DNA of 64,000 nt, taken from NCBI GenBank assembly GCA_965644315.1, contig CBFFRQ010000064.1, positions 1 through 64,000 on the forward strand. Reading direction: 5' to 3'. A model generated the notes under the pieces. The model did no database searches. It was not told the DNA's origin and worked only from the letters and a program-made list of their open reading frames with translations. This document shows, one piece after another, positions 1 to 64,000 of the stretch (position 1 is the first letter of the stretch; each line of letters begins with the position of its first letter). The DNA comes from Caecitellus pseudoparvulus. Lineage: Eukaryota > Protista > Bigyra: Bicosoecida. A program made the translations under genes and the position numbers.

Positions 1-3000
1 CAGTCACAGCTGTCTTGATCACATGCACAGCATTTTCCAATTGCTCAGCAGAGGAGACAAAGTCAGGCAGAGCAGCCCTCATTTTGTGCCTCCTTTGTAT
101 TCGGCCAACACGCGCATTCTCAAGCTCTTGCGTCTTTTCGTGCAATCTTCTCAAGACCCCCTCCATGAAGTTTAGCCCTGGGAGCAGGCCTGCCTTCTTG
201 ATATCCATGATGCATGCCACTGCAATATTTGCTGGGACTTTGCTCTTCATGTAATGTTCCACGGCATCTGTTGCAAGTGTAGCCACTTCCGGCGGGATGA
301 GCTTGGACAGGACAGGGGAGTGCTCCAGCACGACAGCAAGCACAAAGAGAAGCATGTACACGAATGAGCTCTGCTCTTCGCCCTCAGACGCCTCCACCAC
401 AGCTTGGATTGCGCCAGAAAGATCCCGCGCAGAAGACGACGTTTGCAAGTTGAAGGTGAACGCAGATTCTGCAAGAACGGGGACTGCCCAGTGTGGTACT
501 CTTTGAGCGGCCGCGGCACCTGAGCCTTCGCTACCTGCAACAAACGCCCGAGCCTCCTCAGCACTGCCGAGTTGACCGATGGCTGCCAACCGCTGGGTCA
601 CATGCTCAACTGCAGCGTCCATTTCTTCGGCTGGCGCTGCCTTGAGAGCTGTAGACGCCGCGTGCACCAAGTACCGGCGCATTGCGAAAGCAATGATGGG
701 GAGGACGTTTAGTTTGTGCATGAATGTCGCATTTCGAACTGTGCTGTATGCCTGCATCATGAAGGTCTTGCCCACTCCAGTGTCACCGGACATTAGCACA
801 GGCTGCCGCGAAAGGCAACGCTGGTGCACGTTCAACATGTTCATGAGCACGAATGGCGTGAGGATGAAACCACGAGATTCCAGAGCAGGCTGCAGGAGAC
901 TCGTGTTCAGCATGCCCAAAGTGGGCGCAATTGTCATTCGCATGTGGGCCAGCTTGACTTCATCCATGGCACGATCCTCACAAACTGACAGCACGAATGG
1001 ATGCGACGAGTCAATGCCGAACACTGTCGCAGGGGGTTCTTGTCGGTCTCGGCTGGACACCATGATGCTCCAATCAAGTACCTTGTTCTCACGATCGGTT
1101 AAGGCTTTCACACCTGTGTCCATCACGGAACTGAACACGCTGCTGTACCTCACCTTCTCGCTGGAATCTGTGGCGACTCGGCAGCTCTCGGACAGGATGA
1201 CGTTCAGCACTGGTCGCCAGAAGTCGTCGATGCACAGGTCAAACATCTGTCCTAAAGTCGCCTCTGAGTCTAAAGTCTCATCGCCGTACACACCAGAGTT
1301 GAATGCTTTCAAGTGCTTCTTCTGGAGAGAGAACAGTTCCGGAGTGGGGGTTATGTTAACGATGCTTGGAGCAGTGCCTGCGTGTACGAGCCCTCGACCT
1401 CGTCGCTTCATCTGCTGATCTGCAGGGGGTGGTATTCGAGCGGCGTTGTGCTCGCCCGCCTCCAGGAGGTTTCGCCACAGTCGAGACAGAACCTTGACAA
1501 AGGCTCCAAGATGGCCAACGGTGGGTGGGCCGGTGCGCCAGCCGCCGCCTGACGACGGCTGCGACTTCAATCCTTGGAGCACCGCCAGGCTTGTCAGTCC
1601 TTGGTGCAGGATGTGCCGACATGCATCGTCCGTTAATTCTGGAAGCTTGGAACGGACCAGTCGGCCCATCTCGCGGATGTCTTTCACGGACTCTTGAAAC
1701 GCTTGGTGGACAGCGTCAGTCGCCCCGCCAAGAGCAGACGCGAGCCCTATTGCCAAGCATGCATCTCGCCATGCCTCATCGATGACAATGTGCTGCAGCC
1801 CTGAGTGTGTAGCAGTCCACGTGGCTGGCAGAAGGGACAGAATAGGGAGCTTTGGCAAGAAGGGGTGGTCTCGGGGCTCGGTAGTGCCGGTTACGGGTGG
1901 CCAAGCTGGCTGCTTTCCGTGCTTCACGATGGCAGGCAGCTCCACCACCACATGGAGCTTGAAGTCAGGGCGGAATCCAGAGACCGTGCCATGCGCTGAA
2001 TCCCCCAGACAGTTGCACAAGGCAAGGTGTGCAAGAATACTGTCAAGCATAGCCAAGTCAGCCCCTTCTGTGAGCGACAAGTGCAGCCCCCAAACATTCA
2101 GGGAGCTGTCCCCGCACAGCGCAGTCGTGTACGCTTCAATCAGCGAGTCTGCAGTGAAGCCCTCGTGAACGTGAAAGCTGCTCACGTTTGAGCCTGCTAC
2201 TTTGCTCAGCTTCTGTAGAGCTTCGGTGGTTTTACCACACCCTGGGCCGCCTGTGACGACCTCAAGTCCGGCCAGGTGTTGCATGCTCTTGCCAATGTCT
2301 GCAGTCAAGGACTGGACGTCAGCCTCAGAAGGCTCCGGGCACAGTGGTAGCTCTGGAAGTTCAGTGAACATACCCACACCTGCAGGAGAAGTAAAGATGA
2401 GGTGCACATGCACACGCAGAGGTTGCCCGGCCACAGCAGCAGCGAGTTGCTCCAGCACAGTGGTCGGCAAGGTGTTGGGAGCAAGCACGTATGCGTAGCC
2501 ATAGGAGGCATCAGCGCACGCCAAGCAAGTCAAGAAGTCACTCAGATCGATGGGTGTTGTCGAGGCAGAGCATGAGAGCACTTGGTGAGGAGCAGGAAAT
2601 GAGTCCTTTGCTGCTCGAGAATGCAACAGGCACCCAGCAAGGCAGCTCCGCAGCGACGCGCCGGCACACAGCTGCCAGGTGGCTTGGATGGGGTCAGGCT
2701 CCTCCGGGTACCGTTGTACGCTTTGCAGGGCTTGAGCAAAAGCCTCAGCCGCCCAATTGAGTGCCTCACGTGGTGTGGACACTTGCGACAACGACTCGCA
2801 GCTATCCGCCATGGAAGCTGCAACAGCGCTGCGGTTTTCGGCAGCGGAGCCAATTCTTGCAGCCAAGTCGAACACCGCAACCAAAGAGTCCAAGTGCAAG
2901 TCCTCCTGAACTGCGGCTTTCTCTGCATCGGGCTCAGGTTCGCTTGTGCCCTCTCCTGAGGCAGCACCGCCAGGAGCAGCCCTGTCTTTTGCCATGGTCA

Positions 3001-6000
3001 ACACCAGTTCGAGGAGGCCCAGCAGCTGCTGTCGAGGCAAGTGAGACAGGTGTGGGGACAGACTGCGAGCTTTCTCCAGCGCTTCTTTCCACGCTGTCAA
3101 CTCCTCCTCCAAAAAGCCACAGAAAGCCTCCGTGGCCACAAGCAAGTTGCCCTCGTCAGATTCCACTCGCAGTGGGATGTCTCCCACCTTGGCCTGGTAG
3201 GCAGGATGCCCGAGCTGCTGCAAGTTGGACAACAGCTTCGCACAGAGCTGAGATGCTTCATAACTTGCGATGAAGTCATCGATCGCCGGATTCTTGACGG
3301 ACGTTCGCGACAGTCGCGCATTGAAAGCGTTCTCGTTCAACTGCTCTGGGGAGAGCACAAAGCTGGCTGATTCGCCTTGGGAGTACTTGAGCTGCACGCT
3401 TGCATGACCAGCATGGGCAGAAGTTTGGGCTTGGAAGGTCCCAAACTGTACAAAGTCTGGCGCGAGTAGTAAAATAGCTCTGTTACGATTCCCGGATGCT
3501 TCTCCGTCCAAAACATTTCGGAGAAGGTCCCAGTTTGCTCTCAGCTCTTCAAGGCTGCTCACCAACTGGTCAGTCGTGGTAAAGGGCCCATCTGTAGCAG
3601 CAGTATTCAGAAGGTCTCTTAATTTGTCCAGAGTTAGACTCGAGTGCGCCGCTGCTCCAGCTGCTCGCATGTGGGGCAGATTGGCCAGGAGGTCCTTCTG
3701 GTCTGCAAACTTGTCCAGAAGCTGCAAAACGAAGGGGTTCGCAGCTGAAGCTTTCTTCGTGATTTCAATCTTCTCGTCCAAGTTTTCGTCATGGTCTTGC
3801 AGGAAAGCAGTTACCTGCTGCAGTTCAGCAAGTGCCTTGATGCCTCGGAGCTCAATTGAAGAGCAGGACGGAAAAGCGGCCCTGACTTTGCCAAGCAGCA
3901 CCACGCAGTTACTCATCGCAATGCCTGCCAAGTTGCTGATGCAGGGGGACAGCTCGGACTCAACGCGCCCAGCTTCGTCTCTGGACCACACCCCGAAAGT
4001 GAGCAGCGCTTCACAGCACGAAAGAATTACACCTTTGAACGTCCACAGCTCTAGGCCAGCATTCAGGGCAGCCAGGCGAGCTTCGAGGCTGGCTGTGGAC
4101 GACCCTGGCTCGAGCTGGAAGAAAGTCGCCACCGATCGCATTTCCGTCGCAAGATCTGCCGAGTCAAACTTGGTGTCTGTCAGCAACCCGGTGAGCTGTG
4201 TGCCTGTAAAATCACCAAGCGTGCCTGTATCAGCCAGGACAAGCTCGTTCAACGCCTTGATCGCCTCATCGACTCTGGCATCCACTCTCTTTGCCAGTGA
4301 TTCCCCGTCGCGTGGCCGAGCGCGCTCGTTTGCGGAAGACAGCAAGCTCAGAAACAGCTGATTCAGCGGGCTGCTAAAGTGGCGAAGGGCTGTGTATGTC
4401 TCACGGGTCACGTTCAGCGCAGAGCGGGCTTCGCACACACAGGCTGTGGCATCACACAGCGACATGCCCGACAGCTCGTCCGGTGTGGCAAGGTCGATCA
4501 GCTCTGCGTCAGGCATGGCATCCTTCAGGAGGATGAGGACGGCACCATGCTCATGAAGCAGGGCCGTGGTGTCTGCAAGCTCTGCCTCACACGCTGCGCG
4601 AGCCTCCTGAAACGTGCCGGGTTGCTCCCCACACAAGCTGTCGAGCGCCAGTGCGATGTCATCGTTCCACTCCTCTTCCCATTGCTGCACTTGCGATACA
4701 GAGACGCGTCGCTCTTGAAAGGAAACCAGGAGAGTGCAAATAGACTTGCGGATACCTTCCACGCACTGAAACATGCCAGATAGCCGAGATGATGGCGTGG
4801 TCCTACGAAGCAGCTCAGCCAGTCGAGGTGCATGGTGCCAAGTCAACCAGCCAGCTTGACGTCCTCCGTCGCCGATCCGATGCAAGCATCCAAGCCCGAT
4901 TCCTTCAGTCAAAATAGTCAGAGATGTTGCAGGTGTGTGCTTGTCTTGAAAAAGCGTCTGAACCACCTCGAACTGCAAGTCAAAGGTTGAGGCGCTTGAC
5001 AAGAAACAAGCAGTCAACGACTTGCACAGTTTTCGGTATGAATCTTGCAAAACGGGTGGTGCGCTGTCCAAGGCTTCCTCAGCCTGTAAGCATGCGGTGC
5101 AGTTCAGTACGTGGATGTTTGACAATAATGTGCGCAGCGCATTTGCTGGAGCAGCGTGGCTTCCAAACCGTGAGTCGAGCGCCGCCTTGGGCGTTAACTC
5201 GCGTTGAGAGATGTGCAGAGTGAGCAGTTTTGCGATGGCAATTGTCATTCCCGGGTATGCGTCGGTACCCACAGCACCTGGGTGGTTCAAGATGAAACCA
5301 AGAACTTCAACCAGTGGATGTTTTACCGCCTGCTTTAAGCTGTGCGTTGAAAGGTTACACAATTCTTGCCAGACAGGAAGCGCATCCTTTACGAAATCCA
5401 CGATGGCCTGATTCGCACTATGGGCGCCTTCTTGGTCAACGATGCTGGTGACCTTGTTGAAGAGCCATTGACTCGCAAGCTGGGCTGAGGAACTCGAGCT
5501 GAGCAGACGTAGGAGTTCAGCAAGATGTACACCCTGTGACTTGTAGATCCACTCTCGAGGAAGCGTGGAAAGCAAGTGATCCTCCACTTCGCTTGCTACC
5601 CAACGAGGAGCATTGGCAATCGAAAGCACGCTGTGAAGCAGCTCAACGCGTGATGCCTCCGAGACATCGAAGAAGAGCCGCTGAAGGGTGACACTCGTAA
5701 TTTTCTGCACCACATTTGAGAAGCATGTTGCAAGAGGGCGTGGTGCGCCTTGGGGGCTCAGAGCTGTGTTGAACAGCGTGGTAAAAACACGAACGAAACC
5801 CGATGTCTCATTGCAAAGCTTGCTCTTGGACATGCTTGGTACGCTTTCCATGACAGTGCTCCGCTGGGCTCCAGACAGGCCTACCAACGCCTCTTTGTAC
5901 AAAGAGTCAGCAAACCAAAATGAGAAGAGCATGTCTAGAAACGACTCAAGGGTGTTTGTGCTATCTGCGCAGACTCGCAAGCAATCCAACAACAGCCTCA

Positions 6001-7933
6001 TGACAGCATTCTGCCTCGAGGGGCAGCTGGACACACGACTGAGAGCAACTGCTACTGACAGTGCCGAGTAGGCAGATGCATCAGAATCTGTACCACGTGC
6101 TGCAGACTCTGGAATGCGTGTCAGCCTGTCCCAGTTGCTGGCCCGTGGTCGTCTGTCGCCAGCTCTCAAGACCATGCACAAGGTAAACAGGACAAGTTGT
6201 GCGCTTGCTGGCAACGCGGCACCTCGCTGCCCAGGCTCGGTTGCCTCCAGCAACATGCTTTCTGCGCAAGCCACATACATCGCATGCGATTCTGCATGGT
6301 CATCTACCCAGCTTCGCATCGCCGCCACTGAGCCTGGTTTCAGTTTCCCGAGCCCTGACATGGGAGTTGGAGCACCTAGGGTGAAGAACCGTTTGCAAGC
6401 TTGCTGAAAGGCACTGACACACTGAGACCTTCCGTGGGTGGCATGCATGTCGCAGTTGAGAACAGCTTGAAGCGCTGGCAGCAGCCCGATCGCGTCCGTG
6501 ACAGGCTGGCTTTGCACGTGTTCGAATGCTTCCTTCAACAGCTCCGCAAACTGAACGTGCCAGAAGGGGTCCAACCCAGGAAGCTTCAGCAAGTCTTTCT
6601 CACTCGTGGAAGTGAACACAATGCAGCCTGCTTTAGAGCCAGGTTTGCGGACTTGCTCCAGCTCCTTTTTCAAGTGGCTCACGATTCGTGGAACTGAGTA
6701 TAAAGTAAGCAAACTTCTCGGATCCTTAGGCAAAGGGACACCATCAGCAGTATCTGATTGCTCTGCTGGAAATGTTGTGCTGGAAGTGCCGAATAAGTTG
6801 GACGAATATCCTTGGTTTGCCACGGCATGTGGGGTGTAAGCTGCAGTGTCGCTTGGTACGGACTCCGCTCTGGCAGCAGCAGACCCATCATATGGAGCAC
6901 CGTACGCTTGCGCTGAATAACTAGGAAAGGAACCAGCCGTGCCTGCAAGGTGGTGGTGGCGATACGCTGTCCCCGCCGAACCATGACCAGCTGCAGCTCC
7001 ACCGAATCCTGGCGTCGAAGGAGAGGAAAGCGGCCTCTGGGGTGGAGCGCGAATTTGCGGGTGTGTCTCACGAGTAGAAGCCCTACCATCACGTTCACTT
7101 GGCCAAGGTGAAGAGTTGCCTTCCCCTGTTGGGGTTGGTGAAGGCTCGCGCGATTTGTGAGAGTCAACTCCCAAAGTGCCTGGCCCCATCGCTTGCTCCT
7201 GGTCTCCAAATTCCCCCGGACCGCCTGCAACACCAGCTTGGCCGATGTGATTCAGGCCTGGAGTGACAGTTTCCGCACTCTCTTGCTCTGCCTCATCTGT
7301 CGTAGATGCGGGGCTTCCCCATGGCAGCCATGCTTGCTCGGGCTCCCAGCAGCCATCGGTCAACCTGAAGCTCACATCACCAACTACGACCTCGGTAGTC
7401 TCACGACCCCCTTTCACGAAAGCCTTGTTGGTATCCTTCCGCACAAAGTGCCGGATCGTTTCATTCCACTCCACACAGCTTTGCGCCTCGCTTGGCACCC
7501 AGCTGCGTCGCTCCTCATGATCTGAGCGGGTGGCCGCAGCAGCGGCACCTGTCACCACACTTGCTGGGATCTGTGCAGTTCTTTGGGGGGGGGCGTGAGA
7601 GGTATGTGTGCCTGTCAAGATTGGAGATGCGCCACCAGTGCCACTGCTCTGCGCTGCCACATCGGCCTGACCGTGCTGCGTGTCAGTGCTTGAGGAAGCG
7701 AAGCTGGACTCTTGCTCAGTCTCATGATACTCGAAGATGCTGCCATCTGGAGTGAGATACTTGCCCTTGGCATCTTCCCAGCGAAGTATACCAAGGGTGG
7801 GATGGCGAACTGAGTCCAGGCGTCGGCCCCGACAAACGAAACGCCCTTCCTCTTCGTCCCATTCAGCTTCCGCTACCCACAGGATAGCACAAGTTTCAGT
7901 GCCAAGGGAAGGTAAAGCCTCATCAGCTGCCAT
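1..7933 (-). CDS. RNF213/mysterin-like giant AAA+ ATPase (probable E3 ligase); 3' end runs off the window
   Basis: Minus frame (codon first base = 1 mod 3) has an upstream stop at 8192-8194 and first ATG at 7933 (MAADEALPS). The segments I translated were open, and the ORF track lists no ORF in this frame in 1-8100, consistent with one uninterrupted frame. RNF213-like motifs occur in the right order: QVLSCSASTTPIDLSDFL..YVLAPNTL (cf. recalled EVLLCTPATTFEEV); Walker A GGPGCGKT at 2228-2251; LHLSL..DSILAHLALCNCLGD..HVVVEL; FILTPFVLMNMLNVHQRCLSRQPVLMSGDTGVGKT with Walker A at 764-787 (cf. recalled ELTTDN..RCGIPVIIMGETGCGKT). Confidence 0.8.
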   Translation of the reverse strand, partial: MAADEALPSLGTETCAILWVAEAEWDEEEGRFVCRGRRLDSVRHPTLGILRWEDAKGKYLTPDGSIFEYHETEQESSFASSSTDTQHGQADVAAQSSGTGGASPILTGTHTSHAPPQRTAQIPASVVTGAAAAATRSDHEERRSWVPSEAQSCVEWNETIRHFVRKDTNKAFVKGGRETTEVVVGDVSFRLTDGCWEPEQAWLPWGSPASTTDEAEQESAETVTPGLNHIGQAGVAGGPGEFGDQEQAMGPGTLGVDSHKSREPSPTPTGEGNSSPWPSERDGRASTRETHPQIRAPPQRPLSSPSTPGFGGAAAGHGSAGTAYRHHHLAGTAGSFPSYSAQAYGAPYDGSAAARAESVPSDTAAYTPHAVANQGYSSNLFGTSSTTFPAEQSDTADGVPLPKDPRSLLTLYSVPRIVSHLKKELEQVRKPGSKAGCIVFTSTSEKDLLKLPGLDPFWHVQFAELLKEAFEHVQSQPVTDAIGLLPALQAVLNCDMHATHGRSQCVSAFQQACKRFFTLGAPTPMSGLGKLKPGSVAAMRSWVDDHAESHAMYVACAESMLLEATEPGQRGAALPASAQLVLFTLCMVLRAGDRRPRASNWDRLTRIPESAARGTDSDASAYSALSVAVALSRVSSCPSRQNAVMRLLLDCLRVCADSTNTLESFLDMLFSFWFADSLYKEALVGLSGAQRSTVMESVPSMSKSKLCNETSGFVRVFTTLFNTALSPQGAPRPLATCFSNVVQKITSVTLQRLFFDVSEASRVELLHSVLSIANAPRWVASEVEDHLLSTLPREWIYKSQGVHLAELLRLLSSSSSAQLASQWLFNKVTSIVDQEGAHSANQAIVDFVKDALPVWQELCNLSTHSLKQAVKHPLVEVLGFILNHPGAVGTDAYPGMTIAIAKLLTLHISQRELTPKAALDSRFGSHAAPANALRTLLSNIHVLNCTACLQAEEALDSAPPVLQDSYRKLCKSLTACFLSSASTFDLQFEVVQTLFQDKHTPATSLTILTEGIGLGCLHRIGDGGRQAGWLTWHHAPRLAELLRRTTPSSRLSGMFQCVEGIRKSICTLLVSFQERRVSVSQVQQWEEEWNDDIALALDSLCGEQPGTFQEARAACEAELADTTALLHEHGAVLILLKDAMPDAELIDLATPDELSGMSLCDATACVCEARSALNVTRETYTALRHFSSPLNQLFLSLLSSANERARPRDGESLAKRVDARVDEAIKALNELVLADTGTLGDFTGTQLTGLLTDTKFDSADLATEMRSVATFFQLEPGSSTASLEARLAALNAGLELWTFKGVILSCCEALLTFGVWSRDEAGRVESELSPCISNLAGIAMSNCVVLLGKVRAAFPSCSSIELRGIKALAELQQVTAFLQDHDENLDEKIEITKKASAANPFVLQLLDKFADQKDLLANLPHMRAAGAAAHSSLTLDKLRDLLNTAATDGPFTTTDQLVSSLEELRANWDLLRNVLDGEASGNRNRAILLLAPDFVQFGTFQAQTSAHAGHASVQLKYSQGESASFVLSPEQLNENAFNARLSRTSVKNPAIDDFIASYEASQLCAKLLSNLQQLGHPAYQAKVGDIPLRVESDEGNLLVATEAFCGFLEEELTAWKEALEKARSLSPHLSHLPRQQLLGLLELVLTMAKDRAAPGGAASGEGTSEPEPDAEKAAVQEDLHLDSLVAVFDLAARIGSAAENRSAVAASMADSCESLSQVSTPREALNWAAEAFAQALQSVQRYPEEPDPIQATWQLCAGASLRSCLAGCLLHSRAAKDSFPAPHQVLSCSASTTPIDLSDFLTCLACADASYGYAYVLAPNTLPTTVLEQLAAAVAGQPLRVHVHLIFTSPAGVGMFTELPELPLCPEPSEADVQSLTADIGKSMQHLAGLEVVTGGPGCGKTTEALQKLSKVAGSNVSSFHVHEGFTADSLIEAYTTALCGDSSLNVWGLHLSLTEGADLAMLDSILAHLALCNCLGDSAHGTVSGFRPDFKLHVVVELPAIVKHGKQPAWPPVTGTTEPRDHPFLPKLPILSLLPATWTATHSGLQHIVIDEAWRDACLAIGLASALGGATDAVHQAFQESVKDIREMGRLVRSKLPELTDDACRHILHQGLTSLAVLQGLKSQPSSGGGWRTGPPTVGHLGAFVKVLSRLWRNLLEAGEHNAARIPPPADQQMKRRGRGLVHAGTAPSIVNITPTPELFSLQKKHLKAFNSGVYGDETLDSEATLGQMFDLCIDDFWRPVLNVILSESCRVATDSSEKVRYSSVFSSVMDTGVKALTDRENKVLDWSIMVSSRDRQEPPATVFGIDSSHPFVLSVCEDRAMDEVKLAHMRMTIAPTLGMLNTSLLQPALESRGFILTPFVLMNMLNVHQRCLSRQPVLMSGDTGVGKTFMMQAYSTVRNATFMHKLNVLPIIAFAMRRYLVHAASTALKAAPAEEMDAAVEHVTQRLAAIGQLGSAEEARAFVAGSEGSGAAAAQRVPHWAVPVLAESAFTFNLQTSSSARDLSGAIQAVVEASEGEEQSSFVYMLLFVLAVVLEHSPVLSKLIPPEVATLATDAVEHYMKSKVPANIAVACIMDIKKAGLLPGLNFMEGVLRRLHEKTQELENARVGRIQRRHKMRAALPDFVSSAEQLENAVHVIKTAVT

Positions 7934-8189
7934 AGTCTGCGCAAGACGGGCCTTGGTATGGTGATGGGGCCAGCACTTGCGGGTGGGGTGGAGCAACAAC
8001 CTGCCCGACGTTTCCGCAAGCACTTGAGACAATGATGAGCCTGATGTGCTCCCACCCACATTGAGCGACGCCAGACGCAGTGGCAAGGACCACACACACC
8101 ATACGCACTGTTTAAGCCTGCTGTATGTTTTCACGCCGTGGGCCGCTTGAAGGGCAGCTTGAGCGTGTGAAGTTCTGGCCAGGCGGAAA

Positions 8190-8213
8190 CGTCAACCTCA
8201 CGTGAAGTTGACG
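8190..8213. promoter_or_regulatory. 24-bp near-perfect palindrome with a CACGTG core, upstream of the RNF213-like gene
   Basis: CGTCAAC-C-TCACGTGA-A-GTTGACG, one mismatched pair, ~260 bp upstream of ATG 7933. The regulatory role is inferred. Confidence 0.35.
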
Positions 8214-8559
8214 CTGTAGCCACAGGCGTGGCACACAGAGCTGACTAGCTCCAGCGTGCATGACTCAAGTTGGAGCGAAGCTTCAGAATTACGTGATCTG
8301 AAGCATGCGGGATTGTGTGTGGAAGGGAGTGTTGGCTGCCAGTCTACTGAAGACCCCCCCCCCCCCCTTTACAGGGCTACGCCAGCGGCACCGACACGCA
8401 GCCGCGCGGCTTGCTCCGTACTGATACTCGTCTGAGCGCCATTGAAGGACGGGTAAATAGTGCGTCTCGCAAGCAACGTTGAGGGCAGGAAAGATGACAA
8501 CATAGCGACTGTCTGTCCTTGCAGGGGTCAAAACCCGAGACAGCTTGATGCTTCTACAT

Positions 8560-11500
8560 TCAATCCGTAGGCTTCATCGACGCGGTATCTTTCAGCTTCC
8601 TCTGGGAGAGGGCAGACCGCAGCAGCGGATTCTTGGACGCAAATCTACCCTTCGCGATCGCGTCAGCAGCGCTGCCGGACAGGCTGGACCGGTGTGACTT
8701 TGAAGCTGCCAATGCAGCCATGACATGCACTGACGGGCGAGATGCCCGCTCAACTGCGCTGCCCCCCTTTTCGCCGTCAGTGCGTGCCGCCTTTCTTCCT
8801 GACAGCGACAGCCTGGGCGCGATCTCAGTGGCGTAGAATGATTTGAGCATCCACACCACGATGCCGCCAATAAAGACCACGTTCATGCCTGTGAGTACGA
8901 CAGTGACGGCGACTCCAGCAGCGTGGTGATGAGGCCATGGGGTTTGTTCACCGGAAGTCAAGGCTGGGTCTGATGCGACAGCCCCTTGGAATAGCATCGC
9001 CCCGCCGGCAACTGTGGCCATGGACAGGGCCAGGGAAGCGACATCCAGCGCATTGAACGTTGCTTCAGTAAAGGGCGCCCACCCCGCCGACACAATCATG
9101 GCCGTCATAATGACCAACATAGCGAAGGAGACTTGCCAGAGGAGCCCCTGCGGGCGGAGCGCTACGAGCACCATGGCAAAGAGGGCTTTGCGGGCCATGA
9201 TGACAACTTCGTACCAGTAGAACTCTGGCTTGTAGCCCAGAAACAGCAGCCCCAGCGTGCGCCTGTGCCAATCAGAGGAGTGGAGGCGCTGCCGCCGTCT
9301 CCACAGCAGGGTGAAGAGGCCGGCGGGGAGGCCGAGCACAACGAGTAGCAGCAATGGCAGGCCGACGCCGAACCTCCATCCATTGTTACCAGCACTGCTG
9401 CAGAGCACATCGAGATCCTCGAGCAGTCGGTCTTGGCCGCCGATGTCCACACACGTGAACAGCTGCATCACCGTGCGGGTAAGGGGGGTGTAGAACAGGA
9501 ACGCCACCACGAGGGCCGCAACCAACACCTGCCGACGAGCCTCTTGCAGTGTGGCTTTGGTGCAGCTGGCCAAGGCAAAAGAGCCCGCTGACAGAACAAG
9601 CAGCAAACACACCGGCAAGAGCAGCGTGATGAGGACCTTGAGCCGGAAGGCTGACCCCACGGCGTTGGGCACCTCCTCTTTGCGGACACAGTCCAGGGAC
9701 ATGAGCTGTGTGCTGGCGGCGGCTGCCGTATCAGACGCTGCAAGGAGTGCTGAAAATGGGTCTGGCCACTCCAAGTCAAAGGACAGCATGAGCGCAGTCT
9801 GCTGGACGTGGGTGACAAGCAGCTTCTTTGCGACACTGTGCGCCTTCTTGCTGAGTCCCCGTGTTTTGACCTGGCCACGAACAAGCCAAGACACACCCAG
9901 CAGAAAGACAAGGAAGAACACAAACAGCAGCCCCAACGAACGGGAAGTGCCGCCCACACAAGGCTGGCACAGGGTCCCGCCCAGGCGCCCAAAGCCAGCG
10001 GCACACTTTGCGCACTTTGGGCCAGTGTGGCCCTGCGCACAGTCTGCAGTGGCTGCGGATGTGTCTGAGAAGTTTGCTGAAATATTCGCCGCAGCTGCCT
10101 GAACAAACTCTTCCCGGAAGGCAGCTGGTAGGGAGGCTGGCGAGAGCTGCGCTGTGGTCGAGTTGGGAAGCAGGTACGCCAAGTCTTGGGGCTGCACCAG
10201 CCTGTACGCTCCTCGAGGACACATGCGCTGGTCCAGGCACTGTTCGAAAGTGAGCCCATCCTCGCTCCATTCGATCCTAGAAAAGCCGGCTTCGCTTCGT
10301 AGCCACTCCCATGGCCCACCAGTGCAGACAGCTCCGAGAGGGCACGGCTGGCACTGTGCCTTGGACCAATCACTTCTCCTGGCATGCTGTGTAGCAAGAA
10401 ACTCTGCACCACTGCACTTTGCGAAGACAGGCCCCTCCACGCGGGACGCTGGGCTGCGCAGCGTCTCGTGTACCAGGTCTGTTGCAGCACGAACTTGCAA
10501 CCACACTGGGACTTGTGGTGCGTCCAGTACACGCACATCGACCACGTGGCCCCCAGCGGGCACATCCAGCTGGCCGCGACATGCCTCTACCGGCTCTGAG
10601 CTCACGAGCACATCGCCAGCAGCTGCACCTTCAACTGGGACAATCCTGGAAGCCAGAGAAGCATTCCTTCCTATGTCAAGCCAAGGGTCTGTGGAGAATT
10701 CCACAACCCATGCCTTCACAGGGCTGAGCACCGTCACCTCATCGTCCATCCAGGTGAATGCCACCCGTACAGTGCCAGATACCCCGTCCCTATACCCGCA
10801 CGGCTGTTGTGGAGCACTCGTCGGAGCTTGGGGCGTCACGATGTACGACACGTCCGTCCCGGAAGCAGAGCTGGAGGCAGTGGTGATGCCACCAACAGTC
10901 GTAAGTGAAACGCTCAAGTGCTGCATGGCAGCAGCTGTCCTTGCTGCAGGTGGGGGAACAGCCGACACAGAGATACTGCCCACTCCCAGCACTGTCCACG
11001 AGTGCTTGGGGACCTCGACCTGTCCGATTCGGACAGCATCGATGCCAAGGAAGTTTCCCCCTTCGATTGACAGCGCTTCCCCTGTGCGGACCACCCGTGG
11101 GGTAACGCGAACCACTGTCGGGGGGCCAACAATTTGCACAGCTCCCTGTTCTGAGGTCACAGTGAGGCCTTCATTGGTCAGAATAGTCACGTTGCCAAGT
11201 TGAATGGAACCAGCTGGTGGTCGTGGCAATGCTGCCGCATTCAGATCCTCGCACGTGAGACTCCTCCCTCCAGCGCCCAGGGAAAGGTTTCCACCGGCTG
11301 CTTCGCACGACGTACCCGCAATCCACATGCCCCCTCCAGAGCCTTGAGGATCTCCCAGCGCAACGCCTTCGACCGCCACACGCTGAGTAAGGCCAGATCC
11401 AGAGGCCCCCGGCAGCAAAATGCTCCCTTGCACCTTCAAAATTTCGGGGACCGCAAAACGGACAGCCTGGGGCAGTGCTCCTGCCCAACCAGAGGCAAGG

Positions 11501-14500
11501 ACCACTTTGAGATCAGCTTGGGTGCCGCCTCCCGACGCCACGAGGCTTGGTGTCAAACACTCGAAGTACTGCCACGTTGTCGGGGGCAGCAGGGCACAGG
11601 AGGCATTTCCTATAGAGGCAGCCTGAATGCTGGCCAGACCCCCGGGCAGCCCCAATCCACTCCCGAAAATGCGCAGGACTGTGCCCCCCGCCGCAGACAC
11701 GATTGCCGGCAGCACTGCAGTGATGCTCGGAACTGTGTACACTCGAACAGGCGGCGTTTCCACAGCAGCAAGGACGCCACGAACCTTGAGTGTCACCTGG
11801 ACAGATCCAGAGGAACTCGCAAGTGAGTGGGAATCCACATTGACACAGCCCATGGCAGTGCCGTTGCCGAGCTCCACGCTCCCGCAGGGAACACTGCCAA
11901 GCGACATGCTCACATCAACGCCCTGCAGGGAATCGCTAGGAAGTTCTCTGCCGGCAAACCAGAAACTAACGTTCGAGCTGCCTGGTTCAAAGGCAGAAAA
12001 AACAGCGCTTGGTTGCACGTCAGTGATGACTGGTGCTTGGTACGCGAGCTGCTGGGATACAAACGTCGCTGTTGAACCATCCACTCGAGTCACAACCAGC
12101 GGAGACAGAGACCCAATGCCAGGAGGCATGCTACATGTCAACGAGGTTGGCGTGGATGAAATGTTCACGCACTGCCCAAACCCTGCCTGCACAGCGGTGA
12201 TATCCGCATACGACTGATCCGTGTTTGGGTCGCTCCGTCCAAAGTTCATGCCAAATACTTCCAGTCGTCCCCCAGATTGAGGCAGCGTCAGAGGCACGAC
12301 GCCAGATATCGCCGGACTACCGATGATGTGCAGAGCTCCTGGCAGGCGGGCTGCGACGCCTGCTACCTCCACCTGCAAAAGCCCGTTCGCTGCACCAGGG
12401 TGGAAATCACTCGTGTTCAACTGCAAACACCGCACAAACGAGCTGTTGACATGCTGAACGGTGGGACATTGCGCACCGGCAAGTGTGACTCGCAGTTGTG
12501 TGCCGTCAACCCCCAGACTGCTGCCGTGTATGGTGAAGTTCAGAAGAGCTGCTCCGGTTCCAAGCATGAGCTGGTCTGGCGTTAGAGAGTGCGCTTGTGG
12601 CGCAGCGTACACAAGCGGTGCGTAGTTCGAGCCCTGCCCGGCGACGGACACTTGAAGCCATACGTTGCCAACGCCAGGGGGCACGATGCACTGCACGTGG
12701 CCTTCCGCCAGACTGGTGATGTTGCAAATCCCGATCGGCAGTCCAGGGGCTGGTGCTGAATGCAAAGTGACGTTGACGATTGAGGGCGGCAGCACTGAAG
12801 AAGGAGTTGCAGGCAGGACAGCGGCCTCAGATGTGTGCCACAGGTTGCTTCCGAAGATGCTCACTGGGCTGCCTTGAACAGGCAGACTCGTGCTAGGCTG
12901 CAGAACGGACACGGTGGGTGGGTGGTACTGCACGGTGGCATTTGCCGGCCCATGGATAGGGGAGGGAACCCCTTCAATACCATGCGTGAGCGACAGCAGT
13001 GCTCCCCCAGAGAGGTCAGGCAGTGGCAGGGGGGGTGCCAAGCACAGAATACTGCCCGTGGATGCCAGCCTTGGCTGTGCGCATGGTTCGCCCCCTACAA
13101 ACACGTCAAATGAAGCGTCCTCTGTCAAAATAGCAAGCGGCCAGAAGTCTCCCAGCAGCCGAATTTGGGAACCTCCCGAGCTGCCTACGCGGGGGAGGCT
13201 GCCTGGCACGGCTGCGTCCTCCACAGCTGTGATGAGCAGCAAGGAATCCAGCGACCAGCCGAGCGGCCACGCACAGGTGGAGGAGAACGGCTGCAGCGAA
13301 GGTTCAACAAAATCAGATTCCTGGCAACCAAGTAGAGGCAGGCACATGCCATTGCCTTCCAGGACTGGCACTCCAAAAGCTCTGCAGGTGACTCCGGTGG
13401 CTGCAGCTGGGGTTGGCATGTCAACGAGTTGACTGCTTGACATGATGTCGAACAACCACGGGGGAACAGACTGCAGGCGCTGCATGTGGCAGGCTGGACA
13501 TGTGCGGACCTGGGAGACGCTGGCCCAGGAAAGGCGGCTACCAACTGCACGGAACAAGGGGCTGATGCCAGACACGGAAATGAAGTCACCCAGGTCCAGC
13601 GCTGCAGGGGCGGCGAAGCCCATGTACGTGGCAGAGGGAGTCAGTGGCGCACTGTTGCCCCAGCCGACGTTGGAGTGCGCATTCATCCCAACACAATGCA
13701 AGTGCCCTCCTTCAAGGGTGACGCAGGTGGCAGAGTGCATGGCAGAAATGCACGTAGCAGTATGCGCAATGGCTCCTGGTCCTTCGGATGCCGGGGTTTC
13801 ATCGTCTCCGATGAAGCGGGTGTGGCCATTCAACAACTCACCACCATGGTTTTCCCCAAAACACTGCACTGCTCCGGACTCCAGGATGGTGCATGAGTGG
13901 CCCTCCCCGGCCGAAACCTGCACAGCAGCGCCTGAAAGCTCCACTTCCCCCAGAGTGGACGGCAGCTCATTGTCACCGAAGACTTCTTCTATGGCCAGGC
14001 TGGGCTGCCCCAGCTTTCCCGCACTATAGTAGCCAAAGTTATACCCACCTTGCCCCCAGCACTGCACGCCGCCATTAGCAAACAAAGCACAAGCGTGGTT
14101 CCGTCCACATGAAACCTGCACCGCGTCAGAGCGAGTCAGCGACGACAGCCCTCGAGCATTGATTGTGCCGAAGGAGTCTCCGAAAGATGTTGATACGGTG
14201 GATCCTTGTCCGAGTTGCCCGTAGTTGTTTGACCCCACACACTGCACACTGCCGCTAGCTTGCGCGGTGCATGTAAACTGGTACCCAGCGCAGACATCCA
14301 CAGCAGGCCCAAGCAAACTAACCGTGTCGCCCGGCAGAGGAGACTGTACACTCGAATATCCAGGTCGCAGAGCCTCCCCGTAAGTGGACGAGCCCCAGCA
14401 CCTCACTGCACCTGTGCTGAGCACAACACAAGAATGCGCCGACCCTACAGACAAGCGTTTGGCAGCTGCACCCAGGGGCACTGCACTCGAAGCACTTGCA

Positions 14501-17109
14501 TCTTCTGTGGACCTTGGCGACACGCCCAGGTACTCACCATCGCCCCAACAATGCACCTCGCCCGACACGAGCAGAGCACAGGAGTGCTCAAAACCGCTCC
14601 CAGCTTCGACGGCTTCCGCTGGCAGGAATGCCGCCGAGTACAGGTCTTTGGGTGCCAGGGTACGAGTCGCATCCGCGAGGTCTTGCCGGCCCAGCCCCAC
14701 CGTTCCAGCATCCCCCCAACAACGAACGCCGCCCCAGACTGTCACTGCACACGCAGAGTCCCGTTGGCCAGCAACGCGAACATACTCAGCATGGCGCGGA
14801 GCCTGCGTCGCCAACGAGGAAATGAGGGCCCCAGGAAGCAACGGATCCGCCCTGGTCATGCCAGTCTCACGAACCTCAACTTCGTAGCCCAGCGTTGTTG
14901 GGCTCGACACGGGGCGAGCTGCTTGTCCTCCATGGGCTTTCCCGAACGTCTGCAGCGCGCCACCTCGGAGAAGCGCCACCGTGGTGCCTGTGCCACATGC
15001 CAAAGCTACGGCCCGATCGGACAGCTGCACCGGTCCTTGCAGGTACACAGGCTCGTCATCACCGACCATTCCGGCCCTGCCACTATCGGACAAACGCCCA
15101 CGAACTCCCCCCGTCTCCCCACTGCTGTCCCCACCCCAACACACCGAGCGCCCGTCCACCAGCACGGCACACGAGTGCCACCAACCACAGCACACAGAAG
15201 AAGCAGTAAATGGCATGAAAACATGTGATGCAGTTGTGATGTTCTCGTCGTCGCCCACCGAGTCGGTGCCGCCAACGCCAAGGCGCCCTGCTGTGACAGC
15301 AGGCTGTGCACTCCCTGCATCCCCATTCGCACCCCAGCAGTACACCTGCCCAGACACTGAAGTGGCGCACGTGTGAAACGCGCCAGCACTGATGGCTTGC
15401 ACGGGGGCGTCCAAAGGTATGGGGCCAACTGACGGCGCCCACTCGTCATCCCCCACAGAACCTGCCATACCGTAGCCCAGCACGCCTGCTCCGCCACCGC
15501 CGACCACGTGCGCATCATTCAGACCCCAGCAGAAAACACTGAGATTCGCAGTCAAGGCACACGTGTGGAAGCGGCCCGCAGAAAGGTCCACGACAGGGGA
15601 AGGGAACAGCAACTCTTGGGAGTGGCTTGCGTTCGCCACGAAGCCAGCGTGCCCCGCCCCCAACTGACCGAAAGTGCCATTGCCCCAGCAACGCACAGTC
15701 CCACTCCACATCAAGCCGCACGCGTGGCCCTCCCCTTGAACTACCTGCTGTACCTGGCCGGGGAGCGGCACCGGGCCTGCAGCTGCTGGAGTCTCATCGT
15801 CGCCGATAGACGCATTGCTCCCGCTGCCGAGCACCCCCAGCCTGCCTTCGCCCCAACAGAAAGCCGCCCCCGACACGAGAGCTGCACAAGAACTGAAAGG
15901 CCCCACACTTACACTCGACGCAGGAGCTGGTAGTGAGACTTCGGGTACTTGGGCAAGGGGCAAGTCGCCTGCAACATCATTCACGTGGCCAGCACCGAGG
16001 CGACCCAAGCCCATGTCCACGCCAACCTGAGCTGAATCTGAAGCCAAGCCAAAGCACTTGACCCCGCCGTCGAACATGATTGCACACCCATGTTCGTCAC
16101 CAAATTCCACTGACACTGCCCCTGCAGACACAGGCAGCAGGGTTACCTCAGCAAGGCTCTGGCTGGAGGAGACTGGCGGAGAAACCGCGTGCCACGAAGC
16201 GGGCGACTTGCCAAAAGGGGAAGACGCATTGCCGCCCTCGATGCCTTGATTCAAGGGGAGCACCGAATGTGCGTGGATGGACTGGAAAGGGACAATGGAC
16301 GCAGTGCCAGCTGCTCTGATAAAGTGCTTCGCGGACCCTTCGAAGCCAAGGAGGAGGGCTTGCACTGGCGCGTGCATGACAACACGAACAGGATGAGGGC
16401 CAGACTGTGTCCAGTTCCTGGGGTGCGCCGCCTCAGGCAGCGTTCCAACGAGAGTTCCGTCTCCCAGGCTCCACGCCTGCACAGGGTGCCCCACCGCCAC
16501 TCCTGAGCACAAGTCGCCGCCTTCCAACTCCACCCAGCGCCAACCACGCCACGCCAGCATGCGCAAGCAGGCCACGTGTGCTTCTGGGTGCCCCCTCTGC
16601 CATTCCAGGCCAAAGACGGTGAAAATAGTTGCTGGCTGCTCTAACTCCACAGTCTCCCAACTGGTGTTGCCGATACTGCCCTGGCGCCTGAGGAGCACTG
16701 TCGAGGAGGCATTCGCCCAGCCTGAGGGAAGAGGCCTTGACTCATTCATATCCAAGTGCACGTCAAGCGCCACGGCCCACTGCGCGGAGTAGGGCAGGAA
16801 CGGCAGGTGTGAACCGCGCGGACCAGGATCTACAGTCACGTTGAAGTCCCAGCGCAGGCGGTCAGCTTGCTCCGACACGGCGAGCGCCAGCAGCTGGACG
16901 GACGCGCCACCCGCTGAGGTACTGTGCACTGTGACGTCCAGTGGAGCCGTGAGCTCTGCAGCATGCCCTGCTGTCCCACCACTCCACGCGCCAGGTGGTA
17001 TGGAGGAGTATGAAACGAACTGGACTTGATCCTCGAGGTTCGTTGAGCGGCCGATCCCGAACAAAATCAACGCGAGGAAGGGCACAAACACCCTTTGTCC
17101 ATGAGCCAT
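8560..17109 (-). CDS. Large multi-pass surface receptor-like protein: signal peptide, RCC1/BLIP-II repeats, IPT/TIG repeats, FN3-like, Cys-rich, ~7 TM
   Basis: Intronless ORF 8560..17247. First ATG 17109 gives the signal-like MAHGQRVFVPFLALILFGIG. Many GxxHxC..GxVxCWG RCC1 blades (~16120-13600). IPT-like PxIxxVxP..GG..LxIxGxN repeats (~13200-10850). CQPCPLGAVC and CAQGHTGPKCAKC. Hydrophobic helices with SFDLEWP and GYKPEFYWYEVVIMARK. Confidence 0.85.
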   Translation of the reverse strand: MAHGQRVFVPFLALILFGIGRSTNLEDQVQFVSYSSIPPGAWSGGTAGHAAELTAPLDVTVHSTSAGGASVQLLALAVSEQADRLRWDFNVTVDPGPRGSHLPFLPYSAQWAVALDVHLDMNESRPLPSGWANASSTVLLRRQGSIGNTSWETVELEQPATIFTVFGLEWQRGHPEAHVACLRMLAWRGWRWVELEGGDLCSGVAVGHPVQAWSLGDGTLVGTLPEAAHPRNWTQSGPHPVRVVMHAPVQALLLGFEGSAKHFIRAAGTASIVPFQSIHAHSVLPLNQGIEGGNASSPFGKSPASWHAVSPPVSSSQSLAEVTLLPVSAGAVSVEFGDEHGCAIMFDGGVKCFGLASDSAQVGVDMGLGRLGAGHVNDVAGDLPLAQVPEVSLPAPASSVSVGPFSSCAALVSGAAFCWGEGRLGVLGSGSNASIGDDETPAAAGPVPLPGQVQQVVQGEGHACGLMWSGTVRCWGNGTFGQLGAGHAGFVANASHSQELLFPSPVVDLSAGRFHTCALTANLSVFCWGLNDAHVVGGGGAGVLGYGMAGSVGDDEWAPSVGPIPLDAPVQAISAGAFHTCATSVSGQVYCWGANGDAGSAQPAVTAGRLGVGGTDSVGDDENITTASHVFMPFTASSVCCGWWHSCAVLVDGRSVCWGGDSSGETGGVRGRLSDSGRAGMVGDDEPVYLQGPVQLSDRAVALACGTGTTVALLRGGALQTFGKAHGGQAARPVSSPTTLGYEVEVRETGMTRADPLLPGALISSLATQAPRHAEYVRVAGQRDSACAVTVWGGVRCWGDAGTVGLGRQDLADATRTLAPKDLYSAAFLPAEAVEAGSGFEHSCALLVSGEVHCWGDGEYLGVSPRSTEDASASSAVPLGAAAKRLSVGSAHSCVVLSTGAVRCWGSSTYGEALRPGYSSVQSPLPGDTVSLLGPAVDVCAGYQFTCTAQASGSVQCVGSNNYGQLGQGSTVSTSFGDSFGTINARGLSSLTRSDAVQVSCGRNHACALFANGGVQCWGQGGYNFGYYSAGKLGQPSLAIEEVFGDNELPSTLGEVELSGAAVQVSAGEGHSCTILESGAVQCFGENHGGELLNGHTRFIGDDETPASEGPGAIAHTATCISAMHSATCVTLEGGHLHCVGMNAHSNVGWGNSAPLTPSATYMGFAAPAALDLGDFISVSGISPLFRAVGSRLSWASVSQVRTCPACHMQRLQSVPPWLFDIMSSSQLVDMPTPAAATGVTCRAFGVPVLEGNGMCLPLLGCQESDFVEPSLQPFSSTCAWPLGWSLDSLLLITAVEDAAVPGSLPRVGSSGGSQIRLLGDFWPLAILTEDASFDVFVGGEPCAQPRLASTGSILCLAPPLPLPDLSGGALLSLTHGIEGVPSPIHGPANATVQYHPPTVSVLQPSTSLPVQGSPVSIFGSNLWHTSEAAVLPATPSSVLPPSIVNVTLHSAPAPGLPIGICNITSLAEGHVQCIVPPGVGNVWLQVSVAGQGSNYAPLVYAAPQAHSLTPDQLMLGTGAALLNFTIHGSSLGVDGTQLRVTLAGAQCPTVQHVNSSFVRCLQLNTSDFHPGAANGLLQVEVAGVAARLPGALHIIGSPAISGVVPLTLPQSGGRLEVFGMNFGRSDPNTDQSYADITAVQAGFGQCVNISSTPTSLTCSMPPGIGSLSPLVVTRVDGSTATFVSQQLAYQAPVITDVQPSAVFSAFEPGSSNVSFWFAGRELPSDSLQGVDVSMSLGSVPCGSVELGNGTAMGCVNVDSHSLASSSGSVQVTLKVRGVLAAVETPPVRVYTVPSITAVLPAIVSAAGGTVLRIFGSGLGLPGGLASIQAASIGNASCALLPPTTWQYFECLTPSLVASGGGTQADLKVVLASGWAGALPQAVRFAVPEILKVQGSILLPGASGSGLTQRVAVEGVALGDPQGSGGGMWIAGTSCEAAGGNLSLGAGGRSLTCEDLNAAALPRPPAGSIQLGNVTILTNEGLTVTSEQGAVQIVGPPTVVRVTPRVVRTGEALSIEGGNFLGIDAVRIGQVEVPKHSWTVLGVGSISVSAVPPPAARTAAAMQHLSVSLTTVGGITTASSSASGTDVSYIVTPQAPTSAPQQPCGYRDGVSGTVRVAFTWMDDEVTVLSPVKAWVVEFSTDPWLDIGRNASLASRIVPVEGAAAGDVLVSSEPVEACRGQLDVPAGGHVVDVRVLDAPQVPVWLQVRAATDLVHETLRSPASRVEGPVFAKCSGAEFLATQHARRSDWSKAQCQPCPLGAVCTGGPWEWLRSEAGFSRIEWSEDGLTFEQCLDQRMCPRGAYRLVQPQDLAYLLPNSTTAQLSPASLPAAFREEFVQAAAANISANFSDTSAATADCAQGHTGPKCAKCAAGFGRLGGTLCQPCVGGTSRSLGLLFVFFLVFLLGVSWLVRGQVKTRGLSKKAHSVAKKLLVTHVQQTALMLSFDLEWPDPFSALLAASDTAAAASTQLMSLDCVRKEEVPNAVGSAFRLKVLITLLLPVCLLLVLSAGSFALASCTKATLQEARRQVLVAALVVAFLFYTPLTRTVMQLFTCVDIGGQDRLLEDLDVLCSSAGNNGWRFGVGLPLLLLVVLGLPAGLFTLLWRRRQRLHSSDWHRRTLGLLFLGYKPEFYWYEVVIMARKALFAMVLVALRPQGLLWQVSFAMLVIMTAMIVSAGWAPFTEATFNALDVASLALSMATVAGGAMLFQGAVASDPALTSGEQTPWPHHHAAGVAVTVVLTGMNVVFIGGIVVWMLKSFYATEIAPRLSLSGRKAARTDGEKGGSAVERASRPSVHVMAALAASKSHRSSLSGSAADAIAKGRFASKNPLLRSALSQRKLKDTASMKPTD

Positions 17110-17830
17110 ACTGGCTGATCTTGGCGTGGGGTGGTGAGCTGCAAAAGCAGCGTGCTGCCAGCAGCAGTGCAGCAGGTCGTGGCGACGAAACGCCAGCGTG
17201 AAACACGGAGCCGCTACAGCCTGACACCCGAATTCCCAAGAGGTCAAGACAGAGGGAGGAAAGGCGGGTGATTATAATTGCCCAGGGCCTCTGCAACCCT
17301 CCTGATACCGCCGGGAACAAAGTGCTTGCAATGGAGTAGCGAGTAAGCGCCGAAGTGGCTGGCTTGCGTTGCACCAGACGGGAGTGCCAAGCTGGGGAAA
17401 GAGCTCGCACAACGCGGTAGGTGCAGAGAGCAGCTTCCAGAAATGTGGAGTGCCTAGAAGAATGGTGTGGGGGCCTGGCTTTTAAAGCACAAGAGCGCCT
17501 GCCTTCTTTCGCGCATGCATGGTGTGCAGAGCAGGCTGGCAGGAAGGCCGTTCGAAAGGGCACTGATGGTGAACATCACCGCACCTAAGTCCCAAGCAAG
17601 CCAGCACATTTATGACTATTGAGCCGGTCCGCGATTGCCTTGTTGTGGCGTGCTTAGCCGCAGCAGTCAGGCGCCCTCCCAGCCTCGCACGCCAGCTGTA
17701 CAGAGAACTTCCGAGCCCACAATCCAGTGGCTGGCAGAGCTCGTAATAGAGCCACAAAACAAGTTCACCCACTCACATCTCGTCAAACTACCTAGCAGCA
17801 TGTAGAGTGCTTTGGCAGCTCCCTGTCTCG

Positions 17831-19745
17831 TCACGCATTGCTGCAAGAATCCGCACCCAGCAATCGTCCTCGGAATCCAGGTGACTGTGGCAAGTCAGAC
17901 AGCTCCATTCGCTTACTGCGCCGCCTCCGCACGACGACACGTTTGGGACTCTGGGCGCGGCTCCGCCCATGGCTGGGCATGGCCTCCCCAGCTTGAGCTG
18001 GTGCGGGAGAGACATCCTCAGTAACCAGAGGGCTGCAGCTGGGCAACGATGGGCTGGAAGCACCAGCAGGCGTGGACGCGAGTGCTAAAAGCAACGGAGA
18101 GCGCAGAGACGAAGAGCCGCTTGGCCTCAATCGAGAGGCCTGGATTCCCAGCGAGGCTCTCCGGCTGTGAGCTGGCTGCAGTGGGGAGTGAGGTGGAACC
18201 CCGACGGCCAAGCCCGTAGCTTGCCTCGAGCCAAGGGACTCTTGAGACGCGCTTGGTGCTTCGCTGGGAGCATACAGCACAGGTGCATGAAGTTGAAGAT
18301 CCTCCCCTTCCTCGTGCGAAAGCACCGGCGTCGTTGGTGGCGTGTCAGCAGACCCGCCAAGCTCTGACGCACCCTCCTCCCCTGCGACAAGTGCTGCACC
18401 CTTTGGGCAAGAATCAGAGCCCTGCAGAGCAGACTGCTGTTGAAGACTTCCATCTTTGATTCTTACATGCTGGCGTGGTGGTTGCGAGCCTGCAGGCTGT
18501 CCGTATCCGGGACGCTCCACTGCAGCTGCCTCCTCGCCATCAAGACCGAGATCGAGCAAGCCCTGTTTGAAGGCAGAGATGGAGCCCCGCCCGGCTGTCA
18601 GCCACGCATGGTGGCTAACTTCCTCCACTGTCAGGCGCTTCGACGGGTCAACTTGCAGCAACCCTGTGATGAGTGAAGCGAGGCGCTTGGAGACTGAGAG
18701 ATGGCTGGGCCAGGGAAGGGTGCCGCTGAACAGCAGTTGCTTGAGCTCCGCACGATTCCGCGCCTGAAAGGGACGACGCCCGCACACCATCTCAAAGAGG
18801 ATGACGCCAATCGACCAGCAGTCTGCACAGCTTCCCTTGTACGTCTGCGGCGCTCGAGGGGTGTGGCGAAGTGCAGCGTTGAGAGTGCTAGAACCGACGC
18901 AGAAGTACATACAGTGTGCTGGGCAGCGCTGGCTTGGTATGCTGATGGGAAGAGCACTTCCGGGGCAGAGTACAGGGGTGTGCCAACAGGGCTCGAAGAC
19001 CTCCCCAGGCTCGTCACAGACGCGGAGAGGCCAAAGTCAGCGAGCTTCACCCGCACACCGTCTGGAGCCCTGCCTTCAGACGACCTTGCAGCTGCAAAGA
19101 GGATGTTCTCTGGCTTCAAGTCCCTGTGTACCACATTCCTACGGTGGCAGTACTGCACGCCAGCGACCACTTGGTGAAAGATCACCCTTGCCTCCGGCTC
19201 CGGCAGCCGGCCTGCGGGCATTTCGGAGGCACCGTGCAAACACGCCCTCGCACGTCGCTCCGAACGCACTCACAAGATGGAGAGGCTCTCAAGACATCCG
19301 CCAGTGTGCCGTGTGTGGCCAGCTCCATGATGAAGTGGAGGTGGTCCCGGCCTCGAATCACCTGCGGCCCGCACGTGGCAAGCGGGTGGTTTGAGCTGCG
19401 CCAGTCAGTTCCTGAGCCGCTTGCGCAGGGAGGCTCACGTTGATGAGACGAATGACATGCTCGTGCTCAAGGGATGTAAGAATGAACACCTCTCGGCAAA
19501 GTCGCTCGATGTCGCCGATGTCTCGAACGTGACTGTGGCTCACAGCCTTGATGGCCACCTGCGGCCGAGTTCCGCAGGGTGGTCATGCTGTGCACATGCC
19601 ACGCGCAGGGGCTGCGTGGCCTCACCTCCTGGCCGCTTTCGACGTCTACTGCACGTCTAACAGTGCCGAAGGAACCCTTGCCCAGCGTGGATGTCAGCTT
19701 GTAGCCTGGAACGTCATGCTTTGAGCTGCCGCACTCTGCAGCCAT
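17831..19745 (-). CDS. CAMK-group (SNF1/AMPK/MARK-like) Ser/Thr protein kinase, 4 introns
   Basis: LGKGSFGTV, VAIK, REVFIL, HRDLKPENIL, DFG, GTPLYSAPE and DCWSIGVILFEMVCG..PF are joined by GT-AG introns. Disordered C-tail. Confidence 0.9.
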
Positions 19746-19916
19746 GTGTGACTCTGGCTCCTTGGTGCTGCTGTTGCCCAGCCTCTCACGCAACGCGAAC
19801 GGGGCCTCCGCCCGGCAAGAGGCCAGCAAGCACACTTCGGTGTCTGCCTGCATGCTGGCCAACAGTTCTCCAGCATGGTGTGAATTGTTGCACGGGTGCT
19901 GTGCTTCTGGCGGGCT

Positions 19917-21431
19917 TCACGAGGACTTGGCGTGAGCCTCGCAGAACGCAGCAATGCGCTTCACAGCTTCCTCCAGCTTGGCCTTGGGGGCTGAGAAGAC
20001 CACACGAGCATAGTTGGGCATGCCGAAGCAAGCACCGGGCAGCATGAAGACGCTCTGCTCGGTCAACAGCTTCTGGCAGAAGTCCTGGTCGTCCACGACA
20101 CCATCCAGCGCAGCAACGTCGATGCCGATCATAACGTACATGGCACCTTGGGGCACGATGGGAGTGATGCCGGGTACGGCTGCCAAGCCGTCTGCCACCA
20201 CCTGCGCGTTGGCATGCAGCTGCTCCATGACCTCCGCCTTGAACGTAGCCAAGGCTGCTTCGTCGGGTGAGCCGGCGGGCGGCGTCAGGAGGCTGGGCAG
20301 CGCAGACTGGATGAGGCTGTTGGCGCCCAAGATCAGCTGGCTCATGCGGAAGAGCGCCTCCCGCACCTCCCCCAGCAGCCCTTGCTGGTCGTGCACCATC
20401 ACCCACCCCACTCGCCACCCTGGCACCAGGAACTGCTTGGCAATGCCTCCTGTCGCCAGCACTGGCACCGTGCTCGTGAGGCTGGCAATGGGGTGGAAGG
20501 TGTGGCCTGGGAAGGTCATGTCCCCGTAGATTTCGTCTGCGATGATGGGCACCTTGTGCTTGTCTGCGATGGCCAGGATGGCCTGCAGGTGCTCCTTGCT
20601 GAACACGCTGCCGCAGGGGTTGGAGGGGTTGTTCACCAGGATGGCGCCGACGGACGGGTCCATCACAGACTCCAAGTGCTCCAGGTCGATCTCCCAGCTC
20701 TTGGCGGGGTCCAGGTTGTAGTACTCCACGTCGATGCACTTGCTGGCCGCCAGCGTCGCGTACAGGGGAAACCCAGGGCGCGGCAGCAACAGCTTTTGGC
20801 CAGGGGACAGCAAGACGCCAATGGCAAAGTCCAGGGCCCCGGAGCAGCCGCAGGTGATGACGACGTCCTCCGCAGTGAGCGGGCTGGTGGCCGTGCCGTA
20901 CCGGGCGGCAACTGCTGCCCTGGCTGCTGGCGGCCCAGCAGAGTGCACGTAGCCGTTGTGCTTGAAGGACCTGGGAGTGGGAGGGTGGAGCAGGCGTGCA
21001 GCGCAGTGCATATGAAGGTGCAGCGTAAGGGGGCAGGTGGCGGTTGCAGGGAGGTGGCGGCTGGACGCACAGGAGATTCTCCTGCAGCTTGTCCACAAAG
21101 TACTGAGGCGTCTTGAAATTCCCAAAGACGGTGGGGTCACCTGTGCAGGCGTGAAGTGGCCAGTGCAAGGTGCAGCTCTGCTAACCTCCTGGCAGCGCCG
21201 TACCGAGCGACAGTGGAATGAGCTCCTTGTCGGGGTCATCCGGTTTCTTGATGTTGTCCACGATGGCACGAATGGGGTTGTGCACTCGCTTGGAGAAAGC
21301 AGATGGTTCGATGTGCCATGTCTTGCGACGCTTGGCAGCTGCGCAGGCCCGAACAGTGCGTGAGAGGCAGTCGGGTGCTCAGGTGCAGTGCACCACGTAC
21401 CTGACGGCGCGGTGGAGTCTGCTGCCGCCAT
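19917..21431 (-). CDS. TAT: Tyrosine aminotransferase (class I PLP), 3 introns
   Basis: Spliced N-terminus ..NPIRAIVDN..IPLSLGDPTVFGNF, followed by NNPSNPCGSV, IIADEIYGDM and GGIAKQFLVPGWRVGW. Confidence 0.92.
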   Translation of the reverse strand: MAAADSTAPSGTWCTAPEHPTASHALFGPAQLPSVARHGTSNHLLSPSECTTPFVPSWTTSRNRMTPTRSSFHCRSVRRCQEVSRAAPCTGHFTPAQVTPPSLGISRRLSTLWTSCRRISCASSRHLPATATCPLTLHLHMHCAARLLHPPTPRSFKHNGYVHSAGPPAARAAVAARYGTATSPLTAEDVVITCGCSGALDFAIGVLLSPGQKLLLPRPGFPLYATLAASKCIDVEYYNLDPAKSWEIDLEHLESVMDPSVGAILVNNPSNPCGSVFSKEHLQAILAIADKHKVPIIADEIYGDMTFPGHTFHPIASLTSTVPVLATGGIAKQFLVPGWRVGWVMVHDQQGLLGEVREALFRMSQLILGANSLIQSALPSLLTPPAGSPDEAALATFKAEVMEQLHANAQVVADGLAAVPGITPIVPQGAMYVMIGIDVAALDGVVDDQDFCQKLLTEQSVFMLPGACFGMPNYARVVFSAPKAKLEEAVKRIAAFCEAHAKSS

Positions 21432-21930
21432 GGTCAGTGGGCGCACTGTGATTTCAGGTAAGAGGGATCTGTGGTACTTGCGCAAGGAAATGCTTTGGTC
21501 GTGGGTCTGGTGCATGCAAAGGCAGTCTAGTCAGGCAAGCCTTCCAGTCTGGCATGGTCCATGGGCGAGACGCAGGCGAAGCACTGAACGTACAGGGCTA
21601 GGGGCGGAAGCCTAGAGAGCTACGTACACTGCGCATGTGTGTGGAATCAAGACAGGCGTTGAAAGTGTGGCGCCGGTCCTCCTGCTCCAGAGGGCAGCCT
21701 CTGCTTCAAGGCCGTACTCCAGCGCTGCTGGGAGACACCGCAGCTAACGCAAGACACTTTGAAAGCCAGCTCAGAAACCACACCAGGCCGTTTGTTACCC
21801 ATGCATGGTAGCAGGACGACTGGTTTCTAGGCTACCGCAGCGCTGATGCCTTCAGTGGGCGTGCCGCTTAGCTTGCTCCGCGTTTCAGCGTTTCAGGGCT
21901 AGCACTGGCTGCCGGCCGCAAGCCAGAAGC

Positions 21931-24900
21931 ATGGCTGCCCACGGGCATGGTGCAGGCGCAGCTGGGTTCTGGCCGATAGTGACGCACATGCGGCCTGTGA
22001 CAGACGAGGAGTTGGGGCCAGAGCGCCTTGCACGGAGGCAGGCCGTGTGGGAGTGGTTCTGCTCCGAGCCGCCGGCACGCCGGGCCGAGGTGCGGCACTA
22101 CAAGCAGCTCGCAGGGCTCCCAGCGCCTTGGCCAGCACTGCAATGCCACCCCGCTCGTACACCACAGATTTGCACCATCAATGACGCTCAGTGGGTGGCC
22201 TGGCTCCTGCGGCTGTTCACTCAGGAGGGCAGGCGCCGCGCTGGTACGTGTGGCTGGAGCCTGGCGTAGTGGCAGCCAGCCCGCCACAACTGCAGCACAC
22301 GACACACGCCCCTGCGCGCGCCACAGGTCTGTACGTGATCTTGGATGACAAGGCCCTGCGTGGCAGCGCCTCGGCGCCTGCACAGCTTGCCCCGCGGCGG
22401 CGGCGGCGGAGGTCCAACTCCACCGGCGCCCGGCAAGGCGACGCCAGCCCTGGCGTGCTGTTCCGGTCCTGGTCAGCACTGAAGGAGACGTGCGGGGAGG
22501 ACGCGGGCATCCTGGGTGACCCTGACTTCATCCCTGCCTGCCAGGAGCTGTTGGCCGCCACGCGCGTGTGCGACAGCACCACCCTGCGGGACACCCTCAC
22601 CCTGGAGAGCAAGCTGATCCTGGAGACGGGGCGCCTGCTGACCCTGTGTCGCCACGCATCGCTGGGGCAGTTCCTCACACACGCCCCCCCCGCCCAGGAC
22701 CTGCACGTGTCCATCCTCGGCTCCATGCCGTGGCTGGGCGACGTGGGCGCCTTCGCCCTGGCCACTGCCGTGGTGGCGCGCCTGGACAGCTGCCTGCAGG
22801 CAGCCTTTGCCTCTGCCGCCAAGACGCCGCCGCCCCGTGCGCCGGCGGCCGCACACACACACACACCTCCCTGTGTCCCCGACGCCTCTGCCACTGCCGC
22901 CGTGCGCCACGCCGTGGCAGGCATTGCCCTGCGTAGCAAGACACACCTGGCCGACTACTGGGACAAGCTGCCGCTGAAGGAACGCAGGCGACTGCTGAGT
23001 GGCAAGGACTCCTCTGGGTTGCTGGGGGCGGGCTCCCGCCGGCGGCATGGGCGGCACCGGGCTCGCGTCATGCAGGTGGCCACCGCCCTGCCCACGCCGC
23101 ACGAGGCTGAGGGCAACGAGACGGACGGCGAGGGGTCGGGAGACGTGCCGGCGCCGCCGCCCACACCCACTGCCCTGCCAGCCCGGGCGCCGTCAGGGGC
23201 ATCTGCCCCCCCTGGCTCCCAGGGCGCAGCCACGGCATCCGTGTGCCACAGCAGCAACTTGAGCGGTGTGGGGGGGTGGGAGGCGCCAGGCGGTGACATG
23301 GGGGACGGCGCCAGCGAGGACGGCGCCAGCGTGCACAGCCACGCCGAGCCGGGTCTGCGTGCCGCCCTGCGCACGTGCTCTGGCAGCGAAGTCGTCACGC
23401 GCCTGTTCCTGTGCCCGCTGACGCTGGTGGAGAGTCCCGAGGACCGCGAGTGCCGCGTGCTGGGGCACCTGCTGCAGAGCTGGTGGGCTGAGAAGCACGC
23501 CATGGACCTCATCATCGCCGAGGGCGCAGCGGGGGCGACTGGCAACGGCAAGGCCAAGCGCAAGAAGCAGCGGCGGGGGCGGCGGCACACTGCGGGCAAC
23601 TTAGTGCCCTTGCGGCAGGCGCCGCCGCCGGCTGTCGCTGCCCCTGCGCCAGGGGATGCGGGAACCGCCTCCAGCTCCTCGGAGGAAGACGGTGAAGAGG
23701 GTGGCCATGCCAGCGTGCCGAGCCCGACAGCTGTACCAGCTGCACAAGGCCCCATGGTGGTGGCGGCGCCCAGCCAACCAGATGACGGAGAGGGTGGGTG
23801 GGCCACCGTGCCGCCCAGCGGCCGCCACACGCCCTCTGCGCCTGCCAGCCCCTCCCACGCCAGCGCGCCCCCCGCCACCCCCACCTGTGTCAGCGTCGGC
23901 ACCAACACGGAAGGCGGCCCCGTGAACACGCGTACATTCCAGTTCAACATCGGCCCCACGGGGGCAGCTGGGCAGGCGCTGGCCGCCACGCCGCTGTCCT
24001 CTCGCGCCACCTCAGTCGCCAGCACGGAGTTCCCGCCGACGCCCCCTGCAGGACCCGACGGCCCAGCACCACCCCCGTTGCCGACGGCGCAGGGCGGGCC
24101 GTCGCCCTTCCTGCCCCTGGCAGCCACCGTGTCCCCGGACACCGGCGCGCCACTGTGGCTGGAAGCACGCCTGCACATGGAGCTGCTGGAGTTCCAGCAG
24201 TGGTGCATCGAGGAGGCTCAGGCGCGGCGGGATGCCGAGTTGCTGCTGGTGTGGCACGTCACGCGCAAGGTGCAAGAGTGCATTCCGTCCTCTGTGGTGG
24301 ACCTGTTCGGCTCCTTTGTCACGGGGCTGGCCATTCCCTCCTCTGACGTGGACGTGCGTGTGTCAGCGCCGGCCCACCTGCACCCCATGACCAACCCCAC
24401 CTTCACACAGCAGTTCCATGCCCTCACCGCCGCCCTGCGACGGGAACGCTTCATCACCAGCATCCAGGCCGTGCCCACTGCCCAAGTGCCCGTCATCAAG
24501 CTGGTGGCTGACCCAGAGCGTGTCGCGGAGGCAGGCGGCAGCACCTCTCCGCGGAAAGGCCAGGAGGTGGGCAGCGCCACCCCCACCACCACTGCCACCT
24601 CACCTGATGAGGCTGTCCAGCGCAGCATCTGCATGGACATCACCTTCAACACGCCCGCGCACAGGGGCCGCCGCACGACGGACCTGGCGGGCAAACTCCT
24701 GAACACCAACCCCCCCCTGGCCCCCCTCGTGCTGCTGCTGAAACAGCTCACCGCAGGGCAGGGTCTCAACGACGCCTTCACGGGCGGCGTTTCCTCCTAC
24801 TGTACCTTGCTTATGGTGCAGTGCTTCTTGCAGACACGCATGCAGCACCTGGTCTGGTGCACGCCAGCAGCGCCCCCCCTGCCCCTGTACACTGGGCCCA

Positions 24901-25898
24901 TCGCCCACCGAGGCAGTGCGTACTCCCACGCGGCCCTGCAGCAGCTACGCCCCGTGCCGCTGGACCGCCTGGGCGTCGTGCGCACCACTGCCCTGCTGCA
25001 CGGCCAAGGTAACGACACGCCCGGCCTGTGGGCGGCGCAGCGCCCCAGCGCGCCGTCACCCGCGCCCCCAGCCGCTGCCTCCAGCACCTCCACACCCCCG
25101 CGCCCCCACGCTGTCCCTGTCGGCGGGCGTGAGCGTTCCTCCAGCTGGGGCGACACGCTGGGCGACGCCATGCCGCGCAAGGCCTCCCTGAGCAAAGTGG
25201 CGGCGGTGCAGCCTCACTATGGCGCCAGTGGCGGGACAGCTGCACCCCAGTTCATACCCTACCCCCACCCTGGCCCGGCGCCAGTGCCTTCAGGCAGCTC
25301 AGGGACAGGGGGAGCAGCTGCACCCTCCGGCAAGGGCGCCGGCGTGGAGGCCAGCATCCAGACCCTGCCGCCGTCCCAGCCCCTGCTGGGGCGCCTGGCC
25401 CTCATGCTGCTGCAGTTCCTGGGCGCGCACTTGGAGCCCCGCACCATGGGCTTGCACGTGCGGTGGGGCAAGCTGGTGCCCATAGCCCAGAGCATGGACC
25501 CGGTGTGGGTGCCCGACCCCTACGACACCAGCGACAACACCAACGTGGGCCGGAATGCCTTCCGCTTCCCCCAGGTGCAGGCCCTCCTGCGCCACGCCGT
25601 GCACACGCTGTGCTCCTGTGAACAGCGGGAGCTGCCGGAGCTGGGCCAGTGGATGCAGGGGCTGCCTGCTGTGCGGGCCCAGCTGCATGCGTGGCGTGTG
25701 GCGGTGCGCGGGGACAAGCGGGCTCCCCTGGCCACGGGGCCTGCTCCGCCCCAGGCAGAGGAAGAGCAGGAGATGAACGTCCCTGCCACACGCTCAGAGT
25801 ACATGCGCCTCATCGCTGCGCGCTTCCCCCTCCTGCACCGAGTGCTGCGCTTCGACGTGGGCCAGTGGGCAGACGCGCCGGCCACGGCAGGTCATTGA
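21931..25898 (+). CDS. Non-canonical poly(A) polymerase / terminal nucleotidyltransferase (TRF4/PAPD5-like) with long N-terminal extension
   Basis: LFGSFVTGLAIPSSDVDV, VPVIKL, MDITFN, GLNDAFTGGVSSY and PDPYD..NVGRNAFRFPQV. Two 5' introns link ATG 21931 to the long ORF, so the start is inferred. Confidence 0.85.
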
Positions 25899-26052
25899 CT
25901 GCAGCACGCCGCATGGCGAGTCAATTTCGGTCCGCCCGCGTACCTTACGTTTGCCTATACTTCATTGTGTCCTGCCTGCACCAGGGGCGCGCCCCAGGCT
26001 GCCGCAATTCAACGCCAAGGTGTGCGGGTGCCAGTGAAGAGCAGCAGCCACC

Positions 26053-26731
26053 ATGCCGACGACGCAGCGCCAGCCGCTCACGAGAGACGCCAAGCACTAC
26101 CCGCCCAGCAACCCCGAGTTCCTCCTCCAAGGCCACTGGCTAGTGGACCACAAGCACTCCGACTCCCTGCGCAAGCACTTGCAGGCCATGGTGCGGTGCC
26201 TGAAACGTGCTCGAAACGCCGATGACCTGCCCCTCCCACGCCATCCCCCCGCCTGCCCTTGCGCAGGGTGTCAGCGAAATGGCATGTGTCGCGGGGGATA
26301 AGCTTGTCATCAGCATGATCATGCAGTTGACGAGCCAGGGACTCGAGTGCACACAGGTCAGCCAGCTAGGCACCAAGGTGTGTGCAGCGCCGGGTCCACG
26401 CGCTGCGGCTGGGCACTCCGCCCGCCCCCGCCCCATGCAGTCCCGCACCCTGCCTCCATCGTCGCCCATCGTGGAGACCCAGAAGAGTGGCAGCGCCGTG
26501 CAGTTCCTGTTGCAGAGCGCGCAGAGCGCCAGTGTGACGCTGCACATCGCCGGGCCAGGCTTCAACATCGTGGAGGACCGCAGCCTGAAGGAGGGGGACC
26601 AGGACACCCTCGTACAGAAGCTTGTCCTGCAGAAGCCGGGGGAGGATGCCTTGGTCACGACCAGGTACTTCCTGCGCCAGCACAAGCCGCCGCCGCCGCC
26701 GCCCGAGACTGCCGGCAGAGCTGCCGTTTGA
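26053..26731 (+). CDS. Fatty-acid-binding-protein (calycin)-like small protein, 2 introns
   Basis: Spliced product has GHWLVDHKHSDSLRKHLQAM|GVSEMA (GxW..S...L.AMGV pattern) and C-terminal TTRYFLR. First intron 26191-26266. Confidence 0.6.
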
Positions 26732-27024
26732 CGCCTGGCGGCAAGCGAATCCTGCACGGCACGCTGCAGGGGGTGGTGAGGAGGGTCGCCTGGTCTCACT
26801 CAGTGTGCACGAGGGGGCTGTGAAGGCAGCTGGAGGGGGGGGGGGCACTGGTGCTTGCTGGCTCCCGTCAGCGCTGGACGCAGGTAGCCGCTGGCTTCAA
26901 AAATGCAATCCCGAGTCAGACAAGGCTGAGCGCCATCCAGACAGACGTCCATGTGCCCAGCCACGCACCCCACCCCCTCCTGACCGCGCACGACGCTCCG
27001 CCGAGCCACACTCCTGGCACCGCC

Positions 27025-28406
<1,382 letters not shown>

Positions 28407-28440
28407 GCTGCTCCCTGCGTGCTGCCTTTGTCTCACAATG

Positions 28441-29580
28441 CTACCCCTCGCTACCACCCCCCCACGCCACTCGCCGCTCACCACCACTGCTTGACTTGCT
28501 CCGCAGGGTGCCCCCCACGCCTGCCTCCTCTGGCACCAGTGCACCGCTTGCCAACACCACCCCCGTCACAGGCGTGCTGTCCTTGGGGCGTGCTGCACGT
28601 GCAGCCCGCGCAGCCGCTGCGACATGCTGTGGCGTCGGTGGTGGCGCCGGTACAGGCATGCCCCGCCCCACACTGACCTGCACCCGAGTCGAGGCAGGCC
28701 GCTCCATGCCTGGGCCCCCCGTCGCGTAGTACCACTCGCCCACTTTGAAGGCGCCCAGGAGCAGCAGGCCTGCCCAGCGCAGCAGAGACAGCGCCCCCGC
28801 CACTGCACGCAGTCGGGATGGCTGGCCGTGGGGGTCGCTGGCTGGCTTCCGCGTGAGGCCCACGCCCAGCAGGGCCAACTGCAGAGTGGGGTACGTCCAG
28901 GCACTGCCCAAGTACCCCAGCAGGCACACCACGTCGGCGCCTGCGAGCAGGGCGGAGGCAGCGGCGGCGCCTCGGGCCAGCGTGCCAGCGTGCCCCTCCC
29001 GCTCCACCAGCTCTCGGGACCCACCCCACCTGCGCAACTTACACTTTGCATAAGCACAACCGACCTGCTTCCGGGAAGGAGGGGGGGCGTTTGGCGGTGG
29101 GTCGCTGCGGCAGGCACGCTACACGCACAGCCATGAGGATGGACGGCCCTGCTGCCGCCCAAGAACCTTCCCGGGACCCTCCTCGGAGAGGGAAGCGTCT
29201 CAATCCATGCAGTGCCTCGGACATCGTGCCGCCTGTGGCAGGTTCGCGAGGAATCCTCTGTGAGCGCCGACTCACACCAGGACAAAACCAGCGCTCAGGC
29301 GCTTACCAGAGGTCAATAGTGCCTGCAAGTGCACACTGCCCAGCGCGAGGACAAAGGCTTCGTCGCGCCATCTAGACAGTACCTGACTGCCTGGTAGCTG
29401 GCTGGAGCAAAGCTGTGCGTGGAGTGTGCGTGCTGCGGTGAGGAGGGGCAGGCAAAGACTCTGAGTTTCGCTGGCGTTTCGCACCGCTTCCCAAAAGTAC
29501 TCGAAAGCAGGCTCCAGAGCGCCCTCGACCTGAACCAAGCTCATGATCTCGTACACATTGGGGCGTGAAGCCGCGCTCAT
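28441..29580 (-). CDS. PEX12: PEX12-like peroxin with degenerate (Cys-less) C-terminal RING region, intron-containing
   Basis: RPNVYEIMS..LEPAFEY, RWRDEAF, SEALHGLRR, FKVGEWYY, PVPAPPP and VLASG match the recalled Pex2/Pex12 N-terminal motif order. Exon structure only partly resolved. Confidence 0.65.
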
Positions 29581-29778
29581 GGCTGCCTGGCTCCCCACTG
29601 CACACCTGTGCTCCCAAGGACTCAACGGGCGCTGGCTCGCTGCTTGCTTGGCCTGTCCCTTCCTTGACAGGCTGGCAATTGCCTTGGTGTTGAGGCAATG
29701 CTGCGAGGTGGCAATGTAAAGACGGCTCAGCCTTGCCGTGACTGGTGGCAGGCCGTTGGGTTTGATTCTGCGTCAACG

Positions 29779-32700
29779 ATGTTTCTGGGGGGCAAAAAAG
29801 GCAGCGACCCGTCGCGGTTTGCGGAGCGGCCCAAAACCCAAGACAAGCTGAGCTTTGTCACAGCCTTTCGCAGGTGATCCCATACCCTTTCATAGCCCTA
29901 CGGAGCTGGTCAAGTTGGAATTGTGCAGACGCAGCTTCGTGGGACTGCCGCTCAGCTGCGGCGGTGCTGAGACTTCCCAGGCATAAAATGCTCTTTGGAG
30001 CATCGCCGTACTTCGAGCAAGTGCTAGAGTCGTGGTACAAGCTGTGGTCACAGAAGGGAGCAGGCATGAAGGGCCAGACGGTGGCCCTGGAGCGGCCACC
30101 TACCGTTGCGCGGATTTTGAGTGCAGGCAGCTGCGGGAGTACGTTGACTCCACAGCTAGAACTGGACGACGATGAAGCAGACTTTGTGGGGATTTCAAGG
30201 GGGGGCACATCAACGCCTACTGATCCCAATGATGAGGAGCGTGAAGAAATGGAAGCTCTGCAGTTGTCCATGTCCTCTGGCTCGGCGCTGATTCTGGTGT
30301 CGCCGCTGGCGCCGACGTGGGCGGAGTCCTCCGCAGCTGCGCGGCAGACAGTGGCCCAGAGTGGCTTGAAAGTCGTGAGTGGTCGCACAAGGGCACACGC
30401 CCTGGCATGGATCAGGCGGCCCTTCCTCTCGAGTCACAGGCCTGGGGGTTCTACTGTCGCCTGCTCTCGGCCGAGCAGCAGTACACTCGTCAAGCTCTCA
30501 CGGCTGCCCAAACGCGGCACGCCTCGTCCACCATGTCATTCGAGGAGCTGTACTTCATGCTGCGAGATTTCCGCGTGGTGCCAGAGCTACTGGACAAGCA
30601 GCAGCTGGAATGGATATATCTGCGCCTCTCATGGTCTTGGAAGAAGGATGGCCAGGAGCCGGCCCAGGCTGGTGCTGGTGCAGCACACGCTGCTCTTGCC
30701 ACTGATGGCCTTACCTTCTCAGGCCTCTGTGAAGCCCTGGCTCGGGTGTCTTTGTTTGTCGTTCACAGCGAGGAATCACAGGAGCGGCTGCGGGAGCACC
30801 TGGCTTGCTTTCCACGTGAGCACTTCCCATGCTCCCCTGCGCTGGCTGCCGTGTACGCGTTGGTCTCGTACATGCAGTTGCATGACTCAGTAGCTGTGCA
30901 GCAGCTCATCAAAGTGCGGGGGCGGGAAACCAAGGACTTCATTACGAGTTCCTGTGGGAATCTAGAGCTGCAAGACGCCAGGTTGGGCGCGGTGCCGGTC
31001 GGCGAGTCGACGCTGCGTGGGCGGTGGCGGGGCAGAGCGCACAGAGTCTTCATGCGGCAACAGGCGGCTGCCGAGAAGCAGAAGATCCTCGGGCTGGCCA
31101 AGCTGGACCAAACTGAGCAAATGCTGTTCAAGAGCATGGTGTCCACTGGCCGCTGGCCGGAGGCGCAAGTTGAGGATGCCATCGCCCAGCGCGAGTCCAC
31201 GCTGAAGCATGCCAGCAAAGGCGACCTCAGGCGGAGGGCCCCTCCAAAGCCCTTCACTGTGGCTGCAGGGCCCGTGACGCTTGTGGAGGCTATGCAAAGA
31301 GTGTCCCAAGGCCATGGCCATCCCCGCAGTGCGGGCATGCGTGGCCTGCGCTTCGCAAGGCCGTCCACGGCGCCAAGCAAGGCACCGTATTCCTCGTCGC
31401 TGCGCCTGCTTCGGAGCGGCCAGCAAGGCAAGGGGCCGGGCCGCGCGCCTCAGAAACATGCAGCACGGAGTGCAGCACAAGGTGACAGCCTTGCAAGTGT
31501 GGCTCAGGAGCTTATTCCAGGCAGTGCTGACCTGCCGCTCACATCCGCGTTGGCGGGTGCCTTCCGCAGCCAGCAACGGCAGCGCATCCGCATGCCAGGT
31601 GCTCCTCCAACGGGCACAGGAGGCAACGGCCGTCGGGCTCGCGCCTCAGGCGTCTCCGTCCTCATGCGGCGCCTGGACCCAGAGGACGCCTGTCTTGAGC
31701 TGTACTCCGACAACCTGCGCGCGGAGCTGGAAGCTCTGGGTGCGGCGGTCCCAGATCACACTGGACGAGTGTCAGTTCAAGGGCGACCTTTCCCGCGCTC
31801 CCCAGCAGAGGGTGGCGATGCTGTAGCTTCGGCTGCCCAGAGTGTAGCGCAGCACAGTACTCACGGCGGCGGTGGCTCCAGCACAGCCCACCAGCGCAAC
31901 AGTGCGTCGCCGAGGTCCAGCACGCACCAGACCACGCTAGGACTTGACATGCCGGCGTGGCGAGCGCTTCCAACGCTGTGTTTCGCGTGTGGCCAAGTCG
32001 GTGCTGGCATTCCCTGCCGCTACAAACTCGCCATCACCAATATAAGCTCAGTCCTTGTGCAATTTGAGGCACAGTGGAGCGGCCCACCCTGCGTGGCGCT
32101 CAAGTTCGCCAGTCGACCCATCGCGCCAGGGCTGCGGGAAGATGTAGACATCCTCCTCCGTTCAGCAGCTCCAGGGGCAGTGTCAGGTCATATCCACATC
32201 ACTGCTCGCTGCTCCCGTGGGGAGGGGACAGTGCAGCGCGTCCGGGTGCCCCTGCGTGCCACAGTCACCTCCCCCTCCTCGCTGCAGTACCAGTGGCAAG
32301 TGATGCACCACAAGCTGACCCCATCGCCACAGGCTGCAGCACAGCTGAGCGTCTTCCCTGGGCAGGCAAGCACCAGCGGAGGCAACGCAGGCAGGCGCGC
32401 AGTGGATGTGCCGCCTCCGTTCTCCAGTGCGGGGTCACCCCTGCACCCGGTCTCAGCAAGAGCTGCTGCACTTGTGGCCCAGCAGGGTGAGCCTGGCGCT
32501 GATCCTCAGACGCGCGTGCATGGCGAGGATTCTTCAGTGCTGCGACCAGGCGTACTGAGCCTGCAGCAGCGTGTGGAGGCGATGCAAGCGAGCGCCAGTG
32601 CCAAGCAGCGCATCGTGGGGCAGCTCCGGTCTCACGCGCTGCAGCAATCGAGCGCACTGCATGGACTCGGCGTGGCAGGGAGCCTGTTCCGCAGCATGGA

Positions 32701-32839
32701 GGCTTTTGCGCCGGATGGCATTCTCAGCGGGCACCACGCCGGCACGTCTCTGCAGCGCCGACTGCACAGCCTTCACGCCAGCAGACCGCGAAGCGCTGCA
32801 CCCCTGCGCAGCATTGGAGCCCTAGGCAAGGCTCTCTGA
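29779..32839 (+). CDS. Putative ciliary protein with EF-hand-like helical region and ASH/PapD-like Ig domain
   Basis: ATG 29779, intron 29874-29980, and a second unresolved intron near 30240-30350. MSFEELYFMLRDFRVVPELL..LTFSGLCEALARV; FACGQV..YKLAITNIS..IAPGLREDVDILL. Confidence 0.5.
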
Positions 32840-32873
32840 TGAGGCACCCAACCCACTGGGTCTGAATGCATTG

Positions 32874-35800
32874 CTAGCGGTGCACCGCAGTTCCTGGCGC
32901 GTCCATGAGGCCTGCTCGCTGCGCCTTGGTGATCACGGCTGTGAGCTTGGCGTGCCGCGCTTTTAGAGCCGCCACTTCCTCCCTGGCAGCCTTCATGTCT
33001 CGCTTGCGGCGCTCAAAGTCCTTGGCCAGCATGTCGTCATGTGCGAAGCCTTGTTCTGTCTTCTTGGCTTCGATAGTGCTGCGCTGGGCTTCACGCTGTG
33101 CCTTCAAGGACGCCATCTCGTCGCGGCGGCTGCGCACCGTCGCCTCCACCTCCGCCAACTGCCCCGCCAGCTCCCCCGCCTCCACAGCCACGAACTGCAG
33201 CTTCTCCTTCACGTGTGTCAGCACCTGCACCGTCGTGGTGGTTTTCTTGCGCAGCTTGTGCAGTTCCTCGTTGCGGTCTTCGATCTTCTCGTTCAGCGTG
33301 CTGTTCTCGATCTTCAGCTGCTCAAAGTCGATGAGGGCCAGCCCGTCAGCCAGGTGCTCCTTGGCGCGCAGCTTGGCGGCCAGGTCCTCCTGCACGCCCT
33401 TGAGCTTGATGTTCTTCACACGCGCCCGCTCCACGTCGGCGTCACGGGCCGCCTCCTCTTCCTCAAACCGCTGCACGTCACGGGGGTCCAGGGGCCGCCC
33501 AGTGATGCTGTTTGCGGCGCCGCCTGCCACCGTGCGCTTCCACTGTGACAGGGACTGGGAAATCTCCACTGCCTCTGCCTTGCGCGCCTCGATGCGCCGC
33601 TGCAGCGCCAGGGACTCGTGCTGCTGTTTGTCCCTCGCCTCAGCAAACTCCGCACGCTTGGCCGCCAGCGCTTGCAGTGTTTCCCTGTACCGCTGCAGAG
33701 CGCCAGCGGAGGGGCCGCCGCCAGCCTCACCCTCCCGCGCCGTGCTCTCGTCACTGGTCTTGCGCACGTCGAAGTACGCGACGAGGTGGCGCTGGAGCAG
33801 GACGTTGCGCTCAGCCAGGGCCTCCTGCCGCGCCGTCGCCTCCTGCAGCTCAGCCATGAGGCGGTGGTACTCGGCAACGCGCATGGCTGCCGCCTCAGCG
33901 GCGTCCTCCTCCTCCATGGCCGTGGTGCCAGGCCCACCCAGGGCAGCAGAGGGCCGCCCCGCGGCGCTGGCGTCCTCGCTGCCGCCCACACCCGGGAGGG
34001 GCATGCCGTCTTCCCCCGTGAGCCCCACCATGGCCCCCCCAGCTAGCGCTGCAGAGCGGGCAGCTACCGCCTCTGCCGCTTGCTCCTGCACCGCCGCCGT
34101 GTCAGCACTGGTGATGAGGGTCACTGCCACTTGCACCTGCTGCGCGCCCCCTGGCGTGGTGATGCCCACTGTGCAGCTTGCAGCGTCATAGCCAGGCGGC
34201 GGGGGCACGGCATCCGGTGCCAGGCCCAGGGCGATGTCTAGCAGGGGCGGCGCGGCGGCGGGTGCGCCCTGTGCACTGCTGCTCTGCACGGCGATGTAGA
34301 CGCAGGGCGGGTCCACCTGCCCCCCCTCGCCGGCCCCTGCACTGGCGCCGCCCTCTGCGGCGAACAGCTGCTGCACCAGCACGGTGCTGGGCAGGAGGTC
34401 GGCGAGGTTGGGCCCCATGAGGCTCCAGGAGGTGTCCCCGCCCGTGTCCAGCTGCCCCACGGAGGCCATGATGTCCATGGTGTCCTTGCCCGTGACCAGT
34501 GTGGCGCCGGTGATGGGCGCACTCAGCTCTGTCCCGTCGTCGGAGGTGGTGCCCACGCTCACGCACAGCCCCGCGTTCAAGCCGTACATCTGCGGGCCAG
34601 AGGTGGGCACCACCTCCGCCCCCTCCGCCCGGGCCAAGCTCACCAGGCCCTCCCTGTCCACCAGCGAGAACTGGGGGCGGTGGAAGGGGGGCGGGGGCTG
34701 CTCCCCCAGCCCCACACTCACATGCGTGAATGGCGCCAGGGGAATGGCTTGCTCCTCCTCAAGTGGCGAGGCATCCCCCCCACCCTCGCCGCCGTCGCCA
34801 TCGCCGCCAGTCTCGCCGTGCAGGGGCGGCGGGGGAGACGCCAGCAGCGCCCCGCCGCCTGCCTCCAGCGCGGCCGGCAAGCTAGCCAGCCGCACCGGGC
34901 CTGAGCCGATGGACGGCAGCACAGTGGGCCCACCCTCGCCCACGCCCTCCAGCACTGGCGCAGGGTGTGTGTACGAGTCCCAGCCCTCCCACTCCTGCCC
35001 TGGCAGGCACGCCGCCTGCAGTGACCCACCCACAAACTGCCTCACCACCCCTGGCGCGGACGTGCCGGCGGCCAGCAGTGCGTCACTCCATTCCTGCACG
35101 AAGGAGCCCTGGCCAGAGGCAGCCTGCTCCAGGGCCGCCGCCACCACCTGCACTGGCGCCAGGACCAGGCGTGCCGTGAACAGCCCTTCCTCCTCCAAGT
35201 CCAGGGGCAGGCGCAGGGGGGCGTCGGGTCCCCCCTGCAGACGCGCCTGGGGCCCGGCCACACTCTCCACCTCCCACGGCAGGACCAGCGCTGAGATGTC
35301 CCCGTGGGCGTCTTCGCCGGGCCCAGCCGCTTCCAGGGCTGAGATGCCGTCAGGCGTGACCTCTGCCGGGTCCACAGGCGGCACCGGCAGGGTGGCGGCA
35401 CGGTGGCCCTCGGCGTCCTGCCGTGTCACGCCCGCCAGGCCATGGCAGCTCCGCAGGACCAAGCCAAGCACGCTGTAGCCCGGGTCCGTCACTGTTACAG
35501 TCGCGAATGTGCGCTGGGGACCCAGCGTGGCCAGGGGCCAAGCAGCGCCAGCCACTGAGTCCTCCTCCGGCACCTGCCCCACCACGACACAGCCACCGTG
35601 GCAGTACGCCTCCACGACGGAGACAAGGATGGAACCAGGGCTGGCATCGCCCTTGCCGTCCTCCTCGGTCACGGGCCCGGGTGCTGCGCTCGTGTGCACG
35701 CCAATGCCCATTGCCCGTGCCAGCCCGGTGGCGGCGGGGTCCTGTTCGCCGCCGTCGGCCACGGCAGCAGCACGGGCGGGGCCCATGGCGGCGAAGACGG

Positions 35801-36222
35801 CCTCCAGGGCATCAGCGCCTTCCTCTGCCTGCACGGTGAAGGTGTAGCTCAGCTCCTCCACGGCGTCGCCGACGCCGCCGCTGAAGTATCGCTCGGCAGG
35901 CAGGCGCCCATTTGCGCCAGCACTCCCACGGAAGCCGCGGGTGCCGCACACTTCCGCGTGGGTCTGCGCCACCACACATGCTGGGTGGGCGATGTCGAAT
36001 CCCCTGTCATGGCGCGCAGGGCGACGAGTGCAGGGGGCCAGGCAGGGAGGGCCAGTTTGCTTTCGGCACACTCACTCGCTTGCTCTTTGCTGCGCCAGTG
36101 CCTCAGCCACTGCCTTGCTCACTGCAGCGAGGGGGGAGGCGCGAATAAGGGACGTGCTTTTGCGTCTTCGCTCACTGCAGCCAGGCACTGTGCGCCTCAC
36201 CTTGCTCCATCGCTGCCGCCAT
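32874..36222 (-). CDS. CCDC96: CCDC96/CFAP184 (DUF4201) coiled-coil ciliary protein with ~700 aa N-terminal extension
   Basis: C-terminal KEHLADGLALIDFEQLKIENSTLNEKIEDRNEELHKLRKKTTTTVQVLTHVKEKL. Start MAAAMEQ at 36222 inferred through two short introns. Confidence 0.85.
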
Positions 36223-36778
36223 GCTGCTCGCGATGTCAGGTCAGCCCGTCGTGCAATTACCGCAGACAGCTCCGTCCACAGCAGCAGCCGCCAAGTGCCG
36301 AAGGGGGGCAGGAACTGGATTCAACTCGCACAATATCGGACAAGACTGAGCAAGGGCGTGCACTCCCCAGCCAGTACCGACACACTTGGACAGGTGCAGC
36401 CCACCTGCACCAACGCCAGCTGTGCTGAGATGAAGCCGAAGCTGCAGCAGCTTCTGCCGGTGCAGCATAGCAGTACCCTGTAAGCAGTCGCTTGTTTTGA
36501 CGGCTGCGGGGATCCCCATGTCTTTGCAGCCGCAGGTTCGTGCTCCCCCCCCACAGGCCACCCCCCCTGCACAACCCTCGCTGCCGCCCAGGACAAGCAC
36601 TCGCACCGCATCACAACGCACCACTGCACCGCCACAGCGAGCCTTCTGGATTGAGCTCTGTGTGAGTGCTGACCTTTCCTTCACCCTGCTTCCTTCAGCG
36701 AGCCAGCGTGCGGCCTGCACGGCGTGCCGCGGTGCAATCAGCGGCAGTGCGGCAGGTGACGTGGACTGTGCTTGACAC

Positions 36779-37465
36779 ATGGCGGCCACTCCCGACAGCG
36801 CGTGGGACAGCTCCGACACGGGCCCACGCCGGTCCTCCCGAGCGAAGAAGTCGCGCCAGCGTTCCGTGGCTGTGAAAGGCATCCCGGACACGCTGCCAGC
36901 CTTCTTGCGCAAGACGTACTTTATGTTGGAGCACCCGGAGGAGTTTGGGCAGTGCATTCGCTGGAGTGAGGATGGAGCCATCGTGGTCATCGACAAGGTG
37001 CGTGACTTGGGTGCTAAGCTCCTGTGCCCTGTCATGTGAGCCCTGTCTGCCTCTGGGCTCGGCCTGGAGCCTGTCAGCGTGGAGCTGCGCGGACAGCTGG
37101 TGCGCGGATTTTGGTGTGACGCTCAGCCACTTTCTTCTCCCTCCCCGCAGCTGGACAAGTTCAGCGCAACGGTACTGCCGCAGTTTTTCAAGCACTCCAA
37201 CTATGCCTCCTTTGTGAGGCAGCTGAACATGTGCGCGTGCGCGCCTGGCCTGCCCCGCCCCGCGTCCCCTGCACCTCCCGCAACGCTTGCCTGCGCAGGT
37301 ACGGCTTCCACAAGACGTCCCCCGACCCCACCTGCCGAGAGTTCAGGCACCCGCTCTTTCAGCGAGGGCGCCCTGAGCTCGTTGCAGACATCCGCCGCAA
37401 GACCAGTGGCACCACCAAGCCCAAGGAGTCAACCCCCGCCACTGCAGCGAGTGTCCCCGTTCGCA

Positions 37466-37496
<31 letters not shown>

Positions 37497-38925
37497 GAGC
37501 GGCCCCACTCCACCCCCGCCCATCCACGTGAACCCAGCCCAGCAGTCCAAAGACCGAGGCGTGCCTCCTCTCCCCGCCTCCCTCCCAGCCACTGCATCAC
37601 ACCCCATTCCGCCGGCAGTGGCCGTCGCCGCAGCGACCGCAGCGGCTGGTGGTCTCGACGGGCGGCCCGCGCACACACAGGAGCGGAGCAGCGCCAACCT
37701 GCACTCTGTGAACACGTCCATGCCCCTCACGTTCCTGCAGAGCCTGGCCGGTGGGGGGCTGGAGCCGCACCGGCTGGGTGTGGACGCCATGCTAACACAG
37801 CTGGTGGAGCAGCGCACCGCCCAGCAGCAGCTGCAGGCAAAGGTGGCTGCCCTGCAGCAGGCAGCCTCCTCTTCCGAGGCAGAGGTGAAGCAGCTGCACC
37901 AGCAGCTGCAGCACTCCGCGAACCGCCAGTCCGCCATCCAGCGGCGCCTGGAGCGCCTCATGATGTTCACCTACGAACTGTACCGTTCCCTGTGGTCCTT
38001 GCACCAGCAAGGCAAGCTGACGGGAGCAGGGGGTGCCTCTCCCCGCCTCACTGCGGGCGACGCCCCCGCCCTGCTCACAGACGGCTCAGCGGGGCCCACC
38101 GACCTGGACAAGCTGTTCTTCAGCCCCTCCGGCATCGTGTCCCCTGAGAAGTTCGCCAAGATGCTGGACTTCGTGGAGCTGTCCAAGGACCGGTACACGA
38201 GGGGCCCCAGTGCCCTGCGCAGTGGGCTGGGCGACGACATCCTCCGCATCGCCGACGCCGCCGCCACGCCGCCTGAGGTGGTGTCCTCCGAAGCGCGCCG
38301 GTGGGCGGGCGCCACAGGCACAGGGCTGGGCACAGAGGCGGTGCCGCCGCCGGCATCGCGCCCTGCGCCGCCCGTGGCGCCGCCCTCCAAGGCGACAGAC
38401 CCCCTGCTGCAAGCGCTGGGGGAGCTGCCGGGGGGGGGTGCAGGCAGCGTGGCTGGGCCGTCCCCCCCCCTCGTCCCCGCCTCCGCCATGGCTCCACTGG
38501 GCTCCCTGGACGGCTTTGAGACGGGCTCCCTGCCGTCGCTGCCCGTCCCTGCCTCCCTGGATGGCGACGCGCTGCCCCCCCCAGCTCAAGTTGGCGGGGT
38601 GAAGCGGGCGCGGTCCACGGACGGCCTGGAGCAGGAGGTAGAGTCACTCACCGGCCCCCGCGTCTCCAGCAGCGCTGCCATGGCGCAGGAGCTGAACCAC
38701 CTCATGAGCCGCTCCGAGGCCCTCAGCGACATGGAGCACTGCCTGCTGGGGCAGCTGGCTGAGCGGGACATGGAGCTGAGCCACGAGTACCCTGAGGCGC
38801 ATGCGGACTTCAGCCAGGCCCTGGGGCACGGCATGGGGCAGGGCGAGCTGGACAAGGACGGCATGGCGCTGGTGGACTTGGACGAACAGGGCAGCTCCTC
38901 CTCGGGCACGCGCGGCGATGTGTGA
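36779..38925 (+). CDS. HSF: Heat shock transcription factor (HSF DNA-binding domain plus heptad coiled coil), 2 introns
   Basis: PAFLRKTYFML..IRWSEDG, VLPQFFKHSNYASFVRQLNM|YGFHK, EFRHPLFQRG..IRRK, then a Gln-rich coiled coil. Confidence 0.93.
37468..37494 (+). repeat. (GGC)9 microsatellite encoding poly-Gly in HSF
   Basis: Read directly from the sequence. Confidence 0.9.
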
Positions 38926-39182
38926 GGCGGCAGCCTGCCAACGGGCGCCTGTCGCGAGCACAATCCACTGTCCCACGCAACGCTCCATGTCTGCGGGTGC
39001 CAAGCCACCTGCCCGCGCTGGCTCACACCCACGGCCCTGCCCAGCCACCATTCCGTCACAGGCACGGGGTGTGCCGGGCACGGCACCGCGGCATGTTCAC
39101 GCGGGCCTGCCGAAGCACGCCGCGCTCCTGTGCATGCCCCAGCAATTTCCGCGCTTGCAAGAACGTGCCGAGTCCCTGCGCC

Positions 39183-40973
39183 ATGGCCCCCCAGGACCCT
39201 GCCACACAGCAGCAGTGTGGGCGCTGGGTCATCATTGCGACCTACGGTGCGTGCCAGGTGTCCCTGTGCCGCCTGGCGGCTGGCACCCTTCACGTGGCAG
39301 CACACCTCTCACCTTCCCGCTTGCTGCGCCAGTGCTGTGTCTGGGTGGCCTGCCCTTCCTGGCGTGGGAGCTGCTGAAGCGGGGAGCAGAGAACCACATT
39401 GTCGTGTGGGTCATTGCTGCTGTCTTCGTCATGCTGACGGTGCCGCTGTCAGTGCATGACATCGTGCAGCACCTGCTGCACTTTGCCAAACCGACGCTGC
39501 AGGTGAGGCGCAGCGAGCGTGTCACCCTGCCCGCCGCCTGCGCTCCACGCTGCACCCGTGCACCTGCAGAAGTACGTCGTGCGCATCATGTGGATGGTGC
39601 CCATTTACTCCATCAGCTCCTTCCTCAGCCTGGTGCTGAAGGACAGCTCCCCCTACCTGGACGTCATCCGAGACTTCTACGAGTGCTTCGTCATCCACGC
39701 CTTCGTCGCCTTCCTCATCGCCTGGTGTGGCAGCGAGGACCAGCTGGCGTCCAAACTGCGCCAGAAGCCCCCCAGCAAGGGGGCCCACCTGTGGCCCATG
39801 TCCTGCTGCCTGCCCCGCTGGCGCCTGGGCCGGGACTTCCTCTGGCGCTGCAAGTGGGGCACGCTGCAGTACATCGTGGTGAAGACCACCTGTGCCATCG
39901 CCACGCTCATCATGCAGGCTCTGGACGTGTACGGCGAGGGGGAGGTGTTCTCCCTCACCCACGGCTACCTGTACGTGTCCCTCCTGTCGGCGGTGTCCCA
40001 GACCTACGCCATCTACTGCCTCGTCCTCTTCTACCACGCCATGTCGGGCGACCTCGCCCCCATGAACCCCGTTCCCAAGTTCCTCACCGTCAAGGCCGTC
40101 GTCTTCGCGACGTGGGCGCAGTCCGTCGCCGTCGCTGCGGCGGTGCAGTTGGGCCTCATCGCGCCCTTCATCACGGCGCAGTACTCCGAAGAGGACATCG
40201 CCAAGGGCATCCAGAACTTCGCCATCTGCGTGGAGATGTTCATCGCAGCCCTCCTGCACCGCCGCATCTTCTCCTTCAGACAGTACTCCGCCGACTCGGG
40301 CGCTGGCGAGTACTCCTACGAGTCCCTCGCCCGCCTGGGCGTCCTGCCGCAGGGGGGCGGACAGGGGGACCACATGGGCTTCGGGCGGGGACAGCCCATC
40401 CCAGGCGTCTTGCGCAGGGGCATCTCCCCCGCCGTGGCCCGCCTGGCCATGGACTCCAGTGGCTCCTCCATCGGCTCTGATGGCGGGGGGTGGGATGCTG
40501 TGCTGCGCCCAGACGCACCCGGCCCTGATGCTGCGGGGGGGCGGGGCGGGGACGGTGAGACGGGGCGCCTCGTGCAAGACCCGGGCAGCGCGCCCAGCGC
40601 GGCAGCTGACACGGCGCCGCTGGTGCCGCCTGGGCCGGCCCCGCCCCCTGGTCCTGCCATGGGCAACTCCACCACGCGCCCCTTCCTGCGTGCCTTCATC
40701 GAGAGCACCATCCCCATGGACGTCGTCGCAGACATTGGTCGCACAGTGTCCAGGTCGCACCGCCAGGCCGTGCGCGACGACGACGACGCGAACACTTGGG
40801 TCGTCGCGCCAGGGTCCGCGGGCAAGTCAGTCACCATCCGCCACGCCTCTGCCACCACCGCCATGGCCAGCACGCTCAGTGTGGGGGCGCAGCCGGCTCG
40901 CTCTGACGTGCGGGGACGGCCCCAAGCCCCCCTGCCCCTGCTCCCAGCCCCAGACAAGGCCCATGGAACGTAG
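39183..40973 (+). CDS. TMEM184: TMEM184C / organic solute transporter alpha family membrane protein, 2 introns
   Basis: QHLLHFAKPTLQ|KYVVRIMWMVPIYS, IRDFYECFVI, KWGTLQY, PKFLTVKAVVFATW and GIQNFAICVEMF. Confidence 0.9.
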
Positions 40974-41192
40974 GCGATGGGTTGGGACTTTGTGTTGTTA
41001 GTTCCCGTGTTCGGGCCTGCCATGTACCGCCTGCTGCAGGCTCGCAGGGCTGCCGTGGGAGGGGGGAGGACATGGCTGCCTGCGGATTTTGAGGCCGAGC
41101 CACAGCGACACTGCCTTGCAAAATTCCACTCCTTGACAATGCATGCTTGCTGCGGCCTTGTCCAGGGTAAGCTGGACAATTCAAGACAGACC

Positions 41193-41837
41193 ATGAGTGA
41201 GTTCGACGACGAGGGGGACTTCTGGGACGGCGACGTGGAGCGTGACTTCCAGGGTGCATGTGCTGAAGGTGACGTTGCCACACTGCAGCAGCTGCTGAGC
41301 CTCACTGGCTGCCAGACCCTGGATGTGCACTGCTGGGATGAGACCGGGCTGCGACAAGCCTGCAGAGCCGGTCAGCTGGAAGTCGTGCAGCTGCTGCTGA
41401 GCCTGGGTGGCGAGCGGCAAGTGGACGTGATGGTGAGCGGCGGGCAGCCGTTCCTGTGGGCTGCCGAGCGGGGACACGTGCACATCTTGCAGGCGCTGCT
41501 GGCGCTGCCTCCCACCCGGCTCCAGGTGTCTGCTGACCTTGCCGCCCAGGCCATTGCTGGGGCCCTGCGTGGAGGTGCCCCTGCCGCCGCTGGGCTGCTC
41601 CTCACCCTGCCACCTAGCAGTCTGCCCAGCGTGCAGCAGCTGGTGGCGGAGACAGAGACGCAGCTGCTGGCGTCTGTGCCCACTGCTGGCACCCCCCAGC
41701 AAGCCCTCAGGAGCCTGCGTGGGAAGGCGCTGTGGGCTGGGCCGGCGAGGCGCCCTCCTCGTCGCCACATGGTGCTGCTGCGGGCTGCGGCGGCGGGGGG
41801 GGGGAGCGAACCACAGGGCTGGACGCCTGCGAGCTAG
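41193..41837 (+). CDS. Ankyrin-repeat protein
   Basis: Three ankyrin-like repeats: ACAEGDVATLQQLL, ACRAGQLEVVQLLL and AAERGHVHILQALL. ATG 41193 chosen as the start. Confidence 0.7.
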   Translation: MSEFDDEGDFWDGDVERDFQGACAEGDVATLQQLLSLTGCQTLDVHCWDETGLRQACRAGQLEVVQLLLSLGGERQVDVMVSGGQPFLWAAERGHVHILQALLALPPTRLQVSADLAAQAIAGALRGGAPAAAGLLLTLPPSSLPSVQQLVAETETQLLASVPTAGTPQQALRSLRGKALWAGPARRPPRRHMVLLRAAAAGGGSEPQGWTPAS

Positions 41838-43616
41838 GCGCAGCACTCGCCGCGTCACCGCTGCTGCCAGTCAAGGCACACGCCACGGCGTGGGCTGCCC
41901 AGTACTGCTGCGTCTCCGTCCCGCAGTGGGTGGCCGGCATGGCCACACCCGCCAGCTTACTCTGCCGCAGTGTGCTTGCAGCTGCCGAGTCGGCACCTGC
42001 CGCCCACGCTGCAGCGGCGGCATCCAGTGTGTCCCTGCTCTGTGGCAGGGGCGGCACGACCCCGGCCGTGTCCACGCCAAACACAGCCACGCCCAGGTCC
42101 AGCAAGCACTCCGCCCACTCCCGCCCATGCCACGTGGCAAGACTGGATGGCGAGGTGGGGGGGCCACCCTCCGCCCCCGCCCATGACGCAAGTAGGTGCG
42201 GCAGGAGCAGGTTCTGGACCAGGGCAGGCAGCCGGCAGGCCAGTGCCTGGACACCATCTGCCGACCCCCCCGGCTGGGGATTGGAGATGTGTCCACGGCT
42301 GGAGCCCTTAGGAGGCGCCTTCCTCCACACCAACGCAGCGTGGGTCCAGGCGGCGCCCGGCAGACGAGCACGCCCCCCTGCCTGGATACTGGCACGAAGG
42401 GGGGCCACGTCACGGGTACCGGCTGGCACGTGCACTGCCGCGTTGGCTGCGGGGGAGGGCGGCAGCATGAGCAGGGCCAGGCGTTTGTGCGGAACATGGG
42501 CCCATGCGGCGCCCAGCGCTGGGCGCATACTCGCCGCCCGGGCCACCACCCCAGCGGCGGTGCCCACGACGGCTCGACACCAGGTGGAGCCGAGGCTGCC
42601 TGCTGGCGCACAGGCGTTGAACGCCTGCACTCGCTCCGAAGGCGGCGCCCCCTGGGGCTGCGCTGGGGCCATGGCGCCCAGCGCCTCGCAGCAAACCTGG
42701 CAGTGCGCCTGCCATCGAGAGTCCTTGTCAGTGCGAGCACCAGCCCAGCGCGGCGCTGCACAGAGGGGGGGCAACCCGTCCAGCCCCGCAGGCGCGTCCT
42801 CCCTGCCGCAACCATTGGTCACCAGCACGGCGGTGTTGCCAGAGGCGGCCAGGTGGCGCAGGGAGCGGCCTAGGGACCGCAGCAGCGCCGGCGCAGGGTC
42901 AGCCCGGCCCCGACTGGCAGCGTCGCTGGCGGGCTTGCCCACCAGCTCCAGCGCAGCAGTGTGCATGGAATCCACGATGACCAGCCCGATGCCCTTCACC
43001 TGCGCTGGGGACAGCCCCGTGCCAGCGGTGGAGCCGCCCCTCGTCGCCGAAGCAAGCGCCTCCAGCTTGCTGCACAAACCGTGAATGCTGGGGACCGCCT
43101 CCAAATGGATCAGACTGAGAACGTGCTTCACGGCAGTGGAACGCACTTGGCTGAACCGCGCGCCGGCCTGCCTTCCACCCTGAGCAGCGGGGAGCGCCGG
43201 TGCAGTGTCTCGGCACAAGTGCGCAACGCAGGCGAAACGCACCTCGCCTCCCAACACCTCGCCTACTCGAGCCTTGCACACTTCCAGCAAACGAGACGCT
43301 GTCGCTGGAATAGTTGCAGTTGTGAAGAAGTAGACTCCCACATCTCGACGCAGGACGGTGGCCACAGCGGTGGCCAGGCACACCTGCGCAGGCGGCGCAA
43401 AGCCTGGTGCGCAAGCGAATTTGAGGCGACCGCGATGGGCGCGCTGACCTGTGTCTTCCCAGAGCCAGGCCCACCGAAGACCTCCGTCACTTCCCCGCTG
43501 CAGCAGCCCCCCGACAGCTCAGTCAGGGTCTGCCCGCCACACGGGAAGACGTCGCCCAGCAGCCTGTGAGCTGCCTCGAACCCCGCGGCTGCCCGCACCT
43601 CAGCACGGCCGGCCAT
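41707..43616 (-). CDS. RAD51D: RAD51 paralog, most like RAD51D, 1 intron
   Basis: GEVTEVFGGPGSGKTQ|VCL (Walker A), LVIVDS (Walker B), AVLVTN and RPALGAAWAHVP. Confidence 0.8.
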
Positions 43617-43904
43617 GGTGCAGAGCCATGCACAGCCCAGGCCAGTGCCTGGCGCAAGTCTTGAGTGTGGGGGTTGGTTGCGTGTTTGTACTTGGTGCTC
43701 TGATAAATGTGCAAACACAGTACACGGGGAGGCCACATATTGCCACTTGTACGTGATAGATCTACTTGCCCTTTCATAAAGCTGTACAGTTGCGAGTCGC
43801 TGATTTAGTGCTGCAGACGCGTGAGAGCACAAAAAGACAAAGTAACTCACACCTCTCGCAAGCTGCCCCCCACCCCGAACCTCGCAGACACGCCCCGCTT
43901 CACC

Positions 43905-45202
43905 ATGTCAGCTTCCACGGGGCGCACAGACGTGCCAGACGACGCCAACGCAGGTGCGTCAGAGGCGCCGAATCCACGCCCGGGCCTGCGGGTACAGCGA
44001 CGCCCTTGCCTGCACAGGGTGCGTCGGCACGCAGAGTGAGCAAGCAGGGAAGGCTGCAGGGTGTGCAGGGTGCCCCAATCAGGCGGCATGTGCGTCAGGT
44101 GCGGCACGGAAGGAGGATCCAGGTGTGTGCGGATGCGGAACTTGATGCGCGTTCCCTGGCACCCCCTGATGCACTGCGTGTACCCCGCCCTGCAGCTGTT
44201 GCGCGCGTGGCTGAGCGCCTGGCAGGTGTCAAGCACATTGTCCTTGTTTTGAGCGGCAAGGGTGGCGTGGGCAAGAGCACGGTCAGTTCCCAGCTCGCCC
44301 GGGCACTGAGTGCGGGTGGCAAGCAGGTGGGCCTGCTGGATGTGGACATCTGCGGCCCCAGCGCCCCCACCATGTTCAACCTGGTGGGGCAGCGCGTGCA
44401 CCAGAGCGCCACGGGCTGGTCGCCTGTGTGGGTGACTGAGTCGCTGGGCGTCATGAGCATCGGCTTCATGCTGCCTGGTCAGGACGACGCGGTGATCTGG
44501 CGGGGGCCGCGCAAGAACGGGCTCATCCAGCAGTTCCTCTGCGACGTGGAGTGGGGCCCCCTGGACTACCTCATCATCGACACGCCGCCAGGCACCAGTG
44601 ACGAGCACATCTCCATCGTGCAGTTCCTGAGCAAGGCCAACGTGGCTGGGGCTGTGGTGGTGACTACACCCCAGGAAGTGGCCATGGCAGATGTGCGCAA
44701 GGAACTCAACTTCGCGCGCAAGACGGGCCTGCCGGTCCTGGGCCTCGTGGAGAACATGCGCGGCTTCGCCTGCCGCACGTGCAGCGCCGTGACTGACATC
44801 TTCACCGCTGCAGCCGGGCCAGGCGGTCTCTCCGGCGCAGCCGCCATGGCGGCACAGTTCAAGGTGCCCCTGCTCGGGTCCCTGCCACTGGACCCGGCCC
44901 TCACCAAGGCCTGCGAGCAAGGCACCGTCTACGGGGAGGAGGACGGAGAGGGTGATTCGGTTGTGCCGGCTCCAGCTGCTGCGGCCGCTGGCGTGGCCGC
45001 CTTCCAGGCCATCGTGGCGAAGCTTCTGGAAGCAGTGGAGGGCAGTGCAGCGGCAGTGGCACCGCCTGCGACTACGCAGCCCTCGGCCGTGGACGTGCCT
45101 GCCCTGCTGGCTGAGCGGGAGCGCCTCCTGGCCCAACTTGCCACCGTGACTGCGTCGCTGTCTGCAGCAGGGGCCCTGCCCAGTGCCGGCGGGCCACAGT
45201 GA
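43905..45202 (+). CDS. NUBP1: Cytosolic Fe-S cluster assembly scaffold NUBP1/Nbp35, 2 introns
   Basis: N-terminal CX13CX2CX5C (CVGTQSEQAGKAAGCAGCPNQAAC), LSGKGGVGKST, DVDICGPS, VIWRGPRKNGLI and DTPPGTSDEH. Confidence 0.93.
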
Positions 45203-45374
45203 CGCGCCAGACAAATTTGAATGCACCCCCCTGCGCCTGCATGACTCGCCAGCCTGATCCACGCGCCCACCTCAACTGTGCCGAGCCAGCTGCCCCGCGA
45301 GGGCCAGTCACTTTAGCGCCAGCCGACGCCGAGCCGGCTCCGCTGACTGTCGGCCTCTTCGCCACGCCGCCAGC

Positions 45375-46440
45375 ATGTACGGCACGAAGCGGAAGCAAGA
45401 CAAGTCGTACTCTGTGTCAGGGCAGAAGTACGACTTCAGCAACAGCCTGACCAAGTTCACAGAGCACAAGGGTGCGTGTCGGCGGCGCCGCGTCGCACGC
45501 GATCTCCTGCGCCAGCCCCGCACTGCGCCTTCCCACACGCCACGGCGGTGTGTGTGTGCTGCCCCCACACCCCACATAGCCAAGCATGTGCAGCACACAC
45601 AGTGCCTTGCGCTGACGCGCTCTGTGGGAGGTGCAGGTTGGCTTGCGGTGGCCCCTCGTCGCTCGCGACGTCACGAGCTGTTTCTCGCGCTGCACAGAGC
45701 CCCTGCCCAGTCGGTGGAAGGGCAAGCAGTTCGCGACGGCGGCGCCCAAGAAGCCTGCAGCAGCTCAAGAGGGCCTCTTTGGCCGGCAGAGCCACCCGAA
45801 AAAGGACACGTACAACGACAGCACTGGCGGCGGCTACGTGAAGCGGGAGCCGCTGGCCCGCCGGAAGATGGCCTTTGGCTCCAAGGACGCCTCTCGACGG
45901 GACGAGTTCACGGACCACATCCAGACAGAGCGGTACCGCTGGCAGCTGCGCCAGGAGATGAAGTTCGTGGACAAGCAGATCGCCGACGCAGTCGTGCCGC
46001 CGCCGGCAGCGTGGCAAGGCGACACCACGGGCGCGTACAAGTCAGAGGAGGAGGTGGCGGCAGCCATGGCTGCCCACGAGGCTGCGGCAGCTGCTGTGGG
46101 CGCCACCACCACCTCCACCTCCGCGCTGCGGGGCGCCAAGGCCCGGCTCACAGCCAAGGCGGCGCTGCGACGTGGCCCCCCCAGCTCGCTGGAGATGGAC
46201 GATGACCCCTATGTCAGCACGATGAAGAGCACATTCCAGGGGACACACGCGCCCAAGAGCGCACGCCTGTTCGAGCCGCCCGTGAACCCTGGTGGCGTGC
46301 CGCCTCCCAAGCGCCTGGGACCCTACTCCACCACCTCCTCTGAGATGGGCCGTGGCGTGGCGGGGTTGGCCAAGAAGCCGACGTACGGCCTGAAGACGGC
46401 CGCCAAGGACTTCTACGACGTCGGGCATGTGGACGCGTGA
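45375..46440 (+). CDS. Basic low-structure protein, probable axonemal/flagellar-associated
   Basis: Spliced ORF with strong codon bias. RKMAFGSKDASRRDEFTDHIQTERYRWQL resembles motifs I recall from protist flagellar proteins; family not certain. Confidence 0.5.
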
Positions 46441-46624
46441 GGAATGCAAGGGACAGCTGCGGTGCGGCACACTCTGCCTGCAACGGCCACACTCCGACAC
46501 CTGGCGAAACACCGACACCAGCGCATCACGCACAGCAACGCCGGCCCTCGTGCACACGCACGACTGCCGCCCCACATTCTCAAACGCCAAAGCGTAGGCG
46601 TGCGGCCTGCCGCTTGCCTGCTCC

Positions 46625-49000
46625 ATGAGGTGCATAGCGGGCCTGCTGGCCGCTGCGGCAGCGGTGGCAGGCGTGGCTGCTGCCCCGCCCAACTTCGTCA
46701 TTGTCGTGGCAGATGACATGGGTGTGAACGATTTCAGCAATGGCGGCGCGCCCACCATCCAGACGCCGAACTTGGACAAGTGAGGGTCGGCCAGGTCGCA
46801 CGCTGCTTCGCCACGCCGAGAACGCAGCTCCTGCCCGCGTCGCCCACAGGCTGGCACGAGAGGGCCTCCGGTTCACACAGTTCTCGGTGGGCGCACCAGT
46901 GTGCACGCCAAGCAGGGGCGCCATGTTGACAGGTGCGGAGGGCAGGGCGCCCTGGCGAACGTGCTGCGGATTTTGCGGCACCCTGCTGCACTGCACTTCA
47001 CCGCAGGCCGTCTCCCCCTGCGCCTGGGCTTGTATTCCGAGTATGGATACCCCGTGGACAATTTCCTGCGCGTGTTCCTGCCCTCCTCCGTGGATGGCCT
47101 GCCAGGGGACGAAGTGACCATCGCAGACAGCTTGAAAGAAGCTGGCTATTTCACCGCAGCCATCGGCAAGTGGCACTTGGGCAGCAACCCTGCGACGAAC
47201 TGCACGCCGACGACGCAGGGCTTCGACTACTCGTACTCCATCCTGTACTCCCACGAAGAGGGCTTCCCCGGCCCCGCCCCGGCAGCTGACATCTTCCCCC
47301 CCGTGCCCCTCACTGAAATGGACGCCATCGTGGAGCAGCCGGTGAACCTGGAGACGCTGGGGGACCGCATCGTCACCCGCACCAGCCAGATCCTGGACGC
47401 CCTGACGCCCCGCAGCGGCGACGCGGACGCAGTGCCCGTGGAACCCACGGGGGACGACCCCGGCCCGCTGCCTGCCGACATCCCCGGCTTGGCCCCCGGC
47501 AAGCCCTTCTTCCTGTACCTCGCCCCCGCCTCCACCCACGTGCCGCTGTACGCCCAGCAGCGCTTCCACGGCGCCAGCCTGCGCGGGCCGTACGGGGACG
47601 CCGCCATGCAGACCGACCACGCCCTGGGCGCCGTCATGGCCAAGCTGTCGGACATGGGCGCGCTGGACAACACCCTGGTCTTCTTCACCTCCGACAACGG
47701 CGCGTGGCTGGACCCCTCCAACGGCCTGGGCGCCAACGAGAAACCTCTGGACGGCGGCTCCAACGCCCCCTTCAGGGGCGGCAAGGGCTCCACGTGGGAG
47801 GGTGGCTACCGCGAACCGGCGGTGCTGTACGCGCCCCCTCACATCCTGGACCCCGCCCTGGTGGGCACGGTGGACCAGCACGTCGTCAGCGCCATGGACC
47901 TGCTGCCAACCTTCCGGGAGCTGGCAGGGCTCCCCGCTGCGCCGCGTAACGTGACGCTGGACGGCGTGTCCTGGCGCCGCCTGCTGGCCAACAACCTCAC
48001 ATACACCGCCCGCGTGCAGGCAGACGCCTGGCCGGCCACTGCGCCGTCCCTCCCCCGTGTGGACCAGTACGTCGCCACGGCTCAGGCGTGGGCTGCACGC
48101 CACGGCAAGGGGCATGCAGGGCACGCCCATGCGCCTGGCACGGGGCACCGCGCCCCCGCCGTTGCTGCCGAAGCTCGCCGTGGCGTCCTGCCCGCTAACG
48201 GCCCCTCCTCTGGCGCTGCTGCGGCGCTGGCGCTGCTGGCATCTCTCACAGGCTCAACTGACGGCAGTGCTAGCCGGGCAGATGCCGCAGAGGCGGCGCG
48301 TTCGGCGCTTGTGGGGGCGCGGGGGCGGACGTTGAACGCGGCAGAGCTGGTGCAGCCGTACGCCGTGCAGGCAGCTGCGGCGGCTAACCAGGGGCCCCTG
48401 GACGTCGTGAACCCCTTTGGGCAGAGCTGGCGCATCGTGCCAGGTGAGGATGTCAAGGGGCCGTTCTCGCCGGCGTATTACGCACCAGGCGCCCCCGGAG
48501 CCGGCCTCGCCATCCCAGGCGGCGAGCTGGGCGCTGCACAGGCCGCCGGCACACTCGGCGCAGCCCCCAACTCCAGCACCCTGCACGACTGGGTGTGGTA
48601 CTGGCGTGACAACGTCGTGTACGCGGCGCGGTATGGCCCCTTCAAGGCGGAGTTCTTCACCCGCGCAGGGTTCGGGTGGGATGCTCCCACGGCCCACGAG
48701 CCAGCCCTCCTGTACAACGTGGAGACGGACCCTGCCGAGGCGCTGCCGCTGAACACGACGGCAGCCCCCTACGACGCCATGGTGGCCTTCATCACCAACC
48801 AGGCCAAAGCATATGCTGCGCACATGCTGCCCCAGGCACGGCCCAGCCGGTACCTGGCCATGGACTGGGGCCTCGTGCCCTGCTGCCACAAGCCGTACAA
48901 CGCCACGCGAGCCAAGGAGTTCTGGGCAGAGGGGGAGTACGGCCTCTCCATCTACGAAGAGTGTGTGTGCTCTGATGCGTTGACACGCCCCACTGCGTGA
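46625..49000 (+). CDS. Secreted/lysosomal formylglycine-dependent sulfatase (arylsulfatase-like), 2 introns
   Basis: Signal peptide, PNFVIVVADDMG, CTPSRGAMLTGR (CxPxR), GKWHLG, FFTSDNG and GGKGSTWEGG. Confidence 0.92.
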
Positions 49001-49185
49001 GTGGCCAATGCACTGGGCCGAGCACCCCTGCGGGCCGCGCACATTCACACGCCCAGCACCGCACCGCCACCTGTCAGCGACTTCACTCTGCATGTAAACT
49101 TCGCGGTGTTGTGAGCCCCCCCCGTGTCCCGCCCGCTGGTCTGCGCGCTGCGAGGCGAGAACTGTGTCGCCACTCCCAGCCCAGC

Positions 49186-50711
49186 ATGCTCTCAGCCCGG
49201 CTCGCACTCCGCGCAGCTGTTGCAGGCGTTGCAACAGCTGGAGTGGGGTGCTTTCTGAACCAAAGTCAAGATGTTGATGTGCTCCTTCCACTGCAAGCAT
49301 GCGTGCGGGCGCTGACTGCGTGGCCCACCATGGGCGCCTCAGCGCAGTGCGCCGCAGAGAACGTGGGTGCCTGCACAATTTCCGCGGGGTGTGCCTGCCT
49401 CACAGAATCCCCGACGCCGCTCCCCTCCCGTCACAGCCAGACACCGAGCAGCACTCTCTGCAGTCAGTTGGCCTGTCACGCAAGATAAAGGTGGGCATCG
49501 TAGGCGCGACGGGAGCAGTGGGCCAGCGCTTCATCAGCCTCCTGCAGGGGCACCCTTGGTTCGAAGTGGCGCTGCTGGGCGCATCCCCACGCTCAGCAGG
49601 CAAGCCGTACGGCGCAGCCGCAAAGTGGCAGATGACCCAAGACCTGCCCGCCGACATTGCATCGATGAAGGTGGTGTCGTGTGCGCCTGACGCCATCGCC
49701 GACTGGAGTTCCGACGTGGACATGGTGTTCTCGGCGCTGGACGCAAGTGTTGCTGGGGACATCGAATCTGCCTGCCTCAAGGCTGGCGTCCCCGTCTTCA
49801 CCAACGCCAAGAACTTCAGGACACACCCTGCCGCGCCCCTGGTGGTGCCTGCGGTGAACGCGGCGCACCTGCAGCCCTCCCTCGTGTGGCAGCGGCAGCA
49901 CAGCATCTGGGGCCGCCTGCTGGGCGGCTCGGGGGGCCCCGCCGCACAGGACGCCCCCCCCATCATCGTCACCAACGCCAACTGCAGCACGACGGGCCTC
50001 ACCATCGCCCTGGCCCCCCTGCAGCAAGCCTTCGGCCTGCGCTCTGTGCACGTCACCACCATGCAAGCCATCTCAGGGGCGGGGTACCCCGGCGTGCCTG
50101 CCTGGGACATGGCCAGCAACCTGGTCCCCAACATCAGCGGGGAGGAGGACAAGATCCACACGGAGTACCGCAAGATCATGGGCACGGCTGTCCCTGCAGA
50201 GGGCGTGTCCCTGGACGCCGTGCTGTCAGCAGCAGGCGACGCCAGGCGGGGCAACGCCACGCCGCTCGTGCAGCCAGCTACGTTTGGCGTGTCCGCGCAC
50301 ACCAACCGCGTGCCGGTGCTGGAGGGGCACACGTTCACCGTCACGGCGTCACTGGCCTCCGAGGCGAGTGTGGAGGAGGTGCTGGCTGCATTCGAGGCGT
50401 ACGCGCCAGGCCCTGCCGGCGTGATGGAGGATCTGCCCTCCACCCCGCGGGAAGCCGGCACTGGGCGCCCGCAGTGGATCCAGGTGCGGCGCGAGACCAA
50501 CCGGCCCCAACCCGCCAAAGACGCTGCCCAGGGCAGGGGCTTCACCACCGTCGTGGGCCAGGTGCGTCGCTGCCCCATCACCCCCAACGGCATCAAGTTC
50601 ACAGCCGTTTCCCACAACACCGTCATGGGCGCCGCCGGCAGCTCCATCCTCAACGCCGAGGCGTGTGTGCGACAGGGCATCCTGGGCCCTCGCCCCTCCA
50701 CGTCACCCTAG
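49186..50711 (+). CDS. asd: Aspartate-semialdehyde dehydrogenase (fungal/archaeal-type) with N-terminal presequence, 1 intron
   Basis: VGIVGATGAVGQRF..HPWF..GASPRSAGKPY, NANCSTTG, TMQAISGAG, NRVPVLEGH and SHNTVMGAAG. Phase-0 intron 49363-49436. Confidence 0.92.
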
Positions 50712-51482
50712 AAATGCAGCTGGCGTTGCCTGTGGCGGTTTTGCCCGCTTGGGGCTGGCCTGTGCCTCCCCCGCCCCAGGCCGCTCTCGCTTGACCCCCC
50801 CCACTGACGGAGACGCAGACTGGTAGTCCTGCAGCACTGCTTCAATGCTGAGGCCGCCCAAGGCCTCGTCTTCCGGCGTCAAGGCAGCCGCAGGCACTGG
50901 GGCAGGGGCTGGTTCCGGTGCTGCAGTGGGGGGCGCGGCCGGCGCAGGCGCTGGAGCTGAGCTGGGTATGGACGCCTCATCCCCACCACCAGAGGTAGGA
51001 GCAGGCGCAGGCGTCTCCTGTTCGCCCACTGGCGTTGGAGGCGCGCCTGGCCCAGATGGCTGGGCTTGCTGGTCAGCCGCTGGCGTGGGTGTCGGTTCCT
51101 CGCCCGAGCTGGCTGCGGCAGACTCTGCCGCGGCCACTGCTGCAGGCGGATTGGTCGCGCTGGGCTGGAAGTCCTTGGGACTCGGTGCGGTGGGCAGCTT
51201 GGCGATGGTCGTGAGCAAGCCCAGCACCCCGCTGGGCAGCTGGGAAGCAGGCGACACGCCATTGGAATCTTTGCGCAAGAGCAGTCTGATGGCTTTTGTG
51301 CTGGCCGACTGAATGCTTGCTTGGTACTTGTTGATGTGGTCGTGCTGCGCAGCGACGTACGCCCTCAACGCAGCCACTTCCAAAATGAGCGCTGAAACGT
51401 GCTGCGCCAGCTCGCCGTGAGACACGGTGCCTTCCCCCGAGCCAATGCTCACCGGTGCGCTTGGCGCTCCTTCACTTGGCAT
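50703..51482 (-). CDS. Hypothetical protein (N-terminal coiled coil, Pro/Ala-rich linker, basic NLS-like tail)
   Basis: 259 aa ATG ORF filling the gap between genes. Helical HVSALILEVAALRAYV; basic GVKRER and PKRAK. Confidence 0.55.
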   Translation of the reverse strand: MPSEGAPSAPVSIGSGEGTVSHGELAQHVSALILEVAALRAYVAAQHDHINKYQASIQSASTKAIRLLLRKDSNGVSPASQLPSGVLGLLTTIAKLPTAPSPKDFQPSATNPPAAVAAAESAAASSGEEPTPTPAADQQAQPSGPGAPPTPVGEQETPAPAPTSGGGDEASIPSSAPAPAPAAPPTAAPEPAPAPVPAAALTPEDEALGGLSIEAVLQDYQSASPSVGGVKRERPGAGEAQASPKRAKPPQATPAAFLG

Positions 51483-51749
51483 GGTGCGTTAAGTGACGAA
51501 AAAACGGGGATTCACTTTTTTCGTGATGCTGCGGGAACGGCCTTCACCTTCAACGGGGCTGTGGAACTCTGGGAATGGTGCACTGCAGCTCTCACTCTGT
51601 CGTGTCGGAAAGGCCAAGTGCACGTCGTGTCCTCGGGCTTGGCCAGGAATTCAACGGAGGGAAATGGAGCACTGAAGCAGAAACAGCGCCGGGTTCCGCC
51701 TGGGCATTTCTCTCACACGTTCCAGCGCAGCTTTGCTCGGCAGAAGTGC

Positions 51750-52993
51750 ATGTCCGGAAACGGGTGGCAAGTGGGCGGGGGGTGTTCACCCCCCCCCTCA
51801 CGCCCCTCACATGCGAGACCCTGCCCTCAGACGGGCAACGCCAGCTTTGTTCTTGCCTGAGGCACGGATAGGGTGACTATGCTAGCCTAGTTTCATCGGC
51901 CTTCAAGGCGGTATCTCGGGATATCCCAAAGAGGCTTGCGCAGCTGGCATGGGTGGAGAGGCATGCGGAAAATGAAATCGAGCCCTCGCGTCTTTGTTTC
52001 CCTGCCAAAGGCATCCAAGTGAGAGAGGGCCGCGCATGCATTCCATGCCTGAATGGTGGAATCATATGTAGCGCCCTGCCTGAGCACAGGTCCCTGATCA
52101 GCCGGCTAGCCAGGCTGCGGCGTGCCTCGGCAGGACCCTGGCCTGCAACGGCAGTCATCGCAGCAAGCGTGACCAGCGGCGTCCTGGACGAACTGGTCAT
52201 GGCCCGCGCGCTGGCAGCAGATGCACGGCATGCGTGGGCGCCACATGCCCCCACACAAGCGCCTCTTTCCGTGCCGTCAGCAATCCTCAGCGCTTCCGCA
52301 TCTGACACAGCGAGGCGACACTTTCAGCAACTTCTGCGGAGCGTTCCTGCACCTGCCGTGGAACCTGCGGAAGCTCCGCTACCAGCATTGCAGCGCCTGG
52401 CAGGCGTGCAGCACGCCCCAGAAGACATGGCCGTGCTGGAGGTGGACATGCCTGGCCCGTGCAACTGGCTGCTGGGGCGCCCGCCGCCTCCCCGCCTGCT
52501 GCTGCTGCAGGGCGTGCAGGACCCAGGCAACGTCGGCACACTGCTGCGCTCAGCCTGGGCCTTCGGATGGAACGGTGCCGTCCTCTTTCCTGGCTGTGCC
52601 AGTCCATGGAGCGACAAGGTCCTGCGGGCCAGTCGTGCGGCGTCGGCGTTCTTCCCCACCCTCGCCGTGCCTGCGGAGCAGGAAGCTGTCGTGCTGCAGC
52701 GCCTGCGTGCACAGGGGGCGCGCTTGGTGGCCACCCTGCCAGCTGGGAAGCAAGGCGCCGAGCTGGACTGGACGAGCACCTCAGCCCCCAGCACGGTGCT
52801 CATGGTAGGCAGCGAAGGAGCGGGGCTCAGTGACGTCTGCACCGCCGCCGCCACACACGCCCTGACACTGCCGTGCTCGCCTGCCCTGCCCACTGCTCGG
52901 CCACCTCCGCTGAACGCGGGCGTCGCAGGCTCCATGGCCATGGGCATGCTGGGGCCAAGCGGGCTGGTGTTGCCGGCACGAGTTCCCATCTGA
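51750..52993 (+). CDS. SpoU/TrmH-family RNA 2'-O-methyltransferase (MRM3/RNMTL1-like)
   Basis: LQGVQDPGNVGTLLRSA, SPWSDKVLRAS, MVGSEGAGLS and PLNAGVAGS. The start at 51750 via an intron is tentative. Confidence 0.8.
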
Positions 52994-53008
52994 CGCCAGA
53001 GGCACACT

Positions 53009-54166
53009 TCACCCCGTGCCCTGTGCAACGGGGGCTGGGCAGCCGAGAACCACGCGAAGCAGCCCACACAGCGGTGCTGCCAGGATCAGCGGCAGGGGCA
53101 GGTACATGGCCAACCAGCTGTCCAGGGGCACCTCCGGCACCAGGTGCAGGCCAGGGTGGCGCAACAGCGCTTCACCCCACGCGGCATGAAACGCAGCACT
53201 CAAGCGCACCGGGCCGATCCAGCCAAAGGGCTGCTGAGTCACAGCCACTCTCAGCGCTTCGGCTGACGTGTTCAGCGCTGCCGCTGACCAGTGTGCTGCC
53301 ACGGCTCGCAGCTGGCGTGCGAGGGGGCCAGGCAAGCACGCAGTCTGCCACTCCGCCACCGCACACAGCGTCGCAAGCAGCAAGTCAGCTGGCACGGGGC
53401 CCCGAATCACGGCCATCATGGCGTGGCTGCCAACGACAGCCTGCCCTGGCTCCAACCCCCTCGCAGTGCCTCCTGCTGGCCACAGCAGCACGTGCACGTG
53501 GCGGGTGGCGGGCGGTGGAGGCTCAGCCGGTGCGCCACTGGACCACGCTGCGCCACACTTGGCGTGGTACGTCACAGGGGAAGGTAGCTGAGCAGCGGTG
53601 TCCACCCCAGACCCGCCCCCCATCAGTGCCAGCTCGGACTGGGCAGGCTGCCCCGGCACTGACAGCCGAGCCAGCGGCGCCCTGTGCCACACCAGCTCCA
53701 CCGTCGACAGGGAGTCACAAGCGCCCCAACCCACCAGAGCTTCTCGCATCGCGTCAACCTGCGCAGCCTCCCACCTGCTTCCATCCAGTGGCACTGCCTG
53801 GTGTATGTGCACTGAGGTGTGCACAGCCCAGCGCTCCGCAGGCGGCAGGCGCTGCAGCTGCGCTTCCACCTCGCCAATCTCCTGCATGCTTGGGGGCCAT
53901 CCCGTGCAAGTCTCAAGCTTGGCTCCAGGCTCTGGAGCCTGGCCTGCAGGCAGCACCTCTGCTTGTGCTGCGGCGCTGCACCGCCACTTGCCCAGGCTGG
54001 CCTCCATCCCGCAATGCACCGTGCCGCCGACCCGCTGCCCATGCGCTCCCTCACACCACACAGGCACGCGCAACTGGAGCATATCCTGCACGCTGGATCC
54101 AACGGCTGCAGCCCATGCGAGAGCCACAACCAGGGGCAGCCGTCGAAAGCTCCAAGGTGCTGCCAT
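53009..54166 (-). CDS. PIGS: Divergent GPI transamidase subunit PIG-S-like
   Basis: N-terminal TM. C-terminal EALLRHPGLHLVPEVPLDSWLAMYLPLPLILAAPL resembles the recalled PIG-S motif AFFDPSLL..YFPDDQKFAIYIPLFLP. Confidence 0.5.
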   Translation of the reverse strand: MAAPWSFRRLPLVVALAWAAAVGSSVQDMLQLRVPVWCEGAHGQRVGGTVHCGMEASLGKWRCSAAAQAEVLPAGQAPEPGAKLETCTGWPPSMQEIGEVEAQLQRLPPAERWAVHTSVHIHQAVPLDGSRWEAAQVDAMREALVGWGACDSLSTVELVWHRAPLARLSVPGQPAQSELALMGGGSGVDTAAQLPSPVTYHAKCGAAWSSGAPAEPPPPATRHVHVLLWPAGGTARGLEPGQAVVGSHAMMAVIRGPVPADLLLATLCAVAEWQTACLPGPLARQLRAVAAHWSAAALNTSAEALRVAVTQQPFGWIGPVRLSAAFHAAWGEALLRHPGLHLVPEVPLDSWLAMYLPLPLILAAPLCGLLRVVLGCPAPVAQGTG

Positions 54167-54675
54167 GCGGAATTTGAACCTGGCACTGTGCCACGTCCAA
54201 TCCGCACCTTGTGCAAGCGATTGCGGGGGACTGTGCCCCAAAGACTGGATTGAAGCAGGAATCTATCTTGCTTTATTGCTTCTGGTGCCTTTGTCCCTCC
54301 CCCACAGGTCGCCTGTATCGGAGAATTCTGCTCCTCCGCGGCTATTGACTTCGTCACTCCTCAGTCCGACACCCCCCCTCCGAATTGAAAGCGTTTCGCG
54401 CATACGGGTCTAAAACAAGCACCAACACATTCGAAGGGCAACTGTTTCAATGACTTGACCCCAGAAAGGCAGCACCAGGGCCGCTCTGGGCCTTGGGGAG
54501 CTTGGCATGCTGAAGCTAGCTCCGCTGCTGCAGAGCGCCTCTCACGCGCTGCTAGTTTGACGCCTGTGCACGCACCTCTGCGAGCGAGATCGCATCCCCA
54601 CCAGTGTCTGCTCTCCAAGACGTGCTTTTGAAGCAGCAACTTTCGCCCCGTATCAGCTGCGCATGCCGTTCCAGC

Positions 54676-56177
54676 ATGGGGCTTGGTCCGTCCAGAAGCC
54701 GCACGGTGCAACCCATGCAAGCCGGCGGCGCCGGCACAGCCGGCAAGGACCGCTGGAGCCATGCTTGGATTTGCTCAGGCAAGGCGAAACCCCGACAGCC
54801 TGGAGGCAGGCCTTCGGAGACATACCAGCGCCCAGACCCGGCGGCAGTGGCTGCCCTCTTTGCCCCTCCGCAGTTGCCAGCGCTGGCATCAACTACGCCA
54901 CACGCAGATGTGCAACGGCACGCAATCTCGAGGGCAGAGGGAGCTTGTGGCACGCCCCTGCAGCTAGACGTCAGAGAACAACCTTACGCTCATTCTCCAC
55001 CCGCTCTGCCGGCTGCCTCTCCAGGGCAAGGCGAGGATGTGCCGTGGAAAGGCGCTCTGTCGGCGCGCAGCCCAAGCCCGTCAAGGCGCCACTCCCGTCG
55101 CCGCAGCAGCACCTCCACAGTCACGTCAGCAGCGAGCTCACCCGCTCGAGGAGGGGGAGTATCGCAGGAAGACTGGGCCCAGCTGGGCATGTCAGACGCG
55201 GCCATTGCAGCGTTGCAGGCAAGGCAGACACTCAGCTCTGCTCGCAAGTCACACTCACAACGCAGAAGGCGTGTTGCGCCACAAGCGCCCAACCAGGCAC
55301 CAGAGGGCCAAGACACGCCTTTGCCTGAGGTTGTGGACCACATCTCTGCCCAGCGCCGCCGCCACGCCAAGGCTTGGTACCGCACGCTTCGGGACTCGAC
55401 TTCCGTGGCGCAGTCAGTGGAAGGCGGCGTGCAAAGCTCCCCGGCCGTCTCGCCGTCACCGGGCGCACGCAGATACAAGGCCCAGCAGCGCAGCCACCGA
55501 CGAAGGCCCCGCAAGGCGCACCAGCTGCATGACACTCTTGCACACGAAGACGGCCTTGACTCGCCGGCTCTTGGCGAAGGGAGTGAGGGGGCTGAAGACG
55601 ACTTCTTCTTGGCGCCCGCTCTGCGCAGTGAAGATGCGCTGGTGCCTGCACTGCCGAGAGAGCGGCGTCGCAGTGTCAAGGCGGCCAGCAGTCCCTCCAC
55701 CGTCTCTGCAGACTCAGCATCGGCAGGAGACCCCGCCACGCCGTCCGCTGCTGCGACCTGTGCCGCGGCAGCAGCTCGGGAGCGCGGCGAGGCCTGCATG
55801 GTGTGTCTCTCCGACCTCGCCACGCGATGTAAGTGCTCGTGATCTGCACAGACAGTGCCCGCATGCGTTGCGGCTGGCGCTGCACTGCCCTGCCCATTGC
55901 CCTTTTCGCAGGTGAGGCGTGCCGCTCGGAGCGGCGCCGCGACTGCCCCCTGTCCAGGGGAACGTGCGGTCACGCCTTCCACACACACTGCATCATGCAG
56001 TGGCTTGCTACGTGTGTTGCGCAGCGGGGGCCAGAGTTGTGTCCCATCTGTGCCCAAGCATGGCAGTTCTCCGCTGACGAGGCCCGTGCCACGACCTCCA
56101 GACGAGTGTCTGCTTGGGCACGCCCGGTCCCTGCAGTTCCTGCTGAAGAAGGCAACAGTGTCGAGGACCCAAAATAA
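54676..56177 (+). CDS. APC11/RBX1-type RING-H2 protein with ~370 aa disordered N-terminus, 1 intron
   Basis: Intron 55829-55911 joins CMVC..RC|EAC..DCPLSRGTCGHAFHTHCIMQWL..CPICAQAWQF. Start uncertain. Confidence 0.75.
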
Positions 56178-56321
56178 TTTGAATTGACCTTTACTACCTC
56201 ATCGTGTCCATCAATGCATGGTCTGGTGCAGCAGCACTAGGCATCTCAGGCCGTGTCAACTTGTGCTCCACTGGCAGGGTGAGCCACAAGCGGCTTCCCG
56301 GCCTCCCTCGCCCTGCACAGG

Positions 56322-57130
56322 ATGGCTTCGGCAGGCAAGACCCGGCGAAGCCCCCCTTCATCTGACATTCTCATAGTTGGCGCGTCGGGTGCTGGAAAAT
56401 CGCTCCTGGTGCTTCGCATGAAACGTGCGCAGGGTTTAGTTGCGAATCGAAACGCAACCGAAACGCAAGAATTGCCACCACCCCTCCTACAGATGAAGCC
56501 CAGGGCAAGAGTGCGGAGGAGTTCACGGCCGATGTTCTCCAGCCAACGGTTCGTGTCGCGGACTTTGGACTGCTTTCAGGCTGAAGTGTACCCTGTGGCC
56601 GCATGCTTGCGCACATCGCGTCAAACGCAGACTGGCGTTGAATTGACATCCATTGCTCTGGGCTCGGCCACCGCCTCTGTGCGCGAGGTCGGTGGAGCCA
56701 TGGAAAGCTTGTGGGGTGGATACCTGGAGGGTGCAGCCCGTGTCATCGTGAGCCCCGCCATGGCACCGCTTCTGCCTCCCAATTCCTCACGCAGCTGACC
56801 CTCTTGCAGGTTGTTGTGGACGCGGCGGTGCCAGCAGTGGCAGGCGTGGGCTTGGGACAAGCGCTCGGCGTCATCACACACACTTCCATCGTGGAGCGGG
56901 GCGTGCCAGTGCTGTTCGTGCTGAACAAGGCCGACCAGCTAGACTGCATGTCACAGAAGACGGCACAGGCGCTGCTGCATTGGGCAGAGCTTACAAGTGG
57001 GGAGACCCTGGCGTCCCCCGTCACGCCGCACTTGGAAATGGTGCAGACCAGTGCCTTGGATGGGCAGGGGTTGCAGGCACTGCTGCGCTGGGCGAGGGGT
57101 GGGAGCGCCGTGGACCCGCCGCCTGCGTAG
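56322..57130 (+). CDS. ARL16: ADP-ribosylation-factor-like GTPase ARL16, 3 introns
   Basis: GASGAGKS, PT|TG, REVGGAM..W..Y (ARL16-type G3 lacking D), NKAD and TSA. Confidence 0.8.
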
Positions 57131-57429
57131 GAGCCCAGTCTTGCTTGATCCACCCCCCCATTTTTCTCTGGCGAGCAGAGGCACGTGTCACTTGCGTTGC
57201 ACCCGCCATTCCCCCCCTCTGCGCACTTTCCTCGTGGTCGGATGCGCCAGAGAGTATCAAGCTGTGTATTGGGGCTTGACACAACCAACGCTGCACTCCA
57301 TCTCGCAAGGCACGATCAGAGCCGGCCGCCTCGCATTCACGTTTCCACGAAGCTACAGGACTGATCAGACTGCACAAGCACTAGAGGGCGCCTCTCCTTG
57401 AATTTGCTCATCCCTCGCCGTGGGCACGC

Positions 57430-59934
57430 ATGCAGCGAGCTGCCTTTGCTGTGGCAGCTTTCATTTTCCGCGCCCACACGCATCGGCACGTGCCTTGCCT
57501 CTCCACTCTTGCAAGCATGTCTTCCCCCCCTCCAGCACAAGCTGCTGATGTCACCACCGTCTCACTCGCAAAGAAGCGCCGAGTGGACGATGGACAGGGC
57601 GCAGCAGCCGCCGCCCCTGGCGCTGGCGCTGGGCAGCCTGCCAAGCCGTTGTCCAAGAAGCAGCGCCGGGCAGCACGGCGGGCAGCCCGCTTGGCAGAAG
57701 CTGCCTCTGCCGCTGGCATAGCTGCCGACAGCACCCTGGGGGGCAACCTCGTCGTGAAACGGGTGTCCAACATCAAGCGCGCGCGGCGGCAGTACGTGGG
57801 GCAGCATGAGACGGCGTATTACCAGGACACAGCAGGCCTGCGGCGAGTGCACGCGTACACGACTGTGCTGCGCACGTTCTGCAAGGAGCGGTGGGCGGGG
57901 CAGGACATGCTGGACATCTTCCAGGACGAGTTCCACGCCTCCTCGGCGCAGTTCTACGCCGATGCCCTGGCTGTCGGCGCGGCGGGGCTGGGCGGCATCC
58001 CCGGTCAGAAGGGCACTGTGATGAAGAACGGCGACTACATGGCCAACCGAGTGGTGCGCCTGGAGCCACCCGTGCCCAACATCCCCCTGAAAATCGTCGC
58101 CTTTGCACAAGTCGTGCCAGGGGACCACCAAGTGGCGCCTGCAAGCGCATCCGCTTCGCAGCCTGGCCAGGACCAAGGCCAGCTCTTGGCCGATGCTCTG
58201 AAGTACCCTGCCGCACCTCGTGCTGAGCGCAGTAAGATCGACGCCTTCGGCACACACCTGCAGGCTGTGGAGCCGGGGCAGGAGCTGAAGGCGTCCATCG
58301 TGGCAGCTGCCGCGGCCTCCGCCGCCACAGGGTGTCTGGACAGCACCAGTCCACACACAGTGCAGGGCGTGGCACCAGCCCCACGGCGCACCATCACCCA
58401 GGACACGCCAGTGGGCGAGCATCCGTGGGATGTCATCGTCGTGAACAAGCCACCCGGCGTGTCTGTGCACTTTGGCGGCGCGTACAAGTACAACACCGTG
58501 GCCATGCTGCTGGCCCACACGCTGCAGCTGCCCGTGACCGGCATGCACTCAGCACACAGGCTGGACCGCCCCACGTCAGGGTGCCTGCTCATGGCACGGG
58601 ACTCGCCTGGTGGCCGAGGCATGACGCGCATGATCGAGAATGGCCTCCTAACAAAGTACTACGTGGCCAAGGTGAGGGGGGTGTTCCCGGCCCCCGGGGG
58701 TAGTTCTGATCCCCCCCCCTCCGCCCCTGCCTGGCTGGCCCCCCATGTCAAGACAGCCTGGGTGCACCCCAGCACAAGGGACGTGCCGGGGGACAAGCCC
58801 CACCTGCCGGACGAAGTGCGGGCTGCCGCGTCGGCTCGCCAACCCGACCGCTTCACGTGCTTAGGAGAGGTGTACCAAGCGGCGTGCGAGGCAGTGAGTG
58901 CTCCCGTGGCGGCTGCGTCTGCGCCGCCGCAGTGGCTGTCTGTAGTGGCCCCCATCGCCCGCACGACGGCCAAGTTCGGGAACATGTGCGTGGGGGGCGG
59001 CGGCAAGTTCGCCCAGAGCCGCTTCGTGCGCCTGGCAGTCATCGGCCCAGACGGCCAGCACCTGCCCCCTGATGCGACGCCGCCAGCCCACCAGCAGGAC
59101 GAGTGCATGTCGCTGGTGCTGTGCCAGCCCATGACGGGGCGCACGCACCAGCTCCGCGTGCACCTACAGGCGTTAGGCTTTCCCATTTGGAACGACCCCG
59201 TGTACTGCGTCCCGGCGACAGCCATGACGGGGCCTGAGCAGCAGGTGGCTGCGTCGGCTGCCACCCTGCACGGCACCACGGCAGATGGTGAAGCCATGGA
59301 CCGCAGCATCAGCCCCGACATTGCTGCCCTGTGCGCTGCGTTCGACTGGCGCCGTCGCAATGAGCTGTACCAGGAACCCGCCTTTGTCGCTGCTGGCCTG
59401 CCCTGTGCCCCCGTCCGCCGCAATGCGCCCTTCCCCTTCCCCCCTGCTATGCTGGCGGCTGCTCGGCAGCGCAGGGCAGACGCCCTCGCACGTGGGCGCA
59501 TCAGCACCAAGGTGCAGGTGGCGGCGTGGAAGGCAGGCAACACGACAGCAGGGGAGGGTGGTGCCCTGGACGACGAGGCGTTCCTGGCGCCCGTGGAGCA
59601 CATTGCCCTCCTGCGCTTTTGGCATCGGGCGCCCTCTGTCGCCGCCTTCAACGCAGTGCTGCGCTCTGTGCTGGCACCAGGCGTGGACGTGCCTGTCACA
59701 GACGACGAGGACCACGATACGCAGGCGCTGCTGGCAGCTCCGCTGGTGGAGGAGTGGTGGACCAAGGTGCCCAGCCACCTCGTCGCCCAAGGCGATGACG
59801 TGGACTTCTCCCCCGCCCAGCTGCACTGCGGCGGCATCTGGCTGCACTCGTGGAGGTACGAGGGCCCGTCGTGGCACTTTTCTGCTTCCCTGCCGCCGTG
59901 GGGCCAGCCAGGCGGCACCCAGCCTGCTTCCTAG
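57430..59934 (+). CDS. RluA-family pseudouridine synthase (RPUSD2/Pus9-like)
   Basis: GLRRVHAY..TFCKERW, VVNKPPGVSVH, HRLDRPTSG, PMTGRTHQLRVHLQALGFPIWNDPVY and IWLHSWRY. Alternative ATG at 57517. Confidence 0.9.
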   Translation: MQRAAFAVAAFIFRAHTHRHVPCLSTLASMSSPPPAQAADVTTVSLAKKRRVDDGQGAAAAAPGAGAGQPAKPLSKKQRRAARRAARLAEAASAAGIAADSTLGGNLVVKRVSNIKRARRQYVGQHETAYYQDTAGLRRVHAYTTVLRTFCKERWAGQDMLDIFQDEFHASSAQFYADALAVGAAGLGGIPGQKGTVMKNGDYMANRVVRLEPPVPNIPLKIVAFAQVVPGDHQVAPASASASQPGQDQGQLLADALKYPAAPRAERSKIDAFGTHLQAVEPGQELKASIVAAAAASAATGCLDSTSPHTVQGVAPAPRRTITQDTPVGEHPWDVIVVNKPPGVSVHFGGAYKYNTVAMLLAHTLQLPVTGMHSAHRLDRPTSGCLLMARDSPGGRGMTRMIENGLLTKYYVAKVRGVFPAPGGSSDPPPSAPAWLAPHVKTAWVHPSTRDVPGDKPHLPDEVRAAASARQPDRFTCLGEVYQAACEAVSAPVAAASAPPQWLSVVAPIARTTAKFGNMCVGGGGKFAQSRFVRLAVIGPDGQHLPPDATPPAHQQDECMSLVLCQPMTGRTHQLRVHLQALGFPIWNDPVYCVPATAMTGPEQQVAASAATLHGTTADGEAMDRSISPDIAALCAAFDWRRRNELYQEPAFVAAGLPCAPVRRNAPFPFPPAMLAAARQRRADALARGRISTKVQVAAWKAGNTTAGEGGALDDEAFLAPVEHIALLRFWHRAPSVAAFNAVLRSVLAPGVDVPVTDDEDHDTQALLAAPLVEEWWTKVPSHLVAQGDDVDFSPAQLHCGGIWLHSWRYEGPSWHFSASLPPWGQPGGTQPAS

Positions 59935-59995
59935 TGCGTTGCAATGCATTCAACTGCCCCGGCACGCAATGGCTGTTCTGCACCTTCCCCCCTCT

Positions 59996-62269
59996 TCAAG
60001 CACTCCACAGCTCGCTGACATAGCGACCGGCCTTGTGCAGGCCGTCGAACCAGGCTTGCACCTGGTCAGGCGGCATGTCGCCGTGCGCCATGGCAACCTT
60101 CTTCACCGCGCCGGCGACGTCAGTGCCCATGTTGGTGGCGCCACACACGTACACGTGGGCGCCCTGAGAGAGCAGCTCCCACACCTGCGCGCCGTGCTCT
60201 GCAATGCGGTGCTGCACGTACACCTTGTGCTCCTGCTGCCGGCTGAAAGCCGTGTACAGCGCCGTCAGCGTGCCGTCTGCCAGCCACCCCTGCAGTTCCT
60301 CCTTGTAGATGAAGTCCTCCTCCTCCCGCCGGCAGCCGAAGAAGAGCAGAGTGGGGCCCACCTCCTCCCCAGCACTGCGCTGGGCGGCGCGCTCCTGCAA
60401 GAAGGCACGCATGGGCGCCAGGCCGGTCCCAGGCCCCACGAGGATGACGGGCGTGGCGGGGGACGGCGGCAAGTTGAAGGTGGAGGGGCGCACGACCACC
60501 CGCAAGCCCTCCAGAGGCACGCCCAAGTAGCGCTTGCGGGACAGCTGCATGGCAGGCAGGGCCGCCTCCTCCTCGCTGCCTTGCCCAGAGCAGGCGATGA
60601 AGGCTGAGGCGACGCCAGTCAGGCGGCGGGGGTGGGCCGCCACGCCCGCCTTGCTGGGCTTGGGCCTGTCAATAACGGAGACAGCGATGTCCACCTGCGT
60701 CGGCTGCACGAGGGCGGAGCTGGCGATGGTGTACAGGCGCGGCTGCAGGCGGGGCACGAGCTCCAAGAAGGCACCCAGGGGGGGCTTGATGGAGGGGAAC
60801 TCCTGCAGCAGCTCCACCACTGACATCTGTGGCTTGGAGATGGTCTCTGCGTACTCCTCCTTGGCGGCGCGGGACACGAGGTGCGCCAGGCGGGAGCGCT
60901 CCGCGTCCCGCGTCGCGAAGTGGGCCATGGCAGCCACGAGGGACTTGCTCAGGGGGCCGTGCAGGTCGCAGTAGTGCCCCAGGGCGTGTGCCACAGTGCA
61001 GGGCATGGGGAAGAGGGGGGGTGTCCCGGCCTTGGCAGGCTTCAGGTCGATCCACTGCTGCGCGTGCCAGTCGCACCAGTTCGCCAGCTCCAGCACGCTG
61101 GACGTGGAGTTCACGGGCAGCACGCCCAAGTTGTCGGCGGTGCCGTAGGTGAGGGTGGTGCCAGACAGGTCCAAGGACACGTGCACTGTGCCATCGCCCT
61201 GCCCTGGCGCCTGCCGCAGCTGCCGATTCGCCACAACGGGCACTTGCTTGGCCTCGAAGAACGGCCGGCTGGACTTGTCCACAGCGCGCAGCTCGGCAGG
61301 CGTCAGAGCATGCGGCACCACGTGGTCGTCTGCCCCCTCAGGCCGCTCGTCGCCCAGGCTCACCAACTCGAACTTGAGCTCCGGCATGGCGGGCAGGCCG
61401 TCTTTGTCCGCCTCGCCGCCGGCACTGGCGGCGCCTGCAGCAGCTTGCAGGGCAGCCCACAAGTCAGCCTTCCACTCCTCCCAGTCGTCGTCCAGGGAGC
61501 CGTCGTCGTCCCCCTCGCCATGCTGGTACACACGGGTGCCGCCGAGGGCCTCCAGGCGGCTGTCCACGATCTTGCCCATCGCGTTGTAGTGCTCGTACTG
61601 CCGGTTGCCCAGGCCAAACACCGTGAAGGAGTACCCCTTCGCAGGCGCCTCGGCCTCCTTGCCTGCGGTGCCGTCTGTCAGCCACTTGGTGAATTCCACG
61701 GCGTTGTCGGTGGGGTCTCCCTCGCCGTACGTGGCCATGAGGTACACGCCCATGCCGCCTGCCGTGAGCATGTCAGGGGTGAAGTGCTCCAGGTCAATGC
61801 AGGACGCAGAGAAGCCGTGGGCACGGGCCTCTCCCTCCAGCTGCTTGGCGAAGCCTTCAGCTGTCCCAGTCTGGCTGCCGTACAGCAGCTGCAGCGGCTT
61901 CTGCGAGGCGTGCAGGGCTCCGCTGGTGCCACACGTGTATGCCTCGCACACACTTGCGCATCACCAGCGCGTCAGGCGTCACGCACCAGGTCTGCATCGT
62001 CACCAGCTGCTGCACCACTTCCACTTGCAGCTGCAGCGCCGTCCCTGTCTCGAACGAGAGCGTGTCCGACGGCGGTGAAGTGCGTGACGTGTGGGCGTGC
62101 GGAATATGCTGCACTGCACTCACGCTCCAGCAACGACTGGCGGAGGCACACGGGACTTGCCACCCGGTGCGCTGGGCTTGGCAAAGAAGAGGAAGTAAGC
62201 GGCGACCAGGGCCGCGAGGACGACGAGGCCTGCCACTGGCAGAGGCACAGGGGTGTCCAGCACCTCCAT
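59996..62269 (-). CDS. POR: NADPH-cytochrome P450 reductase, 2 introns
   Basis: N-terminal TM (LVVLAALVAAYFLFF), YGSQTGTAE, ATYGEGDPTDNA, FGLGNRQYEHYN, RLYTIASS, GPGTGLAP, YVCG and terminal ELWSA. Confidence 0.92.
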
Positions 62270-62558
62270 GGCTGGTCAGGCGTTCGGTAGTGGATGCCGG
62301 GCAGCGCAGCCAGGCACCTGTGCGAAAACCACGTGAGGGTGCACGTGAACAGGGCGCTTGAGAATGTGCAGAGTGCGAGGGAGTGCCACGCTGTGCCCTG
62401 GCCCCTCTCGACGTCGACAGGGGATCTTTGCGCCAATCCAACACTTGACGTGCCAGCCCACAAATGACCCACTCTGCTTCCCTGCCCTTCAGTCTCTGCT
62501 GCCCCCGGCACCAGCTTGCTCTGTGTCTTCTCCGCAGCGCACTTGCTTTCTTGCCGCC

Positions 62559-63768
<1,210 letters not shown>

Positions 63769-64000
63769 GTGCAACTGCCTGACCCCTCGCAGCTCGCCGA
63801 GCGCCAGGATTGACTTCGCAAGCACTGTCGCTTGGCGAGCGGCGAGGGCTCCCCCCCCCATGCTCTGAGCCTGCCGCAAGTGCAGCCACCGAAGACTTCC
63901 AATTCACACTGCAGCGCATGCTCACCTCGCCTTGCATGAATCTCGCCCCCGTTCCATGGTGCAGCGCTGGTGCACGCGTGCACGGAGCTCAGCCAGTCCC

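Follow-up and report, generated by a model that had tools for sequence, protein, structure and literature searches.

Does a unicellular flagellate encode a giant AAA+ protein of the RNF213/mysterin type and, if so, what might such a protein do? The question is raised by the left end of the 64,000-nucleotide stretch of Caecitellus pseudoparvulus DNA analyzed here (the window), which begins at base 1 of contig C64 and in which the first-pass annotation had proposed an intronless, RNF213-like minus-strand frame of at least 2644 codons that was absent from the ORF list. Translation with the standard code bears out the frame itself: 2644 codons without an in-frame stop follow the first Met (ATG, nt 7933; minus strand, nt 2-7933), and the stop-to-end frame, which opens at nt 8191 and reaches the first base of the window, comprises 2730 codons. 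The chance of a stop-free frame at such a composition is about 1e-44, close paralogues share the Met-Ala-Ala start, and neither an alternative genetic code nor an intron is needed to account for a single open frame. The ORF was missing from the list because it runs off the window edge. Its only two Walker A motifs lie exactly where they had been placed, with GGPGCGKT at residue 1895 (nt 2251-2228, minus strand) and GDTGVGKT at residue 2383 (nt 787-764, minus strand).

The open frame and its surroundings

Apart from 2 differences, a contig assembled from a public DNA run agrees with nt 1-256 of the window, and it extends 34 letters beyond the end of C64; the window end is therefore an assembly break, and the gene goes on. 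Contigs from an RNA run cover parts of the RNF213-like ORF at 90-99% identity but may stem from other copies, so that expression of the window copy does not follow from them. GC content drops from about 68% to 56% toward the left end of the window, and GC3 is 0.58 in the RNF213-like gene compared to 0.82-0.83 in two other window genes, a non-canonical poly(A) polymerase/TUTase-like gene (22191-25898, plus strand) and a CCDC96/113 gene (32874-36071, minus strand), the latter fitting a flagellated host. The neighboring gene (8560-17247, minus strand) is also intronless and encodes a protein of about 2850 residues with RCC1 repeats and IPT/TIG domains, the hydrophobic C-terminus of which probably spans the membrane several times. 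Linkage of this gene to the RNF213-like gene was considered and rejected, upstream genes being different at the other copies.

Table 1. Features of the RNF213-like ORF in the window (nucleotide positions of the window; residues of the window protein)
Feature	Position	Strand	Residues	Basis or remark
RNF213-like giant gene without introns, 5' part (~40%), interrupted at the contig end	1..7933	-		complete C57 paralogue has 6300 codons
Trp/Tyr-rich mini-module, copy 1	7694..7897	-	~13-80	49% identical to C184 copy, 28-33% to C57/C95
Mini-module, copy 2	7319..7489	-	~149-205	type repeated 3 times in C57, 5 times in C95
Pro/Gly/Ser/Ala-rich spacer, probably disordered	6719..7318	-	206-405	composition
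Arm modeled as entirely helical, placed where RNF213 has its stalk	4187..6718	-	~406-1249	AlphaFold model
RNF213 linker, boundaries approximate	2714..4186	-	~1250-1740	profile to 7oik, HHalign 99.9%
Degenerate AAA1 without Walker motifs, boundaries approximate	2282..2713	-	~1741-1884	profile, HHalign, map in PMC7311170
AAA2 with Walker A at nt 2251-2228 and, as in RNF213, a non-catalytic strand in place of Walker B	914..2281	-		alignment with RNF213 homologues
AAA3 start, intact Walker A at nt 787-764	704..913	-		motif and alignment
Large variable insertion between Walker A and Walker B of AAA3, Walker B lying beyond the contig end	2..703	-		alignment

Homology of the AAA core

Searched alone, the window protein gives weak Pfam matches to AAA_5 and AAA_7, and a single-sequence PDB search returned midasin as a weak best match (E 1.4e-5). 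A profile of residues 1100-2644, however, matches mouse RNF213 structures at E 4e-26 (PDB 7oik residues 1277-1866 together with the AAA3 Walker A). Neither midasin nor dynein is matched by this profile up to E 1, both also drop out when a complete paralogue serves as the query, and the HHalign probability of the profile against an RNF213/RZ-clade profile is 99.9%. The second half of the complete paralogue on contig C57 matches human RNF213 at E 1e-20, three stretches aligning through AAA5/AAA6 and the hinge, which lie beyond the window. Rodent RNF213 used as a reciprocal query retrieves from this genome only the present RNF213-like family, and a midasin-like gene exists separately (C43:451080-456683; a 6798-codon open frame, three AAA_lid_7 matches). 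Together with a Foldseek search in which RNF213 ranks first (see below), these results uphold the RNF213-like identity proposed at first pass, and the feature is almost certainly both real and RNF213-like.

The published domain map of RNF213, with an AAA1 lacking motifs and an AAA2 with Walker A only (PMC7311170), is reproduced in the window as far as it extends. Walker A, Walker B, and sensor 1 are all present in AAA3 and AAA4 of complete paralogues (C57; C173 has the motifs as well), and AAA4 of the complete paralogues also carries an arginine-finger motif. AAA3 contains an insertion of about 245 extra residues, so that its Walker A and Walker B are 306 residues apart in C57 as against 52-60 residues in vertebrates, Rigifila, and Amoebophrya; across a wide range of other relatives the spacing is 175-313 residues.

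N-terminal modules and helical arm

According to the first-pass annotation, the roughly 1700 N-terminal residues resembled nothing recognizable. Residues ~1250-1880, however, correspond to the RNF213 linker and AAA1. Each mini-module comprises about 45 residues, the two window copies being separated by low-complexity sequence (residues 1-405), and the number of modules varies from one in C184 and C197 to two in the window, four in C57, and six in C95. An exhaustive search of 1.84 billion representatives yielded no relatives of the mini-modules outside the family, the sole real match in that search being a C62-type arm from a metagenome (P0030). No PDB entry or Pfam family matched the mini-module profile, and Pfam gave no CBM20 match at the N-terminus of the window protein. 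Matches of the mini-modules to SRCR, PPR, Ig, and autotransporter-repeat proteins were discarded as summed weak repeat scores. The metagenomic protein P0030 (L035:10001-14827) carries its C62-type arm (74% over 1040 residues) fused to an unrelated 550-residue tail, which suggests that the mobility of arms is not tied to the AAA core.

In the AlphaFold model, residues 401-1500 form consecutive helical bundles (pLDDT 66). RNF213 accounts for seven of the eight Foldseek matches to the arm model at E <=0.001, with low TM-scores; for the top match, also RNF213, E is 1e-5, TM 0.27, and rmsd about 40, and the linker part may drive this ranking. On position and fold class only, residues 406-1250 may thus be homologous to the RNF213 stalk. 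No sequence match was found between the window arm and the arms of other species, and ESM Atlas searches with the N-terminus and the arm returned nothing informative. Within the genome, the window arm is 21-45% identical to those of C57 and C95 up to residue 900, with synonymous sites saturated.

Copies in the genome and chromosome ends

The genome contains about six to nine RNF213-like loci, a range that allows for some pairs of copies being alleles. The complete C57 copy (6300 codons) is 73% identical to the window protein; the others comprise 4689 codons in C184, 4496 in C197, at least 4045 in C173 (cut by the contig end), 2483 in C95, a tandem pair in C62 of 5957 codons (C62a, complete) and 3973 codons (C62b, truncated) with about 35% identity in the AAA core, and, on the 8.1-kb contig C129, only the last 1624 codons. 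Telomere repeats terminate five of these contigs (C95, C129, C173, C184, and C197), and in each the 3' end of the gene points to the telomere. No telomere repeat is seen in the window, although the window copy is probably subtelomeric too, because it has the same orientation as the telomeric copies and GC content falls toward the left end.

Several of these chromosome ends have features of their own. The AAA core of C95 is broken at an interstitial telomere repeat (L022:4185-4471), after which comes a repeated telomere-adjacent ORF that is also present on C173 and C184, and the telomere-adjacent ORFs of C197 have, by eye, the look of a non-LTR retroelement. The C184 and C197 copies (C184:17764-31833, C197:28844-42334) lack about 1370-1700 residues of arm and linker, the Thr of their AAA3 Walker A is replaced by Asp, and the candidate catalytic Cys of the finger described below is replaced by Ser, with the frames remaining open; it is possible that these copies are pseudo-enzymes or decoys. 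As estimated from the profile alignment, their deletion ends close to where the mouse variant delta-N1487 was engineered. The loose ends of reads at nt 3410 were rejected as proof of an arm-deletion junction, the same sequence occurring in C57.

Comparison of the window ORF with C57 and C95 gives dN/dS values of 0.17-0.43, which support a translated gene under purifying selection; no 200-codon segment exceeds 0.55, and none is above 1, so that positive selection was not detected at this resolution. The window arm differs from those of C57 and C95 by 53% at the DNA level, while C57 and C95 differ from one another by 6%. The cores diverge by 8-16% (dS 0.15-0.4), the nearest relative of the window core switches between C57/C95 and C184 along the gene, and conversion-like tracts of 1-2% divergence link C129 with C197 and C184. 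We infer from these patterns that an old arm sits on a core homogenized by recombination.

The missing 3' end

It is likely, though unproven, that C129 carries the 3' end of the window gene, with about 5 kb missing between them. The case is circumstantial: C129 is one of two orphan 3' ends and C64 the only orphan 5' end found, the other candidate (C173) is excluded as a direct continuation by a nucleotide divergence of 16% over the overlap, and the window and C129 each stand somewhat apart from the other copies, differing by 10-16% and 10-14%, respectively, compared to 3-10% among most others. The finger in C129 is intact.

A zinc finger in the C-terminal region of the paralogues

The first-pass annotation had pointed downstream to AAA4 and to RING or RZ modules. 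As judged from the paralogues, AAA4 is present as described above, whereas RING and RZ are absent and a one-zinc finger, apparently of RBR type, occurs instead. The RING pattern, found in vertebrate controls, is absent from C57, C62a, C173, and C184, and there is no Pfam RING match. The RZ-finger profile detects six controls and no copy in this genome, and no PF20173 match above the cut-off was found genome-wide.

The finger in the complete copies consists of four zinc-type Cys residues plus a fifth Cys at the position of the RBR catalytic residue. The distances from the second Cys to the candidate catalytic Cys (+10) and from there to the next Cys (+5) are those of HOIL-1 RING2, and this spacing is common to C57, C62, C129, C173, and Mallomonas; the ENA protein P0002 has the same spacing and fifth Cys with an altered first Cys pair. 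HOIL-1L RING2 is the best PDB match of the finger profile (E 0.044), the Pfam match is IBR (E 0.06), ESM Atlas features place the finger in IBR/Rcat clusters at 0.92 (10/10 agreeing), and the model shows a helix followed by short strands (pLDDT 60-80); taken singly, these matches are weak. The finger lacks the canonical His two residues past the Cys, a second zinc site, RING1, and IBR. In HOIL-1, the Cys aligned with the candidate residue is Cys460, which is catalytic, and the canonical His is also missing (PMC9834252). On this sequence evidence the finger is probably RBR Rcat-like.

Other searches gave little. The C-terminal model, of too low confidence (pLDDT 46) for an informative fold search, had no match, and word searches with the finger and the C-terminal region matched nothing. 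Alignment of the C-terminal helical region to the E2-binding CTD of RNF213 covers 70 columns at a probability of 0.7%, which is not significant; the vertebrate CTD profile gives no score on the copies in this genome, and PF21108 has no match in this genome or in any control genome. The RNF213-like genes are not listed in a genome search with PF22191. That search did return canonical IBR/Rcat domains in three very long open frames at C92:108890 (4327 codons), C30:55085 (3128 codons), and C31:703974 (2639 codons).

Proposed function and alternative explanations

We regard it as probable that the window ORF is the protein-coding 5' part of an RNF213-like giant of about 6000 residues, in which mini-modules, helical arm, and linker precede a dynein-like ring of six AAA units, with an Rcat-like finger in the C-terminal E3 region. 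Without RING and RZ in its complete copies, the family departs from RNF213 proper in two defining features. The window copy would continue like the complete paralogues, with C129 as the candidate 3' end. By likeness to RNF213, in which ATP binding at AAA3/AAA4 activates transthiolation (PMC12075652) and the E2 docks on the CTD (10.1101/2021.05.10.443411), the intact protein would be an ATP-gated Cys-relay ubiquitin ligase. Its E3 module would be turned on by ATP bound at AAA3/AAA4; ubiquitin would be handed over by an E2 to the finger Cys and by this Cys to whatever target the variable N-terminal arm has bound. The N-terminus of simian RNF213 (CBM20/stalk) is likewise fast-evolving and has been proposed to pick targets (PMC11549300). 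Least certain are two further steps, namely that the targets might be invading microbes, viruses, or their glycans or lipids, and that the telomeric family might vary its recognition arm by recombination on a homogenized catalytic core. The ATPase anatomy is directly observed; ligase activity is deduced from the finger in other copies, and a defensive role, which is plausible, from homology and family dynamics. A bolder version, which we put forward tentatively and hold to be doubtful as a whole, is that these genes are variable immune receptor-ligases at chromosome ends, in which an RNF213 scaffold bears a Parkin/HOIL-1-type finger, subtelomeric recombination shuffles arms and repeat modules over a homogenized core, and armless copies with altered catalytic residues serve as regulators or decoys.

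An intact ATP-gated E3 might instead have a housekeeping role, for example at lipid droplets or in organelle or protein quality control, with its variability reflecting ordinary subtelomeric recombination rather than pathogen conflict. Subtelomeric genes recombine regardless of function, and the selection analysis detected no positive selection. RNF213 itself also acts on lipid droplets (10.1101/2021.05.10.443411). Nevertheless, the expansion in copy number, the variable repeat counts, and the apparently disabled copies look typical of conflict genes, and the animal homologue is a pathogen sensor (PMC11549300); we consider a housekeeping role unlikely.

Quite unlikely, in our view, is that the window copy lost its 3' part through a break at the chromosome end and is now a remnant or decoy without a ligase. 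There is precedent in C95, which stops inside the AAA core at its interstitial telomere repeat, and in C62b, which ends at 3973 codons; moreover, no separate contig with AAA3-AAA6 of the window copy was found in the genome. The window frame, however, stays open and homologous up to the last base, with purifying selection up to residue 2600, reads go past an end that is devoid of telomere repeats, and C129 supplies an orphan 3' end whose finger is intact.

We judge it improbable that the Cys finger is a structural zinc site and the family an ATPase scaffold devoid of ligase activity of its own. This would fit the absence of the canonical His, which leaves half an Rcat, the Ser in place of Cys in C184 and C197, and the fact that in most protist relatives of the same clade no such finger is seen. 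On the other hand, the fifth Cys is kept in C57, C62, C129, C173, Mallomonas, and P0002, HOIL-1 also lacks that His, and in the copies with Ser both the arm and the Thr of the AAA3 Walker A are gone as well. Finally, a diverged midasin or dynein, for which the single-sequence midasin match and the weak AAA_5 and AAA_7 matches could be cited, is scarcely credible and is rejected because of the profile match to RNF213, the separate midasin-like gene on C43, and the reciprocal search.

If the window gene does encode part of an RNF213-like ATPase with an Rcat-like finger that tags pathogens, then RNF213-type pathogen tagging would be ancient and could work with catalytic fingers of exchangeable kinds. 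The family also hints that marine protists feeding on bacteria may possess a ubiquitin-based cell-autonomous defense. Two questions surround RNF213 itself, namely how it recognizes pathogens that are unrelated to one another and how the binding of ATP is relayed to its catalytic site (PMC11549300, PMC12075652), and for these the family offers ready comparisons in the form of the same ring with another finger, variable arms, and armless or altered copies. What makes the family interesting is the exchanged finger, together with the insertion in AAA3 and the mosaic make-up of copies linked to telomeres.

Relatives and comparison with known systems

RNF213-like proteins are common among protists in the databases (Mallomonas, Ochromonas, Pavlovales, Amoebophrya, Rigifila, Mastigella, and a choanoflagellate), and a flagellate gene of this type is less surprising than the first-pass annotation held. 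The word search that recovered many of these relatives also returned vertebrate RNF213. A search of the openly accessible literature found no papers on protist RNF213-like proteins; the only such tracing found is that of the RZ domain of ZNFX1 to choanoflagellates (10.1101/2025.10.14.682297). In a FastTree of the AAA core, read with long-branch caveats, RZ-bearing proteins group together, and the present family joins Mallomonas and P0002 with a support of 100. Accessory modules of insertion-bearing RNF213-like proteins vary widely: P0007, P0012, P0014, and P0015 combine the AAA3 insertion with SAM, USP-type (PF00443), or VWA/VIT modules in place of RZ. P0019 (KAH9257843.1), deposited as Batrachochytrium salamandrivorans, falls on a long branch in the insertion-bearing protist set, far from Glomus, and its species label may be wrong.

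Midasin/Rea1 and dynein share with the family six AAA units in one chain but give no profile match and are without the RNF213 linker and motif pattern. Mallomonas annulata EP01041_P001672 and P0002 belong to the same AAA-core clade and have both the AAA3 insertion and the finger, although core identity is about 30%, the arms are not alignable, and no mini-modules occur there. Among RBR ligases, the Rcat/RING2 of HOIL-1L (PDB 8BVL, 7YUJ) is closest, sharing the first zinc site, the position of the catalytic Cys, and a GCD-type motif without the canonical His; the present finger, which is known from the paralogues and C129 with none of it in the window, differs in having no RING1, IBR, or second zinc site and in lying inside an AAA protein of 6000 residues. 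RNF213/mysterin itself (mouse PDB 6TAX, 7OIK; human 8S24) shows arm, linker, and six AAA units in the same succession and the same distribution of motifs, with none in AAA1, Walker A only in AAA2, and catalytic motifs in AAA3 and AAA4. Relative to RNF213, the family lacks RING and RZ and has instead an Rcat-like finger further toward the C-terminus, an AAA3 insertion of about 245 extra residues, Trp-rich repeats in place of CBM20, and multiple, mostly telomeric gene copies.
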